Below are positions 1 to 64,000 of a DNA stretch of 64,000 bases, piece by piece. A program made the position numbers and the translations under genes. The notes below the pieces were generated by a model. It had not been told where the DNA came from and searched no databases. It was given only the letters and a program-made list of their open reading frames with translations. Origin of the DNA: Patescibacteria group bacterium (lineage in GTDB: Bacteria; Patescibacteriota; Patescibacteriia; Magasanikbacterales; UBA922); the NCBI GenBank assembly GCA_041651535.1, contig JBAZIZ010000003.1, forward strand, positions 19,357-83,356, read 5' to 3'. The first letter of the stretch is position 1. The number at the start of each line of letters is the position of its first letter.

Positions 1-152
1 ATATTTCTTCCGTTACCGCAACCAACTTCCAACACTTTTGCATTTTTAGAAATATTTTTAATTAAAAAATTATTCTCTTTAATAAAAAGTTCTTTATATT
101 TAGGAGAAGGGGTTTTTAAAATTTTTTCCCAATAATTTATACTACTATTCAT
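1..152 (-). CDS. class I SAM-dependent methyltransferase, 5' fragment (gene runs off the window start)
   Basis: Minus-strand ATG at 150-152. Translation MNSSINYWEKILKTPSPKYKELFIKENNFLIKNISKNAKVLEVGCGNGRN carries the glycine-rich SAM-binding motif I (VLEVGCGNGR). Shorter than the ORF-track cutoff. Confidence 0.5.
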   Translation of the reverse strand, partial: MNSSINYWEKILKTPSPKYKELFIKENNFLIKNISKNAKVLEVGCGNGRN

Positions 153-172
153 ATAATATTTTTCCAAAAAAA

Positions 173-1384
173 TTATTTATTTTCTTCAGAAATTACATCT
201 TTTACTTTTTCTGGAGTATCTTCACTGCTGACTGCAGTTTCATTTCCCAAATCAACAACCGAAATTTGCCATCCTGTAAGTTCAGTAGCAAGACGTACAT
301 TTTGTCCATCTTTACCAATTGCTAAAGAAAATTGATCACTATTAACTTTTGCCACAGCTTCTTTATTTTCTTTATCTAATTCAACTTTTTCAATTTTAGC
401 AGGTGCCAAAGAATTTTTTATATATTCTTCAGCTTTATTAGAATACAAAATCACATCAATTTTTTCTCCACCTAATTCTTCAATAATTACATTTATACGA
501 CTGCCTCTTTGTCCAATACAAGAACCAATTGGATCAATATTTTCATCTTCAGTAAATACAGCAACTTTTGCTCTACTACCAGCATCACGAGCAATACCTT
601 TGATTACAACTTCTTCATTGGCTATTTCAGGAACTTCTTGTTCCAAAACTACTTCAACCATTTTATTAGCTTTTCTAGATAAAATTATTTCAGGACCACG
701 CACGCCAGTTTCTACTGACATCAAATAAAATTTCATTCTATTTCCTAAATTATAACGATCACGAGAGACAGTTTCACCTTGTGGTAAAATTCCAGTAATT
801 TTTCCTAAATCAATGATATAACCACCTTCTCTGTTTCTTCTTTGAACAACACCTTGAACTATCATTCCTTCTTGTTTTTTAAAATCATCAAAAACAGTTT
901 CCCTTTCAGCTTCACGAAGTTTTTGAATAATAACTTGTTTAGCTGTCATAGCAGCCATACGACCAAAATTACCAGGAACTTCTAAATCAATTTTTAAAAT
1001 ATCTCCAATTTTTGCTTTTTTATTGTGAGTTTTAGCTTCAGAAAGCATTATTTGATTTCTTGGATTAAATCTTACTAAATCCGCAATTTCTTCCTCGGTT
1101 AATTCTCTTTCTTCTTGTAACGCTTGTTCTCTTCTTTTTGTTAATTCTTCAGCATCTTTTTCCAATTTTTCAGCTTCAATATCAGCTACAACTTCTTTTT
1201 CATCCCAAACTTTCATATCACCTGTTTCTGGATCAAAAATAACTTGGACATTTTGTTGTTTATTTCCAAAATCTTTTCTGTAAGCAGCTGCCAAAGCAGT
1301 TTGCAAAGCATCAATTACAGTTTCATAATTAAGACCTTTTTCTTCACAAATAAATTGAATTTGTTTTGAAACTTCTGAACTCAT
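173..1384 (-). CDS. nusA: transcription termination/antitermination factor NusA
   Basis: 403-aa ORF with NusA N-terminal, S1 and tandem KH-like regions (MSSEVSKQIQFICEEKGL..., GSRIN..IGQRGSRI). Confidence 0.9.
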   Translation of the reverse strand: MSSEVSKQIQFICEEKGLNYETVIDALQTALAAAYRKDFGNKQQNVQVIFDPETGDMKVWDEKEVVADIEAEKLEKDAEELTKRREQALQEERELTEEEIADLVRFNPRNQIMLSEAKTHNKKAKIGDILKIDLEVPGNFGRMAAMTAKQVIIQKLREAERETVFDDFKKQEGMIVQGVVQRRNREGGYIIDLGKITGILPQGETVSRDRYNLGNRMKFYLMSVETGVRGPEIILSRKANKMVEVVLEQEVPEIANEEVVIKGIARDAGSRAKVAVFTEDENIDPIGSCIGQRGSRINVIIEELGGEKIDVILYSNKAEEYIKNSLAPAKIEKVELDKENKEAVAKVNSDQFSLAIGKDGQNVRLATELTGWQISVVDLGNETAVSSEDTPEKVKDVISEENK

Positions 1385-1540
1385 ATTTATAAATTATTAA
1401 TAAATTAATTTTTTAATAAAAAAACCAGCATATTTATAATGCTAGCCTACAATCAATAGTATAGCATATTTTCAATCTTTTGTCAACCATCTTGTTCGCT
1501 TTTTCTCTTATTTTGGGTGAATTTTGATAAAAAATAAATA

Positions 1541-1760
1541 GACAAAAATATATAAAAAAACAGTTATCTGTACACTTTGTCACTCTGAGGCGAAGCCGAA
1601 GAGTCCCTTAGATAGTGAATTACCACTAATCAATTATAATTTAATAATTATTGAATCAAAAACATCTAAGGGATTCTTCACCCAACTAATCGTCGGGTTC
1701 AGAATGACAAAAGTAAATGGAAATCTGCTTTAAAAAAAGTTTATTTATTCAGAAAATTTA
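1541..1760. repeat. copy A of a ~200-bp structured intergenic repeat (copy B at 9130..9340)
   Basis: Shared blocks with 9130-9340: cact(t)tNtcactctgag...gaagagtccc, attattgaatYaaa, taagggat, tgacaaaa, tggaaat, ttaaaaaagtttatttatt. Conserved ACTCT/AGAGT stem with loops of different length. Confidence 0.5.
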
Positions 1761-1822
1761 TTTAGATAAAAAAGTTTCTAAAAAATAAAAATAATTTTCA
1801 AATCGTTTTTTAATTTTTAATT

Positions 1823-1870
1823 CCTGCCTACATGCCTAACGGCACGTAAACCGGCAGGCAGGTTGAATTT
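1823..1870. terminator. nested GC hairpin (cctgcctac...ggcaggcagg) with flanking T-run, downstream of the yraN stop
   Basis: Inverted repeat CCTGCC/GGCAGG with inner TGCC/GGCA. The same hairpin type recurs at 3192-3211 and 9441-9480. Confidence 0.45.
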
Positions 1871-1875
1871 TTAAT

Positions 1876-2250
1876 TTAAAATGGTATTTCATAATGAAAA
1901 ATTTTATAATCTTTTTCATTATTTATATAAATACTTATTTCTTCAAATTGAATTGGAATATTTGAACTATCAATATTATTTTTTAAACAAAATATTTTTG
2001 CTGTTTTTAACATTTTATTTATTTTTATTTTATCTACTGCTCTTTCAGCACTACCAATTTCACCTTGACGAGTTTTGACTTCAATAAAACATAAAGTATC
2101 CCCTAAAAAACTTTTTTTATGCCAAGCAATAATATCTATTTCTCCTTCACGAATTTTAAAATTACGACAAACAATATCATAATTTAATTTAAATAAAAAA
2201 TCGGTCGCTATTTGTTCACCCCGATTTCCAAGCTCCTTTTTTGTTTTCAT
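1876..2250 (-). CDS. yraN: YraN-family (UPF0102) predicted endonuclease
   Basis: 124 aa; ...GEIDIIA...CFIEVKTR... pattern typical of the YraN/UPF0102 restriction-endonuclease-like fold. Confidence 0.7.
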
Positions 2251-2254
2251 ATTT

Positions 2255-2806
2255 TTAATTTCTAAATAAAATTATTCCATGGTGATAATTTCCTAAATCA
2301 AATTCTTCTTGAACAACAAAATTATTTTTTTCAGCCCAATTTTTTATTTTTGTAAAATCAACAAACTCATTTTCAGTTGGTCCTAATCCACTTAATTTTT
2401 TACTCCAATCGACAATAACGATTCTAGATTTTTCTTTTAAAATACGAGCTGCTTCTGATAATGATATTTCGGAATCTTTAAAATGATATAAAACGTTAAT
2501 AAAAAAGGCAACATCTAAAGTTTTTGGAACAATTGAAAGAGAATTTCTTTTTTCCAAATCAGCCCAAACTGTTTCAATGTTATTTATAAATTCTATTTCT
2601 GCTCGTGCTATGATAGCATCTAAAACATCTTTTAAAATATCGATTGCATAAACAATCCCTCGATCTCCAACAATTTTTGAACCAGTAAAAACAATATGTC
2701 CAGTTCTACCACATCCAAAATCAGCAATATGCATACCTTCATGAAGGTGTGCTTTTTCAAAAATTATACTTGGATCTATTAAATTGTTACCGCTATGATA
2801 AGACAT
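2255..2806 (-). CDS. class I SAM-dependent methyltransferase
   Basis: 183 aa; motif [15 protein letters not shown] and acidic motif II (VYAIDI). Confidence 0.7.
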
Positions 2807-2815
2807 AAAAAAAAA

Positions 2816-3058
2816 TTAAAGACCAAAAGCTTTACCAAAAATTGAAATAAAAATTTCTCCGAGCATCCCAGTCATTCCCAAAAAAGAACCCACGATAAAT
2901 AAAATCCCGATTATCTTGTACATTAAACGACTGCCACCTTCCACACCTAAATGTTCTTCTGCCCAATCAATCCGACCAAAATTTTCTAAAAACCATTCAG
3001 TTTTTATGACCAAAATTGCTCCTAAAGCCATGACAGCTATTCCTAAAAAATATTTCAT
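2816..3058 (-). CDS. small hydrophobic membrane protein (hypothetical)
   Basis: 80-aa ORF with two predicted TM helices. The extended -10 motif lies 25 nt upstream. Confidence 0.4.
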   Translation of the reverse strand: MKYFLGIAVMALGAILVIKTEWFLENFGRIDWAEEHLGVEGGSRLMYKIIGILFIVGSFLGMTGMLGEIFISIFGKAFGL

Positions 3059-3080
3059 AATAAAATTAATTTACAAAACT

Positions 3081-3093
3081 ATTATAACACAAA
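3081..3093 (-). promoter_or_regulatory. extended -10 promoter motif TTTGTGTTATAAT (minus strand)
   Basis: Plus strand reads ATTATAACACAAA. The identical 13-mer recurs upstream of minus-strand genes at 23881, 38304, 39769, 41274 and 51824. Confidence 0.45.
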
Positions 3094-3156
3094 AAATGAC
3101 CAAAAGTCTAACGTCTAAAGTGAAAAGTCTTTTACTAAAAAAATTAAATAAAAAAA

Positions 3157-3229
3157 CAGTCTTGTCTAAGACTATTTTTTAATTTTGCATTCCTGTCTGT
3201 CGGTAGGCAGGTTTAATTTTTAATTTATT
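3157..3229 (-). terminator. tandem intrinsic-terminator module (hairpin acagtcttgtctaagactat, ttttgcatt spacer, hairpin cctgtctgtcggtaggcagg)
   Basis: Immediately downstream of the yebC stop. On the minus strand each hairpin is followed by a T-rich tract. The same module architecture occurs at 9404-9487. Confidence 0.55.
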
Positions 3230-3961
3230 TTATTTCTCGTTTGTATACACAGCTTTTACATCATCTAAATCTTCCATTTTTTCTACAAAATTTGCTAATT
3301 TTTCACTATCTTCATCACTTAAATCTATTTTTTCTTTTGCTACCCATTCTAATCCAGAATCAATCATTTCAATATTATTTTTTTCAACAGTTTCTAACAT
3401 TTTTTGAAAATTTTCTTTTGAGCTATATAATTCTATACCTTCTTCTGTTTCTAAAATATCTTCAACTCCTCCGTCCATTAAATTTAATTGCATTTCTTCC
3501 CAATTATTTATTTTATCTTTTTCTTCTTTTACAAATCTAATAACTCCTTTTTGTTCAAATTGCCATTTTACTGAACCGGCTCCACCCATATTACCACCGT
3601 TTTTTGTAAAAATATTTTTTACTTCAGTAATCGTACGATTACTATTATCTGAAACCGTTTCCACTAAAATCGCACTACTTGCTGGCCCAAAACCTTCATA
3701 TAAAAATTCTTGAAAAACTGCTCCGTCTTTATCTTCACCTGTACCTTTTTTGATGGCTCTTTCAATATTATCTTTTGGCATGTTTACTGCTTTAGCTTTT
3801 TCAATTGCTAAACGCAAAGAAAAATTCATTGTTGGGTCGCCACCACCTTTTTGTGCAGCAACAGATATATGTCTGGCTAATTTTGTAAAAATGCTGGATT
3901 TTTTGGCGTCAGCAGCACCTTTTTTATGTTGGATATTGCTCCATTTATTATGTCCACTCAT
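3230..3961 (-). CDS. yebC: YebC/PmpR-family DNA-binding transcriptional regulator
   Basis: MSGHNKWSNIQHKKGAADAKKSSIFTKLARHISVAAQKGGGDP... is a canonical YebC N-terminus. The ORF track starts at a TTG at 4015; the first ATG (3961) aligns with the family N-terminus. Confidence 0.85.
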   Translation of the reverse strand: MSGHNKWSNIQHKKGAADAKKSSIFTKLARHISVAAQKGGGDPTMNFSLRLAIEKAKAVNMPKDNIERAIKKGTGEDKDGAVFQEFLYEGFGPASSAILVETVSDNSNRTITEVKNIFTKNGGNMGGAGSVKWQFEQKGVIRFVKEEKDKINNWEEMQLNLMDGGVEDILETEEGIELYSSKENFQKMLETVEKNNIEMIDSGLEWVAKEKIDLSDEDSEKLANFVEKMEDLDDVKAVYTNEK

Positions 3962-4112
3962 ATTTATTTTAATTAAAATAAAATAATCTTTTTTAGATTT
4001 TACCTCATTTTTCAAAAAAAATCAAGCAGACAAATTATGATTTATGATTCTAGATTTTAGAATTAAAATTTTTAGCAAATAAACTCATAAATCTAAAATC
4101 TTAATTCTAAAA

Positions 4113-6257
4113 TTATTCGTAGACTTTCTCCACATTCACTCCTGTGTAATAATATTTTAAAATATCTTTAAAACCTACATCTTCTCTATCCGCCATGTAG
4201 GCAGCGTCACGAGCACTCATTCCAACTCCATGCCCAAGCATAGCTTTTGGATACATTTTGTCATATTTAGCAATAACTGATACTAACCACGGTTTTGCAG
4301 ATCCGCCCCACACTTCTGTCCAAGATCTTGTTCGGCCATCACTGTTTGCATAATAAGGAGTAATTACTATTTCTCCTTTGTAAGTAACCATATAACCACG
4401 AGTATTATTAGCTGCTTCCACAACTCTTGGCATTAAAACTTCACTAGCATAACCTAAAAATAATTGATCGCCTGTATTAGCTACAACATCAAAATATCTT
4501 GAAGCATGTTTGTCAGTATTAGTCATTGTATAATAAGCATAAGTTCTAGCTGCGGTCAAAAGTGCTTCTATATAATCAATATCTGATAAATTTGAGGTTT
4601 CGCCTATTCCAGCTACATAATCTTCAAGCAAAAGTTCATTTATAACATAATTATGAGAACCATCTTCAGTTGTACGATATTCAAAAACACCACGATAAGT
4701 GTTAAAATTAACTGCTCCTTTCCAAGAAACAAGCCGATCATAATTTGTTAATTCAAAAACAGCACGATTGTTTTTTTCTGGAACAAGCCTAATAAAATTA
4801 CTAGTAGAAAAATACAATTCATCAGTTTCATAAGTATAAATTCCCCCATCATAATGCATTTTAGCTGTTTTTCCTTTTTCTAATTCACCCATTTTTTTTG
4901 AACCTTTATAAACAATGTAAGTGTCTTCATTTGATTTAAAATAAACTTCGCCATCATCTGGATCACGCCAAATACCAACTCTGATAGTTGGCTCATCAAA
5001 ACGCGGTGTAAAAATTTCTTCCTCTTCTTCAGAATCATATTCACTGTATTTTGAACCAATAAAATTTGAAGAAGCATCTTTTGAAACAACAACTTTTATA
5101 TTTGTAATTGTATCCGACAATATTTTATCACCAATTTTTAAAACTATACTAAAATTATATTCACCAGAATATTTTGGAGTATTTATATAAAAACTTTCTT
5201 TGGCTATTCCCCATTTTTCTACTGAATTTTCTTTATTTAAAATAATTTCTTTTGCTTCCCAACTGTCATCACTAAAATCACCATCATTTTGTTCTGACAA
5301 AACAAAAGAATAATCTGACCAATCTTCAGTGCTTAAATTTTGGTAAGCTAAAATAATTTTTATTCTTTCACCACCTTTAGCTTGAATTTCTTTTTTATTT
5401 ATCATGACAAGTTTTGCTTCACCTTCGGCAGTTTTTACTTCAACATTATCTTTTTCAGTTGTTGGAATTAAATCACTAACATTAGAATAATCTGTTTTTG
5501 TTTGTGTATTCGTTTTTGAACTTAAATTAGAATTATTAAGCAAAGCTCTTGTACCTTCGCCAATCCAACCTGGGTAAGGTGCTAATTTATTATCTTTTTG
5601 AAAAGCAATTACAGCTTGTTTTGTCACTTCGCCAAAATAACCAGTAATTTCATGATCAAAATAACCAAGTTCTTTTAATTTTGTTTGTAATTGTGTAACT
5701 TCTTCTCCTTCATCTTCTAAATATAAATAATTTTTAAAAACATATGTTGGTTTTTCTACAACTTTTATTTTTACATAAAAATAACCACCTTCTAACCAAG
5801 AATAATTTCTAGCAGCTAAATAAAATTTTTCTATATATTCACCAGCTTTTGTATCAGTTGGCACAGAAAAATCAACGTTAATTTCACCAAATTCTTTTGC
5901 TGCTATTTTGTCTGGTGTCATTTTTGCAGTTTGACTTGGTTCTAACCAATTTTTACCAGCAAAAATACTATTATGATAGCGTTCTTCCATGGTATAAGCG
6001 GAAATATAATTTGCTCCACTATTGTCCCAAGTTGTATTTCCAACATTTTGAAATTTAAAAATTACATTTTTTGTTTCACCAGCTATAATTTCTATCGGAT
6101 CATTTACAGTTTGGGAAATATATTTTGCTTTAAATTTAGAATCTTTAATTGAAACTTCAGGAATTGTGTTTATATCTGTCCCAAAAACATTTTTAGAGAA
6201 TAAAAAACTTAAACTCAGAAATAAAACAAAAATAAAAACAAAACTTTTTTTATTCAT
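4113..6257 (-). CDS. secreted SpoIID/LytB-domain protein with a peptidoglycan-binding (PG_binding_1-like) repeat
   Basis: Signal peptide. LQTKLKELGYFDHEITGYFGEVTKQAVIAFQKDNKL is PG-binding-like. The C-terminal ...YYANSDGRTRSWTEVWGG... matches the SpoIID/LytB signature. Confidence 0.7.
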   Translation of the reverse strand: MNKKSFVFIFVLFLSLSFLFSKNVFGTDINTIPEVSIKDSKFKAKYISQTVNDPIEIIAGETKNVIFKFQNVGNTTWDNSGANYISAYTMEERYHNSIFAGKNWLEPSQTAKMTPDKIAAKEFGEINVDFSVPTDTKAGEYIEKFYLAARNYSWLEGGYFYVKIKVVEKPTYVFKNYLYLEDEGEEVTQLQTKLKELGYFDHEITGYFGEVTKQAVIAFQKDNKLAPYPGWIGEGTRALLNNSNLSSKTNTQTKTDYSNVSDLIPTTEKDNVEVKTAEGEAKLVMINKKEIQAKGGERIKIILAYQNLSTEDWSDYSFVLSEQNDGDFSDDSWEAKEIILNKENSVEKWGIAKESFYINTPKYSGEYNFSIVLKIGDKILSDTITNIKVVVSKDASSNFIGSKYSEYDSEEEEEIFTPRFDEPTIRVGIWRDPDDGEVYFKSNEDTYIVYKGSKKMGELEKGKTAKMHYDGGIYTYETDELYFSTSNFIRLVPEKNNRAVFELTNYDRLVSWKGAVNFNTYRGVFEYRTTEDGSHNYVINELLLEDYVAGIGETSNLSDIDYIEALLTAARTYAYYTMTNTDKHASRYFDVVANTGDQLFLGYASEVLMPRVVEAANNTRGYMVTYKGEIVITPYYANSDGRTRSWTEVWGGSAKPWLVSVIAKYDKMYPKAMLGHGVGMSARDAAYMADREDVGFKDILKYYYTGVNVEKVYE

Positions 6258-6333
6258 AAATATTTTTTAGATTAATTTTTTATATTATAGCATAAAATAA
6301 ATTAAAAAGGAAAAAGTAAAAAGGAAAAAAGAT

Positions 6334-6363
6334 TTGATAAAAATAAATAAAAAATGTTATAGT
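6334..6363 (+). promoter_or_regulatory. candidate sigma70 promoter for a TR-containing RNA (TTGATA, 18-nt spacer, TGtTATAGT)
   Basis: -35 TTGATA at 6334-6339; extended -10 TGtTATAGT at 6355-6363. Oriented toward the TR 250 nt downstream. No ORF lies between. Confidence 0.3.
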
Positions 6364-6610
6364 ATTATTGAAAGTAAGCTAATGAATTTTAGATCAAGGT
6401 TTAAAATCGCTGAAATCCTAAAACTTTAAATTACCAGATTTTAATAATCAAGGTTATTAAAAGTGTGTAGTAAAGATTTTAGATGCTACTTACTGATTTT
6501 TGGAGTAGTTTAAAAACTACAAAATAAAATACAGGAAAAATGAGTATATAAGATTTTAATCAGTAAACCTCTAATTCCAGTGCAAACAGATGAAAATCAG
6601 TAAAAAATAA

Positions 6611-6732
6611 GCTCCCGCTATGAGGATGATAGGGTGCCGAATGTCAATCTGTATGACGATGAAGTTCCTAAGTTGAACTGGAACAACTTTGACAACTCGA
6701 ATGACAAGTGGGGTTCAGCTTCTTGCCGTAGC
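6611..6732 (+). repeat. DGR template repeat (TR), 122 bp
   Basis: Aligns gap-free with the reverse complement of 8247-8368. All 19 mismatches fall on TR adenines. The TR frame contains 7 AAC/AAT codons. GC content is well above the local background. Confidence 0.9.
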
Positions 6733-6744
6733 CTCTAAAATACA

Positions 6745-6777
6745 AAAAAAACGTCCTTATGGGCGTTTCTATTTTTA
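6745..6777. terminator. hairpin aaacgtccttatgggcgttt with T-runs on both strands, immediately 3' of the TR and of the avd stop
   Basis: Inverted repeat AACGTCC/GGGCGTT, followed by tctatttttat on the plus strand and ttttttttgtatttt on the minus strand. Confidence 0.5.
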
Positions 6778-7134
6778 TCAAAGAAAACGAATCCAACCAC
6801 CTAACATCCTGCCTATTTCTTGTATTTGACTTTCCAGTTTTATATATTTATTATTATCAATTATTTTTAATTCTCTTTCCATTCTAAGTAAAACTTTCAA
6901 AGTATCAAATTTATTATTTGCTTCTATTAATTTTATCTTCTTGTCTTGTCTTTTTAAACTCATCGCTGATAAAATTAGTTCTAAAAAAGAAATAATATAT
7001 TCTTCACATTTTTTTCCAAGCATATATTGATCTTTTTTAGGAAAAGTTTTGGCATAAAAATAATATTCTTTATATAAGTCAACTGTTTTTTTAAGAATCG
7101 GAGCCTCATTTTTTATTTGATCAAAATTTTGCAT
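6778..7134 (-). CDS. avd: DGR accessory variability determinant (Avd; four-helix-bundle protein, TIGR02436-like)
   Basis: 118-aa basic helical protein that ends ...GGWIRFL, as Avd/four-helix-bundle proteins do. Sits between the TR and the RT. Confidence 0.8.
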   Translation of the reverse strand: MQNFDQIKNEAPILKKTVDLYKEYYFYAKTFPKKDQYMLGKKCEEYIISFLELILSAMSLKRQDKKIKLIEANNKFDTLKVLLRMERELKIIDNNKYIKLESQIQEIGRMLGGWIRFL

Positions 7135-8184
7135 ATGAAAATTTATAAAAATATTTTTAATGATATTATTTCAATGAACAATTTACTTTTAGCATGGGAT
7201 GAATTTAAAAAAGGTAAAAGAAATAAAATAGATGTCCAAAATTTTGAACTTTATTTAGAAGATAATTTATTTAATCTTCATAATGATTTAATAGATAAAA
7301 AATATAAACATAATAAATATACTGATTTTTATATTAATGATCCTAAAAAAAGACACATTCATAAAGCATTAGTAAAAGATAGGCTAATTCATCATGCAAT
7401 TCATCGCATAATTTATCCTATCTTTGATCCAATTTTTATTTTTGATTCTTATTCTTCTAGAAAAAATAAAGGTGTTCATAAAGCAATAAGTAGATTAAAA
7501 GTTTTTTTAAATAAAGTTAATCAAACTCATAATAAATGTTTTGTATTAAAATGTGATATAAAAAAATTTTTTTCTAGCATTGATCATAACATACTCATAA
7601 AAATAATTTCTGAAAAAATAAAAGATGAAGAATTAGTATGTTTATTAAAAGAAATTATTAATAGTTTTGAATCTGAATTTAGTATAAACAAAGATAAAAA
7701 AGGATTACCAATCGGAAATCTAACATCCCAACTTTTTGCAAATGTTTACCTAAATGAATTAGATCAATTTATTAAACAAAATTTAAAAATAAAATATTAT
7801 ATTCGTTATGCTGATGATTTTGTTATTATTCATCAGGATAAAAATTATTTAATAAATAATTTAATTAAAATAGATAATTTTATAAAAGAAAAATTAAAAA
7901 TGTCTTTACATCCAAACAAAATTTCAATCAGAAAGTGTAGTCAGGGTGTAGATTATTTAGGGTATGTAATTTTACCCAAAGCTACTGTTTTGAGAACAAA
8001 GACCAAGCGTAGAATTTTAAAAAAAATTAAATTAAGAATAAAAGAATATAAAAATAAAAAAATTGATAAATTCTTTCTTACTCAATCGATAAATTCTTAT
8101 CTTGGTGTTTTAAGTCATGCTAATAGTTACAAGTTAAAACAAAAACTAAAACAAAGTATTAAAGAAAGTTTTGATGAAAAATAA
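7135..8184 (+). CDS. DGR reverse transcriptase
   Basis: RT motifs include LPIGNLTSQLFANVYLNELD (DGR-type IGxxxSQ rather than the group II QGxxxSP) and YIRYADDFVII (YADD). The N-terminus NNLLLAWDEFKKGKR resembles the Bordetella phage bRT start. The ORF track starts at TTG 7117; the first ATG is 7135. Confidence 0.9.
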   Translation: MKIYKNIFNDIISMNNLLLAWDEFKKGKRNKIDVQNFELYLEDNLFNLHNDLIDKKYKHNKYTDFYINDPKKRHIHKALVKDRLIHHAIHRIIYPIFDPIFIFDSYSSRKNKGVHKAISRLKVFLNKVNQTHNKCFVLKCDIKKFFSSIDHNILIKIISEKIKDEELVCLLKEIINSFESEFSINKDKKGLPIGNLTSQLFANVYLNELDQFIKQNLKIKYYIRYADDFVIIHQDKNYLINNLIKIDNFIKEKLKMSLHPNKISIRKCSQGVDYLGYVILPKATVLRTKTKRRILKKIKLRIKEYKNKKIDKFFLTQSINSYLGVLSHANSYKLKQKLKQSIKESFDEK

Positions 8185-8214
8185 AAGGGACAAATCCACT
8201 GGATCCGTCCCCCC
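8175..8214 (-). terminator. hairpin GGGAC-(15 nt incl. GGATCC)-GTCCC plus T-run just 3' of the VR/target stop
   Basis: Minus-strand reading: ggggggacggatccagtggatttgtcccttttatttt. DGRs commonly carry a GC hairpin downstream of the VR. Confidence 0.5.
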
Positions 8215-8237
8215 AAAAGTTTCAAAATTCCAAAGCC

Positions 8238-8966
8238 CTAGCTCCTGCTACGGCAAGAAGCCGAACCCCACAAGCCAACCGAGAAGTCAAAGTCGAACCA
8301 GCCCAACTTAGGAACCTCATCGTCATACAGACCGACAAACGGCACCCTATCAACCTCATAGCGGGAGCCGGTGCAATCCACATAATGATCGCTGAGAACC
8401 TTTGTAAAAATACAAAGGTTTATACCCTCGTCAGAAGTAAGACATGATCTTCCTTCTTTTTTGATCAATTCTTCAGATTCTCTCGGTGATTTTCCGAGTA
8501 TCTCTTTTCCATTTTCTACGTCATAGATGACGTAAAGTCCTTTCTCAGGAACTTCAACAATATCTTTGATTTCGTTTGGACTAAGATAGGATACACCTTT
8601 CTTATCTCCATTGTGAACCAAAGACATAAGACCATTGACCCCAAGATAGGATTTGGTGGTGATAAAAAGAAAAGGGATACGGTTGTCAGGAATATCCATC
8701 TCCACTGCTTTGGAGATAACTTCCTCACGATAATCTTTGTCTGCGAAGAAATTAATTATCGTTTCAAGAAAATTAATTTCTTTCATTTTTTTGAGGTAGC
8801 TGTCATACAACTTCTCAAGTTTTTTCCTTTTTTCCTGATTTTCTGCTTTGTTTTTCTCAAACACTTCGGAATTCTCTTTAAGAAATTTTTCCTTTTCTTC
8901 AGGAGAAAGTTCATTAAAAAGTTTCTGAATTTTTTTAAATTTTGAATCAAACATTTTACTCTCCAT
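8238..8966 (-). CDS. DGR variable (target) protein with the VR at its extreme C-terminus
   Basis: 242 aa with a Lys/Glu-rich N-terminal helical region and no signal peptide. The C-terminal ...SRYEVDRVPFVGLYDDEVPKLGWFDFDFSVGLWGSASCRS is encoded by the VR. The stop codon falls 3 codons after TR homology ends. Confidence 0.85.
   Translation of the reverse strand: MESKMFDSKFKKIQKLFNELSPEEKEKFLKENSEVFEKNKAENQEKRKKLEKLYDSYLKKMKEINFLETIINFFADKDYREEVISKAVEMDIPDNRIPFLFITTKSYLGVNGLMSLVHNGDKKGVSYLSPNEIKDIVEVPEKGLYVIYDVENGKEILGKSPRESEELIKKEGRSCLTSDEGINLCIFTKVLSDHYVDCTGSRYEVDRVPFVGLYDDEVPKLGWFDFDFSVGLWGSASCRSRS
8247..8368 (-). repeat. DGR variable repeat (VR), 122 bp
   Basis: Reverse complement equals the TR except at 19 positions that are A in the TR (to T or G in the VR). 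11 codons are altered (for example N to F, G, D or V, and K to L). The 3' flank AGGAGCTAGGGC (IMH-like, GC-rich) differs from the TR flank CTCTAAAATAC. Confidence 0.9.
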
Positions 8967-9129
8967 GGTAATTATTTGTAATGTGCTGATAATTATTTAT
9001 TACTAAATAACAAATTATAATAACATATTATAAGTGTTTTGTCAACCTAATTAATCACTTTTTCGCTTATTTTAGCTAAATTTTGATTAAAAAAATAGGT
9101 GAAAATATAAGAATAAACAAAAAAACAAT

Positions 9130-9340
9130 TAGTCAATCACTTTTATCACTCTGAGAAGTATAAAATACAACGAAGAGTCCCCCAGAAAGTGGATTGTCAT
9201 TAGACAATTAAAAATCATCAATTATTGAATTAAAGAAGTTTAAGGGATACCTCTACCCCGACGTAACGTCGGGGTTACGGTATGACAAAATGACTGGAAA
9301 TTTGTTTTAAAAAAGTTTATTTATTTAGCTTATCTATTGA
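9130..9340. repeat. copy B of the ~200-bp structured intergenic repeat (copy A at 1541..1760)
   Basis: Same ordered sequence blocks as copy A. Contains the perfect hairpin ccccgacgtaacgtcgggg inside a longer stem gatacc...ggtatc. The corresponding stem in copy A is gattc...gaatc, a compensatory change. Confidence 0.5.
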
Positions 9341-9403
9341 ATTAAAAATAAATTTTAAAAAAACCTAAATCTAAAATCCTAAATTTTAATTCTAAAATTT
9401 AAA

Positions 9404-9487
9404 AACAGCCTTATTTCAGACTATTTTTTACTTTTGCATTCCTGCCTACCGGTTTATATGCCGTTAGGTATGCAGGCAGGTTTAATT
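9404..9487 (-). terminator. tandem intrinsic-terminator module downstream of the queA stop
   Basis: aaaaacagccttatttcagactatttttt, then cttttgcatt, then cctgcctaccggtttatatgccgttaggtatgcaggcagg, then tttaatttt. Same architecture as 3157-3229. Confidence 0.5.
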
Positions 9488-10630
9488 TTACTTTATTATC
9501 ATCGCATCTCCAAAACTATAAAATCTATATTCTTTTTCAATCGCTTGTTCATAAACATCGAGCATGAACTTTTTTCCGTCAACTAAACTTTTTGCGAAAT
9601 TCTTTGGATTGCCATCATAAAATTTATTAGAAGCAAAAGCACAAACTAACATAAGTAAAGTTGATTTTGGTAAATGAAAATTTGTGATCAAAGCATCAAC
9701 AACTTTAAATTTAAAACCAAGTGTAATGAAAATATTTATATCACCTTTAAAAGCTTCCAATTTTCCGTCTTGATAAGAAGCTAAACTGGCAATTCCTTCA
9801 AGAGTTCTGACACTAGTTGTGCCAACAGCGATTACTCTTCGACCTTCTTTTTTAGCTTTATTTATTTTTTCTGCATTTTCTAAATCTAATTCAATATATT
9901 CACTATGCATTTTATGATCTTCTATATCTTCTGTCTTTACTGGCAAAAATGTTCCTAAACCAACATGCAAAGTAATTTCAGCAAATTCTATTCCTTTTTC
10001 TTTTAAGCGAGCAATCAATTCTGGTGTAAAATGAAAACCAGCTGTCGGGGCGGCTACTGAACCAACATTTTTTGCATAAATTGTTTGATAATCAGTAAAA
10101 TTTTTTGGTTCTGTTTTGACGTAAGGTGGCACTGGAATTTTGCCATATTTATTTGCTTTTTCAATTATTTTTTCTTTTTCATCATCAAATTGGACTAAAA
10201 TTTCTCCACTAATTTCTTTAGCAATTATTTTACAAAAAAAATCAGGAGCAAAACGAACTAACATACCTGGTTTAACTCTTTTACCTGGTTTAGCTAGTAC
10301 TTTCCAAACTCCAGAATTTTCCATTTGACGCACTAAAAAAATTTCAACTTCTTGTTGATTTAAAAGTGGTTTATCTGGAATATTATTTTTATCCAAATCG
10401 CTATCAGCTGCTTCTAATCTACCAAAAAGACGGGCTTTAAATACTTTTGAATTATTTAAAACTAACAAATCACCTTTTTGTAAAAAATCAACTATTTCAA
10501 AAAATTTTTTATCAGTTGTTTTTTTTGATTTTGTGTCAACAACTAAAAGTTTTGAATTGTCTCGTGGTTCAATTGGTTTTTGGGCTATTCTGTCTAATGG
10601 TAAAAAATAATCAAATTCTGTTGTTTTCAT
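9488..10630 (-). CDS. queA: S-adenosylmethionine:tRNA ribosyltransferase-isomerase
   Basis: MKTTEFDYFLPLDRIAQKPIEPRDNSKLLVVD... is a canonical QueA N-terminus; length 380 aa. Confidence 0.85.
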   Translation of the reverse strand: MKTTEFDYFLPLDRIAQKPIEPRDNSKLLVVDTKSKKTTDKKFFEIVDFLQKGDLLVLNNSKVFKARLFGRLEAADSDLDKNNIPDKPLLNQQEVEIFLVRQMENSGVWKVLAKPGKRVKPGMLVRFAPDFFCKIIAKEISGEILVQFDDEKEKIIEKANKYGKIPVPPYVKTEPKNFTDYQTIYAKNVGSVAAPTAGFHFTPELIARLKEKGIEFAEITLHVGLGTFLPVKTEDIEDHKMHSEYIELDLENAEKINKAKKEGRRVIAVGTTSVRTLEGIASLASYQDGKLEAFKGDINIFITLGFKFKVVDALITNFHLPKSTLLMLVCAFASNKFYDGNPKNFAKSLVDGKKFMLDVYEQAIEKEYRFYSFGDAMIIK

Positions 10631-10639
10631 ATCTAAAAA

Positions 10640-11680
10640 TTATAAATATTTATAACGATTATAATTATGCTGTTCATTTGTAACTGCATAATGAACTTGT
10701 CCATTACTATCAGTCAAGAAAAAATTATAATTATTTTTTGTCGGATAAATAGCTGCCATAATAGAATCTAAACTTGGATTACAAATCGGACTAAGCGGTA
10801 ATCCAGGATATTTATAAGTATTCCACAAAGAATCTGTTTGTCTATCTTCAGAAGTAGTAAACACTGTACCGGTTTTAAAAACTGCGTAATGAACTGTGGA
10901 ATCAGCTTGCAGCGCCCAATTTTCTTCTAAACGACGCCAAAATAAATCAGCAACTATTTTTTTATCAGCTAAAGTTTTTACTTCTTTTTCCAAAATAGAG
11001 GCTAAAGTTAAAATTTGATAAACAGTTTTTCCTTGTTTTTCAATTTCCAAATACATTTCTGGAGTAAATTGTGAATCACGGTAAGCAATAAATTTTTCTA
11101 AAATTTCTTTGAGATCAGAATCAGCAAAAACTCTAATTGTTTCTGGAGCTAAATAACCTTCATAACTTACATACTCTGGTTTATCTCTTAAAACTTTATA
11201 TTTAGCAAAATCAACATCTGGTTTAGAAACATCTTTTGCTGTTCGATAATCAACAGCTGGTAAACCAATCAGTTCAGTTGTTTCTTCTGCTTGAAACATG
11301 GCTAAAGATTCAAAATATGTAGCAACATCACGAATATCCCAACCAGGCAAAATGGTTATTTCTTTTTCATTAAAATCTGGTTGATTCAAACTACTCGCAA
11401 TATTAGCAATAGTCAAAGGAGAATTAACAGTGTAATTACCAAATTTTATTTTTTTATCCAAATTATTCCAAGCTAGATATTTTTTAAAAAGCCAAGCATC
11501 AGAAATAATTTTTTCTTTTTCTAATCGAGTTGCTAATTCAGTAGCAGTTTCTCCTTGTTTTACTTCAAAATTTATTTGCGGTTCATGGACTGTCTCTTTT
11601 TTATAAATACTATAATAAAAATAATAAGCAAAAAGAACAAAAACTATTAAAAATAAAAAAAATATTTTATTTAATCGCAT
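10640..11680 (-). CDS. mltG: endolytic murein transglycosylase MltG (YceG family)
   Basis: N-terminal TM, ...ITILPGWDIRDV... core and the conserved C-terminal region of the YceG/MltG family. Confidence 0.75.
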   Translation of the reverse strand: MRLNKIFFLFLIVFVLFAYYFYYSIYKKETVHEPQINFEVKQGETATELATRLEKEKIISDAWLFKKYLAWNNLDKKIKFGNYTVNSPLTIANIASSLNQPDFNEKEITILPGWDIRDVATYFESLAMFQAEETTELIGLPAVDYRTAKDVSKPDVDFAKYKVLRDKPEYVSYEGYLAPETIRVFADSDLKEILEKFIAYRDSQFTPEMYLEIEKQGKTVYQILTLASILEKEVKTLADKKIVADLFWRRLEENWALQADSTVHYAVFKTGTVFTTSEDRQTDSLWNTYKYPGLPLSPICNPSLDSIMAAIYPTKNNYNFFLTDSNGQVHYAVTNEQHNYNRYKYL

Positions 11681-11686
11681 AAAAAA

Positions 11687-12868
11687 TTATTTTATTTTTA
11701 CAAAAAATCTTTTACCTTTTTGTAAAATATCATTTTCTTTTAAAATAAAATCTGGAGATTCTATTTTTTCACTGTTAACTTTTATAGCTCCTTGAGAAAT
11801 TTGACGACGAGCATCAGAATTGCTAGAACAAAAACCGGCTTCAACTAAAACATTTAAAATATTTAAATCTTTTGGTTTTATTTCCATAATATCCTCAGGA
11901 ATTTCTTTATTTTTAAAAGTATTGATAAAATATTCTTCAGCTTTTTCTGCTAAATTTTCATTATGATACATTTTAACGATTTCTTTAGCTAATTTTATTT
12001 TTATATCACGAGGATTTGTTCCGTTTTTCATTTCCGTTTCCATTTCTTTTATTTTTTCCAAAGGAAATCGAGTAGCTAGTGTAAAATATTTTATAATAAA
12101 TTCATCAGCAATCGACATTACTTTTCCAAACATTTCATTTGGTTCAGCAAATAAATTTATTGTATTACCCCAACTAGAACTCATTTTACGTCCGTCTGTA
12201 CCTTCTAAGATTGGACCCATTAAAACATTTTGTGGTTCTTGTCCAAAATGCTCTTGCATTTTTCTACCAGCAAGTAAATTAAATCTTTGATCAGTACCGC
12301 CTAATTCAACATCAGCTTTTATTGCCACTGAATCGTGTCCTTGCATCAAAGGATATAATAATTCACGCAAAGAAACCCGACTACCAGCATCTAGACGACG
12401 ACGAATATTTTCTCGAGCAATAAATTCAGCTAAAGAAAATTGATTGGCTTCTTCACCTATTTCTTTATAAGTCAATTTTCCAAGCCATTTGCTGTTATAA
12501 TGAATTTCGCATTTTTTTATATCCAAAATTTTTCCAGCTTGGGCAACATAATTTTTCATGTTTTGTTTTATTTGTTTTTGATCAAGCATTGGTCTTTCAC
12601 TATCTTTGTCTGAAGTATCACCAATAACACCAGTAAAATCACCAATTATAAAAACAACTTTATGACCTAAATCTTGAAAATCTTTGAGTTTTAAAAGTGG
12701 TATAGAACGACCGATATGAATATTTGGGCTTGTTGGATCAATTCCTAATTTTATTCTAAGTTGTTTTCCGCTTTGCATTTTTTTTTGTAAATCTTTTCTA
12801 TCAATTATTTCTTCGACTCCTCTATTTAAAACTTCTTCAATTTTTTTTAAATCAGTATTTATTTTCAT
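11687..12868 (-). CDS. tyrS: tyrosine--tRNA ligase
   Basis: Class I aaRS HIGR (HIGH-type) and KMSSS motifs, with a C-terminal S4 domain. Confidence 0.9.
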   Translation of the reverse strand: MKINTDLKKIEEVLNRGVEEIIDRKDLQKKMQSGKQLRIKLGIDPTSPNIHIGRSIPLLKLKDFQDLGHKVVFIIGDFTGVIGDTSDKDSERPMLDQKQIKQNMKNYVAQAGKILDIKKCEIHYNSKWLGKLTYKEIGEEANQFSLAEFIARENIRRRLDAGSRVSLRELLYPLMQGHDSVAIKADVELGGTDQRFNLLAGRKMQEHFGQEPQNVLMGPILEGTDGRKMSSSWGNTINLFAEPNEMFGKVMSIADEFIIKYFTLATRFPLEKIKEMETEMKNGTNPRDIKIKLAKEIVKMYHNENLAEKAEEYFINTFKNKEIPEDIMEIKPKDLNILNVLVEAGFCSSNSDARRQISQGAIKVNSEKIESPDFILKENDILQKGKRFFVKIK

Positions 12869-12872
12869 ATAA

Positions 12873-15662
12873 TTATTTTAAATTTTCTAATTGTTTTTGT
12901 AATTTATTTAATTTATCTTGCGCTTCAGCCAATTTATTTTTTTCTATTTCTACAACTTTTTCTGGTGCATTATCTACAAAATTTTTATTATTTAATTTTT
13001 CTTGTAAATTTTTTATATAAGGATTAATTTTTTCAATTTCTAATTTCAATCTAATATTTTCTTTTTCTTTATTTAAATTAGAAGAAAAATCTAAAAATAT
13101 TTCCACTCCACTTTCTACACAAGCTGTATATTTTTCTGGTTTATCCATTTTCTCAAAAATTTCCAATTTTTCCAATCTAGACAAAACTTTGATCACTTCT
13201 TTATTATTTTCTAATAAACTTTTTTTATTTCCAGCACTTATTATAACATCTATCTTTTTAACAGGTTCAATTTTATTTTCTGATCTGACAGAACGGATTT
13301 TGATTATTATATTTTGCAAAACAGAAAAATCTTCAATTTTGTCTTGTTTTTTAGTAAACAAAGAAAATATTTTTTTAATTTTTTCTAATTTATTTTTTGG
13401 CATCTTTTCTACTAATAAAATTTTATTTTCACCATAAATTTCTTGCCAAATTTCTTCTGTCACAAATGGCATAAATGGATGCCAAAGTTTTAAAATTGTA
13501 TTTAAAATATAATTTAATATTTCTGATTTATCACCTTCTATTTTCGCAATTTCCAAATACCAATCAGCTAATTCATTCCAAGTAAAATCTCTTAATTTTT
13601 CTCCAGCCAAAGATAAATTAAAATTATTTATAAGTTTTTCATTTTCTGTAAGTAAATTTGATAAATTATTTAAAATCCATTTATCAGCTAAAGTTTTTGT
13701 TTTCGGTATCACAATATCGTTTTTTGGTTCATCAATATTTAAAAGCATAAAACGACTAATATTCCAAAGTTTATTTGTAAAATTTCTAAAACCAGCAATT
13801 TTTTCTTCAGATAATTTCATATCATTTCCTGGAGTATTACCAATCAAAAGTGATAATCTAGTTGCATCAGCCCCGTATTTTTCTATCATTTGTAAAGGAT
13901 CGATTGTATTACCTAGAGATTTACTCATTTTTTTACCTTTTTCATCTCTAACTAAACCGTGCAAATAAACCGTTTTAAAAGGAATATCTCCAAACGTATA
14001 AGTTGTCATAAGAATCATACGAGCAACCCAAAAAAACAAAATATCATAACCAGTTTCCATAACTGTAGTAGGATGGAAATTTCTAAAATCTTCACTATCA
14101 ATTATTATTTTTTCATTTTCAATTTTTATTTGATCTGCTGAATTTGCCAAAGTAGAAAATGTCCAAAGTCCAGAACTAAACCATGTATCAAGTGTATCGG
14201 TGTCTTGGATCCAATTATTTCCTTTTGGCGCTTCTGTCCCAACATAAATATCTTTTTCTTCGTCTTTTGAATTTTTCATTTTTAATTTTAAATTTGTTTT
14301 GTACCAAACAGGAATTTGATGACCAAACCAAATCTGACGAGAAATGCACCAATCTTTTAGATTATCAATCCAATTAAAATAAACTTTTTCAAACTGTTCC
14401 GGAATAATTTTTATTTGTCCACTTTTAACTGTAATTTGCATGAGTTCTTTCAAAGAAAAATTATCACCATTTTTTACATTTTTTAATTTTGAATTATTGA
14501 TTTTAAATTTTTTGTTTACATCAATAAACCATTGGGTCATTGGCAACGATTCTATAACATCACCAAAACGATCAGAAGTACCGACATTTTGGATTGTATC
14601 TTCTTCTTTTATAAATAAATTATTTTTTTTCAAATTTTCTAAAACTTCTTCTCGACATTTTAAAACTTCAAGCCCAGCATATTTGCCAGCTTTGTCAGAC
14701 ATTTTACCATCTTTATCAATAATTTGAATCATGCCAATTTCATTACCCAAAGATTTTTGTTTTAAATACATTTCAAAATCGACTGAGCTGTGTGCTGGAG
14801 TAACTCCAACTGCTCCAGTTCCGTATTTCATATCAACATGTTCATCGGCAATTATTTTTATTTTTAAATCAATTTCAGAATCAGCAAAATTTTTAATTTC
14901 AAAAGTTTTACCAATAAATTTTTTATATCTTTTGTCTTGTGGATTTACTGCAACTGCAGTATCACCTAATTTTGTTTCTGGACGAGTAGTCGCAATAGCA
15001 ATTGGAAAATCTTGATTATATTTAAAAGTATAAATTTTTGCTGGTCTTTCAATATAAACAAGTTCGTCATCACTGCAAGTTGATTGCCCTTTTACTGACC
15101 AATTTATAACTCTAAAACCACGATAAATGAGTCCATCATCATACATTTTTTTAAATACTGAATAAACAGCTTTATGACGAATTTCATCCAAAGTATAGGC
15201 TTCTCGGCTCCAATCAAGTGAAGCTCCCATTTTTTTTGTTTGTCCAATTATGGTATCATGACTGTTTTTAGCAAATTCTTTTACTTTTTCCAAAAATTTT
15301 TCTTTTCCTAATTCTTGTTTTGGTTTTTTTAAACCTTCTTTTTCAATTAACATTTTTTCTACTTTTGATTCAGTCGCTACAGCTGCATGATCAGTACCAG
15401 GCAACCACAGAGTTTTTTTACCTGACATCCGCTGAAATCTAATTAGAACATCTTGGATAGCTAACATAGCCGCATGACCCATATGTAAAGTTCCGGTAAC
15501 ATTTGGCGGTGGCAAAACAATACTAAAAGATTCTGATTTTTCATCACAAATTCCTTTTTTTACGCAAACATCAGGATTAAAAAAACCGCTTTTTTCCCAT
15601 TTTTCGTAAATTTTATCTTCGTATTTTTGCGGTTCGTAAGTTTTAGCCAATTCTTTTTTCAT
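12873..15662 (-). CDS. valS: valine--tRNA ligase
   Basis: 929 aa; HMGH and KMSKS motifs, editing domain, C-terminal coiled coil. Confidence 0.9.
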   Translation of the reverse strand: MKKELAKTYEPQKYEDKIYEKWEKSGFFNPDVCVKKGICDEKSESFSIVLPPPNVTGTLHMGHAAMLAIQDVLIRFQRMSGKKTLWLPGTDHAAVATESKVEKMLIEKEGLKKPKQELGKEKFLEKVKEFAKNSHDTIIGQTKKMGASLDWSREAYTLDEIRHKAVYSVFKKMYDDGLIYRGFRVINWSVKGQSTCSDDELVYIERPAKIYTFKYNQDFPIAIATTRPETKLGDTAVAVNPQDKRYKKFIGKTFEIKNFADSEIDLKIKIIADEHVDMKYGTGAVGVTPAHSSVDFEMYLKQKSLGNEIGMIQIIDKDGKMSDKAGKYAGLEVLKCREEVLENLKKNNLFIKEEDTIQNVGTSDRFGDVIESLPMTQWFIDVNKKFKINNSKLKNVKNGDNFSLKELMQITVKSGQIKIIPEQFEKVYFNWIDNLKDWCISRQIWFGHQIPVWYKTNLKLKMKNSKDEEKDIYVGTEAPKGNNWIQDTDTLDTWFSSGLWTFSTLANSADQIKIENEKIIIDSEDFRNFHPTTVMETGYDILFFWVARMILMTTYTFGDIPFKTVYLHGLVRDEKGKKMSKSLGNTIDPLQMIEKYGADATRLSLLIGNTPGNDMKLSEEKIAGFRNFTNKLWNISRFMLLNIDEPKNDIVIPKTKTLADKWILNNLSNLLTENEKLINNFNLSLAGEKLRDFTWNELADWYLEIAKIEGDKSEILNYILNTILKLWHPFMPFVTEEIWQEIYGENKILLVEKMPKNKLEKIKKIFSLFTKKQDKIEDFSVLQNIIIKIRSVRSENKIEPVKKIDVIISAGNKKSLLENNKEVIKVLSRLEKLEIFEKMDKPEKYTACVESGVEIFLDFSSNLNKEKENIRLKLEIEKINPYIKNLQEKLNNKNFVDNAPEKVVEIEKNKLAEAQDKLNKLQKQLENLK

Positions 15663-15767
15663 AAATTATTATTAATAATCTTATTATACCCGATTTATAT
15701 AAAAAATCAAGAAAAAAGCTATTTTAAGCTAAATTTTACTCTTTTTTATAAGAAAAACTGAAAACTC

Positions 15768-15796
15768 TTGACAAAAAGCTTTTTTTTATATAATAT
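15768..15796 (+). promoter_or_regulatory. sigma70-like promoter TTGACA-17-TAATAT upstream of the DHH phosphoesterase gene
   Basis: TTGACA at 15768-15773, 17-nt T-rich spacer, TAATAT at 15791-15796. Nearly identical promoter context to 27004-27032. Confidence 0.45.
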
Positions 15797-15847
15797 GCTA
15801 TATTCTCTTGTCAAAAACAAGACGATTTTCAAAGTCCGCAAAAAGAT

Positions 15848-16987
15848 ATGAGTTTAAATAATTTTGAACAATTCAAACAAATAGTAAACGAAAAAAAACA
15901 TATTTTGATTACTTTTAAAAAAAGAGCTGATGGTGATGCTATTGGGGCTGCTTTGGCAATCAAAAAAGTTTTAGAACAAAATGGAAAAAAAATTGATATA
16001 GTTTGTGATGATTTTAAAATTGAAAAAAAATATGCTTTTTTAACTGGCATAAAGGATATAAAAAATGCTTTATTAGATTTACATAAATTTATTATTAGCA
16101 TTGATATCAAAGATACTGGCATTAATGAATTAAGTTATGATATCAAAGAAAATAATTTAAGAATTTTTGTTTCTCCAAAAAAAGGTTTTCTTTCAAAAGA
16201 AAAAATCAAAACTTCTCAAACTGATTTTAAATATGATTTAATAATAGTTTTAGACACTTCTGAATTATATTTACTTGCTAATATTTATAATAAAAATGAA
16301 GATTTTTTTTATACTACTCCAATAATTAATATTGACCACAAATCAACAAATGAATATTTTGGACATTTAAATATTATTGACTTGCCTGCTTCTAGTACTA
16401 GCGAAATAATTTATAAATTATTTGAAAAAATATATCCAGAATTTTTAACTGCTGAGATAGCCGAAATTTTATTGACTGGAATAATTCATGGCACAAATAG
16501 TTTTAAAAACAAAAAAGTTAATCCAAATACTTTAGCTATCGCTGGAAAATTAGTTGATCTCGGAGCTGACAGAGAAAAAATAATAAAAAATTTGTATCAA
16601 ACAAAAGATATTTCCACTTTTAAACTTTGGGGTATTATTTTAAATAATTTACAATACGATAAAGAAAATGATTTAGTTTGGTCAATTTTAACTCGTGAAG
16701 ATTTCAAAAAAACAGATGCTGACAGAAAAGATTTAGAAAATATAATTGATGAAATAATTGTTACTTCTCCAGAAGCTAAATATATTTTACTTTTATTTGA
16801 AAATGAAAATAATGAAATTGAAGGCAAATTAAAAATATTACCAGCACATCATGCCACTGAAATTATGAAAAAATATAATGCTGTCGGAGATGAAAATGAT
16901 GCTAATTTTATAATTAAAAATTCTAGTATCAAAAAAGCTGAGGAAGAAATCTTGCAACACATTAAAAACGAAATTAAAAAAAATTAA
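15848..16987 (+). CDS. DHH-family phosphoesterase (NrnA-like oligoribonuclease/pAp phosphatase)
   Basis: DHH motif (IINIDHKSTNEYFGH), DHHA1-like C-terminal region, GDAIGAALA N-terminal motif. Confidence 0.7.
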   Translation: MSLNNFEQFKQIVNEKKHILITFKKRADGDAIGAALAIKKVLEQNGKKIDIVCDDFKIEKKYAFLTGIKDIKNALLDLHKFIISIDIKDTGINELSYDIKENNLRIFVSPKKGFLSKEKIKTSQTDFKYDLIIVLDTSELYLLANIYNKNEDFFYTTPIINIDHKSTNEYFGHLNIIDLPASSTSEIIYKLFEKIYPEFLTAEIAEILLTGIIHGTNSFKNKKVNPNTLAIAGKLVDLGADREKIIKNLYQTKDISTFKLWGIILNNLQYDKENDLVWSILTREDFKKTDADRKDLENIIDEIIVTSPEAKYILLLFENENNEIEGKLKILPAHHATEIMKKYNAVGDENDANFIIKNSSIKKAEEEILQHIKNEIKKN

Positions 16988-17102
16988 TTAAAAATCGTTC
17001 TTTACAAAAATCTCCAAAAAAGTTTATATACAAAACTTTCGTTTAGATAAATAAGCATATTTATTTAAGTGAAGGTTTTGTGGGTTTAATTATTTTTTAT
17101 TA

Positions 17103-17474
17103 TTGGAGATTAAAATGAAAACGCTAAAAATTCTGTTGACGGTTTTTGGAATTTCAATGTTTTTTACAACATTGGAATTAATATTCCAGGGTGTGTTCTA
17201 TACAGATATTCACATAGGATATCTGTCTGGAACGGCCCTTTGGTCGATTGCTTCGCCTCTGTATATTTTTTTATTTACTAGAGGAGAAAAAGAATACCGC
17301 ACCGAAAAAATGATTGTGTATGGTATTTTATTTGCCTTAGGAGTTGCTGCCGCACATATTTTTTTTCCAGTGGATAAAAATATTATCTTTTTCCCATTGA
17401 TAAAAGATATATTTGTAGTTTTGGTATCGATGGGAATATTTATATTTTTTTATAAAAAAATAGAAGGAGAATAA
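17103..17474 (+). CDS. hypothetical membrane protein (4 TM)
   Basis: 123-aa hydrophobic ORF with a GGAG RBS 8 nt upstream. Noticeably higher GC and different codon usage from its neighbours. Confidence 0.4.
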   Translation: MEIKMKTLKILLTVFGISMFFTTLELIFQGVFYTDIHIGYLSGTALWSIASPLYIFLFTRGEKEYRTEKMIVYGILFALGVAAAHIFFPVDKNIIFFPLIKDIFVVLVSMGIFIFFYKKIEGE

Positions 17475-17475
17475 A

Positions 17476-17925
17476 ATGAAAAAGATTTTAAGTTACGTCC
17501 AACTAGTTGCTCTAGCTGAAACAAACCCAGAGGAAAGGGTTTGTATTGAAAAAAATGGTGAAGTGATTGAAATGTCTGCAACAGACGCACTGTCTGAAAT
17601 AGACAAAATGTTCTTTATAAAAAAAGAAGAACATAAAGAAGAAGAATTAAAAAAAAGACCCGGACAGTGGGTCTATGAAATTGTGGAGGATCTAAATTGC
17701 AATGTCTCAATGGGCGATGAACTTTTCTCATTGTCTGGATTCTCCTTAAATAAGAGCCAAAGGCAAGAGATTATGGAATCAATCATCGGGATTAATTCCA
17801 CAGATGCATTATCTGGCATCTTTAAAATGGAAGAAATCTTTGTCCAAAAACTGATAGAGTTTGGACTGGATGAAAAAAAAGCTAAGCAGGCAGCTAAAGA
17901 AACTATTAACAGTTTTAAGTTTTAG
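17476..17925 (+). CDS. hypothetical protein
   Basis: 149 aa with a GGAGAA RBS. Translationally coupled to the upstream ORF and shares its higher GC. Confidence 0.4.
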   Translation: MKKILSYVQLVALAETNPEERVCIEKNGEVIEMSATDALSEIDKMFFIKKEEHKEEELKKRPGQWVYEIVEDLNCNVSMGDELFSLSGFSLNKSQRQEIMESIIGINSTDALSGIFKMEEIFVQKLIEFGLDEKKAKQAAKETINSFKF

Positions 17926-17942
17926 TTTTTTTGCTCTTTTAT

Positions 17943-17975
17943 ATCCCGGTTGAAATATACCGGTTTTTTTATTTT
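17943..17975 (+). terminator. intrinsic terminator (ccggttgaaatataccgg plus T7) after the two-gene plus-strand unit
   Basis: CCGGT/ACCGG stem followed by tttttttatttt. Confidence 0.5.
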
Positions 17976-17989
17976 AAAATTTTTTAAAA

Positions 17990-18042
17990 ACAGAAAACTC
18001 CCTTGTAAGGAGTTTTATTTTAAAATTTTGCATTTTTAATTT
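17990..18042 (-). terminator. intrinsic terminator (actcccttgtaaggagt plus T-run on the minus strand) with ttttgcattttt spacer
   Basis: Directly downstream of the stop of the 18043..19581 gene. Confidence 0.5.
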
Positions 18043-19581
18043 TTAATTCAGTAGGCTTTTCCCTGTCATTTCTTTTGGAATTTCAATTTGTAATTCAGTC
18101 AAAATTGTTGGTGCAATATCAGCTAAATTTCCCGAAGGATAAACTAAACTCAAGTCTCCGTTGATTGAATCATTTTTGACAATCTTTTTTCCACGTAAAC
18201 TATTTTTAATAATCAAAAAAGGTATAGTTTCAACCACATTTATTCCTAATAATTCTTTTTTTACATAACTAGAACTTATAAACAAAGTTCCATCTTTAGC
18301 TAGGCAATAATCAGCAATTTTTTTTATTTGTTTATCTAAAAGTAAAATATTTTTTTTGATTTTTTCTTTATCAGAAACAAAGTCTGCTGTCAGATCTAAA
18401 ATTGAATAGTTAGCTAAATAAAAATCAAAATTATCATTATTAATATTTTTAATAATTTTATTTGTTGTCGTCTTAGTAGTTTTTCTTAAATATTCATTAT
18501 AATCTCCTGTTATTGATAATTTTACCATTTCATCTGTTTCATTTTCAAAAGCATCATTAATTTTTCCGTTAAAATAATAAGTTACGTGAGAAAATTTTTC
18601 TGGTCCAGCTAAATGTAATTGTTTAAATTTATTTTTACTCAACGTTTCGGTCAAAGAATTGTATATAAAAAATTTTGGAAACGCTACTAAAGCTGGTAAT
18701 TCTTTATCATATTCTGTTAAAGTAATTACAAGATTTTCTAAATGATCAAAAATTATAGGAAATTTTGTAAAAGATGGTAACGCAAAAGCTTTTGTAAGTT
18801 GTCGCATACCAACAGAAGAATGATTGAAAAAAAAGATTAAATCATTTTTGTTAAAATTATATTGAACCTGTTTAATTTTTATTGGACTTTTTTCCAGCAA
18901 AGAAAAATCAGCCAAAATATTTTTTAGATCAAATGATTCTATATCCGAAGAATTACAGATAGTTTTATATACTTTTTCAGTTCTATCCCAATGTCTATCC
19001 ATATCCATCGCAAAATTTTTTCCAGACAAACTAGCCAAAATAACATTATGATTATTTTTTATCTTTGCTAAAAAATTTTCTAGAATTTTTTTATTATTTT
19101 CATCCATTGTATTTTCAGTATCTAAAAAAATATGTAAAAAAATCTTTTTTTTACTAACATTTTTGTAAAATTCTAATAAAGAAAGAAGATGTTTTTCATC
19201 AGAAAATTGTTTATCTATTCCCAAAAAACCAGCTAAATGTAAATTGGAATTATTTTTTTGTAAAAATTCAATACTTTTCAACAAAATTTTATTTTCAAAA
19301 AAAGTTTTATCAGTTATTGCTCTATCAATTTTTTCTCTGGTTGAATAACAAAGACGACCAGCCCCAATATTTAAATGTCCAGCAATTGAATTTCCCTTTT
19401 CATCGTCAGAAGAACCAATTTGTCGACCAGCACTATACAAAGTTGTTGCAGGATATTCTTTGGAAAAAAAATAAAAATTTGGCAATATTTTTTTGCTAAG
19501 TAAATTTTCTTCACTTTCTGGAGCTATACCAAATCCATCAAGCAAAATAAGTACTGTCGGTTTTTTTATTTTTTCCAACAT
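18043..19581 (-). CDS. divergent paralog of cofactor-independent phosphoglycerate mutase (alkaline-phosphatase superfamily); probable pseudo-enzyme
   Basis: N-terminal LILLDGFG and GNSIAGHLNIGAGR (catalytic Ser context) are conserved. The DGRD and ADHGN metal-ligand motifs present in the neighbouring gpmI are replaced (DTEN; none). Confidence 0.6.
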   Translation of the reverse strand: MLEKIKKPTVLILLDGFGIAPESEENLLSKKILPNFYFFSKEYPATTLYSAGRQIGSSDDEKGNSIAGHLNIGAGRLCYSTREKIDRAITDKTFFENKILLKSIEFLQKNNSNLHLAGFLGIDKQFSDEKHLLSLLEFYKNVSKKKIFLHIFLDTENTMDENNKKILENFLAKIKNNHNVILASLSGKNFAMDMDRHWDRTEKVYKTICNSSDIESFDLKNILADFSLLEKSPIKIKQVQYNFNKNDLIFFFNHSSVGMRQLTKAFALPSFTKFPIIFDHLENLVITLTEYDKELPALVAFPKFFIYNSLTETLSKNKFKQLHLAGPEKFSHVTYYFNGKINDAFENETDEMVKLSITGDYNEYLRKTTKTTTNKIIKNINNDNFDFYLANYSILDLTADFVSDKEKIKKNILLLDKQIKKIADYCLAKDGTLFISSSYVKKELLGINVVETIPFLIIKNSLRGKKIVKNDSINGDLSLVYPSGNLADIAPTILTELQIEIPKEMTGKSLLN

Positions 19582-19583
19582 AA

Positions 19584-21179
19584 TTATTTTTTTATCAATA
19601 AACTTTTTCCAGTCATTTCTCGGGCTTTTTCAATATCCATAATTTCTAACAAAGTTGGAGCAACATCTGCCAAAATACCGTCTTGTAATTTACAATTCTT
19701 ATATTTTTTAGAAACTAAAACACAAGGGACGGGATTAGTTGTATGTTCAGTCATCATTTCATTTGTTTTTAAATCTATCATCATATCTGCATTACCATGA
19801 TCAGCAATAATCAAAGCTTGTCCATTTTTTTTCAAAATTTCTTTCACTAATTTAGCAACATTTTTATCTACAGTTTTTACTGCTTTTTGTGTAGCCAAAA
19901 AATTTCCTGTATGCCCTACCATATCTGCATTGGGAAAATTAACACAAATAAAATCATACTTATCTTTTTGCAAATAATCTAAAATCTTTTTTGTCATTTT
20001 TTCAGTATTCATTTCTGGTTTGTCAGCGTAAGAATATTCGATTGGAGATTTTACAACTTCTCTTTTTTCACCATCAAGCGGATCAGGGAAACCACCATTT
20101 ATAAAGTAAGTAATGTGAGCATATTTTTCAGTTTCAGAAATATATAATTGGCGACGATTACCATCGATAACTGTCGGTAAACAATTTTTTATATCTGGAC
20201 TAGGAAAAGCTGTGAAAATATAAGGTAAATCTGGACCAAAATCAGTCATGGCTACAAAACGAGTATTCTTTGGATATTTTTTTCTGATAAAAGCATTATT
20301 TCTTTCACTAAAATCAGGTTGTACAAAAGCTTTAGTAATTTGACGAGCACGATCACTGCGAGCATTAAAAAAAATAATTACATCATCATTATTTATTGTC
20401 GTAATTGGTTTACCTTTTTCATCAACAATTACTGTTGGTTCTACGTATTCGTCTGTCTCATTTTTATTATAAGCTGTCTCTAAAGCAGTCGCAGCATCTT
20501 TTTCTAATATTCCTTCACCTAAAACCATCGCATTGTAAGCTTTGGCAGTTCTTTCCCAAATTTTATTTCTATCCATAGCATAAAATCTACCCATAATCGT
20601 AGCAATTTTTTCATGAGGTTGTAAAAAATTTTTTAAATCTTTTAAAAAAGTAGTAGCTCCATGAGGTGAAGAATCTCGACCATCAGTAATTAAATGTAAA
20701 AAAACTTTTTCTTGTCTTTCTCTTCTAAGCAATTCTAAAGTTGCATAAAGATGCTGTGGATTAGCATGAGCACTATTTCCATTTGTAAGCAAACCAAAAA
20801 TATGAACAGCGGTTTTGTATTTTTTTGCGTGATAAATTGCTTGCTTAAAAGCTTGGTTTTTAAAAAAAGTTCCATCTTTTATAGCATCAGAAATAATCAC
20901 TAAATCTTGTTTGACTATACGACCGGCTCCAATATTTAAATGTCCAGCTTCAGAATTTCCTTGTTGTCCTTTGAATAAACCAACATTTTCTCCATAAGTT
21001 TTCAAAATTGAACTTGGATATTTTTTTAAATAAGAAAAAATATTTGGAGCTGTTTTTGGTGTGATAGCATTACCGATATTTTTTTGATCTGCTAAACCAA
21101 AACCATCCAAAATAATAAGCATTGTCGGTGAAATTTTATTTTTTAACATATAAAAATTATCTATTATCGCCAGAACCAT
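19584..21179 (-). CDS. gpmI: 2,3-bisphosphoglycerate-independent phosphoglycerate mutase
   Basis: 531 aa with LIILDGFG, GNSEAGHLNIGAGR, DGRD and ADHGN motifs all present. Confidence 0.85.
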   Translation of the reverse strand: MVLAIIDNFYMLKNKISPTMLIILDGFGLADQKNIGNAITPKTAPNIFSYLKKYPSSILKTYGENVGLFKGQQGNSEAGHLNIGAGRIVKQDLVIISDAIKDGTFFKNQAFKQAIYHAKKYKTAVHIFGLLTNGNSAHANPQHLYATLELLRRERQEKVFLHLITDGRDSSPHGATTFLKDLKNFLQPHEKIATIMGRFYAMDRNKIWERTAKAYNAMVLGEGILEKDAATALETAYNKNETDEYVEPTVIVDEKGKPITTINNDDVIIFFNARSDRARQITKAFVQPDFSERNNAFIRKKYPKNTRFVAMTDFGPDLPYIFTAFPSPDIKNCLPTVIDGNRRQLYISETEKYAHITYFINGGFPDPLDGEKREVVKSPIEYSYADKPEMNTEKMTKKILDYLQKDKYDFICVNFPNADMVGHTGNFLATQKAVKTVDKNVAKLVKEILKKNGQALIIADHGNADMMIDLKTNEMMTEHTTNPVPCVLVSKKYKNCKLQDGILADVAPTLLEIMDIEKAREMTGKSLLIKK

Positions 21180-21486
21180 TTATTTTGTTTCTTTCCAATC
21201 TGGAAAATAATTTATTTAAATTTGTGTTAGCAACATCTTCTAAATCAATTTTTAATTCATGAGACAAATTAGAAATATACCATAAGACATCACCCAATTC
21301 TTTTTTTATTTCTTCTTTTTTTATTTCTGAAACAACACCGTTATCATCTCTGATTATTTTTTTTATTTTTTCTGCAACTTCACCTGCCTCACCCATCAAA
21401 CCAAGAGTTGGATAAATGAAATTGTTATCTTTATCAGGATAACTCGCGGTTTTTCTAGCTTCTTTTTGATATTCATTAAATTCCAT
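21157..21486 (-). CDS. MazG-like nucleotide pyrophosphohydrolase (small single-domain form)
   Basis: EAGEVAEK...ELGDVLWY EExxE/D helix motifs typical of the MazG/NTP-PPase fold. Confidence 0.65.
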   Translation of the reverse strand: MEFNEYQKEARKTASYPDKDNNFIYPTLGLMGEAGEVAEKIKKIIRDDNGVVSEIKKEEIKKELGDVLWYISNLSHELKIDLEDVANTNLNKLFSRLERNKINGSGDNR

Positions 21487-21510
21487 ATTTTTTAATTTTT
21501 ACTTTTGACT

Positions 21511-22764
21511 TTAATTTAACTCTTCTTCAATTTCCATCAAACGATTATATTTCTCTACTCTTTCTGAACGAGACAAAGAACCAGTTTTTATAAAATCAGA
21601 ATTAACTGCCACAGCTAAATCAGCAATAAAAGTGTCAGCAGTTTCTCCCGAACGATGTGAAACTGAAACTTTGTAATTATTTTTCTTGGCTAAATAAATT
21701 GCATCAATAGTTTCAGACAAAGTTCCAATTTGATTTAATTTGATTAACACAGCATTTGCGACTTTTTCTTTTATTCCTTTTTGTATTCTTTCAGTATTAG
21801 TTACAAATAAATCATCGCCAACTAAAGAAATCTTCTTACCTAATTTTTTTGTAAGTAATTCCCAATTTGTCCAATCATCTTCAGCCAAAGCATCTTCAAT
21901 AGAAACAAAAGGATATTTTTTAACCCAAGTTTCTAAAATTCCAATCATTTTTTCTCCACTGATAGCTTCTTTTTTGCCAAAAAAATAATATTTATTATCA
22001 CGATAAAATTCGCTAGCGGCAATATCTAAAGCAAGAAAAACATTTTTTCCTGGTAGATAGCCCGCAGTTTTTATAGCATTTAAAACAAATTCTATTGCTC
22101 TTTCATTGTTCAATAAATCAGGAGCAAAACCACCCTCATCGCCAACAGAAGTTGCATAACCTTTTTGATTCAAAAGACCAGCTAAAGCATGAAAAATTTC
22201 TGCACCCATTCTCACTCTTTCTGACATTTTTTTATGAACTGGTACAATCATAAATTCTTGACAACTCAAATTATTATCAGCATGACGTCCGCCATTTATA
22301 ATATTCATTGTGGCAAAAGGCATACGCCAATTTTTTTCTGGCAATCTATAAGTTTGTCTTATATATTTATATAATGGTTGTTTTTTTGAATCAGCTACCG
22401 CTCGAGCAGACGCTAAAGAAACTGATAAAATAGCATTAGCTCCGAGTTTGGTTTTATTTTTTGTTCCATCAATTTTTAGCATTGTTTCATCTAATTTTCT
22501 TTGATTTTCAGCGTCAAAATTTTTTAAATTTTTAGCAAGAATAGAATTGACATTTTTTACTGCTTTTAAAACTCCTTTTCCTCCATATCTTTTTGATTTA
22601 TCACGCATTTCTAAAGCTTCATGAGTACCAGTACTTGCTCCACTTGGTACAGCAGATTTACCACAAGAACCATCAACCAAAATAACTTTTGTTTCTATTG
22701 TCGGATTACCACGAGAATCCAAAATTTCTCTTGCTTTAATTTCTTTAATCAGTGTTTTTTTCAT
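21511..22764 (-). CDS. eno: enolase (phosphopyruvate hydratase)
   Basis: IKEIKAREILDSRGNPTIE N-terminus and the C-terminal ...SHRSGETED-like signature (SHRSGETADTF). Confidence 0.92.
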   Translation of the reverse strand: MKKTLIKEIKAREILDSRGNPTIETKVILVDGSCGKSAVPSGASTGTHEALEMRDKSKRYGGKGVLKAVKNVNSILAKNLKNFDAENQRKLDETMLKIDGTKNKTKLGANAILSVSLASARAVADSKKQPLYKYIRQTYRLPEKNWRMPFATMNIINGGRHADNNLSCQEFMIVPVHKKMSERVRMGAEIFHALAGLLNQKGYATSVGDEGGFAPDLLNNERAIEFVLNAIKTAGYLPGKNVFLALDIAASEFYRDNKYYFFGKKEAISGEKMIGILETWVKKYPFVSIEDALAEDDWTNWELLTKKLGKKISLVGDDLFVTNTERIQKGIKEKVANAVLIKLNQIGTLSETIDAIYLAKKNNYKVSVSHRSGETADTFIADLAVAVNSDFIKTGSLSRSERVEKYNRLMEIEEELN

Positions 22765-22920
22765 AAAAAAATATTATTAATAACTTAGTAAATTATATCA
22801 AAAATGAGTTACTAATTCAAGGTAAAAAGCATATAAGACAGGAAGTATATAAGCAAGTAAGAAAAAAATACTTATTAGCTTACTGGCTATATTTGCCTGC
22901 CTGCAATTTTAAAAATAAAA

Positions 22921-22969
22921 AAACAGCCATATTTCAGACTGTTTTTAATTTCTAATTAAATTATTGATT
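22921..22969 (-). terminator. terminator hairpin acagccatatttcagactgt plus T-run downstream of the SIMPL-domain gene
   Basis: Same hairpin family as 9404 and 34545. Confidence 0.4.
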
Positions 22970-23827
22970 TTACTTTATTTCAAAAGTAATACTTACGTTT
23001 AATTTAACTTCTTCTGAACCTTCAGAAACAGTTGGAGTAGAAGCACCGCCTAATCCATAAGCCATACTTGAATCCGTTTTTGCATAATAAACAGGATAAC
23101 TATTATCAGAATATTCATTATAAGAAATTACATCAACAAAATTTACTCCTAAACTTTCTGATAAAATAGTAATTTGTTTTTTAGCTTTTTCTAAAGCATC
23201 TGCTCTAGCTAAATCTGTGTAATGGTCTCGATCATCAACTATCCATTCTAAATTTCCAATATTAGTAATACCAATAGAACCAGCCAAAGACAAAACTTCT
23301 GATGTTTTTGCTGTATCTTTTATTTTAACAGTAACTTGTTGACTTACTTCATAAGCATCTAAAGTTCTACCATCATTTTCAGTCCAATTATAAATTGGAT
23401 TAACATTATAATTTGTAGTTTGGATATCTTCATTAGCAATACCTAAATTTTTTAATCCTTCCAAAAATTTATTCATGGTTTCAGTATTTTTACTTTGTGC
23501 TTCTTCAACTGTTATAGCTTCGCTAGTAACTCCAAGAACAAGACGAGCAACATCAGGTTTAATTACTGAAGAACCATCAACATTAATTGTAATCATTTTT
23601 TGATTTTTATCACTAAGACCAATATAATTATATTTCTTGATTTCATTTCTTATTAAAACTCCAATAAAAACAATCACATAAACTAATAAAATTCCTAAAA
23701 AAGTCATCATCAACTTTTTTGGAAACTCACACGAACCACAAGCAAGAGAACAAAGACATTTTTTTTCTTTATTGTCTGTTTTGATCTCAAGCTCTGGAGT
23801 TTGAGATACATTTTTTTTGACAGGCAT
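22970..23827 (-). CDS. SIMPL-domain (DUF541) membrane-anchored protein
   Basis: An N-terminal cytoplasmic Cys-rich tail (CLCSLACGSCEF), one TM, then a SIMPL-like pattern (ITINVDGSSVIKPDVARLVLGV...). Confidence 0.5.
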   Translation of the reverse strand: MPVKKNVSQTPELEIKTDNKEKKCLCSLACGSCEFPKKLMMTFLGILLVYVIVFIGVLIRNEIKKYNYIGLSDKNQKMITINVDGSSVIKPDVARLVLGVTSEAITVEEAQSKNTETMNKFLEGLKNLGIANEDIQTTNYNVNPIYNWTENDGRTLDAYEVSQQVTVKIKDTAKTSEVLSLAGSIGITNIGNLEWIVDDRDHYTDLARADALEKAKKQITILSESLGVNFVDVISYNEYSDNSYPVYYAKTDSSMAYGLGGASTPTVSEGSEEVKLNVSITFEIK

Positions 23828-23880
23828 ATCTTTAAATTAAAAAATAAAAAGTAAAAATTAAAAAAATTTTTATCAAATAT

Positions 23881-23893
23881 ATTATAACACAAA
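23881..23893 (-). promoter_or_regulatory. extended -10 promoter motif TTTGTGTTATAAT (minus strand)
   Basis: Identical 13-mer 54 nt upstream of the SIMPL gene start. Confidence 0.4.
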
Positions 23894-23959
23894 AAAATAA
23901 AAATTCAAAATTAAAAAGTAAAAATTATTAAATCTAACTTGTCTACCGATAGGCAGAAA

Positions 23960-25153
23960 TCATAAATTTTCTATTCCTGGCAAAGTTTCTTTGGCAATAT
24001 ATTCAAGCATTGCTCCACCGCCAGTAGAAACTAAATCTATATTATTTTCTATTTTTAATTCATTAACAATTTGAACGGTTTCTCCACCACCAACAACACC
24101 AAAAGCTTTTCCTTTTGATCTATCTGAGACTAAACGCGCGACAGATTTTGTTCCATTGTCAAAAGGTTTTTTTTCAAAAAATCCCATCGCCCCATTCCAA
24201 ACCAAAGTATTTGCTTTACGAATATATTTAGAAAATAATAAAATTGTCTCTGGCCCAATATCAAAAATTTTTTCTCCTGTTTTACAAATATTTTTTTTCT
24301 TCTTATCAATTTTTACAGTTCGATAATTATTAAAATTTTTATCAGCCACAACTACATCAATTGGCAAAATAATTTTTTTGTTTTGACAAATACGGGCTAT
24401 TTCTTTTTTGTATTCTTCATCACAAATCGAGTCACCAATATTATATTTTAAAGCTTTTAAATATGTATTTAAAATTCCGCCACCAATTAAAATAAAATCG
24501 GTTTTTCCTAGCAAAGAATTTATCACCGGAATCTTTGTCTCCATTTTTACTCCACCCAAAATTGCTACATAAGGTAATTTAAAATTTTTACTTATCCGAT
24601 TTAATCCTTTAATTTCTTTTTCTAATAAAAATCCTGCATAACTAGGTAAAAATTTTGTGATACCAGTTACACTAGCTGCTTGACGATGAGCAACTGAAAA
24701 ACCATCCAAAACAAACAAATCTCCCCAAGAAGCTAAAATTTCAGTTAAAGATCCATTTTCTTTATCTTCTTCTTTAGAAAATCTAATGTTATCAAACATA
24801 ACAGCCGAACCTGCACGCATTTTTTTTATTTCATTTTCTATTTCTGCTAAACGTTTTTTATTAAAAATCAAATTACGCGTTTCTATTTTTTTTACTTTCT
24901 TTTTTAAAAGTTTTTGTAATTCTTCTAAAATTGGATCGACTTTCAAAGAAGAAACTACTTTACCTTCTGGACGACCGACATGAGTTATTAGTAAAACTTT
25001 TGCTTTAGCTTTAAGCAAAAAATTTATAGTCTCTAAACTAGCTTTGATTTTTGTATTATCCAAAACTTTTTTATTTTTAATCGGAACATTAAAATCTACA
25101 CGTAATAAAACTGTTTTTCCTGATAATTTTTTAATATTTTTTAAACTTTTCAT
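23960..25153 (-). CDS. pgk: phosphoglycerate kinase
   Basis: ...GKTVLLRVDFNVP... N-terminal signature; 397 aa. Confidence 0.9.
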   Translation of the reverse strand: MKSLKNIKKLSGKTVLLRVDFNVPIKNKKVLDNTKIKASLETINFLLKAKAKVLLITHVGRPEGKVVSSLKVDPILEELQKLLKKKVKKIETRNLIFNKKRLAEIENEIKKMRAGSAVMFDNIRFSKEEDKENGSLTEILASWGDLFVLDGFSVAHRQAASVTGITKFLPSYAGFLLEKEIKGLNRISKNFKLPYVAILGGVKMETKIPVINSLLGKTDFILIGGGILNTYLKALKYNIGDSICDEEYKKEIARICQNKKIILPIDVVVADKNFNNYRTVKIDKKKKNICKTGEKIFDIGPETILLFSKYIRKANTLVWNGAMGFFEKKPFDNGTKSVARLVSDRSKGKAFGVVGGGETVQIVNELKIENNIDLVSTGGGAMLEYIAKETLPGIENL

Positions 25154-25158
25154 AAAAA

Positions 25159-25782
25159 TTGTTTATTTGTTTTATTTTTGTTATACTTAATTATATCACT
25201 TTTGTGATCTTTTACAAAATAATTTTTAATCTTAAATATATGGATGTCCCAGAAAAAATTAAAGATTTCAAAAAAAGTTTTTTTGATTTTACAATTTTTA
25301 TTGTTCTCACAATTTTGACTATTTTATTTGTTTATAATTTTAGTCTTCTCTTTTTTCCCAAACTAGAATTAGATGATTGCTATAGTTATAAATATGCCAA
25401 TATCAGAAGTGAAACTTGTTCTTATGACCAAAATTATATTGATGAATGTTATACAAATGGTAATGACATTATTTATAAAAGTAATTGTGAAATGGAATGT
25501 TCAACTTGTGAAAAAGAACATCAACAAATTCGTGAAGATTATAGAGAACAGACAACTTGGTTTAAAATAATTTTTTCAGCAATAATAGCAATTATTTTCC
25601 TCTTCATACCTATCAGAGAAAAATTGGTTAGTTATGCTTTGATTGGTGGTTCAATGATTTCGCTTTTATTTGCTACGATTGTTTCTTTTGATACTATCTT
25701 TGATAGATTTTTCCCAATCGTTGTTTTTGTAGAGACACTCTTAATTATATTTATCTATTATAAGATGAAAAAAAGAAATTAA
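25159..25782 (+). CDS. hypothetical membrane protein
   Basis: Hydrophobic termini with a central Cys-rich segment. An alternative ATG at 25240 is the more plausible start. Confidence 0.35.
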   Translation: MFICFIFVILNYITFVIFYKIIFNLKYMDVPEKIKDFKKSFFDFTIFIVLTILTILFVYNFSLLFFPKLELDDCYSYKYANIRSETCSYDQNYIDECYTNGNDIIYKSNCEMECSTCEKEHQQIREDYREQTTWFKIIFSAIIAIIFLFIPIREKLVSYALIGGSMISLLFATIVSFDTIFDRFFPIVVFVETLLIIFIYYKMKKRN

Positions 25783-25937
25783 GCAAAAAAGTTTTTGAAA
25801 AAATATTGTAATTTGCCCCACTCAGGGGCTTTTTTATTCTCTAACTTTTTATTTCCTAAATCTAGAATTTAAAATCTTAAATTTAAAAAAACCTGTTTTT
25901 AAAACAGATTTTTTTATTATAGAATATAAAATTATTT

Positions 25938-26942
25938 TTATTTCTTCGCCATGATCTCCGCCATCTCCACTAAACGATTTGCATAACCCCATTCATTATC
26001 ATACCAAGCAATTATTTTTACCATATTATCATCGACTACTTTTGTCAAAGTTAGATCAACTATTGAGGAATTACTATTACCAATAAAATCACTAGAAACT
26101 AATGGTTCAGAAGTAACACCTAAAATTCCTTTTAATTTACCTTTACTAGCTTTTATCAAAGCATCATTTATTTGTTTTTCTGTAGCATTTTTTTTCAATA
26201 AAACAGTTATATCTGACAAAGATACAGTAATAGTTGGGACACGTATTGCTAAACCATCAAATTTATTTTCAATTTCTGGTAAAACTTTAGCAGTAGCAAT
26301 TGCAGCGCCAGTAGAAGTCGGCACCATATTTTGAGCGGCAGCTCTAGCTCGACGCAAATCTTTATGAGGAGAATCTTGCAAACGTTGGTCAGCTGTATAA
26401 GCATGAATTGTAGTCAACATTGCTTTTTCAACTCCAAAATTTTCACTTAAAACTTTCATTACTGGTGCTGTACAATTTGTTGTACAAGAAGCATTATTAA
26501 TAACTTCTTCTCCTGAATAGATACTGTCATTTATACCACGAACATAAGTCTTTACATCTTCACCTTTTGCAGGGGCTGATAAAATAACTTTTTTAGCTCC
26601 AGCTTTTAAATGTAATTTTAAACCTTCATTGTTTGTAAAAACTCCAGTTGATTCGATAACTACATCAATTTTTAATTTTTTCCAAGGTAGCATGCTTGGA
26701 TCTTTTTCAGCAAAGACTTCAATTTTTTTGTTATTGATTATTAAAAATTTATCGGTGAAAGAAATTTTTAAACTAGTATCAGGATAAGCTGTATCATATT
26801 TTAATAAATGGGCTAAAGTTTTTGTATCAGTCAAATCATTGATAGCAATAACTTCTAAATTTTTCTTTTTTAAAGCTACTTTCAAAGCATGACGACCAAT
26901 GCGTCCAAAACCATTGATAGCTATTCTAGTTTTTTGTGACAT
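25938..26942 (-). CDS. gap: glyceraldehyde-3-phosphate dehydrogenase
   Basis: INGFGRIGR Rossmann motif and the ASCTTNC active-site motif. Confidence 0.92.
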   Translation of the reverse strand: MSQKTRIAINGFGRIGRHALKVALKKKNLEVIAINDLTDTKTLAHLLKYDTAYPDTSLKISFTDKFLIINNKKIEVFAEKDPSMLPWKKLKIDVVIESTGVFTNNEGLKLHLKAGAKKVILSAPAKGEDVKTYVRGINDSIYSGEEVINNASCTTNCTAPVMKVLSENFGVEKAMLTTIHAYTADQRLQDSPHKDLRRARAAAQNMVPTSTGAAIATAKVLPEIENKFDGLAIRVPTITVSLSDITVLLKKNATEKQINDALIKASKGKLKGILGVTSEPLVSSDFIGNSNSSIVDLTLTKVVDDNMVKIIAWYDNEWGYANRLVEMAEIMAKK

Positions 26943-27003
26943 AATTTTTTTAATTAAATTATTTATTTTTATTATTATAGCAAAATTAAATTTAAAAGTA
27001 AAT

Positions 27004-27106
27004 TTGACAAAAAATTTTTTTCTTTATATAATATAAATACTTTTTGGCACCTTTTCGAGAGAAAAGGCGGCTCCACACTCCACTCTGCTGGAGTGTAGTT
27101 TTTTAT
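27004..27106 (+). ncRNA. candidate small RNA: perfect TTGACA-17-TATAAT promoter, two hairpins, T-run
   Basis: TTGACA 27004-27009, 17-nt spacer, TATAAT 27027-27032. Downstream are CCTTTTC-gaga-GAAAAGG, then CACACTCCA-ctctgc-TGGAGTGTG, then TTTTTT. There is no ORF. Confidence 0.3.
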
Positions 27107-27110
27107 ATAA

Positions 27111-27536
27111 TTATTTAAATTGTTTTTTAAAAATATCTTTAATCTTAAAAAATTCTTCTGTTTCTAAAACACTGTCTTTGTGTAATAATCTTTTAATACT
27201 AATTATTCGACCTTGGCTTATATTAACTGACCTTATTTTTTTACCACCTGAAATAGAAATTTGATACCAAACAGAAGGATTTTTGGTCTTGGTTGTTAAT
27301 GGCAAAACAAAGCACATTTCTTTATTATATTTTTTTAATATAAGCACAGGACGATGAAATTTTTCATTTTTACCATCCATTTCAAATCCAACATTCCTGC
27401 CTAATGCCGCCCACCAAATTTGACCTTCGTAAAAATAAATGTCTTTTTTTGGATTGACATGTAAAAATAATTTATATTTAGTCCAATCTAAAAAATTTTT
27501 AAAAAGTTCGATAAAATTCCCCTCCTTATTTTTCAT
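27111..27536 (-). CDS. MazF/PemK/Kid-family endoribonuclease-like protein with a 35-aa N-terminal extension
   Basis: GQIWWAALGRNVGFEMDGKNEKFHRPVLIL...CFVLPLTTK...RSVNISQGRIISIKRL parallels Kid/PemK (GEIW...RPVLIV...VVPVTS...). No adjacent antitoxin ORF. Confidence 0.55.
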   Translation of the reverse strand: MKNKEGNFIELFKNFLDWTKYKLFLHVNPKKDIYFYEGQIWWAALGRNVGFEMDGKNEKFHRPVLILKKYNKEMCFVLPLTTKTKNPSVWYQISISGGKKIRSVNISQGRIISIKRLLHKDSVLETEEFFKIKDIFKKQFK

Positions 27537-27545
27537 AAAATTTAT

Positions 27546-28625
27546 TTATTTTTTTCTAATATTTTCGATCTCTTTAATAATTTTATCTTCACCAGATTCA
27601 ACCCATTTTTTAAAAGCAGTAGATGGTTTGTATTTCGGAATATAATTTAAAAATTTTTCTAAATCAAAATCATTTAAAACAATACCTGCACCATTTTTTT
27701 CTGTTTCAAAAGCATTACAAGCTTGTTCTATATGTGTGGGAATCATAGCTACAGGTTTTTCAAAATAAATAGCTTCAGCTAAAGATTCAAAACCAGCAGT
27801 ACCGATAAATCCTTTGCAACTAGACAGATATTTTAAAAATACAAAATCATTTAATCTATGAAAAAATAATGTCTTATTAAACACAGTAATTTCATCCGCG
27901 TCTTTTTTATCCCAAAAAAAATGCCATTCTTCTTTTGGATTTTTTTGATGTAATTCTTTAATTTTATCAACCAAAAATTGATTCATTAAATAACCACAAA
28001 TATAATTTTCTTTCTTACTTGTTTCTAAAAAAACTTCTGGTCTTAAAATTGGTGGGATAACAATTATTTTTTTATTTAAAATATCTTCTTTTTTTTCTAA
28101 AGACAAAGCAAAAATTTTATCCGCTTTTAGACAAGTTATTTTATTATATAAATTCATGGCTTTAATTTCAATTTTACTTTCAGTTAAAGGAAACTCAAAG
28201 TCTGGATGTAAAAAAATATATTGATTAGCCAAACACACAAATGGTTTTTTAAAAGAAAAAACAAAATTAGAAAAACCAGCCAAAAAATCATATAAATTTA
28301 TTATTATATCTGGATTTGATTCTTTGATTTTTTTTCTAATAAAAAAAATACTTCTTATAAAAATAGGTATCTTAAATAGATTTATAAAAAAACTTTTCCA
28401 AATATTAGTACGAATTTTTTTAGTCGTCGCAAAATCTGGACTAAAAAAATTAGAGACTGGAACTTTTATTTTTTCAACAAAAAAAATTGGTAAATTTCTT
28501 TTTTTATCTTTACCAACTAAAACTTCCACAACTTTATGTCCTTTTTTTTCTAATATTGTTTTCAAAGCTAAAGCTTGAGTCAAATGTCCTCGGCCTTCTC
28601 CTTGAACTATAAACAAAAAATTCAT
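27546..28625 (-). CDS. GT-B glycosyltransferase (MurG/GT28-GT1-like)
   Basis: N-terminal FIVQGEGRGHLTQALAL glycine-rich loop, as in the MurG/MGT N-domain; 359 aa. Confidence 0.5.
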   Translation of the reverse strand: MNFLFIVQGEGRGHLTQALALKTILEKKGHKVVEVLVGKDKKRNLPIFFVEKIKVPVSNFFSPDFATTKKIRTNIWKSFFINLFKIPIFIRSIFFIRKKIKESNPDIIINLYDFLAGFSNFVFSFKKPFVCLANQYIFLHPDFEFPLTESKIEIKAMNLYNKITCLKADKIFALSLEKKEDILNKKIIVIPPILRPEVFLETSKKENYICGYLMNQFLVDKIKELHQKNPKEEWHFFWDKKDADEITVFNKTLFFHRLNDFVFLKYLSSCKGFIGTAGFESLAEAIYFEKPVAMIPTHIEQACNAFETEKNGAGIVLNDFDLEKFLNYIPKYKPSTAFKKWVESGEDKIIKEIENIRKK

Positions 28626-29167
28626 AACTTGGCTGTTTTTTTATTAAAATTCAAACAAGAAGCACAGGTCAAAGCTGCTGCCAAAGCATCCGCAGTATCA
28701 TCTAGTTTTATTTTACTATTTATTTTTAATTCCATTTCTACCATTTTTTGTATTTGGTTTTTATCAGCTCGTCCATAACCAGTAATTGCTTGTTTTATTT
28801 GTAATGGTGTAAATTCATGAACTTCAATATTATTCATAATCAAAGTCAAAAGTATTACTCCTCTTGCCTGACCTACACTCATGGCAGTTTTGATATTTTT
28901 AGCAAAAAAAAGATCCTCAACACCAGCGCAATCTGGTTTGTATTTTTTTATTATTTTTTGTAATTCAACATGTATTTCTTGTAGACGGTCAATAAATTTT
29001 TTTTTTGTTGAAGTTTCTATACAACCATAATCCAAAACTTTCCAAGAAGAATTTTCTTTTTCTAAAATACCGTAACCTAAACGTCCAAATCCCGGATCAA
29101 TTCCAATTATGCGTGTTGTTTTTTCTATCATAAAATTAACGAACGCCAATGATTTTTCTAACGTCAT
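28622..29167 (-). CDS. ruvC: crossover junction endodeoxyribonuclease RuvC
   Basis: IIGIDPGFGRLGYGIL and catalytic acidic residues; 181 aa. Confidence 0.85.
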   Translation of the reverse strand: MTLEKSLAFVNFMIEKTTRIIGIDPGFGRLGYGILEKENSSWKVLDYGCIETSTKKKFIDRLQEIHVELQKIIKKYKPDCAGVEDLFFAKNIKTAMSVGQARGVILLTLIMNNIEVHEFTPLQIKQAITGYGRADKNQIQKMVEMELKINSKIKLDDTADALAAALTCASCLNFNKKTAKL

Positions 29168-30104
29168 TTATAGTTTCTTTGGCAATTACGGAAGCTTTTT
29201 TAGAACCAGCAATTAAAATCTCAGCAATTTTATCATGATTTTCTAAAAGCTCTTTTCTTTTTTGACGAAAATCGGCAAAGTATTTTGCAATTGCATTAGT
29301 AAGTTCGACTTTCAAATCAGAATTTTTTAAAATTCCTTTTTTATATTCTTCTAGAAATTGTTTGTAGACAATTTCTTCGCCGAAATTTTTTAATAAATTC
29401 AATAAATTTAAAATACCTTCTTTATCACTCACTGCTTTTTTTATTTTGTTTTTTATTGTTTCTTCATCATCAGCTAATTCTATAACATGATTTTCTCCTA
29501 AAGATTTACTCATTTTTTTTGTAGAATCAACTAAACTCATAATTTTTGGAGTTTCTGTTAAAAGAACTTCAGCAGTTGAAAAATAATTTTCATATCTTTT
29601 ATTAAACCATTTGGCAATATCTCTAGTAATTTCCACATGTTGAATTTGATCTTTACCTACAGGAACAGTGTTAGCTTTATAAAGCAAAATATCAGCTGCT
29701 TGAAGTACTGGATAAGTCAAAAGACCAGCATTAATATTTTTTGCCTGATGACTAGATTTATCTTTATATTGAGTCATTCTTTCCAACTCACTTATCGGAC
29801 AAACACAATTAAAAATCCAAGTTAACTCTGTATGTTCTGGTACTTGAGATTGAATATAAAAAATTGATTTCTCAGGATCTATACCAGCTGCCAAAAGTTC
29901 AGCTGCAGTTCGAATAATTTGTGATCTTCTAAATTCAGCATCAATATTTCCAGTTAAAGAATGATAATCAGCAATCGCAAAAATACATTTATATTTACCA
30001 CTATTTTGTAAGTCTACCCAATTTTTTATAGCTCCTAAATAATTTCCTAGATGAATATTTCCTGTTGGCTGAATAGCTGAATAAATTATTTTTTCGTTTT
30101 TCAT
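29136..30104 (-). CDS. trpS: tryptophan--tRNA ligase
   Basis: IYSAIQPTGNIHLGNYLGA (HIGH-type) and KMSKSLG motifs. Confidence 0.9.
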   Translation of the reverse strand: MKNEKIIYSAIQPTGNIHLGNYLGAIKNWVDLQNSGKYKCIFAIADYHSLTGNIDAEFRRSQIIRTAAELLAAGIDPEKSIFYIQSQVPEHTELTWIFNCVCPISELERMTQYKDKSSHQAKNINAGLLTYPVLQAADILLYKANTVPVGKDQIQHVEITRDIAKWFNKRYENYFSTAEVLLTETPKIMSLVDSTKKMSKSLGENHVIELADDEETIKNKIKKAVSDKEGILNLLNLLKNFGEEIVYKQFLEEYKKGILKNSDLKVELTNAIAKYFADFRQKRKELLENHDKIAEILIAGSKKASVIAKETINDVRKIIGVR

Positions 30105-30122
30105 AAGCTAAATAAATTATTT

Positions 30123-32027
30123 TTAAACTTCGATGACTACTGGTAAAATCATCGGACGTTTTTCAGTTTTAGTAAAAATAAACTGACCAATTTTATCACG
30201 AATATCATTTTTAATTTGATTAGTATCTGCCCAAGAAGCTGGATCAGATTTAATAACCATTTTTTTAACTTTTTGTCTAATTTCTTCAATCAATTCTTTA
30301 TTATCTTTCAAAAAAACAAAACCACGAGAAATTATATCTGGATTTTGAATGAGTTTGCCAGTTTTACCTTCAATAGTTGCAATTACTACTAGCATACCAT
30401 CTTCAGCTAAAACTTGTCTATCACGCAAAACTATATTTTGTGTGTCACTTACTCCTAAACCATCAACAAAAACATAATCAGACACAGCTTTTTTAGTAGA
30501 AAATTTTGCACTATCTTTGTCTACTTCCAAAATTGAACCATTGTCTGGCACAAAAATTTTTTCTTTTGGAAAACCATTTTCAAAAGCTAGTTTTTGCGCT
30601 TCTTTCAAAAAATAATGATTTGCATAAACTGGCATAAAATAAGTTGGTTGAATTTGTTTTATCATTTCTAAAATATCTTCTCTGGTAGCATGACCACTAA
30701 CATGGACATCCATAAATTCGCCATGAATAACATTATCACACTGACGATACATATTGTCTTTTAATCTTTGAATCGTTCTTTCGTTTCCAGGAATTATGGA
30801 AGAAGAAAAAATCACAGTATCTTGTTTTTTAAGTTTAATATGTCGATGTTGTTTATTAACAATTTTCATTAAAACAGCATTTTCTTCACCTTGAGCGCCA
30901 GTACACATAATAACAACTCTATTGTCTGGATAATCATTAATCTTTTTTATATCAATAAGCAAATTTGGTTTAACTTTTATATAACCAAGTTTTTGGGCTA
31001 TTTCTACATTGACTTTCATACTGTAACCATCTAAGGTTACTTTTTTATTTAATTTTTCAGCAGCTTGTAAAACCCATTTTATTCTTTCAAGTTGAGAAGA
31101 AAATGTTCCGATAATTACTCGTCCAGTAGCTTTTGATAAAACTTCGTATAAATTTCTATACATATCTTCATAACTACCATGACTTTTTTCATGAGTAACA
31201 CCTAAACTTTCAAGCATCAAAACTGTTGGCTGTTTTAATTTACTTAAATAAGTATAATCAAGAGTACACATTCCTTTTTTATCTCTTTCTAAAGTCCAAT
31301 CGCCAGGATGTATCGCTGTACCATTTGGAGTTTGAATAATTACTCCGACAGCATCCATGATTGAATGTTCTACTTGAAAAAATTTAACAGTAATTTTTCC
31401 TAAATAAAAAACATCTTTCACACTTTTGACAGTAATTGTTTTTAATTTTCCGGCTGAACCTTTTTTATAATCTTCTTGTTTATGTTTTACTAAAGCTAAG
31501 GTTAAGTCACGTCCAATAATAGTTGGATTACCTATTTTTTCTAACAAAATTGGCGCTGCTCCGATGTGATCCAAATGACCATGTGAAAAAATTACAGCCC
31601 GAATATTTTTTGTTTTTCCTTCTAAATATTTTGTATTAGGAATTATATAATCAATTCCTGGCATATCTTCTTCTGGAAATTGAAGGCCCATATCCAAAAT
31701 AACAATATCATTGCCATATTCAAAAATAGTCATATTACGACCAACTTCTTCACAACCACCGATCGGAATTATTTTTAATTTTTGTCTTTGCATAATCGGA
31801 TCAAAATCTCGGTCACTATTTTGACTAAAATTTTTATTACTTACATTATTGTTTTTGTGATGAAACGAATATTTTTTGTTAGTAAAAGTAGAAAAACTTT
31901 TACCACTATTTTTACGTACATCTTTGTCTTCTTGTCTATTTCCGGTAGAACTGTAAGTTCTGTGTCTACGAGATCGGTTGTTAAAACCAGATCCTTTGGA
32001 AACAAAAGACTTGTTTTCTGAATCCAT
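30123..32027 (-). CDS. rnj: ribonuclease J
   Basis: Metallo-beta-lactamase HGHLDHIG, beta-CASP and C-terminal domains. Carries a ~80-aa basic low-complexity N-terminal extension. Confidence 0.85.
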   Translation of the reverse strand: MDSENKSFVSKGSGFNNRSRRHRTYSSTGNRQEDKDVRKNSGKSFSTFTNKKYSFHHKNNNVSNKNFSQNSDRDFDPIMQRQKLKIIPIGGCEEVGRNMTIFEYGNDIVILDMGLQFPEEDMPGIDYIIPNTKYLEGKTKNIRAVIFSHGHLDHIGAAPILLEKIGNPTIIGRDLTLALVKHKQEDYKKGSAGKLKTITVKSVKDVFYLGKITVKFFQVEHSIMDAVGVIIQTPNGTAIHPGDWTLERDKKGMCTLDYTYLSKLKQPTVLMLESLGVTHEKSHGSYEDMYRNLYEVLSKATGRVIIGTFSSQLERIKWVLQAAEKLNKKVTLDGYSMKVNVEIAQKLGYIKVKPNLLIDIKKINDYPDNRVVIMCTGAQGEENAVLMKIVNKQHRHIKLKKQDTVIFSSSIIPGNERTIQRLKDNMYRQCDNVIHGEFMDVHVSGHATREDILEMIKQIQPTYFMPVYANHYFLKEAQKLAFENGFPKEKIFVPDNGSILEVDKDSAKFSTKKAVSDYVFVDGLGVSDTQNIVLRDRQVLAEDGMLVVIATIEGKTGKLIQNPDIISRGFVFLKDNKELIEEIRQKVKKMVIKSDPASWADTNQIKNDIRDKIGQFIFTKTEKRPMILPVVIEV

Positions 32028-32110
32028 ATGTTAAAAATTTAGAACGCGATATTTTTCAGAAGTATAACGCGTTATATTAAATAATTTTAAAAATAAAAAA
32101 TGAAGATATT

Positions 32111-34156
32111 TTAATTATCCCAAACCATTTTGGTTTTGACATACCAATTAACAACATTGGAAAATCTATCACTAGGTTCAGAAATTCTTTCGACACTAAA
32201 ACCTTTTATATAATCTTCTTGAGCATAAGTATAAGTCGGGGTATATAAAAATATTGCTGGAATATCTGCCAAAATCTTTTCTTGAACTTGTGCGTAAAGA
32301 CCTGCAACTTTCTCTTCTTCTTTTGCTACTCTAATTTCTTGTAAAAGTTTGTCGACATCATTATTTGCGTAAGAAGATAAATTTAAACCAGGATAATTTA
32401 TTTGATCAGAATGCCAAAATGGATATTGGTCAGGATCATTACCTAACAAAACTCCATAAAGCAAAACATCATAATTTCTTGTTTTTAAAACTTCTTTTGT
32501 AAAATCTTGAGCATCAACAAAACTTACATTAACTTTAATTCCAGTATCTTGCCAATAACCAGAAATTAATTGGGCGACTTTTGTATATTCTGGGGTAGCT
32601 ACTGTAACCAAATTTATTTCTAAAATATTTTTTTTATCTTCACTACCTTTTTTATAACGATAAAAAATCTGAGCTGGATCAAGTAAAGTATTTAATTCGT
32701 TTTCTACATCTTCATTTATTTTATTTAAATCCATTGTCGAAGAATTAGTTGAATTTTCAGTTAATTCAGTTTCATCAACTGAAGCTACATTTTCTCCATT
32801 TTCAGTAGAACTTGTAGTATTTTGATTTTCTTCTTGCTGTTTTATTAAATATTCAACTTTTTCTTTTTTTAAAAGTTCTCGATACTCTTCAGCTGAAATC
32901 TTTTCCCAATTTTTATCCAAAAGTTCGTTAGCTTTAGAAACAGAAAAAGTTATTTTATTTTCTAATACTGAAAAACCTGGATAAGACTCCAAAATTGGTC
33001 CTTCTATTGTTTTAGCTTCATTTTCTAAAACATCTTTGACAATTCTTTCCTTATCCAAAGATTCTGCTAAAGCTAATCTCAAATCTTTATTGTCTAATTT
33101 AGTCAAATTAAAAAACAAAGCTGTATATTGAGGTAATTGTAAAGTATGAATATTTATATGTTTTCTTTCAATTTTAGAACGATATTCATAAGGTACAAAA
33201 CTAATACCATTTATTTCTTGTTCACGTAAAGCATTAATTAATCCGTCTGGTCCATCATAATCAGAAAAAAATTCAAAAGATATTTTTTTTATATAAGCAG
33301 GAATTTTATAATAATTTTCATTTCTTACTAAATCAATTCGGTGAACATAACCAGTTTCATCTTTTACTAATTTATCAAATTTATAAGGACCAGTCCCGAT
33401 AGGTTGTAAATTTCTTTGAGCTAATTTTACTTGTTCATAAGGAATTGCTGACCAAATATGTTGCGGTAAAATTCCAACTGTTAAACTTGAAAGAAATGAA
33501 GCAGAAGACTGAGGTAAAATAAATTTAATTTTATAATCATCTATTTTTTCAACTTTTATATCTTTAAAAGAAAGTTGTAGAGGGCTAGCCACTCCAGCTT
33601 CTTGAATTAAATCAAAAGTAAAAATAACATCGTCTGCTGTAAAATTTGTATTATCATGCCACAAAACATCTTTTTTCAATTCAAATATGTATTCAGTTTT
33701 AGCTTCATTTATTTCATATTTAACTGCCAAATCAGTTATTAAATTTCTTTTTTCATCATATTTCAAAAGTCCAGAATAAACCATAGAACAAAGATCTTGA
33801 TCCACTTCATTTAAAGAAGCAAAAATAGGATTAATATGTTGCAAAGAACCTAAAACTCCTTCAGTATATTCACCATAAATTTTTGGAACTTCGATCTTAT
33901 ATCTTAAACTAAAAACATAAGCTGACCAAACAAAAGAAATAACAAAAATCCAAATAGCTGAAAAAAATATAGTTTTTTCTTTTGGAGAAAGTACTTTTCC
34001 AATACAAAAAATCTGTCTAGAATTTGGTGATTTTTGTCTTCTGGCATTTTTTAAAAGATAATATTCATGTTTATTTTTTCTTTCTTTTTGTAAATCAAAA
34101 AAATAGACTAATTTATTTTTTGTCTTTTTTAAAAAATTTTTAATTGAAAAATTCAC
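32111..34156 (-). CDS. membrane-anchored ABC transporter substrate-binding protein (family 5, oligopeptide-type)
   Basis: N-terminal TM plus SBP_bac_5-like domain, with an internal acidic low-complexity insertion. Confidence 0.65.
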   Translation of the reverse strand: MNFSIKNFLKKTKNKLVYFFDLQKERKNKHEYYLLKNARRQKSPNSRQIFCIGKVLSPKEKTIFFSAIWIFVISFVWSAYVFSLRYKIEVPKIYGEYTEGVLGSLQHINPIFASLNEVDQDLCSMVYSGLLKYDEKRNLITDLAVKYEINEAKTEYIFELKKDVLWHDNTNFTADDVIFTFDLIQEAGVASPLQLSFKDIKVEKIDDYKIKFILPQSSASFLSSLTVGILPQHIWSAIPYEQVKLAQRNLQPIGTGPYKFDKLVKDETGYVHRIDLVRNENYYKIPAYIKKISFEFFSDYDGPDGLINALREQEINGISFVPYEYRSKIERKHINIHTLQLPQYTALFFNLTKLDNKDLRLALAESLDKERIVKDVLENEAKTIEGPILESYPGFSVLENKITFSVSKANELLDKNWEKISAEEYRELLKKEKVEYLIKQQEENQNTTSSTENGENVASVDETELTENSTNSSTMDLNKINEDVENELNTLLDPAQIFYRYKKGSEDKKNILEINLVTVATPEYTKVAQLISGYWQDTGIKVNVSFVDAQDFTKEVLKTRNYDVLLYGVLLGNDPDQYPFWHSDQINYPGLNLSSYANNDVDKLLQEIRVAKEEEKVAGLYAQVQEKILADIPAIFLYTPTYTYAQEDYIKGFSVERISEPSDRFSNVVNWYVKTKMVWDN

Positions 34157-34165
34157 ATTTCAATA

Positions 34166-34384
34166 TTAAACTACTAAATTTAGAATAGCTATCAAAAAGA
34201 ATAAAACTGACAATACAACTGTAATATTAAACAAAACTTTGTCCATTCCTCTTCGAGAAGAAACAATACTTCCACTCTGACCACCAAAAGCTGCTCCAGT
34301 ACCAGAACCTTTTTGTTGTAATAAAATGGTAATTATCAGTAAAATTGATAAAACAATTTGGATTATGTTTAAAATAAAACTCAT
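34166..34384 (-). CDS. secG: preprotein translocase subunit SecG
   Basis: 72 aa, two TM helices, LLQQKGSGTGAAFGG motif. Confidence 0.7.
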   Translation of the reverse strand: MSFILNIIQIVLSILLIITILLQQKGSGTGAAFGGQSGSIVSSRRGMDKVLFNITVVLSVLFFLIAILNLVV

Positions 34385-34540
34385 ATTTTTATACTCTTAT
34401 TGCTAAATATTATGAAGCTATTATATAAAAAATGGAGTTAAATGTCAAATACCTGCACAATTTTAGATTTAAGATTTTAGATTTAGGAATTAAAAAATTA
34501 TTTACTTACTTGTTTGCCTAATTACTTGTCAAATATTATA

Positions 34541-34586
34541 AAAAGACAGTCATATTTCAGACTGCTTTTTAATTTTGCATTTTTAA
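34541..34586 (-). terminator. intrinsic terminator (acagtcatatttcagactgc hairpin plus T-run, ttttgcattttt spacer) downstream of tsf
   Basis: Member of the recurring terminator module family. Confidence 0.5.
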
Positions 34587-35231
34587 TTAATTTAGTTGTT
34601 CATTCACTTCTTCAACAAAATTATTTTGTTTTTTTTCAATTCCTTCGCCAACTTCATATCTAACAAAACGACGCAAAGTAATTTTTTCTCCAATTTCTCC
34701 AGAAATAGCTGTGAGCAATTCACCAATTTTTTTATCTTCATCTTTGATAAAATCTTGTTCCAAAAGACAATTTTCTGAATAATATTTATTCATTTTACCT
34801 TCTAGAATCTTTTCTACCATTTCTGCTGGTTTTCCTTCATTTACAAGTTGTTCACGATAAATAGCTCTTTCTCGATTTAAATCTTCTTCGGTTACATCTT
34901 CACGAGAAAGATATTTTGGATTCATAGCAGCTATATGCATAGCGATATCATTACCCAAAAGAGAAAATTTTTCATTTTTTGCAACAAAATCAGTTTCAGA
35001 ATTTAATTCTAGCATAACTCCAACTCTTCCACCATGTAAATAAGTGAAAATTTTTCCTTCAGCAGCTATTTTATCAGCTCTTTTGGCAGCTTTAGCAGCA
35101 CCTTTTTTTCTAAGCCAATCAATAGCTTTTTCAAAATCACCATTATTTTCTTCCAAAGCTTTCTTGCAATCAAGCATACCAGCTCCGGTTTGTGATCTTA
35201 ATTTAGCGACATCTTGAGCGGTAATAGACAT
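34587..35231 (-). CDS. tsf: elongation factor Ts
   Basis: MSITAQDVAKLRSQTGAGMLDCKKALEE is a canonical EF-Ts UBA-like N-terminus. Confidence 0.9.
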   Translation of the reverse strand: MSITAQDVAKLRSQTGAGMLDCKKALEENNGDFEKAIDWLRKKGAAKAAKRADKIAAEGKIFTYLHGGRVGVMLELNSETDFVAKNEKFSLLGNDIAMHIAAMNPKYLSREDVTEEDLNRERAIYREQLVNEGKPAEMVEKILEGKMNKYYSENCLLEQDFIKDEDKKIGELLTAISGEIGEKITLRRFVRYEVGEGIEKKQNNFVEEVNEQLN

Positions 35232-35301
35232 AATATTTTATTTTAAAATTGATTATTTTATTTCAAATTCTCTTAATAGAAAGAAAATTGTTATAAAAGT
35301 T

Positions 35302-36030
35302 TTATTTTTTTTCAGCAGTAGTGGCTACAGTTTTTTGTTTTTTAACAAAAATTTCATTACCTTCTTTTACAGCTGCTGCAACTAATTTTACAATAAGTTC
35401 AATTGATTTCACAGCATCATCATTAGCTGCGATAACATAATCAATTTTTGTTGGGTTAGCATTTGTATCACAAACTCCAACAATTGGGATGTTTAATCTA
35501 TTTGCTTCAACAATCGCAGTTTTTTCTTTTTGGACAGAAGGGACAAAAATAACATCTGGTCTTTTTGTCAAACCACTTAAACCAGCTAAAGTCTTTTCTT
35601 GGTCTTGTAATTCACGAGCAATTTCTAATTGTTCTTTTTTTGTATAATTTACAAGTTCACCTTTAGCTTGTTTTTCTTTCATTGTATTAAATTTTCTGAT
35701 AAGTTTTTTTATTTCCGCAAAATTAGTAAGCATCCCACCTAACCAACGTTCAACTAAATAAGGCATTTCACAACTGATTGCTGCATCTCTTACTATTTGA
35801 CGAGCTTGAGGTTTAGTTGAGACAAAAAGTATTTTTTTGCCTTCAGCTGCCATGTTTTTTACTTCTTCAAGCACTGTTTCTAATTGACCAAGAGTTTTTT
35901 CAAGATCAATAACATGAACACGGTTTCTACTTGTAAAGATGAAATCTTTCATCTTTGGATGCCAGCGAGAGACATTGTGTCCAAAATGAACTCCAGCTTG
36001 TAGCATTTCTTCAATACTAGGTATTTTCAT
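35302..36030 (-). CDS. rpsB: 30S ribosomal protein S2
   Basis: MLQAGVHFGHNVSRWHPKM signature. Confidence 0.92.
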   Translation of the reverse strand: MKIPSIEEMLQAGVHFGHNVSRWHPKMKDFIFTSRNRVHVIDLEKTLGQLETVLEEVKNMAAEGKKILFVSTKPQARQIVRDAAISCEMPYLVERWLGGMLTNFAEIKKLIRKFNTMKEKQAKGELVNYTKKEQLEIARELQDQEKTLAGLSGLTKRPDVIFVPSVQKEKTAIVEANRLNIPIVGVCDTNANPTKIDYVIAANDDAVKSIELIVKLVAAAVKEGNEIFVKKQKTVATTAEKK

Positions 36031-36314
36031 AAAATTTTCCTTTTATCCTCTGATATTCGACCCTTTAAATGGTTAAAGAGAGGAAAAAATAAATATCATG
36101 AGGGATTTATAAATAAAAATTGTAGCTAAAATATATATTATTTTTAAAAAAATGTCAAGAGAAACCCCAACTTATAATTTTTAAATTTTTACAATTCATT
36201 TTATTATCCAACAAAATTTATTTATAAACTGTGTTTTATTGCTAATAACTTGACTTTTTTTCTTTTTACATATAGGATAAAATCAGTACACTAACAATTT
36301 AAAAGGAGACCAAA

Positions 36315-37337
36315 ATGAGAAAAAAAGTTTTACCAAAAAAAGCATGGATTTCTTTAACTGGAGTTTGCAACAACCAATGTAAATGGTGTTACAGAAATGG
36401 AAATGAAACTCAAATTTTTATTGATTACGAAAAAGTAAAAGCAAAAATAAAAACTTTTGCTGAAATCGGGATTAAAACCATTACCATTATTGGCGGAGAA
36501 CCCACACTTCATCCAAATTTTAAAGAAATTATAAATGAAATTATTAAATTTGGTATGACTTGTATTATAGTCACAAATGGAAGAAAAAAAATTGAGATAC
36601 CGGAAAAATGGAAGGATAATCCTTTAGTAAAATATGTATTTTCTCTTCATGGCGCAAACGAAGAACATTATTTTAAAAATACTAGTTCTAAAAACGGTTT
36701 TACGGAAATGATAGAAAATGTAACTTATCTTAAAAAAGAAGGGGTCAAACTTTCTGTCAATATAGTCCTTGGGAAGGAAATGATTGATCATCTTGACATC
36801 TTTTACAAATTGATAAACAAATTGTCAATAAAGAAATTGAATTTTACTTACGCAGTTCCTTCGGTTGATGACGAAAATTATGAAGCAATTCCCCTTCGTC
36901 TAGTAGAACTTACAAAAAAAATATATTCTGATTGTACTAAAAATAATATTAAATCTTCTTTTATTTTAAGTTTACCTTGGTGTTTACTTGGTAAAGATGA
37001 TTTGAAATATTTTATCGAAAATAAATTAATAAGTTTCAATTGCCCGGTAAATTATGGGAAAGGATTTTTATTAAAAGAAAATGGTGCTATAGCTCTTTGT
37101 ACGCATCTTTCAAATTATGAAATTTTAAATGCGGCAAAATCTGAAAAAGTTCTTTTAAACGCTAAAAATTTTATAAATTTTTGGAATTCAAAAAAAATAA
37201 AAGAACTCAGAAAGACAGTAAATGTTTACCGTCATGAAAAATGTGTTAAATGCGATTATAGATTTAATTGTAAAGGCGGATGTCCTCTTTGGTGGCAACG
37301 CTTTGACTTTGGTGATATTATAAACAGTCATTATTAG
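36315..37337 (+). CDS. radical SAM/SPASM-domain peptide-modifying enzyme
   Basis: CNNQCKWCY (CX3CX2C) radical-SAM cluster motif. C-terminal CVKCDYRFNCKGGC (CX2CX5CX3C) SPASM motif. GGAG RBS. Confidence 0.8.
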   Translation: MRKKVLPKKAWISLTGVCNNQCKWCYRNGNETQIFIDYEKVKAKIKTFAEIGIKTITIIGGEPTLHPNFKEIINEIIKFGMTCIIVTNGRKKIEIPEKWKDNPLVKYVFSLHGANEEHYFKNTSSKNGFTEMIENVTYLKKEGVKLSVNIVLGKEMIDHLDIFYKLINKLSIKKLNFTYAVPSVDDENYEAIPLRLVELTKKIYSDCTKNNIKSSFILSLPWCLLGKDDLKYFIENKLISFNCPVNYGKGFLLKENGAIALCTHLSNYEILNAAKSEKVLLNAKNFINFWNSKKIKELRKTVNVYRHEKCVKCDYRFNCKGGCPLWWQRFDFGDIINSHY

Positions 37338-37347
37338 GAGGTTAAAA

Positions 37348-37506
37348 ATGACTGCGCAAAAACTTTTCGGCTCTTTGAGAGGAAGCCATATTATTCCTCC
37401 AAAGGGAGAAGAAACAGGGAGAAATTTTAGCTCAGACGGATTTATGTGCAACGGAGATTGCGATGTGGGAGACGAATGTTATTGCGACAATGATCCGGAG
37501 GAGTAG
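37348..37506 (+). CDS. candidate RiPP precursor peptide (52 aa, Cys/Asp-rich C-terminus)
   Basis: AGGAGG RBS 7 nt upstream. MTAQKLFGSLRGSHIIPPKGEETGRNFSSDGFMCNGDCDVGDECYCDNDPEE. Starts 11 nt after the rSAM stop and is followed by a terminator. Not in the ORF track (under 60 aa). Confidence 0.55.
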   Translation: MTAQKLFGSLRGSHIIPPKGEETGRNFSSDGFMCNGDCDVGDECYCDNDPEE

Positions 37507-37516
37507 GAGTTTCGAC

Positions 37517-37560
37517 AGGTGCTTGCACCGCCAGGTTGTTTATTCAACCTGGTTTTTTAT
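37517..37560. terminator. double hairpin (ggtgcttgcacc; ccaggttgtttattcaacctgg) plus T7, closing the rSAM-peptide unit
   Basis: T-run on the plus strand. Convergent with the stop of the minus-strand HExxH gene. Confidence 0.5.
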
Positions 37561-38154
37561 TTTATGCCAAAAAGCAAAAACTGAAATATCAAATTCTTTT
37601 TTAAATAATTTATTAAAAGTATTTATTGTTTTTTTTGAAAGGGCTATTTTGTCTAAAAATGATTTAAATTTTTCTTCTCCAAAAACTACAATTAAACTAT
37701 TTACCATATGAAAACCAAAATTATAAATATAAGCATTATTTTTTTCATAATAAAATTTCAAATTTTTTACCCCTTTAAAATTTGTTTTTTTATTTTGTCC
37801 AGCTAAAAAACAGGCCAAACCTTCATTTAACCACAAAGGTTTTAAATCGTTTATTTTTTCTTTAAAATAAAGATGAACTAATTCGTGTTTTAAAGTACGC
37901 CAGTAATCTTCACGATCTTTATGATTTGATTCTTCTAAAAATTTTTCGTAACATAAAATATGAATGTTACCATCTCTTGCCCAACCAACTAGCCAATCAG
38001 GAGTTTCTTTTTTAAAAAATTTATTTATTTCTTTTCTTGAATTATACAAAAATATTTTAGGCTCTTTTATCTTTACAGAAAAAAAATTTTCAAATTCTTT
38101 TTTTGTTTTTTTAAGTAAATTTTTAGTTTTTAAATCATTAATTTTTAGCTTCAT
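37540..38154 (-). CDS. putative zinc metallopeptidase (HExxH)
   Basis: HELVH with downstream WLNEG (possible third ligand Glu); 204 aa, basic, no signal peptide. Confidence 0.45.
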   Translation of the reverse strand: MKLKINDLKTKNLLKKTKKEFENFFSVKIKEPKIFLYNSRKEINKFFKKETPDWLVGWARDGNIHILCYEKFLEESNHKDREDYWRTLKHELVHLYFKEKINDLKPLWLNEGLACFLAGQNKKTNFKGVKNLKFYYEKNNAYIYNFGFHMVNSLIVVFGEEKFKSFLDKIALSKKTINTFNKLFKKEFDISVFAFWHKIKNQVE

Positions 38155-38170
38155 AAAATTAGCAACTATT

Positions 38171-38340
38171 AAAAATCTTGTTTACCTGCTAATTCTATTT
38201 TTTCTTCATTAGCACATTCATATTTTACTGAGTATGAAAAAGGTTGTGGGGTACAAGCGCAGATAATTTTAGATTTCTGATTCTAGATTTTAGAATTAAA
38301 AATATTATAACACAAAAATTAGATAAAATGAAAATTTAAC
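38171..38340 (-). repeat. truncated remnant of the giant-gene C-terminal cassette plus its upstream promoter element
   Basis: 38176-38258 matches the 5' 80 bp of the cassette (encoding ACTPQPFSYSVKYECANEEKTELAGK) up to the common breakpoint ...gtacaagc|gcagataattttagattt. The extended -10 motif is at 38304-38316. Confidence 0.7.
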
Positions 38341-38481
38341 TTAATTAAGGCAAAAAATAGTCAAATAACTTGACAAAACTGTTAAAAAGTGCTATAATTT
38401 CTTGTTATGAATATTAGGATATTGTATAATATTTATAGCACATTAGATGGATCTTTTAACAATTTATATTGGGAGTTTACC

Positions 38482-39222
38482 ATGAAAAGTCTTACTTTTA
38501 TTGCAGTATTTCTTTCTTTCTTCGCTGTCGCTTGTGGCGGCAAAGAATCTGATTGTTGTATCGTTGTCGATGACGACGAAACAACGGATGAAGTTACCGA
38601 TGAAACTTCGGATGAAACAGCCGATGGGGCAACTGAAGCTGAAATTGATGAGGTGTCTGATGGAGACATCGTTGAAAATGAAAACGAAACTGATGAAGAT
38701 GAAGAAACACTTGATGAAGATTCAGGAGAGGTTACATATCATGAACCTGAGAATCTGGACGAGTGCCAGAATTCAGTTTGTTCTGAGGTATGTGTAGTCG
38801 AGTGGGATCAAATGGGAAAAGATGTAATCTTTTACCTGTTAAATGGAGATAGTATTGAAAAATACTCTGACTGTCCCGTCAGAATCAAACTGGAAATCGG
38901 ATCAAATGACAAATGTTATACTACGGTTATTGAGACTGCGGGCTGTAATGTTACAGCTGGTTTAGACGGACGAAAAGAAGCAAATTCTTCAATGCCTATC
39001 TCTGGTTTACTAACCTACGGAACCGACAAAGTTTACTACGAATTGTCAGAAACAGATGAAACAATTCAGGAAGATGGAGTTTTTAATTACACGAGATGGG
39101 AAAACTGTATTAACACTAATGGAGTAGATCTATGTGAAAAATACGGTTTGGAAAAAGTTCAAATTGAGGGTGAGAGCTTTGGTCTAGCTTCTGAAGAAAA
39201 ATGGGTTGCCATCTCCCAGTAA
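38482..39222 (+). CDS. acidic Cys-rich lipoprotein, paralog C of the cassette-associated family
   Basis: GGGAG RBS. MKSLTFIAVFLSFFAVAC lipobox, D/E/T-rich linker, LDECQNSVCSEVCVVEWDQ motif, C-terminal ...YGLEKVQIEGE. The ORF track starts further upstream; the first ATG with a signal peptide is 38482. Higher GC than the genome. Confidence 0.6.
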   Translation: MKSLTFIAVFLSFFAVACGGKESDCCIVVDDDETTDEVTDETSDETADGATEAEIDEVSDGDIVENENETDEDEETLDEDSGEVTYHEPENLDECQNSVCSEVCVVEWDQMGKDVIFYLLNGDSIEKYSDCPVRIKLEIGSNDKCYTTVIETAGCNVTAGLDGRKEANSSMPISGLLTYGTDKVYYELSETDETIQEDGVFNYTRWENCINTNGVDLCEKYGLEKVQIEGESFGLASEEKWVAISQ

Positions 39223-39239
39223 TTTCACATTACCCAGGT

Positions 39240-39292
39240 TCCGTTTATCTCATTGTAGATAAACACTTTTGAGCCTGGGTTTTCTTTTTTAT
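39240..39292. terminator. long hairpin (acccaggttccgtttatctcattgtagataaac...gagcctgggt) between convergent lipoprotein C and cassette 1
   Basis: Nested inverted repeats followed by ttttctttttt. Confidence 0.45.
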
Positions 39293-39342
39293 AAAAAATA
39301 CTCTATTATCTAGAGTATTTTATTTTTATTTAATATTTTATT

Positions 39343-39730
39343 TTAATCTTCTGTACTTTCAGGCAAAACTACTAGATAACCATCAAAAGCTGTGAAACTT
39401 TTGTTAAAATTATCGTCTATTATCTTACCACATTTATCAGTATCACAATTCCCTTCTCTACACTCTCCATTACAATAATCCCAATTATCAGTTATCTGAA
39501 CTTTTGGTTGATAATAACAATAATAATCATTGTCTAGTAAGTTATAGGTTTTCTTTAAAGTATTTTTTAAATTGGTACAAAGAGTTGTATCAGTACTTGT
39601 TCCACCAAAACAATGTTCTTCTGTAATATCACCTACTTTTTCTTGTTTACCTGCTAATTCTGTTTTTTCTTCATTAGCACATTCATATTTTACTGAGTAT
39701 GAAAAAGGTTGTGGGGTACAAGCGCGGATA
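39343..39730 (-). repeat. orphan C-terminal cassette 1 of the giant protein (variant tail)
   Basis: Encodes ...ACTPQPFSYSVKYECANEEK...KVQITDNW, ~90% identical to the giant C-terminus, then a different 45-aa Cys-rich tail (DYCNGECREGNCDTDKCGKIIDDNFNKSFTAFDGYLVVLPESTED). The ORF-track start is a TTG inside the -10 box, so independent translation is doubtful. Confidence 0.75.
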
Positions 39731-39870
39731 ATTTTAGATTTATGATTCCAGAATTTAGAATTAAAAATATTATAACACAAAAATTCTGTAAAATAAAAAA
39801 GACCCGAGTCAGTTAAGTAATTTCATTTCTGAAAAAACTAACCAACTCGGGTGGGGATGTGGGATTTATT
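39731..39870 (-). promoter_or_regulatory. cassette-associated element: long imperfect hairpin terminator plus extended -10 TTTGTGTTATAAT
   Basis: 139/140 bp shared with 41232-41370 (minus a 7-bp tagaatt unit). Contains acccgagtcggttaag...ctaaccaactcgggt, which forms a stem on the minus strand followed by ttttttatttt, then the promoter 13-mer. Confidence 0.55.
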
Positions 39871-40762
39871 TAGGGAGTGGAACGAAGTCAATATCCGACC
39901 ACCTATAACACGGGCCTTCTATACCTTCAACATATACTGGTTCATCTCCTTCTTCTTCACACCAATTTATTCCATCATTATTGATACAACTTGTGTAATC
40001 TCCGTAGTTGTATTTTTTTTTCCCTTGCCAAGTTTCACCAGTATCAGAAAAGAAAAAGTAAATTAATGTGCCATAATACGGATTATTAAGGTCTTCTTTT
40101 GTCCCCTGAACAGGTATTTTTTCAGACTCAATTTGTGAATAATCCCAAGCTATTTCTGTATGATCTACAAAGTTCGCATAACATATGTTATGCGAAGTTT
40201 CAAGCCAAATATCAAGATAGCTATCTTTACTATCAATTTCTTCTCCATTTTTGGCTAGATTGAACCAAAAAATCCTTTCTTTTGTCTCCTCATCCCACAT
40301 AAGAAGACAAAGCTGAGAACACGGAGAATCTTTACATTCTTCCAGATTCTGCAGCTTTACAAAACTTGGATCAGCTGGGACCTCATAATCTGTACAATAC
40401 AGGTTACTATCCCAAGCTTCTCTACAGTAGAAAACTTCTGGATCCTGTCCAGAATTTTCTCTGCATTTTCTTTCTCCTTGCCAGAAGCCATCGACACAGA
40501 CAAGTATCCACTGTCCATTATCAACAGTAGAGCACATTCTGTCTCCATCAGTACAAACTGGTTCAGTTGTGTCCTCGTCAGTGGACACTGTATCATCTGC
40601 TTCATCAGTTGATTCGACGACATCTTCATCCGGATTTTCATCTATAGACTCATCAGTCTTAGACTCGTTATCCGGAAGGGTTGGTTCTTCTCCACTGCAT
40701 GATACAGCGAAGAAAGAAAGAAACACAATTACAAAGATAATGCATTTCATGGTAATCTCCAT
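39866..40762 (-). CDS. acidic Cys-rich lipoprotein, paralog B
   Basis: MEITMKCIIFVIVFLSFFAVSCSG lipobox; acidic linker near-identical to paralog A; LEECKDSPCSQLCLLMWDE motif; divergent C-terminal domain. Confidence 0.6.
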   Translation of the reverse strand: MEITMKCIIFVIVFLSFFAVSCSGEEPTLPDNESKTDESIDENPDEDVVESTDEADDTVSTDEDTTEPVCTDGDRMCSTVDNGQWILVCVDGFWQGERKCRENSGQDPEVFYCREAWDSNLYCTDYEVPADPSFVKLQNLEECKDSPCSQLCLLMWDEETKERIFWFNLAKNGEEIDSKDSYLDIWLETSHNICYANFVDHTEIAWDYSQIESEKIPVQGTKEDLNNPYYGTLIYFFFSDTGETWQGKKKYNYGDYTSCINNDGINWCEEEGDEPVYVEGIEGPCYRWSDIDFVPLPK

Positions 40763-40858
40763 CTATAAAGTTATATAAATCCCTTGTAAAGAACAATATT
40801 AAATATGATTATTTAACAATATAATATAGCACTTTTTTGCTCTTTTGTCAATATTAAC

Positions 40859-41231
40859 CTAGTTTTCTGTGTTTTCAGGTAAAACTACGAGATATCCATT
40901 GAATTTTGTAAATGATTTGTCATTATCCTTATTACATTCCTTAGGACTTGTTCCATAAAGCCCGTTATTACAATACCCCCAATTATCAGTTATCTGAACT
41001 TTTGGTTGATAATAACAATAATAATCATTGTCTAGTAAGTTATAGGTTTTCTTTAAAGTATTTTTTAAATTGGTACAAAGAGTTGTATCAGTACTTGGTC
41101 CACCAAAACAATGTTCTTCTGTAATATCACCTACTTTTTCTTGTTTACCTGCTAATTCTGTTTTTTCTTCATTAGCACATTCATATTTTACTGAATATAG
41201 GAAAGGTTGTGGAGTACAAGCGCAGATAATT
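40859..41231 (-). repeat. orphan C-terminal cassette 2, an exact copy of the giant gene 3' end
   Basis: 40859-41221 is identical to 42187-42549 (the stop codon and last 121 codons of the giant gene). No in-frame start, because an extra tagaatt unit shifts the upstream TTG/ATG out of frame. Confidence 0.85.
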
Positions 41232-41370
41232 TTAGATTTATGATTCTAGATTTTAGAATTTAGAATTAAAAATATTATAACACAAAAATTCTGTAAAATA
41301 AAAAAGACCCGAGTCGGTTAAGTAATTTCATTTCTGAAAAAACTAACCAACTCGGGTGGGGATGTGGGAT
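41232..41370 (-). promoter_or_regulatory. cassette-associated terminator/promoter element, copy 2
   Basis: Identical to 39731-39870 apart from a tagaatt indel and 1 SNP. Extended -10 motif at 41274-41286. Confidence 0.55.
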
Positions 41371-42090
41371 TTATATTACAAACACAAAATAAAATGATCC
41401 TCCGAAGAAAGTTTCCACACCTTCTATCTCAACGACTTCCAATCCAAATTCTTTACATGTATCACGACCTGCCTGAGCGTCATAACACTCTACATAACCC
41501 TCCATTCTCAATTCTTTTTCTTCTCTAAAAAAGAAGCTGAATTGTCTCTCAGTTCCCAAATAAGAGACATGTTCAAGAGGTATTTTATAGCCTTCGGTAA
41601 TTGCATCTTCTTTTCCAATAAATGAATTTTCTGGAACAGAGAAAAAACATTTTTCAAAATTATCCACAAAAAGTTTAAACTTGAAACTTCTTTGGTCATC
41701 ACAGTTTACGCTATTACTTGTCTTTTTTTCACACCATTTACCGCTATTTGCTCCTTCATCCCACAGAAGGAAACAAATTTCTGAACAAGAAGAATTTTTG
41801 CATTCTTCCAAGCTTTGTAATTCTGTATAGACAATCTCCTGATCATCTATATCAGAATCATTTTCTTCTTCAGATTCAGTATCGATTTCAGTTGTGTCCT
41901 CGTCATTGGACACTGTATCATCTTTTACTTCATCATTTTCTTCGACGACATCTTCGTCTGGATTTTCGTCTATAGACTCATCAGTCTTAGACTCGTTATC
42001 CGTAAGGTTTGGTTCTTCTCCACTGCATGATACAGCGAAGAAAGAAAGAAACACAATTACAAAGATAATGCATTTCATGGTAATCTCCAT
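41371..42090 (-). CDS. acidic Cys-rich lipoprotein, paralog A (immediately downstream of the giant gene)
   Basis: Same lipoprotein signal and acidic linker as paralog B; LEECKNSSCSEICFLLWDE motif; C-terminal ...CKEFGLEVVEIEGVE. Confidence 0.6.
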   Translation of the reverse strand: MEITMKCIIFVIVFLSFFAVSCSGEEPNLTDNESKTDESIDENPDEDVVEENDEVKDDTVSNDEDTTEIDTESEEENDSDIDDQEIVYTELQSLEECKNSSCSEICFLLWDEGANSGKWCEKKTSNSVNCDDQRSFKFKLFVDNFEKCFFSVPENSFIGKEDAITEGYKIPLEHVSYLGTERQFSFFFREEKELRMEGYVECYDAQAGRDTCKEFGLEVVEIEGVETFFGGSFYFVFVI

Positions 42091-42186
42091 CTATAAAGTT
42101 ATATAAATCCCTTGTAAAGAACAATATTAAATATGATTATTTAACAATATAATATAGCACTTTTTTGCTCTTTTGTCAATATTAAC

Positions 42187-45100
42187 CTAGTTTTCTGTGT
42201 TTTCAGGTAAAACTACGAGATATCCATTGAATTTTGTAAATGATTTGTCATTATCCTTATTACATTCCTTAGGACTTGTTCCATAAAGCCCGTTATTACA
42301 ATACCCCCAATTATCAGTTATCTGAACTTTTGGTTGATAATAACAATAATAATCATTGTCTAGTAAGTTATAGGTTTTCTTTAAAGTATTTTTTAAATTG
42401 GTACAAAGAGTTGTATCAGTACTTGGTCCACCAAAACAATGTTCTTCTGTAATATCACCTACTTTTTCTTGTTTACCTGCTAATTCTGTTTTTTCTTCAT
42501 TAGCACATTCATATTTTACTGAATATAGGAAAGGTTGTGGAGTACAAGCACGGGTAGCATCACCAAAGAAATTTTCTTCTGCATTTTTTATACACGAATT
42601 ATTTGCACATTCACTATTTTCTTTACAAGTGATTTGTGTGCCAGAACATCTACCAATTTCGTTTGGTTCATCATCACAATATGGTTTTCTATTTTTAAAC
42701 AAACCTTTTGTACCACTTCCTCCTATCACTTCATCATTTTTTCCAGTATCTAAAATAACTGTTTTTATCGGCATTTGATCATCATCAGCATAAGCGTAAA
42801 AAGATAAATAAGCTTCAAAAGGAGAATTTTTTATAATGATTTTTTTGCCTGTACTATTGTTTACTGAAGTCTCTGTAATATTATCAATACTTAAATTATC
42901 AAAATCTCCTAACACATATTTTTTATTTATTTCATCATATTTTACTCCAAAAATTCGTGGTGAATTTATAGAATAAAGTTTTTCAAAGAAAGTTTGTCCT
43001 GTTCCACTACTCAAATGATCAATTAATGAAGTTCCGGGTGCTTGTTTATCTTTAGATTCATCAAATTTATAATAAGCGGCAGCAAACACATCCATAAAAG
43101 ATGTATTATTTGGAAAAGATGCAGTTATAAATTCATGTTCATTTAATGTAGTAAACTGTTTATATTCTGGATTAATATCAGACGCGGTAAAATCAAGTGC
43201 TTTAAACAAACCATTTGTTTTTGTTGGGATTCCAGAAGTTTCAAAATCATAGTCAATTATTTGGCTTTTATCTATTACTGAAAAATAATAAAATCTATCA
43301 AAATCTATTACTGTTGTTTTATTATTTTGCAAATCCGTCTCTGTTTTAAAAACATCATCTGTTCTTTTTGTTAAAGATCCAAAAGGAGCATTTGAATAAT
43401 TTTTTATTTTTGAAACTGAATCCACTAAAGTTTCTATGTAAATATCAGAATAAGTGGTAGCATTTTTTAAATTTTTAGTTAAAGTTTTATCCAAACCTTT
43501 TTTTCCAGACCACAAAATATCTGTTCGCGGTTTTGTGTTATTATTTAACAAATTATTATCATAAAGTACTCCATATTCAGTACATTTACTATTTAATTCT
43601 ACGATAACTGCAAGACGCATACCATAACTTTCGCCGTCTGAATTATCATGAGCATCTATAAATCTAGATATATAGCCAAGAAAATCTCCATCTTCATTAA
43701 AATCCAAACCAATAGCTAATAAAGTTGCATTTTCTTCTTCATTCAATCTATCTGAATCCCCACGTCCAAAATAAAAAGGATCAGATTGTTTATTAATAGT
43801 ATTTTCTAATGATATATCTTGACAATTATTTTCTGTGCACAGAGAATTTAAAGTGGTTTTAGAATTATTTTGATTTAAAATAGAATCTGAATAAAAATAT
43901 CCAACATATCTTGTTTTAATTTCATTCTTTCCTGTATCGTTATACAATTCATAGGTAAAATTAAAATCACTATTATTTTTAAAGAGAACAGTATTTTCTT
44001 TTTCTAATAAATAAGAAACAAAATTTAAACCCGAATTAGTTGAAGATCCTGAGGCCATACAAAATTTTTCATTATAACCTGTACAATAATTTTTAACAGG
44101 TGCATATAATATTTTGTTTGTGCTTTGTCTTAATTTATTAAAATCAATAGTAAAAGTTTCTGCATCTAAAAGACCTATGGTTCTCCCTTCTGCTCCAGAT
44201 ATATGTTCAATTGGTACAATATGAATTTTTGCTATTTCTTCTTCTTTAATTTTATTTTCTAGTTCACTTATATAAATAAAACTATTATTTAAGTTAGATC
44301 CATTAAAACTTTTAAAATTAGGGGATAAAAATAAATTATAAAGATTAAATTTACTTGCTTTTTCTCCATCTCCACTATCATTACCATCATGATAAAAACC
44401 TAAAGTTTCAATTTTTGTTCCAGAATTATATGAATTATATGAAGAAGAAGTTATTTCTAAATTACTAGAATTAAAACGTATTGGGTGAATTAAAGTACCC
44501 ACATCACCATATTCGCCTGAATCTTGACCTACAGCTGGAGCAAATGATTTTACTATTCCATTTGTTAAAACTGTATAATAAGGATCATTTACGGCATCAA
44601 ATCTTAATATTCTAATATTTTTTAAATCAATTTGTCTATTCTCTTTATAAGTATCAATATTTTTTGCCCATTCATTTAACATGATATATTGTTGTTTTTC
44701 ATCGTTACTATTAATAACTTCTTTATATTTATCTGAAACTACGCCACCTCCGCCAGTGTTTTCTTCTTCTGCTTCAAAATACAGACCGGCTACTTCTTGT
44801 CTATTAAAATAATTATAAATTTTAAAGCTACATTCTCCTGAATTATAGTCATCATTACAATCGGCTGTAAAAACTGGTCTATTAAAAGCTAAATTATATT
44901 GATTATTTAATATAGTATCATTTATAGTTTGTCCATTAATCACAGTTCCTAAACCATATTCAGGAGTTTGTCCTTGTTCAGTACTATTTAAACAGAAAAC
45001 TTGGCCAAAATCATTTGAATCGGAATTCCCTTCAGTTGGATTACCTTCTGGGTTATAACCTGCTTCTGGGTTATAATTATATAAATCCATTTGTGAAATA

Positions 45101-48100
45101 CTACGGTCAGAATAATACCAAGTCAAACAAGGATAATAAGTTTTATTACCAGCTTTTTCGCCACGACTTTTATCATATTCCATACAAACACCAGTCACTC
45201 CATAATATGTTCCCTGTTGTTCTATTTTATTACATACTCCTCCTTCACCACAATCTGTATCAATAAAACAGACATCACCTGTTTTTTCACCAATTCCAGA
45301 ACAAATTCCTTGTGGAATAAATGCGTAATCAGCATTACTTTGTTTAAAATCTAGAGGCCAGTAATCAATAGTACCATCTTTATATTCTACTTTTGTATAA
45401 AGACAACTGCCAAATCCAACTGAATCATCTGGATTAGTAAAAATATTTGAACTATATTGATAATAATTTGCATTATCATATTTTGATTTTATTTTTGTCC
45501 ATTCAGTTCTATTAAAATCAGTGTCGTCTAAATTAAAATAATATCTGCCACAACTTACTTCACTTGAATCTTCATCATCTTCATTTAAATTAAAACAATC
45601 AATATATTTATCTGAATCAAAATTAGCTATTAAACGAATATCAAAAGGTGAATCTTCTTCAGGGAAAGTTTTACAAGATTCTGCATATAAATTTTCTTTT
45701 ATTTTATCTCCAGATAAAACAGCTATTAAATCTTGTTCATTTGTTACTCCTACAAAACTTGTTTCATTTTTTCCATCTACTGGTAAAATACATTTTCCAT
45801 CGTAACACACTCCAGAGGAACCATCTTTTCCAGTACAAGCAGAAAAATCAGGTTTTGTGATTGATCCAGATCCAAATAAAGCTGGTATTTTACAACTATT
45901 ATTATCAGATTCATAAATCAAATAAGCACGGGATGCATTACCATCTTGCAAATAAATAGTTTTATAACCATCCAAATTTCTTTTATTCAAAAAAGCATAA
46001 CCAGTATAATCTTTGTCATACCAACTTGGATAAGCAAATTCACTAATTCTTTCTACATATTTATTTTTATCCAAAATCTTTTCGTCATCATCAGGTTTAT
46101 TTTGTAATTTATAATTAGCACAAACTTCCACTTTGTTTCCATCACTATCTTCTTCAATAGTTTTACTAGTACATTCTAAATATTGTTCACATTCTCGATC
46201 TATTTTTACTTTTATGAGCAAATTTGATTGATTGTTTGTGTCTGAAACTGGAGAAACTAGATTATAATCATTTTCTCGGCTATTTTTATAAGTAGAAGTT
46301 GCATTATATAATTTATTTGGATATTCTTCTCTATCTAATAAAATACAACCTTGTTCTTGACTAACCATGCCACCACAACTAGCAGTCTGAGAAGTTAATT
46401 TATCATTATATAAATTATAGTATTCTTTTGGTTGATTATCAGAATTCAAATCAGCCCAATCTAAAAATTTTGTACAACCATTATTTTCTTCATCACATAA
46501 ACCGACTTTACCTTGATAACCAGCCGAGCCATTTGAAGGTAAATCACCGCAAGGCAATTCGCCTATCTTGTCACAAAAACCTTTTTCACCACATTGTGAA
46601 TCTTCTGTACAATACATATTTGAAGGATAAGAACAATAGCCAATAGCATCCACAACAACACACATCGCGCCTTCAGGACAGTCCCCGCTGTTATAACATA
46701 ATCCTGGTGGATCTAATTTACAAGAACCTACCCCTGACATATACCAAGCTGGGTCATCATTACCTACTTTTTTATATTCACACAAAGTATTTCCAGCTAA
46801 AACTGGATCTTTGAAATAAGAAATTAGATTATTTGCTGAGTAACTACCACAACCAACCAAGCTATCGTTACACAAAATTTCACTATATAATTCTGGTTTA
46901 TTTAATAAAAATACATCACCAAAAACATAAGAATCGTCATAATTTTTTCCAGCTTTGATTTGTGATTCTTTTCCCATTTCTGTACAACCAATGTCATCAC
47001 TATTACAAATATGATCATTTTTTAAAGTCAAATATACAGGTTCAGAAGTCGGTGGAATTACAACAGTAGAAGTAACTATTTCTAAATTTTTTGTATACAA
47101 CCCGGCAATATTTAAAGTGTAAAAATCATAACTATCTGATATTTTTATTTTTTTAGCAAACACTGGATTTTTTATAAATCCAAAATTAAATTCAGAAACT
47201 GAACTGATTATGTTATTATCTTCTGAATCTAAAACACAACCTGTAGAATTATTACAAAATAAATTATAAACAGCATAATATTCATCTCCATAATCATCGT
47301 TTCTATTATAAGTATCTTGAAGTTTTGCACAACCAATCGCATCTTCCCGACATAATTTTGCAAAACCAGTAAGATTAATAACACTGCCATCATTTTCTGT
47401 ATCACTATTTACTGTATAAGAACTACAACCTAAATATCTACCTGGAAATCCATCAAGCGGAGTATTATCACAAACTTCTGGAACATCATAACCTAAATTT
47501 GTTTTCCAAGAATCTTTGATAACAGCTAATCGATCATCTGCAGTATCTCCTACTTTATTTAAACGAATATTATCTAAGAAAAATATTTTATTAGTAACAT
47601 TTGATTCAAAAAATAATTGAACTGAAGCAGTGTTAATTCCATTTACTAAAATTGGTCCTAATTTATATTCTTGCCATTCATCATTTATTGACAAAGGACG
47701 CAAAGCACTAGTCAAATTATCAGTAGTTAAATATGTTTCATTTCCAGATTGAGAAAAATAAACATTTAAATTTTGGATATCACCTTTTGCCCAAAAAGTA
47801 AGTTCATACCATTTGTCATCATTTAAATTATCAAACAAAATTCCAGCGTTAAAATTATAATAAGCTGTACCACCAATAACTCGAAGAGAATGTCCACCAA
47901 CATAAGTTGATTCAGTTTTTATATCAACATCTCCCTGACTACAAGATCCACTTGATCCATTTTCACACCAATTTTCTTTTAAAATACTTAGAGCATTTTC
48001 ATCATCGCCTGCTGGTTCAAAATCATTTTCAAAAGTTTTATGTAAATTATTTCCTGTATTACCAATATATAATCGACAACCATCTGCTGAAGCTGGACAA

Positions 48101-51100
48101 GATCTAGCTTCTTCTGGAATAGAATAATATTCACAAGCTCCTTTATCATTTCCTTGATCAACATAAAAACCATTATCATAACAACGTAGACAATTATTGT
48201 TTTGCCATTTTCCACCTTTTTGTAAACAAATATTTTGATTATTTATATCATCATCTTCATACATGTTCAAATCAGTTTTACGATAAAGAGAACATTGATC
48301 AGAAACAGTAATTGTTTTATTTAAACTGCGATAAAAAATATTTCCAGCATCATCATAAAGTGCTGTACAATTATATTTATCATAATCTTCCACTGCTTCA
48401 CCATTTATATATTTATTATATTTTTCTCGATTACAAGTATTGTAACTTTCATTCAAAGAAATACTACTATCATTTTCATAAGCTGGGGAACCAACTTCAA
48501 AATGAGATTTAATTTCTGCTGAAACAGAAGTAAGATTTTCAATAAAAATTTCATCTTCTGAACTTATTTTTTTCAAATTATGTTTTTTCAAAACATAACC
48601 AGTTTTATCACTACCTTCCCAAGAATAAAATACAGATGCATTTTCACCATCAGGTAATTCACATTTTTTTGTGTCTGAAAAATAAACCAAGCTATTGGCT
48701 CCATTTCCAACTTCATCAACTTTTGTGAATTCAGAACAACCAGCATAAGTTGCTTGGCAAGTTTCAGCAGTACTTGGAATAAAATATAAAGGGAAAACAG
48801 AATCTTCAAAAGCTGAAGCATTTTGTTTGAATGTATCATAACCCACACAAGTTTCTGGACACCAATTTTGTAATTCAACTTTTCCACCTATTTCTTCTCC
48901 ACTATTTACTTCAGTATAACTTGCACAACCAACTTCATCTGGTAAACAAACACCAGCAAAATCTTCACATTCTTTTGACCTATCAGCTAAATAAAGTAAA
49001 TCAGCTTTTGATTTTGGCCATTCGATTAGCGAAGTAGTTTTATCTACATCATAACAAGCTAAATAATCAGGAGCTTTTTTTAAATGAATTTGATCTTGAT
49101 AAGTACTAGATGTAGTTTCTAAAGTTTCTGGATTATAACTATATTCTTTTTTCTCCCAATTAAATAATTCGCAACCATTAGCATCAGAAGAACAAGAGTA
49201 TTGCTCAGCTTTAGAATTTAAAAACAAATTTTGATTTCCTCCGAGAGACGCACCTTTTATATCATTGTTCAAATAAAAACTATTTATCCAATTTCCAGAA
49301 TCATTTTTATTTAAACTGTAAGCTTGGCAACCAACTGCATCAGCATTACAATCTCCGTATTCTAAAGTACGTGATAAATAAGAAGCTTCATCGCCAGTTA
49401 AATTATTAGAAAAAGTCTTACAAGTATTATAAATTGGTTCACAAGAATCTCCATAAAATTTCCAAGTATTTTTTTCTTGCAAACAATAACCGTATTTTTC
49501 ACATTTGCCATTATTATCTTCTACTACGCAAGAATCATAATCAATAACTTGTTCTTGGCGAGTATTTGTACCATCCAAAATTTCTGAACTGTAGGTTTTT
49601 AATTTTATTCTAGCTTCTGGAGCTTTGATTATCCAATTTGGATTTATAAGACCATAATAATTACCTTCAGTATAATAAGCATTTACAACTGTTTCCAAAG
49701 TTGGGTTTCCTAATTCTGTAGCTTTTTCGGCAACGATTTCAAAACCAAGAGGAATTATTCTAGCTTTACGCATTTTTTGTAAATTTGAATAACATAATCC
49801 TTTTGTATAACAATCTTTTGTTTGATTTTCATTTGAATATTCAGAATAAAATATTTGATTACCATTAATTATTCCTTCATCAATCGCTTGTTTAATCGTC
49901 ATTGGATTACCAGTATTGTATCTATTAATTACTGTTTGCCAACTGGAATCCATAACACAATTATCATTAGCAGGTTCATCTGGACAACTGACAAATTGTG
50001 AAACATAATCGTATTTTTCCAAACTCAAATTTGGTAAATCTTTTATCAAATAAGAGTAAGCATTTTCAACTGCTTTGCGATTATAATTTAAAACACTGGC
50101 GTAAGGATTTGTTACTGATTCTTTCCCTGATTCTTTGCTAGTTGGGAATAAACCATCTTGTAAAATATTTTGTGCTAAAGTTGAAACAAAAGTATTAGCA
50201 AAAGTAGAAATTGCTGTTGGAATAATTTGCCAACCGCTCACTGCATACATTCCTGCCATTTGAGTAGCACTCATTTCACCCTGTTGTTTAGCTCCAACTG
50301 CTTCTGATTCAGTTTTAACTGTTTGGGCTGGGGTTTTTATTTCTCCAGAAATCACATCTTTTACAGCTTTAAAACCATCACCTTCGGCTCTTTCAGCATT
50401 TGCTGATTCAGTTGCTTTAGCGTTCAATGAATCGATATTACTTTTAGCAACTAAAACTGTTCCTAGACCACCTTGAGTTACATCCAGATTAGCGTTGAAA
50501 ATTTCAGCAGCTGAATATTTATCTTGAACATTATCCCATCCACTTTTCATTTCATTCCAAGAACAAGATGGCTGTGGACCTTTTTCACTGCCTGAACCAT
50601 ATTCATTACTATAAATATTGCTTAAACCAACTTGTAAACTTAATTGAAAATTTAAATCTGGTGGAGTACAAAAATTCATCCCCAATACTCCTTTTCCAAA
50701 ATCAGCAATGGCTGACGCTGCAGAATCCAAAGCTACATTAGCAAAATAATCTCCTGGACTTTCTTGAAAAACAGCTGGTTTTTTTCCAACTGCTGAGTCT
50801 GCTAGATAAGTTGCAGCATCATAAGCTAATTTTCTAGTAAAATAAGAAGCAGCATTTATCAAAGAACCCAAAGCAGAACTTAATAAAGTATCTAAAATTT
50901 GATCTTTTATGTCCGCTGTTTTTTCTGGCAAACTTTCAATAACTGAAACGGGAAAACCTGCTTTTGCAATTTGTGGTCTAAACATGCCAATTGCAAAAAA
51001 ATTAAAAAATAAAAAAATACTGAGCAAAATCGACAAGGAAATTTTTTTAGCTCGATTTTTTTTAAACATAATTTTGTAGTTAGTATTTATCAAAAAATAA

Positions 51101-51111
51101 AAATTTACCAT
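42187..51111 (-). CDS. giant (2974-aa) secreted Cys/Asn/Tyr/Asp-rich surface protein
   Basis: Single uninterrupted ORF. Probable start at M15 (51069), giving MFKKNRAKK-hydrophobic-AKAG signal-like N-terminus. Numerous Cys-rich modules. No recognisable Rhs/YD, PAAR or enzymatic motifs. Confidence 0.8.
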   Translation of the reverse strand: MVNFYFLINTNYKIMFKKNRAKKISLSILLSIFLFFNFFAIGMFRPQIAKAGFPVSVIESLPEKTADIKDQILDTLLSSALGSLINAASYFTRKLAYDAATYLADSAVGKKPAVFQESPGDYFANVALDSAASAIADFGKGVLGMNFCTPPDLNFQLSLQVGLSNIYSNEYGSGSEKGPQPSCSWNEMKSGWDNVQDKYSAAEIFNANLDVTQGGLGTVLVAKSNIDSLNAKATESANAERAEGDGFKAVKDVISGEIKTPAQTVKTESEAVGAKQQGEMSATQMAGMYAVSGWQIIPTAISTFANTFVSTLAQNILQDGLFPTSKESGKESVTNPYASVLNYNRKAVENAYSYLIKDLPNLSLEKYDYVSQFVSCPDEPANDNCVMDSSWQTVINRYNTGNPMTIKQAIDEGIINGNQIFYSEYSNENQTKDCYTKGLCYSNLQKMRKARIIPLGFEIVAEKATELGNPTLETVVNAYYTEGNYYGLINPNWIIKAPEARIKLKTYSSEILDGTNTRQEQVIDYDSCVVEDNNGKCEKYGYCLQEKNTWKFYGDSCEPIYNTCKTFSNNLTGDEASYLSRTLEYGDCNADAVGCQAYSLNKNDSGNWINSFYLNNDIKGASLGGNQNLFLNSKAEQYSCSSDANGCELFNWEKKEYSYNPETLETTSSTYQDQIHLKKAPDYLACYDVDKTTSLIEWPKSKADLLYLADRSKECEDFAGVCLPDEVGCASYTEVNSGEEIGGKVELQNWCPETCVGYDTFKQNASAFEDSVFPLYFIPSTAETCQATYAGCSEFTKVDEVGNGANSLVYFSDTKKCELPDGENASVFYSWEGSDKTGYVLKKHNLKKISSEDEIFIENLTSVSAEIKSHFEVGSPAYENDSSISLNESYNTCNREKYNKYINGEAVEDYDKYNCTALYDDAGNIFYRSLNKTITVSDQCSLYRKTDLNMYEDDDINNQNICLQKGGKWQNNNCLRCYDNGFYVDQGNDKGACEYYSIPEEARSCPASADGCRLYIGNTGNNLHKTFENDFEPAGDDENALSILKENWCENGSSGSCSQGDVDIKTESTYVGGHSLRVIGGTAYYNFNAGILFDNLNDDKWYELTFWAKGDIQNLNVYFSQSGNETYLTTDNLTSALRPLSINDEWQEYKLGPILVNGINTASVQLFFESNVTNKIFFLDNIRLNKVGDTADDRLAVIKDSWKTNLGYDVPEVCDNTPLDGFPGRYLGCSSYTVNSDTENDGSVINLTGFAKLCREDAIGCAKLQDTYNRNDDYGDEYYAVYNLFCNNSTGCVLDSEDNNIISSVSEFNFGFIKNPVFAKKIKISDSYDFYTLNIAGLYTKNLEIVTSTVVIPPTSEPVYLTLKNDHICNSDDIGCTEMGKESQIKAGKNYDDSYVFGDVFLLNKPELYSEILCNDSLVGCGSYSANNLISYFKDPVLAGNTLCEYKKVGNDDPAWYMSGVGSCKLDPPGLCYNSGDCPEGAMCVVVDAIGYCSYPSNMYCTEDSQCGEKGFCDKIGELPCGDLPSNGSAGYQGKVGLCDEENNGCTKFLDWADLNSDNQPKEYYNLYNDKLTSQTASCGGMVSQEQGCILLDREEYPNKLYNATSTYKNSRENDYNLVSPVSDTNNQSNLLIKVKIDRECEQYLECTSKTIEEDSDGNKVEVCANYKLQNKPDDDEKILDKNKYVERISEFAYPSWYDKDYTGYAFLNKRNLDGYKTIYLQDGNASRAYLIYESDNNSCKIPALFGSGSITKPDFSACTGKDGSSGVCYDGKCILPVDGKNETSFVGVTNEQDLIAVLSGDKIKENLYAESCKTFPEEDSPFDIRLIANFDSDKYIDCFNLNEDDEDSSEVSCGRYYFNLDDTDFNRTEWTKIKSKYDNANYYQYSSNIFTNPDDSVGFGSCLYTKVEYKDGTIDYWPLDFKQSNADYAFIPQGICSGIGEKTGDVCFIDTDCGEGGVCNKIEQQGTYYGVTGVCMEYDKSRGEKAGNKTYYPCLTWYYSDRSISQMDLYNYNPEAGYNPEGNPTEGNSDSNDFGQVFCLNSTEQGQTPEYGLGTVINGQTINDTILNNQYNLAFNRPVFTADCNDDYNSGECSFKIYNYFNRQEVAGLYFEAEEENTGGGGVVSDKYKEVINSNDEKQQYIMLNEWAKNIDTYKENRQIDLKNIRILRFDAVNDPYYTVLTNGIVKSFAPAVGQDSGEYGDVGTLIHPIRFNSSNLEITSSSYNSYNSGTKIETLGFYHDGNDSGDGEKASKFNLYNLFLSPNFKSFNGSNLNNSFIYISELENKIKEEEIAKIHIVPIEHISGAEGRTIGLLDAETFTIDFNKLRQSTNKILYAPVKNYCTGYNEKFCMASGSSTNSGLNFVSYLLEKENTVLFKNNSDFNFTYELYNDTGKNEIKTRYVGYFYSDSILNQNNSKTTLNSLCTENNCQDISLENTINKQSDPFYFGRGDSDRLNEEENATLLAIGLDFNEDGDFLGYISRFIDAHDNSDGESYGMRLAVIVELNSKCTEYGVLYDNNLLNNNTKPRTDILWSGKKGLDKTLTKNLKNATTYSDIYIETLVDSVSKIKNYSNAPFGSLTKRTDDVFKTETDLQNNKTTVIDFDRFYYFSVIDKSQIIDYDFETSGIPTKTNGLFKALDFTASDINPEYKQFTTLNEHEFITASFPNNTSFMDVFAAAYYKFDESKDKQAPGTSLIDHLSSGTGQTFFEKLYSINSPRIFGVKYDEINKKYVLGDFDNLSIDNITETSVNNSTGKKIIIKNSPFEAYLSFYAYADDDQMPIKTVILDTGKNDEVIGGSGTKGLFKNRKPYCDDEPNEIGRCSGTQITCKENSECANNSCIKNAEENFFGDATRACTPQPFLYSVKYECANEEKTELAGKQEKVGDITEEHCFGGPSTDTTLCTNLKNTLKKTYNLLDNDYYCYYQPKVQITDNWGYCNNGLYGTSPKECNKDNDKSFTKFNGYLVVLPENTEN

Positions 51112-51135
51112 CTGATAAATACTAGCTCCTATTTT

Positions 51136-51798
51136 TTAATCAGAATTATTAACTAAGCTGTATTCTTCTTTAATCAATTTTTCAGCTACACTCAGCAAAG
51201 TTTTATCATCAATTTTATTTAATTCTTCTTCACTTATCTGTCCAGTTGAAATTAAAATCGAACGCAAAGTTGCTGGGTCTTTTAACAATTCATTCATATC
51301 AATGTCATTTTCATTTCCTTCTCCTAATTGACTTTTTACCAAAAGATCGGCAGGCGTAGCTAAAGAATCATCACCTAAAGGATTTAGATCAATAGTTGAG
51401 CTACTATATTCTGCTGAATTTGAATTTATAATACTTGAACCAGTAGCACAATTTGCTCCAATCGGACAATTTGGATCTTCTCCTTGATCAATTTCCACTT
51501 TATCTTCTACACCATCAGAATCACTATCAGGTAAATAAGGACTTGTTTCATAAAAATATAACTCTTCATAATCGTTTATACCATCATGATCTGTGTCTAT
51601 TTGTTGTAATTTTGAATTTTCATCATAATCAGACAAATTTGAAGTTTCACCATTTTCTGAACTTACTTTCAAAGCATAAGGCCCATAAATATTTCTTTTC
51701 ATCTGCATAAAACCAAGCCCAACTACTAAAATTGCAAAGAAAAACAACAAAACAAAGCCGATTTTTTGCTCTTTATTTAATTTATTTTTTTCTTCCAT
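51136..51798 (-). CDS. membrane-anchored protein with thrombospondin-type-3-like Ca-binding Asp repeats
   Basis: One TM, then DTDHDGINDYEE and DSDSDGVEDKVE (DxDxDG) repeats. 24 nt upstream of the giant gene on the same strand. First ATG with sensible N-terminus is at 51798 (ORF track 51849). Confidence 0.5.
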   Translation of the reverse strand: MEEKNKLNKEQKIGFVLLFFFAILVVGLGFMQMKRNIYGPYALKVSSENGETSNLSDYDENSKLQQIDTDHDGINDYEELYFYETSPYLPDSDSDGVEDKVEIDQGEDPNCPIGANCATGSSIINSNSAEYSSSTIDLNPLGDDSLATPADLLVKSQLGEGNENDIDMNELLKDPATLRSILISTGQISEEELNKIDDKTLLSVAEKLIKEEYSLVNNSD

Positions 51799-51823
51799 AC
51801 ACAAAAAATTACTTTCAAAATTA

Positions 51824-51836
51824 TTATAACACAAAT
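51824..51836 (-). promoter_or_regulatory. extended -10 promoter motif TTTGTGTTATAAT upstream of the TSP3-like/giant gene pair
   Basis: Same 13-mer as at 3081, 23881, 38304, 39769 and 41274. Confidence 0.4.
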
Positions 51837-52091
51837 AATTAAAAAACAAAAGAACAAAAGTGCTTTAAGTGAACATCACCACGCCCACCATCGCAAGCAT
51901 AAGCTTGCTTAGGCGTTACGGGCGGAAAAGTAAAAGTTAGGAGTCAAAAATTAAAAGGAAAAAATAATTGATACGGTTTTACTATTGTTTTTTATTGTAA
52001 AAAAAATTTAAAAACAATGAACAAACACAAAAAGAAAAACAATTTAAAAAAATGACTTTTAACTTTAGACTTTTAACTTTATATTTTTGTT

Positions 52092-52910
52092 TTAAAGTTT
52101 GTTTATTTTACTAACAATAATTATCCACTCACTAAGTCCTATTTTTTCCGCTCTAACATCTTCTCTTAAACCTATTTCTTGTAAAATTTTATTGATCAAT
52201 TTTCTATCAATTTGTAATTCTTCAGATAAATTTTTAGAAACTTGTTTTCTTTTATTTTTAAAACCAGCTTTAACTACTCTAAAAAAATTTTTTTCATCTT
52301 CTACACTATTTTTTTTCAAATCTTTTTTTATAATAATTTCAATTACTGCAGAATCAACTTTTGGTGCTGGGAAGAAACTACCACGAGCAACTTTTGAAAT
52401 CAGACGAACATCCCCATAATATTTTACTGACAAAGATAATAAACTACTTTTTTTATCTCTTTCTAAAATTCTTTCAGCAACTTCCTTTTGCACCATAACA
52501 ATTATAGATTCTGGTTTTTTTTCATTTTCTAAAAATAAACGTAAAATTTCAGAAGTTATTTGATAAGGCAAATTAGCTACAATTTTAAAATTATCTAAAT
52601 TTTTTATAAGTTCATTATAATGATTTAAAACATTACCCCAAATTATTTCAATATTTGGAAATTCAATTTGTTTTTCTTGCCAATAATCTTTTAATTTTTG
52701 TTCAATTTCAAAAGCAAAAATTTTTTTTACTTTTTTAGCTAATTCAAAAGTTAAAACACCAAAACCAGGACCAACTTCTACCACAATATCTTCTTTTTTT
52801 AAATCTGCTTCTTCAACTATTTTTTTTACCACACCAAAATTTACCAAATAATTTTGACCATATTTTTTACTAGGTTTTAAATCATATTTTTTCCAAAGTT
52901 CTGACAACAT
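52092..52910 (-). CDS. rsmA: 16S rRNA (adenine1518/1519-N6)-dimethyltransferase RsmA/KsgA
   Basis: KKYGQNYLVN...VVEVGPGFGVLT motifs. Confidence 0.85.
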   Translation of the reverse strand: MLSELWKKYDLKPSKKYGQNYLVNFGVVKKIVEEADLKKEDIVVEVGPGFGVLTFELAKKVKKIFAFEIEQKLKDYWQEKQIEFPNIEIIWGNVLNHYNELIKNLDNFKIVANLPYQITSEILRLFLENEKKPESIIVMVQKEVAERILERDKKSSLLSLSVKYYGDVRLISKVARGSFFPAPKVDSAVIEIIIKKDLKKNSVEDEKNFFRVVKAGFKNKRKQVSKNLSEELQIDRKLINKILQEIGLREDVRAEKIGLSEWIIIVSKINKL

Positions 52911-53023
52911 AAAATAATTTCAAAATTATGATTTATGATTTCTGATTTTAAAATTAATTCTAAAATCTAGAATCTAAAATCTTAAATTAATTATTATAAA
53001 TTCGATTAATATTATTTAAAAAC

Positions 53024-54160
53024 TTAATTTTCTTGCTTAAGTCCAGCCTCTGTATATCGATTAGCTGCATTCCATAACATAAAACCATTATTATCATATT
53101 TTTCTATAGCATCAATCTGAGCACGAATTTTTTCTGCATCATAAACTGCTCCAATATTAAAAGCTTGAATCCATGGACGAACTTGGGTTCGTTTACTATT
53201 TTTAAAAACATTTTCTGCTTTTTTCATTCCATTATCAATTACTAAATATGGATAATCCGCAGGATTTTGTAATCCTAAATGTCCTGAAGGATAATGCGAT
53301 GGATACATCATCGGACAAATAAAATCTACCTTATCAATTGCTCCAGCAAGTGTTTGCCCAATACTCATACCATCTTGCCTTTCCATCACAAAACCAAAAA
53401 AATCAATTGAAATCCAAACTGGATAATTTTTTAATGATTCATCTAAATAAGAAAAAAAATCAGCCATAATTTCATTTTTATTTTGTGTTTGATTTTCATA
53501 AAATACTGTATTTAAATCACCATCACTCGGAAAACGTACATAATCAAAATTTATTTCATCAAAACCAAATTTTGTAGCTTCGCGTGCAATATCTAAATTA
53601 TATTTCCAAACATCTTTTTTTGATGGATCCACCCAAGACAATCCTTTGTAATCACGCCAAATTCCACCAAATTTATTTTTTATTGCCCAATCATCTTTTT
53701 TTTCTGCTAAAATTGGATCTTGAAAAACTGTTTGTCGAGCAATTACATAAATATTTTTTTCATGAAATTTTTTTATAATTTTTTTTAAATCACCAAGCAA
53801 ATTTTTTTCTAAACCAAATTCATTTACAATTGGTAAGTTACTATCATACAAAACAAAACCTGTATAATCTTTGATATCAATCACGACTGCATTAAGTTCA
53901 GTCTTTTCCATCAAATCAATAATTTGATCGGTTTTAGAATCAAGCCCCGCTGAATAAGCTGTCAGATACAAAGCTTTGACTTCTTGTTTAGGAATTTTTT
54001 GTTGTTTAAAAAAATTAACTTTTGTTAAATTAGAAAATTGCTCATTAACAAAAAAATCAAATTGATATTTAGTTAAAAACAAAAAAAATAAATTTAAAAA
54101 AACGCAAAAAAGCGTTATTAAAATTAAAAGAGAAAAATTTTTTTTGTGAAAAAAAATCAT
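53024..54160 (-). CDS. membrane-anchored putative glycoside-hydrolase-like TIM-barrel protein (COG1306/DUF4015-like)
   Basis: N-terminal TM. KALYLTAYSAG...VVIDIKDYTGF...FDEINFDYVRFP pattern of the putative-GH family; 378 aa. Confidence 0.45.
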   Translation of the reverse strand: MIFFHKKNFSLLILITLFCVFLNLFFLFLTKYQFDFFVNEQFSNLTKVNFFKQQKIPKQEVKALYLTAYSAGLDSKTDQIIDLMEKTELNAVVIDIKDYTGFVLYDSNLPIVNEFGLEKNLLGDLKKIIKKFHEKNIYVIARQTVFQDPILAEKKDDWAIKNKFGGIWRDYKGLSWVDPSKKDVWKYNLDIAREATKFGFDEINFDYVRFPSDGDLNTVFYENQTQNKNEIMADFFSYLDESLKNYPVWISIDFFGFVMERQDGMSIGQTLAGAIDKVDFICPMMYPSHYPSGHLGLQNPADYPYLVIDNGMKKAENVFKNSKRTQVRPWIQAFNIGAVYDAEKIRAQIDAIEKYDNNGFMLWNAANRYTEAGLKQEN

Positions 54161-54771
54161 AATTCTTCTATAAATAATTCCCCTTGTCTTAAAATTTTTA
54201 TTTTCCCGTCTTGAACACTGGCGATTGTTGATGGACTATGTGAAACTAATTCACCAGCGTCAATTATCAAATCTGGTTGGTCAACTTTATTAGCAAACAT
54301 ATCTTCTATTTCTTTTATTGAATAAGGATTTTGTGTAGAACTTAGATTAGCTGAAGTAGAAATAATTGGTCCACCTAATTTTTGACAAAGATCGATTGTA
54401 AGTGGATGACTTGAAACACGAAAAGCTATTGTATCATCCTCGGAAACCACACCACGTGGAAAAATATCTTTTTTAACTGTAGCCACTAAAGTTAATGGCC
54501 CAGGCCAATATTTTTCAGCTAAATAATTTAATTTTTCATTCCAATCAATTTTATCAATTATCATTGATAAATCAGAAACTAAAATAAGCAAACTTTTATT
54601 TTCTTGTCTTTGTTTAATTTTAAATATTTTTTCTACAGCTTTTTCATTTAAAGCATCCGCTCCTAATCCATAACAGGTTTCAGTTGGGTAAACTAAAGTT
54701 TTTCCATTTTTCAAAGAATCCACTATAAAATTTATATCTAATTCTTCCATTTTTAGGATATTCATAAACAC
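54157..54771 (-). CDS. tsaC: L-threonylcarbamoyladenylate synthase (TsaC/YrdC/Sua5 family)
   Basis: LVYPTETCYGLGADALNEKAVEKIFKIKQRQENKSL signature; 204 aa. Confidence 0.8.
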   Translation of the reverse strand: MFMNILKMEELDINFIVDSLKNGKTLVYPTETCYGLGADALNEKAVEKIFKIKQRQENKSLLILVSDLSMIIDKIDWNEKLNYLAEKYWPGPLTLVATVKKDIFPRGVVSEDDTIAFRVSSHPLTIDLCQKLGGPIISTSANLSSTQNPYSIKEIEDMFANKVDQPDLIIDAGELVSHSPSTIASVQDGKIKILRQGELFIEEL

Positions 54772-54842
54772 TAATTAAATGTGAATAAATTATATACAAA
54801 AATCTTGTCTTTTACAACTTTTTGACTTAAAAATCAAAAAAC

Positions 54843-54870
54843 TTGATTTTTTAAAAAAATATGCTATAAT
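54843..54870 (+). promoter_or_regulatory. sigma70-like promoter TTGATT-16-TGcTATAAT upstream of rpmF-nusB-rnc
   Basis: TTGATT 54843-54848; extended -10 TGCTATAAT 54862-54870; rpmF ATG at 54904. Confidence 0.45.
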
Positions 54871-54903
54871 ATTTTCAGTTTTATTTATCTAATTTAAACA
54901 AAT

Positions 54904-55125
54904 ATGGGACTTCCATCAAAAAAGAGAACTCCAAGATCTCGTGATGACCGTCGTTCACATCATGCGCTCAAAAAAATTACAGTAAAAACTTGTCCAAATT
55001 GTGGAGAAAAACTTTTAGCTCACAGAGCTTGTACAAAATGCGGAAATTATAAAGGTAAAAAAGTAGTTTCTGTAGAAAAAAGAGTACAAAGACAAAGCAG
55101 AAATAAAAAAGCTATAAAAAACTAG
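54904..55125 (+). CDS. rpmF: 50S ribosomal protein L32
   Basis: MGLPSKKRTPRSRDDRRSHHALK...CPNCGE...CTKCGNY zinc-ribbon L32 pattern. Confidence 0.8.
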   Translation: MGLPSKKRTPRSRDDRRSHHALKKITVKTCPNCGEKLLAHRACTKCGNYKGKKVVSVEKRVQRQSRNKKAIKN

Positions 55126-55161
55126 TTTCTTGAAAAAGAACTGGTTTTTAAAATAAAATAT

Positions 55162-55611
55162 ATGTCAAAAAGACATACCGCGAGAACAATTGTTATGCAA
55201 ACTCTTTACGAATGGGATTTTCGAGGTAATCCTTCTTCTGCTTTGCCTGCCATAATTGAACAAAATATGGCTGAATTTGGACAAGGTTTAGAAGAAAATC
55301 AAGAATATATCAAAAATACTGTAGATAATATTATTGATAAACAAACCGAAATAGACGAAAAAATCGTAAAATATGCTGATAATTGGTCTTTGGAACAAAT
55401 GACTCTTATAGATCGTAATATTTTACGTTTAGGTTGTTACGAAATATTATATAACGATGAAATTCCACCAAAAGTAGCTATAAATGAAGCTATTGAGATT
55501 GCTAAAACTTTTGGCGGACCAAGTTCGGGAAAATTTATAAATGGCATTTTAGGAGCTATTTATAAAGATTTAGAAAATACTGAAAAACATGAAAAAGAAG
55601 TTGTAAAATAA
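55162..55611 (+). CDS. nusB: transcription antitermination factor NusB
   Basis: [17 protein letters not shown]... NusB N-terminus; 149 aa. Confidence 0.85.
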
Positions 55612-55613
55612 TT

Positions 55614-56384
55614 ATGAATATAAATATAATTGATTCCTACAAAACAAAAAATTTTGCTGATTTAGAAAAAAAAATATCAGTTGATTTTGTTAATAAAAAT
55701 ATTTTAGTCCAATCTCTAATTCACAGATCTTTTTTAAACGAAAATAAAGAATTTCCTTTAGCCCATAATGAAAGATTAGAATTTTTAGGAGATGCTGTTT
55801 TAGAATTAGTTGTTACTGAATATTTATTTGAAAATTTTTTAAATCCAGAAGGAGAATTGACAAATTGGCGTGCGGCTTTAGTCAATGGTTCAATGTGTGC
55901 TAATGTTGCTCATGATTTAGAAATGGAAAAATATTTATTTTTATCACATGGAGAATCAAAAGATGCTAATACCAAAGCTAGAGATTACATTTTAGCAAAT
56001 GCGCTTGAAGCTTTAATTGGCGCAATTTATATTGATCAAGGAATGGAAAAAACTGGAGAATTTATTCATAAAAATATTATTACAAAATTACCTGAAGTTT
56101 TGGAACAAGGCTTATGGATGGATGCCAAATCAAGATTTCAAGAAGCTGCACAAGAAATTATTGGTATTACACCAACTTACAAAGTAATTAGCGAAGAAGG
56201 TCCTGATCATGCAAAAAATTTTGTTATTGGAGTTTTTTTAGATAAAGAAAAAATAGCTGAAGGAAAAGGGACAAGCAAACAAGAAGCTCAAACAAATGCA
56301 GCAGAAAATGCTTTAGCAATAAAAAAATGGAAAGGACCAAAAATAAGCATTTTAAAAAGAGAAGAAAATGATCCAATTGGCTAA
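55614..56384 (+). CDS. rnc: ribonuclease III
   Basis: ERLEFLGDAVLELVVTEYLF catalytic signature with a C-terminal dsRBD. Confidence 0.9.
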   Translation: MNINIIDSYKTKNFADLEKKISVDFVNKNILVQSLIHRSFLNENKEFPLAHNERLEFLGDAVLELVVTEYLFENFLNPEGELTNWRAALVNGSMCANVAHDLEMEKYLFLSHGESKDANTKARDYILANALEALIGAIYIDQGMEKTGEFIHKNIITKLPEVLEQGLWMDAKSRFQEAAQEIIGITPTYKVISEEGPDHAKNFVIGVFLDKEKIAEGKGTSKQEAQTNAAENALAIKKWKGPKISILKREENDPIG

Positions 56385-56420
56385 AAATTATTTAATTGCA
56401 AATAAAAAATTAAATAATAG

Positions 56421-56493
56421 GCGCCATTAGCTCAGTCGGTAGAGCAGTTGCCTCTTAAGCAAACGGTCGCAGGTTCAAATCCTGCATGGCGCA
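56421..56493 (+). tRNA. tRNA-Lys (anticodon CUU)
   Basis: Manual cloverleaf: acceptor GCGCCAT/ATGGCGC, D arm GCTC-AGTCGGTA-GAGC, anticodon loop CUCUUAA, T arm GCAGG-TTCAAAT-CCTGC, discriminator A, no encoded CCA. Confidence 0.75.
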
Positions 56494-56560
56494 CAAAAAA
56501 ACAATTTATATTAAGATTTATAAATCCAAAATCATAAATCGTAAATATTAAATTTACTAG

Positions 56561-56632
56561 GCTTCTGTGGTGAAATGGATATCACGCTTGGCTTCGGACC
56601 AAGTATTCCGGGTTCGAATCCTGGCGGGAGCA
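56561..56632 (+). tRNA. tRNA-Arg (anticodon UCG)
   Basis: Manual cloverleaf: acceptor GCTTCTG/CGGGAGC, D arm GTGA-AATGGATA-TCAC, anticodon stem CTTGG/CCAAG with loop CUUCGGA, T arm CCGGG-TTCGAAT-CCTGG. Confidence 0.75.
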
Positions 56633-56635
56633 CAA

Positions 56636-56669
56636 AAAAACTTCTTAAATATAGAAGTTTTTTTATTTT
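56636..56669. terminator. hairpin aacttcttaaatatagaagtt plus T-run after the tRNA pair (convergent with the RND gene stop)
   Basis: Perfect 8-bp stem followed by tttttttattttttattttt. Confidence 0.45.
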
Positions 56670-59600
56670 TTATTTTTGACTGAATTTTTGATAAATAACT
56701 GGCAAGACAACAAGAGTCAAAACTGTTGAAAACGAAAGACCAAAAACTATTGCATAACCAAGCGGCCCCCAAGTTGGATCAGACATTGCCAAAGGTATCA
56801 TACCAAGCACGGTTGTAATAGTCGTCAAAATAATTGGACGTAATCTGGAATGTCCTCCATCTTTTATAGCATCGTCAAGATTGAAACCCTTTTCTCTATT
56901 CACATTTATTTTTTCAATTAAAATAATCGCATTTTTAACTACAATTCCTACTAAAGCAACTATTCCAATTGCACCGGGAAAACTAAGTGGTTGTCCCATA
57001 AAAACTAATCCTGGTAATACACCAATTAAGGCTAAAGGTACAGTAACTAAAATAAATAAAGTTTGTTTAAAAGAATTAAATTGTAAAACTAATAAAATAC
57101 TAATTAAAATAATTCCCAAAATCATTGATCTGAAAATATCTTGAAAAGATTCTGCCATATCTTCATTTTCTCCACCATATTTTATAGTATAACCTTCTGG
57201 TAAAACAATATTATTTTTTATTTCTTTTTTAGCTTGATTAAAAATATCTTGCGATGTCTTTCCTTCTTCAATATCACCAACTATTTCCATGATTCTATTT
57301 CCATCTTCATGTTGTATTAAAGAACGACTAAAATCAAGATTACTTTTTATAAAAGAAGCAATTGGTATATTACCTTGACTACTAGCAATTGTTATTGATT
57401 CAATATTATTCAAATCAATTTGTTTATTGCTCATTCCATCATTTATTCCATCTAAATCATATTTTACTAAAACGTTTATTTCCTGACCATCTTTGCGAAT
57501 TACAGTTGCATCTACTCCAGCGATAGCACTTCGTAAAACAGAAGCAATTTGTGAAGTGGAAATTCCATACATTTGAGCTTTTACTCTATCAATTTCCAAA
57601 ACAAATTCTCCAGGTGAATCTTGATTAGAAAAACGAACACTTCGAGTACCTGGTATATTTTCAACTATCTGTTTAATCTGTAAAGAAATTTCATCCAAAA
57701 TTTCTAAATCTTGGCCTTGAACTGAAATTGATATTGGATCAGAACTTGGTGGACCCATCATATCTTGAGTCAATTCATACTCAATACCATCAATATTTTT
57801 AAGTTCTTCATTATATTTTTCAATAAAATTCAGACTGCCGTAATTTCTTTTTTGTTTTAAATTAACTACAATTCCAGCGTAATTACTATTTCCCGAACTA
57901 TTTGAACTTAAAACACTGCCCCCACTCGTCTTTGAACCAATATTAGTCAAAAATGACTCTACATTTTCATCTGCTAAAAGTAAATCTTCAATTTCAGTAA
58001 TTTTTTGACTAGTCATTTCTAATGGTGTTCCAGCTGGTAATTGAAAATTCATGTAAACTTTTGGTTCATTACCTGTTGGAAACATACTTACTTTTAAAAC
58101 TCCGCCTATAGGCAAAGCTAAACTTAAAATAAAAGCAATTGAAACTATCCGCAACAATTTTTTTGATTTTTTTTGGTCTGCAAGTAAAGAACTAATCAGA
58201 CTATCATATTTTTCATTTATATTATCCATCATTTTTTCTTTCCAATTTTTTTGATTTTCTAAAATTTGTTTTTGTTTTTTTTGTTCTGGTTCAAAAGGAG
58301 TTTGCCAAGAATCTTCAATATTAATATCTTTTTTATCTTTAAAAAGTAAAGCTCCGAATGTTGGTATCAAAGCTAAAGCAACAAAAAGAGAAGAAATTAA
58401 AACAGCACTGATTGTAATCGGAATACTTACCATAAATTTTCCGATTACCCCACTGACACCTAACAAAGGTAAAAAGGCAAAAACCGTTGTTAAAGTTCCG
58501 GCAACTAAAACCCATTGATATTCTTTAACTGAAGCCATACAGGCTTCCTTCACTTTCATTCCTTTATTTAAATTAACATTTATACCCTCGGCTACCACAA
58601 TTGCATTATCTACTAAAATTCCCAAAGATAAAATCAAACAAAATAAAGTTAAAAAATTTAATGTATAACCTGCGACTGACAAAAAAATAAAAGACATCAA
58701 AAAGGTAGTTGGCACTGACAAACCAGCCAACAAAGCTTCACGCCAACCTAAAAATAAAAACAATAAAACTACTACTATAATTACAGTTTCAATTCCATTC
58801 ACAAATAAATTAGACAAATCATTTTTTATATCTTGTCCAGCATTTTTACTAAAATCAAAACTTAAATCATCAGGGTATTCACTTTTTATTTTATCTAATT
58901 TAGACAATACACTATCAATAATTCTGATTGTATCTCCACCGCTAGTTTTATATAAATTTAAAGAAATTGCTGTCTTGGTTTCTTCTCCATTTTTACTTAA
59001 TCTTGACAATGTTTGTAATTCAGAATAATCACTGTAAACATTAGCAACATCTTTAAGTAAAATTGCTGTATTAGAAATGTTAGCAATAGGAATTGTTTTA
59101 ACTTCATCAATATTCAAAAGACGCCCAGCAAATCTAACTGTATATTCCATACCAGAACTTTCAATCGAACCAGCTGGAACATCACTATTAGCTGAACCAA
59201 TTGCTTGTACTACTCCTAAAAGAGAAAGTCCATAATTATCTAATTTAGCTTTATCGATTATAACTTTTATTTCTTCATCTTGCCCACCTAAAACATCAAC
59301 AGAACTTATACCAGAAACTATTTCAATTTCATTTTTAATATCATCGGCATAATTTTTTATTTCCGAACGAGAATAAGGGCCACTTATAGAAAAAGTCAAA
59401 ATCGGTTCATCATCCAAACTGATTTGTTTAACTGTAGGATCTTTAGCATCATCAGGCAAATCGCTTTTTACTTCATCAATCTTGTCTTTTAAATCATTTA
59501 TTTTTTCTTGTGCATCAGCATTAGCATCAAATTGAACAAATATAAATGATAAACTATTTTTTGATTGAGAAGTTAACTCTTCAACATCATCTAAACTTTT

Positions 59601-59828
59601 AATTTTATCTTCTATCGGTTGTGTCACAAGTTCTTCGACATCAGCTGCATTTGCTCCAGGAAACACAGTTACAACTACAGCGTACGGTATTTCAACTTCT
59701 GGCATTGATTCTTTAGGTAATCTAATTATAGAAAATAATCCAAAAATCAAAAGAATTAGAACTATCAAAAAAGTAAACCTGTATTTATGGACAAAAAAAT
59801 CCCAAATTGTATTATTTTGTTTGTTCAT
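56670..59828 (-). CDS. RND-family efflux transporter permease (AcrB/MMPL-like)
   Basis: 1052 aa; 12-TM topology with two large extracytoplasmic loops; N-terminal MNKQNNTIWDFFVHKYRFTFLIVLIL typical of AcrB-like proteins. Confidence 0.8.
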   Translation of the reverse strand: MNKQNNTIWDFFVHKYRFTFLIVLILLIFGLFSIIRLPKESMPEVEIPYAVVVTVFPGANAADVEELVTQPIEDKIKSLDDVEELTSQSKNSLSFIFVQFDANADAQEKINDLKDKIDEVKSDLPDDAKDPTVKQISLDDEPILTFSISGPYSRSEIKNYADDIKNEIEIVSGISSVDVLGGQDEEIKVIIDKAKLDNYGLSLLGVVQAIGSANSDVPAGSIESSGMEYTVRFAGRLLNIDEVKTIPIANISNTAILLKDVANVYSDYSELQTLSRLSKNGEETKTAISLNLYKTSGGDTIRIIDSVLSKLDKIKSEYPDDLSFDFSKNAGQDIKNDLSNLFVNGIETVIIVVVLLFLFLGWREALLAGLSVPTTFLMSFIFLSVAGYTLNFLTLFCLILSLGILVDNAIVVAEGINVNLNKGMKVKEACMASVKEYQWVLVAGTLTTVFAFLPLLGVSGVIGKFMVSIPITISAVLISSLFVALALIPTFGALLFKDKKDINIEDSWQTPFEPEQKKQKQILENQKNWKEKMMDNINEKYDSLISSLLADQKKSKKLLRIVSIAFILSLALPIGGVLKVSMFPTGNEPKVYMNFQLPAGTPLEMTSQKITEIEDLLLADENVESFLTNIGSKTSGGSVLSSNSSGNSNYAGIVVNLKQKRNYGSLNFIEKYNEELKNIDGIEYELTQDMMGPPSSDPISISVQGQDLEILDEISLQIKQIVENIPGTRSVRFSNQDSPGEFVLEIDRVKAQMYGISTSQIASVLRSAIAGVDATVIRKDGQEINVLVKYDLDGINDGMSNKQIDLNNIESITIASSQGNIPIASFIKSNLDFSRSLIQHEDGNRIMEIVGDIEEGKTSQDIFNQAKKEIKNNIVLPEGYTIKYGGENEDMAESFQDIFRSMILGIILISILLVLQFNSFKQTLFILVTVPLALIGVLPGLVFMGQPLSFPGAIGIVALVGIVVKNAIILIEKINVNREKGFNLDDAIKDGGHSRLRPIILTTITTVLGMIPLAMSDPTWGPLGYAIVFGLSFSTVLTLVVLPVIYQKFSQK

Positions 59829-61575
59829 ATGTTTTTATATTTACTTTTTGTCCAATATTTAACCCTTTAACTGCAGAAACTATTTTGTCATTAGTTTCTA
59901 AACCTTTATTTATTTCAACAGTATCACCTAATATATTACTAATTTCAACTTCTTTTTCTTGAATTAGATTATTTTCATCAACAAAAAAAACTGTTTTTTT
60001 ATTTTCATAAATTTTAACAGCAGCTAAAGGTAAAATATATTTTTGAGTTTCAGAAAAATTTACTACTGATATTTTAATGTTGGCATATTGACCAATTGTT
60101 AAATCATTTTCTAAATCAGTTATTGCCACTATAACTTCTATTTTTTTACTAACTGAATCAATACTTGGAGCGATTTTACTCACTAAACCTTTATATTTAT
60201 CTTCAATTAAGACTTCATTACCTACAGCAATTAAACTTTTTTCTTTTTGATTAATAAAAACTTTTACTTGCATACCCTCTTTGTTAACAACACCAGTTAT
60301 AATATTACCAGCAGACACAAAATCACCATTTTTATACGGCATACTTGAAATTATACCTGCAAATGGTGCTCTGATTATTGATTTGTTATAAAGAGTCTGT
60401 ACCTGAGAAACATTTGCTTTTAGAGCTGCTAAATCAACTTCACGAGGATTAGCTTTTATTTTTTCCAAAGCTGCCAAAGCTTGATTATAAGCTGTTTCTT
60501 TTATTTGAATTGTGCTTTTTGCTGTCGCTTTTATATCTGATAAATCTTTGACAGCTTTTTCATAAGCTAAATTATAAGTATTTAAACTATTACCACTAGA
60601 ATTTTCACCTTGTTTGGCTGATGTTAAAGTATTTTTTATTTCACTAACTGCTGATCTGGCAGAAATTATGCTACTTTTAAAACCATTTAAAGTTGTTAAG
60701 CTCAAATTTCCTACAGCTGTACTAGCATCAAGCATTGTTTGTACATCAAACAGATGGGAACTTAAACTGTCTAAAGCTTCAATCGCTTTATTTGTCACCA
60801 GACTAATTTGTTCATCTGAACTTTCTTTATTTATTTTTTCCATTGTTAAATTAAATTCTTGTTTTAAATTTTTTGTTTTAACATAACTTTCTTCTGATTT
60901 ATCAACAGTGGCGGTATTTAAAACACCTAAATAATCTTCAAAAGAATCGTTAGCAATATCGTTATCAACCCCAATAATATTATCAGAAGCAGTCAATCCA
61001 ACTGACAAAACCGAATCAACACTTTGTAAAACATTATATAAAGTATCACCGCCTAAATTTAAATTATTTTCTGCTAATTTAAGAGCCATTTCGTAAGAAT
61101 TAATTGTTTGGTTAAGACTGTTTTTTGTATTTTCCAAATCAGCTTTGGCAAGTTCAACAGCAGTTTCATAAATTTTTATATCTTCAGCACTAGAACCAGC
61201 GACTCGCAAGTCAAGAACAGCTTGAGTTTGTGCTAACTGAGCGGCTAAAGTAGAATTATCAAGTTCCATTATTATTTGTCCTTGATTTACATTATCACCA
61301 ATATTAAAATTAATTTTTTTTATTTTAGCTGAAAGTTCAGAACGAATATCTAATTGTTCTAAAGACTCTACTTTACCTGTCGCATAAACATAATTATTAT
61401 CTTGATAATTACCCACATTTAAAATTTCAACATTTTTTAAAGTTTCTCCAGTATCTTTTTTGAAATTAAACTTTGCCTCCACAATTCGATAAACAAAAAC
61501 ACATAAAATCAAAATACCCAAAATGTAAATAATTTTAGTTTTAGTTTTATTTTTACTAAAAAAATTTTTTATCAT
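59812..61575 (-). CDS. efflux periplasmic adaptor (membrane-fusion protein, HlyD-like) with an unusually long coiled coil
   Basis: N-terminal TM, long alpha-helical hairpin, beta-barrel/lipoyl-like segments (IIRAPFAGIIS). Overlaps the RND gene start by 17 nt. Confidence 0.7.
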   Translation of the reverse strand: MIKNFFSKNKTKTKIIYILGILILCVFVYRIVEAKFNFKKDTGETLKNVEILNVGNYQDNNYVYATGKVESLEQLDIRSELSAKIKKINFNIGDNVNQGQIIMELDNSTLAAQLAQTQAVLDLRVAGSSAEDIKIYETAVELAKADLENTKNSLNQTINSYEMALKLAENNLNLGGDTLYNVLQSVDSVLSVGLTASDNIIGVDNDIANDSFEDYLGVLNTATVDKSEESYVKTKNLKQEFNLTMEKINKESSDEQISLVTNKAIEALDSLSSHLFDVQTMLDASTAVGNLSLTTLNGFKSSIISARSAVSEIKNTLTSAKQGENSSGNSLNTYNLAYEKAVKDLSDIKATAKSTIQIKETAYNQALAALEKIKANPREVDLAALKANVSQVQTLYNKSIIRAPFAGIISSMPYKNGDFVSAGNIITGVVNKEGMQVKVFINQKEKSLIAVGNEVLIEDKYKGLVSKIAPSIDSVSKKIEVIVAITDLENDLTIGQYANIKISVVNFSETQKYILPLAAVKIYENKKTVFFVDENNLIQEKEVEISNILGDTVEINKGLETNDKIVSAVKGLNIGQKVNIKTYEQTK

Positions 61576-61580
61576 ATAAA

Positions 61581-62171
61581 TTATTTATTAAATATTAAAA
61601 AACAAATTTTATCAATTAATTCTTTTGAATCTAATTTTTGATTATTTTGAAAAACATATTCATAAATAAAAGGATTAAGTGTAGAAAAAAGCACTAAAGT
61701 CACTGTCCGATGATCAACTTTTCCTGTTATATTTTTATATTTGATTATTTCTTCTGATAAGGGTTTGAATATTTCGATAACATCTTCTCTAGCTTGGGAG
61801 AAAAATTTTTCAAAATGTTTATGATGTCTGCCAATTCTTTTTGAAATAATTTTCAAAAAACTATTTTTATTTAAAATAAAAAAATCAAAAACAATTGCTA
61901 AAATTTTCCCTGTTTTGTCTCGTACATTTTTTTGTCTAAATTCTTCGGTTTTAAACAATTCTGTAATTTTTTCTTTAAAAAAACTATAATTTTTATTTAA
62001 AATAAATAGATATAAATCATTTTTATTTTTAAAATGATAGTAAAGAGCTGCTTTTGTCACATTGGCAGACTTGGCAATACTACTCATGGAAACTGAATCA
62101 TATTCATCATGAAAAAAAAGTTTTTGAGCAGCAATAACAATATTATCAATGTGATTATTTTTATTAGCCAT
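61581..62171 (-). CDS. TetR/AcrR-family transcriptional regulator
   Basis: N-terminal HTH SMSSIAKSANVTKAALYYHFKNKNDLY. Confidence 0.8.
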   Translation of the reverse strand: MANKNNHIDNIVIAAQKLFFHDEYDSVSMSSIAKSANVTKAALYYHFKNKNDLYLFILNKNYSFFKEKITELFKTEEFRQKNVRDKTGKILAIVFDFFILNKNSFLKIISKRIGRHHKHFEKFFSQAREDVIEIFKPLSEEIIKYKNITGKVDHRTVTLVLFSTLNPFIYEYVFQNNQKLDSKELIDKICFLIFNK

Positions 62172-62356
62172 ATTAAAAAATATTTATATTTACTAACCGA
62201 ACGGTAAGTAAATATATCATTGTTTTAAAAAACAGTCAAACAGGGCTGTGTATAAATAAAAATAGTTAAAATTTATTAGAGATTCTTGACAAAAAAACAA
62301 AAATAAGCTAGTTTTAATTTAGCTAGTGCCCTTTTATAAAAATTGGAGGAAAAAAA

Positions 62357-62806
62357 ATGTTTGAGAAAAAAACAAGACTTACTGTCGAAGAAATTTCGAA
62401 ACTTGTATACCATAATCTGGAATACAAGTTTCAGGAAAAACTTTCTGGACCGGAAAAACCGAAAAAGGAAAGGAGAAAAAAAATTTTTTATCAGAAAATT
62501 TGTGAGCCAATTGCTCACAACCTGATTAAAAACGACAGTTCAATTCCGATATTGGACTTCAAAATTTTTTCAAAAATTCTTGAAGAACTGGGCGTGTTTT
62601 CAATTCTCGGAATCGAAGAAAAAATGGTTGCCAATGAAATGGCGACTATAATCTTCGACGAATGGTACAACAACTTTTTTCCAGAAGATCCCTATAGAGT
62701 TTTCTGGAATATGGTACTTTCTGCCGAGTGTCTGGCAGAAAAATTTAACATGAAAGCAATTGAGGTGGTTGCGGAAATGTTCCCTATTAAAGCACCAAAA
62801 ATTTAG
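62357..62806 (+). CDS. hypothetical protein
   Basis: 149-aa ORF with GGAGG RBS 8 nt upstream, followed by a hairpin terminator. Confidence 0.4.
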   Translation: MFEKKTRLTVEEISKLVYHNLEYKFQEKLSGPEKPKKERRKKIFYQKICEPIAHNLIKNDSSIPILDFKIFSKILEELGVFSILGIEEKMVANEMATIIFDEWYNNFFPEDPYRVFWNMVLSAECLAEKFNMKAIEVVAEMFPIKAPKI

Positions 62807-62811
62807 TCCAC

Positions 62812-62848
62812 CCCCCTAACTCTCGCAGACGCGAGGGTTATTTTATTA
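62812..62848. terminator. hairpin ccctaactctcgcagacgcgagggtta plus T-run between convergent genes
   Basis: CTCGC/GCGAG core stem extended by CCCT/AGGG, followed by ttttattatt. Confidence 0.4.
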
Positions 62849-63544
62849 TTAGAGTTGTGTTATCTCAATATCTGAAAAATTATCTTTTTGTTTAAGATAA
62901 ATATTTTTTGTTTTAACTAATTCAAGAATCGCTAAAAAACTAACAATAATTTCTGTTTTATTTTTATCATTATTTAAAATTTGAGAAAAATTTATTTTTT
63001 TTTGTTTTTTCAAAAAATCTCTAATCGCAGTTATTTTATCTTTTAAAAGAATAGTTCTGTCTATACTTGTTTTTGGTAAAGGTTTTGGTGGTTTAATTTT
63101 AAACAAAACTTTTTCCATTGTTTTTTGTAAAGCAAACAAAGACAAATTTTCAGGTAAAAAAAATTCATTTGTTTTTTTTGCTGGTTCTAATCTGGATACA
63201 GCTTTTTTATCAGCTAACCATTTTTTATTTATTTCACGGCTAAGCTCTAAATATTTTTTATATAATTTAAGCTGTTCTTCTAGATTACTCTCGTCTTCTT
63301 CTTCAGGCATAAATTGTGGTAAAATCGCTTTTGACTTCAAAAGTAAAAGCCGACTAGCCAAAACCAAAAAATCAGCCAATTCTTCTGCTTGGATTTCTTC
63401 CATTTTTTCTAAATAATCTAAATAATTTTCAGTAACAGCTGAAATTGAAATTTCACTAATTTCCATTTTCTTTTCATCAATTAAAGAAAGAAGAAGATCA
63501 AAAGGTCCACTAAAATTTTTAAAATTTACGTTAAAACTATTCAT
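62849..63544 (-). CDS. scpA: segregation and condensation protein A
   Basis: FSGPFDLLLSLIDEKKMEISEISISAVTENYLDYL ScpA N-terminal signature. Confidence 0.8.
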   Translation of the reverse strand: MNSFNVNFKNFSGPFDLLLSLIDEKKMEISEISISAVTENYLDYLEKMEEIQAEELADFLVLASRLLLLKSKAILPQFMPEEEDESNLEEQLKLYKKYLELSREINKKWLADKKAVSRLEPAKKTNEFFLPENLSLFALQKTMEKVLFKIKPPKPLPKTSIDRTILLKDKITAIRDFLKKQKKINFSQILNNDKNKTEIIVSFLAILELVKTKNIYLKQKDNFSDIEITQL

Positions 63545-64000
63545 ATTTTTTCTTTTTATTGTAAAAATGTATTACCAGCAAATCTTTTAAAATAAAAAAC
63601 CCATGTTTAAAAAAAGAAACTCCCCCCCGATTTATTAAACATTTTTCTTTTATTATAACAGGTAATTCCTTTTTTTTAAAATTATTTTTTTCAGCAAGTA
63701 AAAATATTTCTAAATCAAACACCCAACGGCCAGTTTTAATTTTAGAAAAAATTATTTCAGCACTATTTTTATCAAAAATCTTTAATCCACATTGAGTATC
63801 AGTATATTTTTTTAATTCTGTTGGCAAAAATAAACGAAAAATTTTACTCATAATTTTTCGATAAAATTTATATTGACGAGCTTTATTTATTTTTCTGTTA
63901 CCAAAGATAAAATTATAATTTTCAAAATTCGTACTTTGATTTAAAAAATCCAAACCATAAGGCAATTCAATATCAGTAAAAGCAAAAAAATCAAATTCTT
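63537..64000 (-). CDS. GT2-family polyprenyl-phosphate glycosyltransferase, C-terminal part (gene continues past the window end)
   Basis: YTDTQCGLKIF is the DxQCG(F/L)K motif of DPM1/ArnC/GtrB-like GT2 enzymes. The frame stays open to position 64000. Confidence 0.55.
   Translation of the reverse strand, partial: EFDFFAFTDIELPYGLDFLNQSTNFENYNFIFGNRKINKARQYKFYRKIMSKIFRLFLPTELKKYTDTQCGLKIFDKNSAEIIFSKIKTGRWVFDLEIFLLAEKNNFKKKELPVIIKEKCLINRGGVSFFKHGFFILKDLLVIHFYNKKKKYE

Follow-up and report, generated by a model that had tools for sequence, protein, structure and literature searches.

In silent-cassette antigenic variation, e.g., Neisseria pilE/pilS, Borrelia vlsE and Mycoplasma genitalium MgPar, one full-length expression gene is accompanied by partial copies that lack a promoter or start codon and keep the reading frame. 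Conserved blocks flank a variable, Cys-flanked loop, the equivalent in pilin being the C-terminal disulfide loop. The variable lipoprotein families of Mollicutes, i.e., Vlp of M. hyorhinis, Vsp of M. bovis and Vsa of M. pulmonis, are encoded by tandem paralogous genes with near-identical upstream regions and signal peptides and divergent mature parts, in small-genome, host-dependent cells without an outer membrane. A single long surface or adhesion protein can be given alternative C-terminal tips, as in phage tail fibres (Mu S/U; tailocin fibre and chaperone), where an accessory gene follows each tip, and in the R64 PilV shufflon, which is attached to a conjugation (T4SS) apparatus; the Mu G and P1 C segments serve here as analogies only. 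The calycin superfamily (lipocalins, avidins) has several bacterial members that are lipoproteins. In the orphan toxin-tail/immunity arrays of the CdiA-CT/CdiI, Rhs-CT/RhsI and MafB-CT/MafI types, a large exported protein varies at its C-terminus after a conserved motif, startless 5'-truncated copies lie downstream, each has behind it a small immunity gene that is expressed separately, and homologous recombination remodels the array (PMC3150448, PMC4287609).

The locus described here lies on the chromosome of a member of the Patescibacteria (CPR), within a 64-kb stretch of DNA that was analyzed as a whole (the window). Three paralogous lipoprotein genes, lipoA, lipoB and lipoC, form a tandem array next to a giant surface-protein gene. 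The open reading frames, lipoboxes and acidic linkers of the original prediction were all recovered. The features are as follows:

42187–51111, minus strand: giant surface-protein gene, an ORF of 2974 aa whose 3' end is repeated downstream
42187–42551, minus strand: giant-gene 3' segment, the part repeated in the cassettes (VQITDNWGYC, a loop named tail 1, and the end FNGYLVVLPENTEN plus stop)
42151–42179, minus strand: lipoA promoter (TTGACA-17-TATATT, upstream TG; 11 of 12 consensus positions)
41371–42090, minus strand: lipoprotein A (probable start 42078, 235 aa; NCBI MFA5211263.1, WC414_02020)
41295–41356, minus strand: intrinsic terminator 3' of lipoA (long hairpin CCCGAGT...ACTCGGG, then a T-run)
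41274–41288: extended -10 element, generic, before cassette 2
40859–41223, minus strand: cassette 2, which repeats the final ~120 giant-gene codons (no ORF called; tail identical to that of the giant)
40823–40851, minus strand: lipoB promoter (same sequence as for lipoA)
39866–40762, minus strand: lipoprotein B (probable start 40750, 294 aa; NCBI MFA5211262.1, WC414_02015)
39790–39851, minus strand: lipoB terminator
39769–39783: extended -10 element after the lipoB terminator
39343–39725, minus strand: cassette 3, another copy of the giant gene's 3' end, in which the loop differs (tail 2, NGECREGNCDTDKCGKIIDDNFNKSFTAFDGYLVVLPESTED)
39233–39283, plus strand: lipoC terminator (hairpin and T-run of the type common to all three lipoprotein genes)
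38482–39222, plus strand: lipoprotein C (246 aa from an ATG preceded by GGGAG; called by NCBI as a 271-aa version, MFA5211260.1, WC414_02005)
38370–38398, plus strand: lipoC promoter (TTGACA-17-TATAAT, TG; 12 of 12 positions; homologous to the lipoA and lipoB promoters)
38304–38318: extended -10 element before the truncated fourth cassette
38176–38260, minus strand: truncated fourth cassette, encoding ...CTPQPFSYSVKYECANEEKIELAGKQD

Each unit of the array consists of a giant-gene 3' cassette without a start codon, a consensus sigma-70 promoter, an SD sequence, a lipoprotein gene and a terminator; the neighbour of lipoA is the 3' end of the giant gene itself. All units are direct except unit C, which was read as a standard unit in inverted orientation because a truncated fourth cassette is present beyond lipoC. 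This cassette, overlooked in the original prediction, forms the array end, explains a 61% copy in the repeat search and now lies within the 5' leader of a 204-aa gene (37540–38154). lipoA, lipoB and lipoC have the three top-scoring promoters of the region, that of lipoC lying in inverted repeats I1 and I2. A conserved terminator follows each gene, and the lipoA-type element is kept in the related contigs L004, L015 and L007. With these elements, each lipoprotein gene is probably expressed singly from its own promoter.

The lipoboxes IVFLSFFAVSC (A, B) and AVFLSFFAVAC (C) match the PROSITE-type rule, the lipobox Cys being residue 18 counted from the SD-supported start. For lipoA and lipoB, the probable start is the second ATG (MKCIIF...), with GGAG 6 nt upstream, in agreement with NCBI. 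The acidic linkers comprise 62 aa (A), 110 aa (B) and 64 aa (C), with a D+E share of 48%, 30% and 47%, respectively, and only 1–6 K+R; the lipoB linker has an extra Cys-rich insert of about 65 aa. A type II signal peptide is predicted to direct export of the proteins, which would be held by a lipid anchor at the outer side of the single membrane, with a polyacidic stalk of 60–110 aa holding the domain off the membrane. The motif LxxLxEC-x2-S-x-CS-x2-C-x3-WD was present exactly as first quoted, and as a degenerate DNA pattern it had three matches in the window against 0.00 expected. The shared GLE.V.IEG tail was found in A and C, whereas B has GDEPVYVEGIEG instead, and 13–17 residues beyond the string in each protein mean that it is not terminal. 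The mature parts were free of internal tandem repeats.

The C-terminal domains had been thought to differ between the paralogs and to diversify rapidly. Instead, the last ~155–165 aa are one homologous domain with 26–32% identity and six conserved Cys (BLASTP 1e-13 for A-B, 3e-14 for A-C and 1e-20 for B-C). Between orthologous domains, dN/dS was 0.14 (B/B'), 0.32 (C/C') and 0.17 (B'/B''). Purifying selection acts on the orthologous domains, and A, B and C are old paralogues of one small family with saturated dS. AlphaFold models of B (pLDDT 82.6, pTM 0.75) and C (75.2 and 0.68) have an identical order of secondary structure; the predicted fold is a Cys-rich helix pair with a roughly 8-stranded up-and-down β-meander of calycin-like topology, predicted to be disulfide-stabilised. 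The top Foldseek matches of both models were up-and-down 8-stranded β-barrels of similar size, but no PDB neighbour was significant (best E 0.04 and 0.23, TM ≤ 0.41), and calycins lack the N-terminal three-Cys helix pair and the six conserved Cys. No ligand-binding signature was found in the domain. The GC content of the lipoprotein genes was above average as proposed (0.35–0.39 compared to 0.28 for the window). Since GC3 was also raised (0.27–0.30 compared to a median of 0.134 for 40 ORFs), the excess goes beyond an effect of acidic codons. GC3 was double that of the cassettes and the giant gene, which hints at a separate origin of the lipoprotein genes.

The giant protein has an N-terminal membrane anchor and 96 Cys; its sole Pfam match, CBM_4_9, was weak and below the cutoff. 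The gene is homologous over most of its length (26–29% identity) to giants in other Patescibacteria, including Candidatus Uhrbacteria. What had been taken for a variable secreted domain is merely a Cys loop of about 20–30 aa between the conserved flanks VQITDNWGYC and F-x-GYLVVLPENTEN-stop. The complete cassettes are all in frame up to the conserved stop and vary in length by whole codons (43–53 aa counted from the VQITDNW motif). In cassette 3, the single in-frame start is a TTG inside the promoter element. At least ten loop variants keep the frame, the Cys pattern and the flanks, and dN/dS between silent cassette 3 and the orthologous cassette in L004 was 0.22. The cassettes cannot be translated in their present form, yet with their intact frame they look maintained, and they look like donor sequences for exchanging the C-terminal tip of the giant protein. 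The locus differs from pilE/pilS, vlsE and MgPar in that expressed lipoprotein genes separate the cassettes and the variable part forms the very C-terminal end of a protein of ~3000 aa, to which loops would presumably be transferred.

Units 1 and 2 are identical over 541 bp (42549–42009 and 41221–40681), a tract spanning cassette, promoter, signal peptide and 27 codons, while the adjoining lipoA and lipoB bodies share about 27% amino-acid identity. The apparent conservation of the export part in lipoA and lipoB reflects a recent gene conversion or duplication tract; a simple duplication could also be the source of the identity. Contigs L015 and L004 share 97% identity along the 1.7 kb that ends at the cassette, beyond which their units differ, and the same lipoprotein body was found behind different cassettes.

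Among 5.8 billion proteins, the lipoprotein family formed seven clusters at 90% identity, all from one narrow Patescibacteria clade and none from elsewhere. The claim that the lipoproteins always lie beside a giant C-terminal cassette was largely upheld: nearly all members with readable flanks adjoin one, the sole exception being L007, with no cassette in its 346-bp upstream flank and an unrelated upstream neighbour. A second species (L004) has the order giant tail, B', cassette, convergent C', and metagenome contigs of two other populations (L014–L018, L020, L021) are likewise interleaved. At least three populations or species thus share the interleaved arrangement. Five distant giant-gene homologues in other Patescibacteria had neither adjacent cassettes nor adjacent lipoproteins. 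Distant homologues of the giant gene do have the motif, and their tail is likewise short and variable, but they lack a downstream partner and sit in a T4SS-like cluster.

The cognate pairing expected by the original prediction did not extend beyond this physical link. A and B both lie behind the identical tail 1, one and the same B'' body occurs behind three different tails (5, 6 and 7), and the cassette that comes after B' in L004 is not the one after it in L015; no tail-to-lipoprotein co-variation was seen across the window and related contigs. A tentative association of the lipoprotein type with the class of cassette that comes next did not hold in L021. Poly-A in the conserved QGKKK codons is A11 and in frame in L007, and A10 and frameshifted in L014 and L020. 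One of the six homopolymers of at least nine bases in the 64 kb is an A9 tract in lipoB (40013–40021), also within QGKKK codons, and one L021 member has an in-frame stop.

Four other explanations were weighed. That the tandem order arose as an assembly artefact, with strain variants collapsed or chained at repeats, is scarcely credible. The 541-bp copies are too long for short reads to span, and the breaks in an independent ENA assembly fall exactly on the repeats. However, in contig L001 of that assembly, lipoA is continuous with terminator, -10 element and cassette 2, a 5' junction specific to cassettes that the giant gene could not yield, and L019 carries lipoB, cassette 3, lipoC and rpsB; the window order is the sole linear path using all pieces, and the interleaved layout was assembled independently in other populations. 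The layout of a large secreted protein with a conserved motif before its variable C-terminus, followed by startless fragments each with a small gene, is comparable to orphan modules of polymorphic toxins (CdiA-CT/CdiI, Rhs or MafB type; PMC3150448, PMC4287609), in which the lipoproteins would be cognate immunity proteins. This reading is highly improbable: no toxin domain or defence-model match was found in the short variable tail, pairing is not one-to-one, and the immunity candidates are all mutually homologous, unlike the unrelated immunity families of different toxins. The cell is moreover a monoderm, and the giant family adjoins T4SS-like genes elsewhere, where the tail has no partner.

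Slightly less improbable are tip-specific assembly or folding factors resembling phage tail-fibre chaperones, which would assist, outside the membrane, in the folding or disulfide bonding of the Cys loop in the neighbouring tail variant. Here, too, variable C-terminal tip segments and accessory genes take turns along the array, the two partners would both be rich in Cys and located outside the cytoplasm, and the terminal unit is inverted as in invertible fibre segments. The missing one-to-one pairing speaks against it, as do the lipoproteins' own promoters, probably active whichever tail is in the expression site, and the direct orientation of all units but one; neither a recombinase gene nor inverted crossover sites were found, and there is no similarity to known chaperones. 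Rather unlikely, though a serious possibility, is an independent variable surface-lipoprotein repertoire like Vlp, Vsp and Vsa, a selected coat or set of ligand binders of a wall-poor, host-dependent cell, with the giant fragments as duplication passengers supplying recombination homology. It fits the tandem paralogues with near-identical upstream regions and signal peptides, the strong promoter of each gene, the GC3 unlike that of the cassettes, and the absence of tail-lipoprotein pairing. The in-frame stop in L021 fits as well, homopolymer tracts could switch members off, and sub-threshold NCBIfam matches were confined to Mycoplasma lipoprotein N-termini. Passengers, however, should decay or homogenise, whereas the loop variants are kept under a low dN/dS between species. 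The lipoproteins have no sequence homology to the Mollicutes families, and their domain is folded and under purifying selection instead of hypervariable or a repetitive coat. Fragments of another gene are interleaved, an invertible promoter, flanking inverted repeats and a promoter poly-A switch were not found, and the poly-A differences may be assembly error or gene decay.

We tentatively favour, at somewhat less than even chances, a lineage-specific, recombination-prone surface-variation array in which the lipoproteins act with the giant tip. The giant gene would be the expression site, and silent cassettes would supply alternative C-terminal tip loops. Homologous recombination between the cassette, promoter and signal-peptide repeats would homogenise the 5' parts of the lipoprotein genes, add, delete and invert units, and reassort cassettes and lipoprotein bodies among strains. 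The stalked lipoproteins, constitutively expressed each from its own promoter, would probably be partners of the variable tip at the family level, in docking, as co-receptors or in tip handling, and would be neither strictly cognate to the tails nor toxin immunity proteins. On the other side stand the giant homologues in other Patescibacteria, which work without such lipoproteins, the unrelated neighbour in L007, the GC3 contrast, the lack of co-variation and the non-significant fold match. In this uncultured, ultra-small bacterium, the array would thus represent apparent recombination-driven variation of the cell surface and not a toxin-antidote pair.

The window is AT-rich (GC 0.28) and carries rpsB, tsf, secG and the genes for ValRS, TyrRS, enolase and RNase J as housekeeping genes. 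In the NCBI annotation, the three lipoprotein genes of this locus are listed as hypothetical proteins WC414_02005 (lipoC), WC414_02015 (lipoB) and WC414_02020 (lipoA) of a 'Patescibacteria group bacterium' MAG. The paralogous lipoprotein genes lipoA, lipoB and lipoC are arrayed behind a giant gene, together with cassettes, i.e., copies of the 3' end (tail) of the giant gene that have no start codon:

51111 to 42187, minus strand: giant gene (2974 aa), first in array order
42090 to 41371, minus strand: lipoA with promoter and terminator, directly after the giant gene in minus-strand order
41223 to 40859, minus strand: cassette 2, preceded by an extended -10 element (a generic -10 element)
40762 to 39866, minus strand: lipoB with promoter and terminator, after cassette 2
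39725 to 39343, minus strand: cassette 3 with extended -10 element, after the lipoB terminator
38482-39222, plus strand: lipoC with its own promoter (38370-38398) and its own terminator (39233-39283)
38260 to 38176, minus strand: truncated fourth cassette with extended -10 element, past lipoC
Past the truncated fourth cassette, minus strand: 204-aa gene, unrelated to the array

Since lipoC with its promoter and terminator sits between cassette 3 and the cassette remnant, this unit C is an ordinary unit of cassette, promoter, lipoprotein gene and terminator that has been inverted. No inverted repeats were found around it, which makes an active invertible switch unlikely. The order across the repeats was taken from the NCBI assembly; an independent ENA assembly, although interrupted there, confirms the junction of lipoA to cassette 2 as well as the block lipoB - cassette 3 - lipoC - rpsB. 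Elsewhere in the window, a TetR regulator, an HlyD-family protein and an AcrB-family RND pump (ACR_tran 2.5e-201) are encoded at 56670-62171 (minus strand); the host, a Patescibacteria genome, presumably has no outer membrane, and no TolC-like gene was seen near the pump cluster. Two tandem iPGM-family paralogues (512 and 531 aa) lie at 18043-21179 (minus strand), one being far more diverged from the Pfam model than its partner.

Two short sequence elements recur in the window:

38304-38318, 39769-39783, 41274-41288, 23881-23895 and 3081-3095, minus strand: exact matches of the 15-mer TTTTTGTGTTATAAT (extended -10 promoter)
4086, 9364, 34460-34487, 38266, 39731 and 41229, either strand: matches of the CATAAATCTAAAAT-like heptamer-repeat motif

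An array-specific role for the 15-nt element before the cassettes was dropped, as it is a generic promoter with five exact copies in the window, all on the minus strand. From the three array copies, transcription would run through each silent cassette as the leader of the lipoprotein gene that follows. The heptamer repeats are dispersed and intergenic (7 matches on either strand versus 0.36 expected), and units 2 and 3 differ by one heptamer.

No in-frame ATG, GTG or TTG was found in cassette 2, and the sole candidate start of cassette 3 falls within the promoter element. Short cassettes of L004 and L015 do have an ATG and might yield peptides of 50 aa on their own. Across the window and related contigs, at least 10 loop variants occur, all of them bracketed by the conserved blocks VQITDNWGYC and F-x-GYLVVLP-x-NTE-x-stop. 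The variable part of the giant and cassette C-terminus comprises about 20-30 aa, with one extra Cys in one loop class ('NNGxYG...C') and three in the other ('NGxCxxGxC....C'). All complete cassette copies are in frame, their length differences being whole codons, and a dN/dS of 0.22 was obtained for orthologous silent cassettes of the window and of L004, a contig from a second species with the same layout. Since intact frames and such a ratio would not be expected of passenger pseudogenes at a genomic GC of 28%, the cassettes are apparently retained for what they can encode. On contig L014 (289-355), 8.4 copies of an 8-nt tandem repeat (AAGCAAGT) separate the extended -10 element from the cassette; its counterparts in L004 and L015 have far fewer octamers (about two, by eye). 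The tract is a variable simple-sequence repeat in the transcribed leader.

A complete diversity-generating retroelement (DGR) is present at 6609-8966:

~6609-6700, plus strand: template repeat
6778-7134, minus strand: Avd-like ORF (four-helix-bundle)
7117-8184, plus strand: reverse transcriptase (RVT_1 5.5e-24, motif IGNLTSQ)
8238-8966, minus strand: target gene, whose 3' end (~8280-8370) departs from the template at template adenines only

The GC3 of the DGR target gene (0.384) is the window maximum. The DGR was rejected as the cause of cassette variation because the differences between cassettes are not adenine-specific and the element has its own target.

Footprints of recombination are found within the array and among the contigs. 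A stretch of 541 bp is the same in units 1 and 2 and takes in the cassette with its tail and stop, the promoter, the signal peptide and 27 codons; beyond this stretch, identity is about 95% through the linker and then drops to the level of unrelated sequence. The 3' end of the giant gene and cassette 2 lie within the 541-bp identity, which is compatible with conversion or duplication. The promoter and signal of lipoC are homologous to those of lipoA and lipoB. Contig L015 is 97% identical to L004 for 1.7 kb, differs in the cassette loop and then continues into different units. Joined to L018, it reads giant tail - B' - cassette - B'' - cassette, and L021, from a third population, reads E - cassette - E' - cassette - F, the letters denoting lipoprotein family members. 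In L014 and L016, the same lipoprotein 5' end stands behind different cassettes. Lipoprotein type at first seemed tied to the class of the cassette that follows (6 of 6 junctions), but this failed once L021 was included. The original prediction had placed the lipoproteins always next to a cassette, and this was borne out wherever the flank suffices. The exception is L007, which has an unrelated upstream neighbour; the conserved promoter and terminator are present, and the contig stops before any downstream cassette could appear.

The N-terminal features of the three lipoproteins were as anticipated. The lipobox signals MK-CIIFVIVFLSFFAVS-C (A and B) and MK-SLTFIAVFLSFFAVA-C (C) fit the PROSITE PS51257-type rule for type II signal peptides of Lgt/LspA substrates (short basic n-region, hydrophobic h-region, lipobox ending in Cys) with the Cys at position 18, and such a signal is likewise present in the relatives. 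The probable start of lipoA and lipoB is the second ATG, with GGAG 6 nt upstream, in agreement with the NCBI calls. The predicted acidic linkers comprise 62 (A), 110 (B) and 64 aa (C) with 30-48% D+E, and the Cys motifs were quoted exactly, a degenerate DNA pattern for the motif giving 3 matches in the window versus 0.00 expected. The shared GLE.V.IEG tail was retained only in part, as B does not have the quoted string. The C-terminal regions, described as divergent domains, proved to be one homologous domain (BLASTP 1e-13 to 1e-20) with 26-32% identity and six conserved Cys. The presumed rapid diversification was contradicted by purifying selection on orthologous domains, with dN/dS values of 0.14 (B/B'), 0.32 (C/C') and 0.17 (B'/B''); comparisons among the paralogues A, B and C are saturated. 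The lipoprotein domains are therefore old and functional and not rapidly diversifying. Kinship of the lipoproteins, or of an insert in lipoB, with the giant protein was not significant (best E 0.012-0.02).

This insert is a Cys-rich module of about 65 aa in the acidic linker of lipoB (residues ~67-132; about 40367-40562) with the spacing C-x6-C-x11-C-x10-C-x12-C-x11-C. A homologue is present in E' (L021:764-1651), a different lipoprotein type, and the B orthologues of L004 and L016 lack the module. It behaves as a movable extra domain.

The sigma-70 matches of the three lipoprotein genes are the three best of the region (11-12 of 12 positions, with TG), and each gene has an SD sequence and a conserved hairpin terminator. 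Since all three genes combine these features, they are probably expressed independently of each other and constitutively. The GC content was raised, as predicted: the lipoprotein genes have a GC of 0.35-0.39 versus 0.28 for the window and a GC3 of 0.27-0.30 versus a median of 0.134, and their GC3 is twice that of the interleaved cassettes and the giant gene. GC-biased gene conversion was rejected as the source, since GC3 is normal in the cassettes, which recombine just as much.

A poly-A tract runs through the conserved QGKKK codons of this family of lipoproteins. It is A9 and in frame in lipoB of the window (40013-40021) and A11 and in frame in L004, L016 and the D-type gene of L007 (L007:889-899), while at A10, in L014 (L014:11-20) and L020 (L020:737-746), the D-type gene is frameshifted. 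These length differences could be due to slipped-strand phase variation, gene decay or assembly error. In a family member of the third population (L021:2111-2839), a T8 run is directly preceded by an in-frame TGA, so that two proteins (P0008 and P0007) are called from one gene; this gene may be a pseudogene, a switch or subject to read-through.

Neither the three lipoproteins nor the giant protein nor the ORF upstream of its gene had a match above threshold in Pfam, NCBIfam, PADLOC or PHROGs, and PDB sequence searches, including one with the giant protein, gave no match. The lipoprotein family has very few members: eight true clusters in an exhaustive HMMER profile search of 1.84 billion representatives, seven clusters at 90% identity in a search of 5.8 billion proteins, and five metagenome contigs, from three JGI assemblies only (prefixes Ga0075120, Ga0075122 and Ga0208904), in a motif scan with a hand-made degenerate DNA pattern. 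Viral contigs scanned for both motifs matched neither. AlphaFold models of the domains of B (pLDDT 82.6, pTM 0.75) and C (pLDDT 75.2, pTM 0.68) were mutually consistent, with two short helices carrying the three-Cys motif, about 8 antiparallel strands, a short helix and a long terminal strand. This topology may be calycin-like (lipocalin/avidin fold); no PDB structure matched significantly in Foldseek, where avidins and lipocalins were the weak best matches of both models.

Other Patescibacteria giants, including one of a Candidatus Uhrbacteria MAG, are homologues of the giant protein along most of its length (26-29% identity); its C-terminal 400 aa had no homologue in a word-indexed protein database. 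In five distant loci (L009-L013), the giant homologues lie directly upstream of a conserved T4SS-like cluster (e.g., L013:1700-16771, Candidatus Uhrbacteria MGEK01000001.1) encoding a ~900-aa polytopic protein, a ~700-aa protein, a PrgI-family (VirB3-like) protein and a ~231-aa protein; the giant gene of the window is not beside such a cluster. Even these distant giants retain the VQITDNWG(Y/W)C motif, followed by a short variable tail. A second motif copy is absent there, and so is a lipoprotein within 10 kb. Since the distant loci have neither, cassettes and lipoproteins appear jointly in one narrow clade. A survey of Patescibacteria T4SS loci reported no PrgB-like adhesin (PMC12102498), and the giant-protein family is a candidate for an adhesin missed by such surveys. 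The ORF directly upstream of the giant gene (51136-51849, minus strand) codes for a small acidic protein with a membrane anchor, thrombospondin-type-3-like Asp repeats (DTDHDGINDYEE, DSDSDGVEDKVE) and weak, sub-threshold matches to MtsD and CglD; this protein is possibly part of the surface apparatus of the giant protein.

The layout logic of the locus matches that of arrays of orphan toxin tails and immunity genes (PMC3150448, PMC4287609). As in polymorphic toxin arrays, a large exported protein with a motif-delimited variable C-terminus is followed by 5'-truncated copies without start codon. However, the locus contains no toxin domain, Pfam, NCBIfam, PADLOC and PHROGs being blank, and pairing is not specific: the identical tail 1 precedes A and B, and tails 5, 6 and 7 (loop variants) precede one B'' body. 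Moreover, immunity proteins of different toxin types are unrelated in polymorphic toxin systems, whereas the candidate partners here, the lipoproteins, are all homologous to one another. With toxin domain, pairing and unrelated partners all missing, a toxin tail plus immunity reading is very unlikely.

Variable surface lipoproteins of Mollicutes share with the locus the tandem paralogues, the near-identical upstream region and signal peptide and the divergent mature parts, and the coding poly-A tract, whose length varies among contigs, might act as an on/off switch like those that operate at high frequency in Mollicutes. The mature region of the Mollicutes lipoproteins, however, consists of tandem repeats of variable number, whereas the mature parts in the window are folded conserved domains without repeats; TRF found weak 12-nt repeats only (2.2-2.5 copies), in the linkers. 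The cassettes themselves resemble silent cassettes of the pilE/pilS type, with one expression gene and start-less partial copies that keep an open frame, conserved flanks and a variable core.

With the anatomy and the recombination footprints established, the locus is read as a recombining surface-variation array of two module types. The silent cassettes would serve the tip of the giant protein, whose tail would be switched, and the separately expressed acid-stalked lipoproteins most likely act with this tip at the cell surface. An extension of this reading, which we regard as possible but rather unlikely, is that the locus represents the first described cassette surface variation of Patescibacteria: a T4SS-associated giant would swap its C-terminal Cys-loop tip by conversion from silent cassettes, co-evolving stalked lipoproteins would read, dock or complement the tips, and both would jointly determine to which host cells the epibiont attaches, or help it to escape recognition by host or phage.

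To our knowledge, little has been established about the means by which ultra-small Patescibacteria recognise their host cells and stay attached to them. The locus supplies testable candidates, namely a conserved giant surface protein with a tip apparently exchangeable through silent cassettes and a previously unannotated family of stalked, disulfide-rich lipoproteins, unmatched in the libraries searched, that travels with the cassettes. An interaction of the giant tip with the lipoproteins would make them a matched variable pair of a type new to bacterial surfaces. Without one, the locus would caution against equating each array of 'C-terminal cassette plus small gene' with toxin and immunity, and would still represent concerted evolution of surface lipoprotein genes as in mycoplasmas, but in another lineage with reduced genomes.

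What the first reader, a model, noticed from the sequence alone, without database searches (positions are those of the whole stretch)
40681..41221. 541-bp block of perfect identity (40681-41221 equals 42009-42549) inside an otherwise diverged tandem duplication
The duplicated unit is [giant 3' end, intergenic region, lipoprotein gene]. It is clearly older than this block: the lipoprotein bodies are under 40% identical, and SNPs appear immediately outside the block (for example 42003 and 42008). Yet the giant-gene tail, the 98-bp intergenic region and the first 27 codons of the lipoprotein gene are 100% identical between the copies. This sharp identity step is what recent gene conversion between the expressed locus and cassette 2 would leave. 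It supports active recombination in this array, not a static relic.
Basis: seen in the sequence. Interest (0 to 1): 0.6.

Follow-up and report, generated by a model that had tools for sequence, protein, structure and literature searches.

The report
Recombining cassette array behind giant gene
In an uncultured Patescibacteria genome, a conserved 3,000-residue surface-protein gene is followed by stored partial copies of its own 3' end, each joined to a variable lipoprotein gene, and the 541-base perfect repeat is most likely the newest trace of DNA exchange between the working gene and one stored copy.

Summary
Window 40681-41221 equals 42009-42549 exactly, and no other exact repeat of 30 nt or more exists outside this array. 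Everything lies on the minus strand: giant gene, promoter, lipoprotein 1, terminator, second promoter and leader, a promoterless 121-codon copy of the giant gene's end, lipoprotein 2, a third copy with a different end, a convergent lipoprotein 3, and a truncated fourth copy.

The lipoprotein bodies are old. Their orthologues in other lineages are 66-72% identical, against about 31% for paralogues within the window. The spacers are nearly identical within a genome, and the point where the partial copies begin differs between lineages, which is concerted evolution. A related strain's giant gene (P0100) ends with the cassette-3 version, so cassettes and the expressed gene do exchange.

There are two caveats. 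The upper edge of the block is simply where homology ends, not the end of a conversion tract. In an independent MEGAHIT assembly the block is a single 541-bp contig, and neighbouring contigs stop exactly k=141 into it. Perfect identity could therefore be partly an assembly product, and only reads can settle that.

The architecture resembles orphan cdiA-CT/cdiI modules and pilE/pilS cassettes, but it belongs to neither family.

The parts
42187..51111 (-). Giant gene (2974 aa; NCBI WC414_02025). It is the expressed copy, with an N-terminal signal/TM segment and many cysteines.
   Evidence: ORF. About 80 full-length homologues of 2,600-3,700 aa occur in Ca. Magasanikbacteria and relatives, with conserved upstream synteny. 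Pfam gives only a weak CBM_4_9 hit.
42009..42549 (-). Block copy B: last 120 codons and stop of the giant gene, lipoprotein promoter and 5' UTR, and the signal-peptide codons of lipoprotein 1.
   Evidence: Exact identity with 40681-41221. Equals the 541-bp contig L003.
40681..41221 (-). Block copy A: promoterless, start-less copy of the giant-gene tail (cassette 2), plus the promoter, 5' UTR and signal-peptide codons of lipoprotein 2.
   Evidence: In frame, a TAG lies 9 codons upstream of the junction, and there is no ATG or Shine-Dalgarno sequence (read).
41371..42090 (-). Lipoprotein 1 (WC414_02020). The likely start is at 42078 (MKCIIF...FAVSC lipobox). It has an acidic linker and a Cys-containing body.
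   Evidence: Its orthologue follows a tail fragment in L004, with 66% body identity.
42151..42179 (-). Promoter of lipoprotein 1 (TTGACA-17-TATATT with TG). An identical copy at 40823-40851 serves lipoprotein 2.
   Evidence: These are among the three best promoter matches in the region, 11/12 with an extended -10. They are conserved in L004, L005, L006, L009 and L012.
41222..41370 (-). Spacer TL1: lipoprotein terminator hairpin, a second extended -10 promoter (TGTGTTATAAT), and a heptad-periodic AT-rich leader that ends at the junction with tail copy 2.
   Evidence: Hairpin -30 kcal/mol, z = -7.8. TL1 against TL2 (39724-39865): 3 mismatches and a 7-nt indel. In the related genome L012 the same terminator, promoter and leader follow the single lipoprotein, with no tail fragment after them.
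39866..40762 (-). Lipoprotein 2 (WC414_02015). The likely start is at 40750. The body carries an extra Cys-rich insert.
   Evidence: Orthologues are P0003 (72% body identity) and the L012 275-aa protein.
40570..40680 (-). Graded zone below the block (acidic linker). It is about 90% identical to 41898-42008, and the sequences become unalignable below it.
39343..39723 (-). Tail copy 3 (cassette 3). The first 255 nt are 97% identical to the block. After the 33-mer it encodes a different Cys-rich loop and ending (…NWDYCNGECREGNCDTDKCGKIIDDNFNKSFTAFDGYLVVLPESTED).
   Evidence: dN/dS against its orthologue in L005 is 0.144/0.639. The same ending closes a giant gene in another strain, P0100.
40967..40999 (-). 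33-mer GTTCAGATAACTGATAATTGGGGGTATTGTAAT (VQITDNWGYCN), the boundary between the conserved and variable parts of the tail. Other copies are at 42295-42327 and 39469-39501 (the latter with 2 changes).
   Evidence: Identical in the window, L005, L006, L007, L009 and L011; one change in L004. It uses the rare codons CAG (7% of Gln) and GGG (5% of Gly). Structural variants diverge just 3' of it.
38407..39222 (+). Lipoprotein 3 (WC414_02005), convergent with the array. The likely start is at 38482. Its promoter lies at 38370-38398.
   Evidence: The promoter scores 12/12. The same convergent arrangement and paired terminators occur in L005 and L011.
38176..38258 (-). Tail copy 4, truncated to 83 nt. 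It is preceded by the second promoter and leader (about 38259-38330) and followed by a 204-aa peptidase-MA-like gene (37540-38154).
   Evidence: It has 1 mismatch against tail 3 and 6 against the block.

Best explanation
The block is a real two-copy repeat inside a recombining array on the minus strand. The ancestral state was a giant surface-protein gene, one lipoprotein gene with its own promoter, a terminator, and the promoter and leader of the next gene. A tandem duplication began inside the giant gene's last domain and ended at that leader. It created units of [3' fragment of the giant gene, promoter, lipoprotein, terminator, leader]. The fragments have no promoter-proximal start codon and cover only part of a domain, so they act as stored alternative 3' ends. 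The lipoprotein genes are all independently expressed. Homologous recombination (gene conversion or unequal crossover) between the conserved stretches keeps the spacers nearly identical within a genome. The variable loop of the tail, the acidic linker and the lipoprotein body stay old and divergent, and they reassort. The 541-nt block is the most recent such event, between the giant gene's own tail and cassette 2. It covers the whole stretch the two share: from the duplication junction, where homology stops, to the lipoprotein linker, where homology decays. Shown: the anatomy, the age of the bodies, lineage-specific junctions, mosaicism, and use of a cassette-type ending in another strain's giant gene. 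Inferred: the type of recombination, its direction, that it is recent, and that the two copies are truly 100% identical in the cells.
For: Exact identity, with neighbouring spacers 2-3% diverged. The anatomy comes from sequence, promoter scan and terminator folds. A single-unit state without a tail fragment exists in L012, whose giant is 55% identical. Bodies are orthologous across lineages at 66-72%, against about 31% for paralogues. Fragments begin at a different position in each lineage: FYAYADD in L004, ACTPQPF in the window, VQITDNW in L005/6/9/11. Within a lineage all fragments begin at the same place. Mosaics occur: P0003 against P0088 at 96% N-terminus and 40% body; L006 against L009 with alternating 100% and divergent segments. 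L005 against L006/L007 are 100% identical for about 1.66 kb and then unrelated, starting just after the 33-mer. Fragments keep an open frame to the native stop, and tail 3 against L005 fragA gives pN 0.13 and pS 0.43. P0100 is a giant-gene 3' end from another NCBI assembly that carries the cassette-3 ending. Across the whole protein family the segment between VQxxDNWGWCN and YKGxIIVIP is hypervariable. In an AF2 model (pLDDT 79) it lies between two strands.
Against: Perfect identity is not independently verified. The block equals one collapsed unitig in a MEGAHIT assembly of the same population, and flanking contigs stop exactly k into it. A tract that reaches within 8 nt of the homology limit is unusual for simple double-strand-break repair and needs heteroduplex correction up to the edge. 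No within-population switching has been observed, because all the evidence compares assemblies. The array holds only two or three cassettes per genome. The lineages are very sparsely sampled: 15 lipoprotein representatives among 1.84 billion proteins.
Confidence: 0.65

Rival explanations
1. Assembly product. The two tails are similar but not identical, or the lipo1 and lipo2 units belong to different co-existing strains. A graph-based assembler popped SNP bubbles and traversed one 541-bp unitig twice, which made perfect identity and possibly the order of units.
For: L003 is a stand-alone 541-bp contig equal to the block. L001 and L002 end exactly 141 nt (= k) inside it. Related loci are also broken into 0.8-4 kb contigs at these repeats.
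Against: L001 proves that reads join lipo1, terminator, leader and at least 141 nt of tail, so a tail copy does follow lipo1. The block has only two exits (lipo1, lipo2) and two entries, so the tandem path is the only one that uses every edge once. Copies would need to be about 95% identical or more to be merged, which is still a marked step against unalignable bodies. The same patchwork of 100% and divergent segments appears in an unrelated JGI sample.
Confidence: 0.2
2. Recent whole-unit tandem duplication followed by replacement of one lipoprotein body, and its terminator region, with DNA from another strain. Under this reading the identity is a leftover of the duplication, not a conversion tract.
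For: Identity reaches exactly to the duplication junction, as a fresh duplicate would. Bodies do get swapped behind identical 5' modules in related populations, as in P0003 against P0088. A lipo1-type body is the gene next to a tail in L004.
Against: It needs two events, with crossovers placed at the linker and within a few nt of the junction. TL1 differs from TL2 up to 3 nt before the junction. The junction itself is shared with tails 3 and 4, which are 3% and 7% diverged from the block, so it is old.
Confidence: 0.12
3. Purifying selection alone keeps the promoter, 5' UTR, signal peptide and tail identical, with no recombination.
For: The promoter, the 20-nt 5' UTR element GTTCTTTACAAGGGATTTAT and the tail motifs are conserved across lineages.
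Against: Selection cannot hold 541 nt at 100%, including synonymous sites and an untranslated fragment, when orthologous tails differ at pS 0.45-0.55 and sister spacers differ by 2-3%.
Confidence: 0.02

Closest known systems
Orphan cdiA-CT/cdiI and rhs-CT/rhsI modules downstream of CdiA/Rhs genes (Poole et al. 2011, PMC3150448)
   Same: A very large exported protein has a conserved body and a variable C-terminus that starts at a conserved motif. Directly downstream lie tandem 3' gene fragments without their own start, each followed by a small gene. Each fragment keeps a patch of homology to the main gene. Orphan endings are found fused to the full-length gene in other strains (abstract read; here P0100).
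   Different: The variable part here is a 25-40-residue Cys loop followed by a conserved terminal strand, not a toxin domain, and Pfam finds nothing. The partner genes encode secreted lipoproteins with their own strong promoters, not cytoplasmic immunity proteins. Loop type and lipoprotein type do not co-vary. The host is a Patescibacterium with no CdiB or Rhs features.
Neisseria pilE/pilS and Borrelia vlsE/vls gene-conversion systems (own knowledge; vls summaries seen)
   Same: There is one expressed gene plus adjacent promoterless partial copies that lack the 5' part. The variable segment is bracketed by short conserved sequences, here the 33-mer and the GYLVVLPEN/3' flank. Sequence moves between cassette and expression site.
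   Different: There are only 2-3 cassettes per genome, and one is identical to the expressed copy. No high-frequency segmental switching has been shown. No G4 or 17-bp-repeat element was seen. Each cassette is linked to an expressed lipoprotein gene. The organism is environmental, not a vertebrate pathogen.
Mycoplasma and relapsing-fever Borrelia variable lipoprotein families with conserved 5' ends (vlp/vsa; vmp with upstream and downstream homology sequences) (own knowledge)
   Same: These are arrays of lipoprotein genes that share near-identical promoter, 5' UTR and signal-peptide regions while the mature bodies diverge. Conserved flanks mediate recombination.
   Different: Here every lipoprotein gene keeps a full promoter, so there is no single expression site for them. 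The conserved flank includes a piece of the upstream giant gene.
Concerted evolution of tandem duplicates by gene conversion or unequal crossover (general)
   Same: Repeats are more alike within a genome than between related genomes, with patchwork tracts of 100% identity.
   Different: Homogenisation is confined to the spacers, while three interleaved modules (loop, linker, body) stay ancient and polymorphic.

Membership tests
Polymorphic toxin loci with orphan CT/immunity modules (CdiA, Rhs) | Large exported protein whose variable C-terminus begins at a conserved demarcation motif | tested here: met
   About 60 of 80 homologues share ...VQ(V/I)xDNWG(W/Y)CN, then a hypervariable 25-60 aa, then a conserved (W/F)TxYKGxIIV(I/V)P ending.
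Polymorphic toxin loci with orphan CT/immunity modules (CdiA, Rhs) | The variable C-terminus is an autonomous toxin domain | tested here: not met
   The variable part is a 25-40-residue Cys loop between two strands of a larger domain. There is no Pfam domain and no PDB fold match.
Polymorphic toxin loci with orphan CT/immunity modules (CdiA, Rhs) | Each CT is followed by a cognate, co-varying immunity gene | tested here: not met
   The downstream genes encode signal-peptide lipoproteins. The same loop pairs with two bodies (window units 1 and 2), and two loops pair with one body (L006, L009).
Polymorphic toxin loci with orphan CT/immunity modules (CdiA, Rhs) | Start-less 3' fragments in tandem downstream, found fused to full-length genes in other strains | tested here: met
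   Window tails 2-4; fragments in L004, L005, L006 and L009. P0100 is the giant 3' end with the cassette-3 ending.
Gene-conversion antigenic variation (pilE/pilS, vlsE/vls type) | One expression site plus promoterless partial copies with conserved flanks around a variable segment | tested here: met
   The flanks are the 33-mer and the 3' end/promoter region.
Gene-conversion antigenic variation (pilE/pilS, vlsE/vls type) | Frequent non-reciprocal, segmental transfer from cassettes into the expression site within a clonal population | not testable with these tools
   No reads or time series are available. Only differences between assemblies were seen.
Gene-conversion antigenic variation (pilE/pilS, vlsE/vls type) | A sizeable repertoire of diverse silent cassettes | tested here: inconclusive
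   The window has 3 fragments (one identical to the gene, one alternative, one truncated). At least 3 loop types occur in JGI sample Ga0075122. Assemblies are fragmented.
Concerted evolution of tandem repeats | Repeat units more similar within a genome than orthologous units between genomes, with lineage-specific shared features | tested here: met
   Window spacers are 97-100% identical, against about 73-80% to L004/L005. The junction position is fixed within each lineage and differs between lineages.

The most novel reading that the evidence does not exclude
A sub-lineage of Magasanikbacteria-like Patescibacteria may have a dedicated cassette system. It would swap the hypervariable C-terminal loop of a conserved, roughly 3,000-residue surface protein, and reshuffle the adjacent lipoprotein repertoire. 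The swap would work by homologous recombination at short DNA-level conserved sites, namely the 33-mer with its rare codons, the 5' UTR element and the terminator-leader. That would be a pilS- or orphan-CT-like surface-variation mechanism in episymbiotic CPR bacteria, perhaps tuning host or phage recognition.
Probability: 0.35. Interest if true: 0.7.

Novelty: new variant of a known kind. Interest (0 to 1): 0.5.

Why it matters
CPR/Patescibacteria are thought to live attached to other microbes, yet little is known about how their surface proteins diversify. This locus links a family-wide conserved giant surface protein to stored alternative endings, and shows that one stored ending is in use in a sister strain. 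It gives a concrete, testable case of recombination-driven surface variation outside pathogens. It is also a practical warning: such arrays break or collapse in short-read assemblies, so they are probably under-reported.

Tried and rejected
Pfam searches of the giant protein, the three lipoproteins and the 145-aa tail ORF gave nothing beyond a sub-threshold CBM_4_9 hit.

An Rfam search of 37000-43000 at E<=1 found no family for the leader or 5' UTR.

A scan of genome contigs with the 33-mer pattern gave no hits. A scan with the 20-nt 5' UTR element gave one chance match inside a Rieske-type gene of an Ignavibacteria MAG (L019). The GTDB representatives therefore lack these lineages.

A scan of metagenome contigs gave only three contigs, all from one sample.

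A Foldseek search of the AF2 model of the giant C-terminal domain against PDB gave no match with E below 1. A fold-based functional assignment was dropped.

I considered site-specific inversion as the origin of the convergent lipo3. I rejected it as a recent event because the same convergent layout and paired terminators are conserved in L005 and L011.

I considered independent translation of the fragments. In the L005 lineage they begin with ATG, but none has a Shine-Dalgarno sequence while the lipoprotein genes do. The window fragment starts mid-domain. This remains unlikely but is not excluded.

I considered strict DNA-level selection on the 33-mer. The case is weakened because two lineages without an observed array (L012 and L014; the L014 contig ends 132 nt after the giant gene) have 4 and 2 synonymous changes in it.

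Literature searches for Patescibacteria or Magasanikbacteria with gene conversion, cassettes or antigenic variation found no prior description.

Full report
**Observation**

Window 40681-41221 is identical, base for base, to 42009-42549 at offset 1328. About 110 nt of roughly 90% identity follow (10 mismatches and 6 gap columns in 114), and then the sequences cannot be aligned. Above the block, identity drops to random at 41222/42550. Outside the array the window has no exact repeat of 30 nt or more on either strand.

**Anatomy**

All features lie on the minus strand. In order they are:
- The giant gene, 51111 to 42187 (2974 aa).
- A near-consensus promoter (TTGACA-17-TATATT with TG) and a 5' UTR.
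- Lipoprotein 1 (likely start 42078; MKCIIF...FAVSC lipobox, acidic linker, Cys-containing body).
- A strong terminator hairpin (-30 kcal/mol, z = -7.8).
- A second extended -10 promoter (TGTGTTATAAT) and a heptad-periodic AT-rich leader.
- At 41221, a copy of the last 120 codons and stop of the giant gene. It has no ATG or Shine-Dalgarno sequence, and an in-frame TAG lies 9 codons upstream.
- The same promoter, followed by lipoprotein 2.
- Terminator, promoter and leader again.
- Tail copy 3 (39723 to 39343). It is 97% identical for 255 nt and then encodes a different Cys-rich loop and ending.
- Two convergent terminators and lipoprotein 3 on the plus strand.
- Promoter and leader again, followed by an 83-nt truncated tail copy 4.
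- An unrelated 204-aa gene.

The three lipoprotein promoters are the three best sigma-70 matches in the region. The lipoproteins are therefore expressed genes, not silent cassettes. Only the giant-gene fragments are silent.

**What the two edges of the block are**

The upper edge is the duplication junction. On the cassette side the sequence upstream is the leader, and on the gene side it is giant-gene coding sequence. It marks the limit of homology, not the end of a tract. The same junction is shared by tails 3 and 4, which differ from the block by 8/255 and 6/83, so the junction is old. The lower edge lies in the lipoprotein linker and is graded.

**Source and assembly**

The locus is WC414_02000-02025 of an NCBI/JGI 'Patescibacteria group bacterium' MAG, on a 159-kb contig. 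An independent MEGAHIT (k141) assembly, ENA ERZ27247363, holds three relevant contigs:
- L001 equals window 42149-41081.
- L002, a 67-kb contig, starts at 40821 and matches 10,956 of 10,956 nt.
- L003 is a 541-bp contig equal to the block.

Each flanking contig ends exactly 141 nt inside the block. This proves that all four junctions exist in reads, and that a tail copy follows lipo1. It also shows the block is one collapsed graph unit. An assembler that traverses it twice yields identical copies by construction, and bubble-popping could erase a few true SNPs.

**The duplication is ancient and the spacers evolve in concert**

Related contigs were recovered: L004 (Logan), L005 (GCA_964583125.1), L006/L010, L009 and L011 (JGI Ga0075122), L007 (a second JGI sample), L008, and L012-L014.

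Lipoprotein bodies are orthologous across lineages:

| Window gene | Orthologue | Body identity |
|---|---|---|
| lipo1 | L004 downstream gene | 66% |
| lipo2 | P0003 | 72% |
| lipo3 | P0086 | 67% |

Window paralogues are only 30-33% identical to one another. Yet the point where the giant-gene fragments begin differs between lineages. It is at FYAYADD (about 195 codons from the end) in L004, at ACTPQPF (121 codons) in the window, and at VQITDNW (44-54 codons) in L005, L006, L009 and L011. Wherever several fragments were recovered (the window and the L005 group) they begin at the same place; L004 yielded only one. Window spacers are 97-100% identical to each other but only about 73-80% identical to those of other lineages. 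Old bodies with lineage-specific, homogenised spacers are the signature of concerted evolution. L012, whose giant is 55% identical, has the presumed ancestral single unit: giant, one lipo2-type lipoprotein, terminator, promoter and leader, with no tail fragment.

**Direct signs of exchange**

1. L005, L006 and L007 come from three samples. They are 100% identical for about 1.66 kb, through the giant tail, P0003, terminator, promoter, leader and 33-mer. Five nt after the 33-mer they become unrelated. L005 and L011 continue into one loop type and a convergent lipoprotein. L006 and L007 continue into another loop, which in L006 is followed by a direct lipoprotein (L007 ends within the loop).
2. 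P0003 and P0088 share a 96%-identical N-terminal module but have 40%-identical bodies. The window's lipo1 and lipo2 show the same pattern, 72% and 31%.
3. L006 and L009 alternate between 100%-identical and divergent segments.
4. P0100 is a 248-aa product from a 2185-bp NCBI contig. It matches the window giant protein at 121 of 121 residues up to the junction, and then matches cassette 3 at 124 of 126 residues, including the alternative loop and ending. P0089, a lipo3-type C-terminus, is also recorded on an NCBI contig of 2185 bp, probably the same one (this is an inference). A chimeric join is unlikely, because the gene and cassette 3 share only about 8-20 nt after the junction before the diagnostic differences begin.

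A cassette-type ending is therefore in use in a sister strain.

**Are the fragments maintained?**

Every fragment seen keeps an open frame to the native stop. Tail 3 against its L005 orthologue gives pN 0.13 and pS 0.43 over 52 codons, similar to the lipoprotein genes.

Across about 60 homologues of the giant protein, the segment between VQxxDNWG(W/Y)CN and the terminal YKGxIIV(I/V)P motif is hypervariable in length and sequence. In an AF2 model of the last 211 residues (pLDDT 79) it connects strands 165-170 and 202-204. The window fragment starts at residue 92 of that domain, so it cannot fold alone. The model has no PDB fold match.

**The 33-mer**

GTTCAGATAACTGATAATTGGGGGTATTGTAAT marks the start of the variable part. 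It is identical in the window and in L005, L006, L007, L009 and L011, with one change in L004. Synonymous divergence elsewhere is pS 0.45-0.55, and the 33-mer contains the rare codons CAG (7%) and GGG (5%). Two lineages without an observed array (L012 and L014; the L014 contig ends 132 nt after the giant gene) have 4 and 2 synonymous changes in it. This is suggestive of a DNA-level role as a homology patch, but it is not proof.

**Mechanism**

The best reading (confidence 0.65) is that the block is the latest homogenisation event in an array maintained by homologous recombination. The event would be a gene conversion or a conversion-associated crossover between the giant gene's tail and cassette 2, and it spans all the homology the two share.

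The rivals are:
- Assembly collapse that inflates identity or mixes strains (0.2).
- A recent whole-unit duplication followed by replacement of one body (0.12).
- Purifying selection alone (0.02).

The direction of transfer and the enzymology are unknown. recA lies next to the array in L011, which is probably coincidental.

**Comparison with known systems**

The layout is closest to orphan cdiA-CT/cdiI and rhs-CT/rhsI modules (PMC3150448) and to pilE/pilS or vlsE/vls cassettes. It fails two defining tests of the toxin family: it has no toxin domain and no cognate cytoplasmic immunity gene. High-frequency switching, which defines antigenic variation systems, cannot be tested here.

The giant protein is a conserved Magasanikbacteria-type family with fixed upstream synteny: RNase III, NusB, L32, Sua5, DUF4015, KsgA, a roughly 235-aa protein, then the giant gene. 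Distant members have a single convergent lipoprotein gene and no repeats. The lipoprotein family is tiny, with 15 representatives among 1.84 billion proteins. No prior description was found in the held literature.

**Verdict**

The locus is a new variant of a known kind of recombining cassette locus, of moderate interest. The key claim of perfect identity awaits read-level verification.

Noticed in passing
window 4026-4116, 25858-25883, 34459-34499, 52916-52989, 56512-56550; also 38265-38302, 39730-39767, 41228-41279; L012 15580-15660; L009 375-420: An AT-rich motif with 7-nt periodicity (…AATCTAAAATCTAGAATCATAAATC…) recurs in several intergenic regions, sometimes as back-to-back inverted copies. 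It forms the 'leader' after each lipoprotein terminator. It gives 10 matches against 0.28 expected. Its function is unknown; it could be a promoter-associated or curved-DNA element.
   Followed up: partly
window 36315-37337 (+) and 37348-37506 (+): A radical SAM gene with a C-terminal Cys cluster is followed directly by a 52-aa ORF ending in a Cys/Asp-rich stretch (…FMCNGDCDVGDECYCDNDPEE). This may be a RiPP precursor and its maturase.
   Followed up: no
window 42295-42327, 40967-40999, 39469-39501; L005 830-862 and 2021-2053: The 33-mer at the conserved/variable boundary of the giant tail is identical at all synonymous sites across lineages that have arrays, despite the rare codons CAG and GGG. 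It carries 2-4 synonymous changes in the two lineages without an observed array.
   Followed up: partly
window 42107-42126 and 40779-40798; L004 921-940, L005 1025-1044, L009 627-646, L012 14567-14586: A 20-nt element in the lipoprotein 5' UTR, GTTCTTTACAAGGGATTTAT, is invariant in every lineage examined although the surrounding UTR varies. It may be a regulatory site. It has no Rfam match.
   Followed up: partly
L009 285-355; L012 15540-15570; L004 222-250: Between the second promoter and the leader, related loci carry short tandem repeats of differing unit and number: (GTAAGCA)n in L009, and AAAGTCA/AAAGTCG or AAAGTAA units elsewhere. These are candidates for slippage-based variation.
   Followed up: no
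L017 17336-17833 (-); L015 16964-17299 (-): In distant Magasanikbacteria the giant gene is followed by a single convergent lipoprotein gene that looks markedly more GC-rich than the surrounding AT-rich genome (judged from its Arg/Ala/Gly/Pro-rich ORF translations; GC was not measured). The window array is also the most GC-rich stretch locally, 0.34 against about 0.28.
   Followed up: no
L014 14498-14629: In the P0008 lineage the sequence right after the giant gene's stop has neither the lipoprotein promoter nor the UTR. JGI labels the giant protein 'IS1 family transposase'. This may be an insertion or a mis-annotation.
   Followed up: no
window 40569-40778 (+), 41894-42106 (+), 38433-38669 (-): Ser-rich ORFs of 69-78 aa lie antisense to the acidic linkers of the three lipoprotein genes. 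They are mirror-image low-complexity artefacts, not genes.
   Followed up: yes
window 56421-56494 and 56561-56633 (+): tRNA-Lys(CTT) and tRNA-Arg(TCG) are separated by a copy of the heptad-periodic intergenic motif.
   Followed up: no
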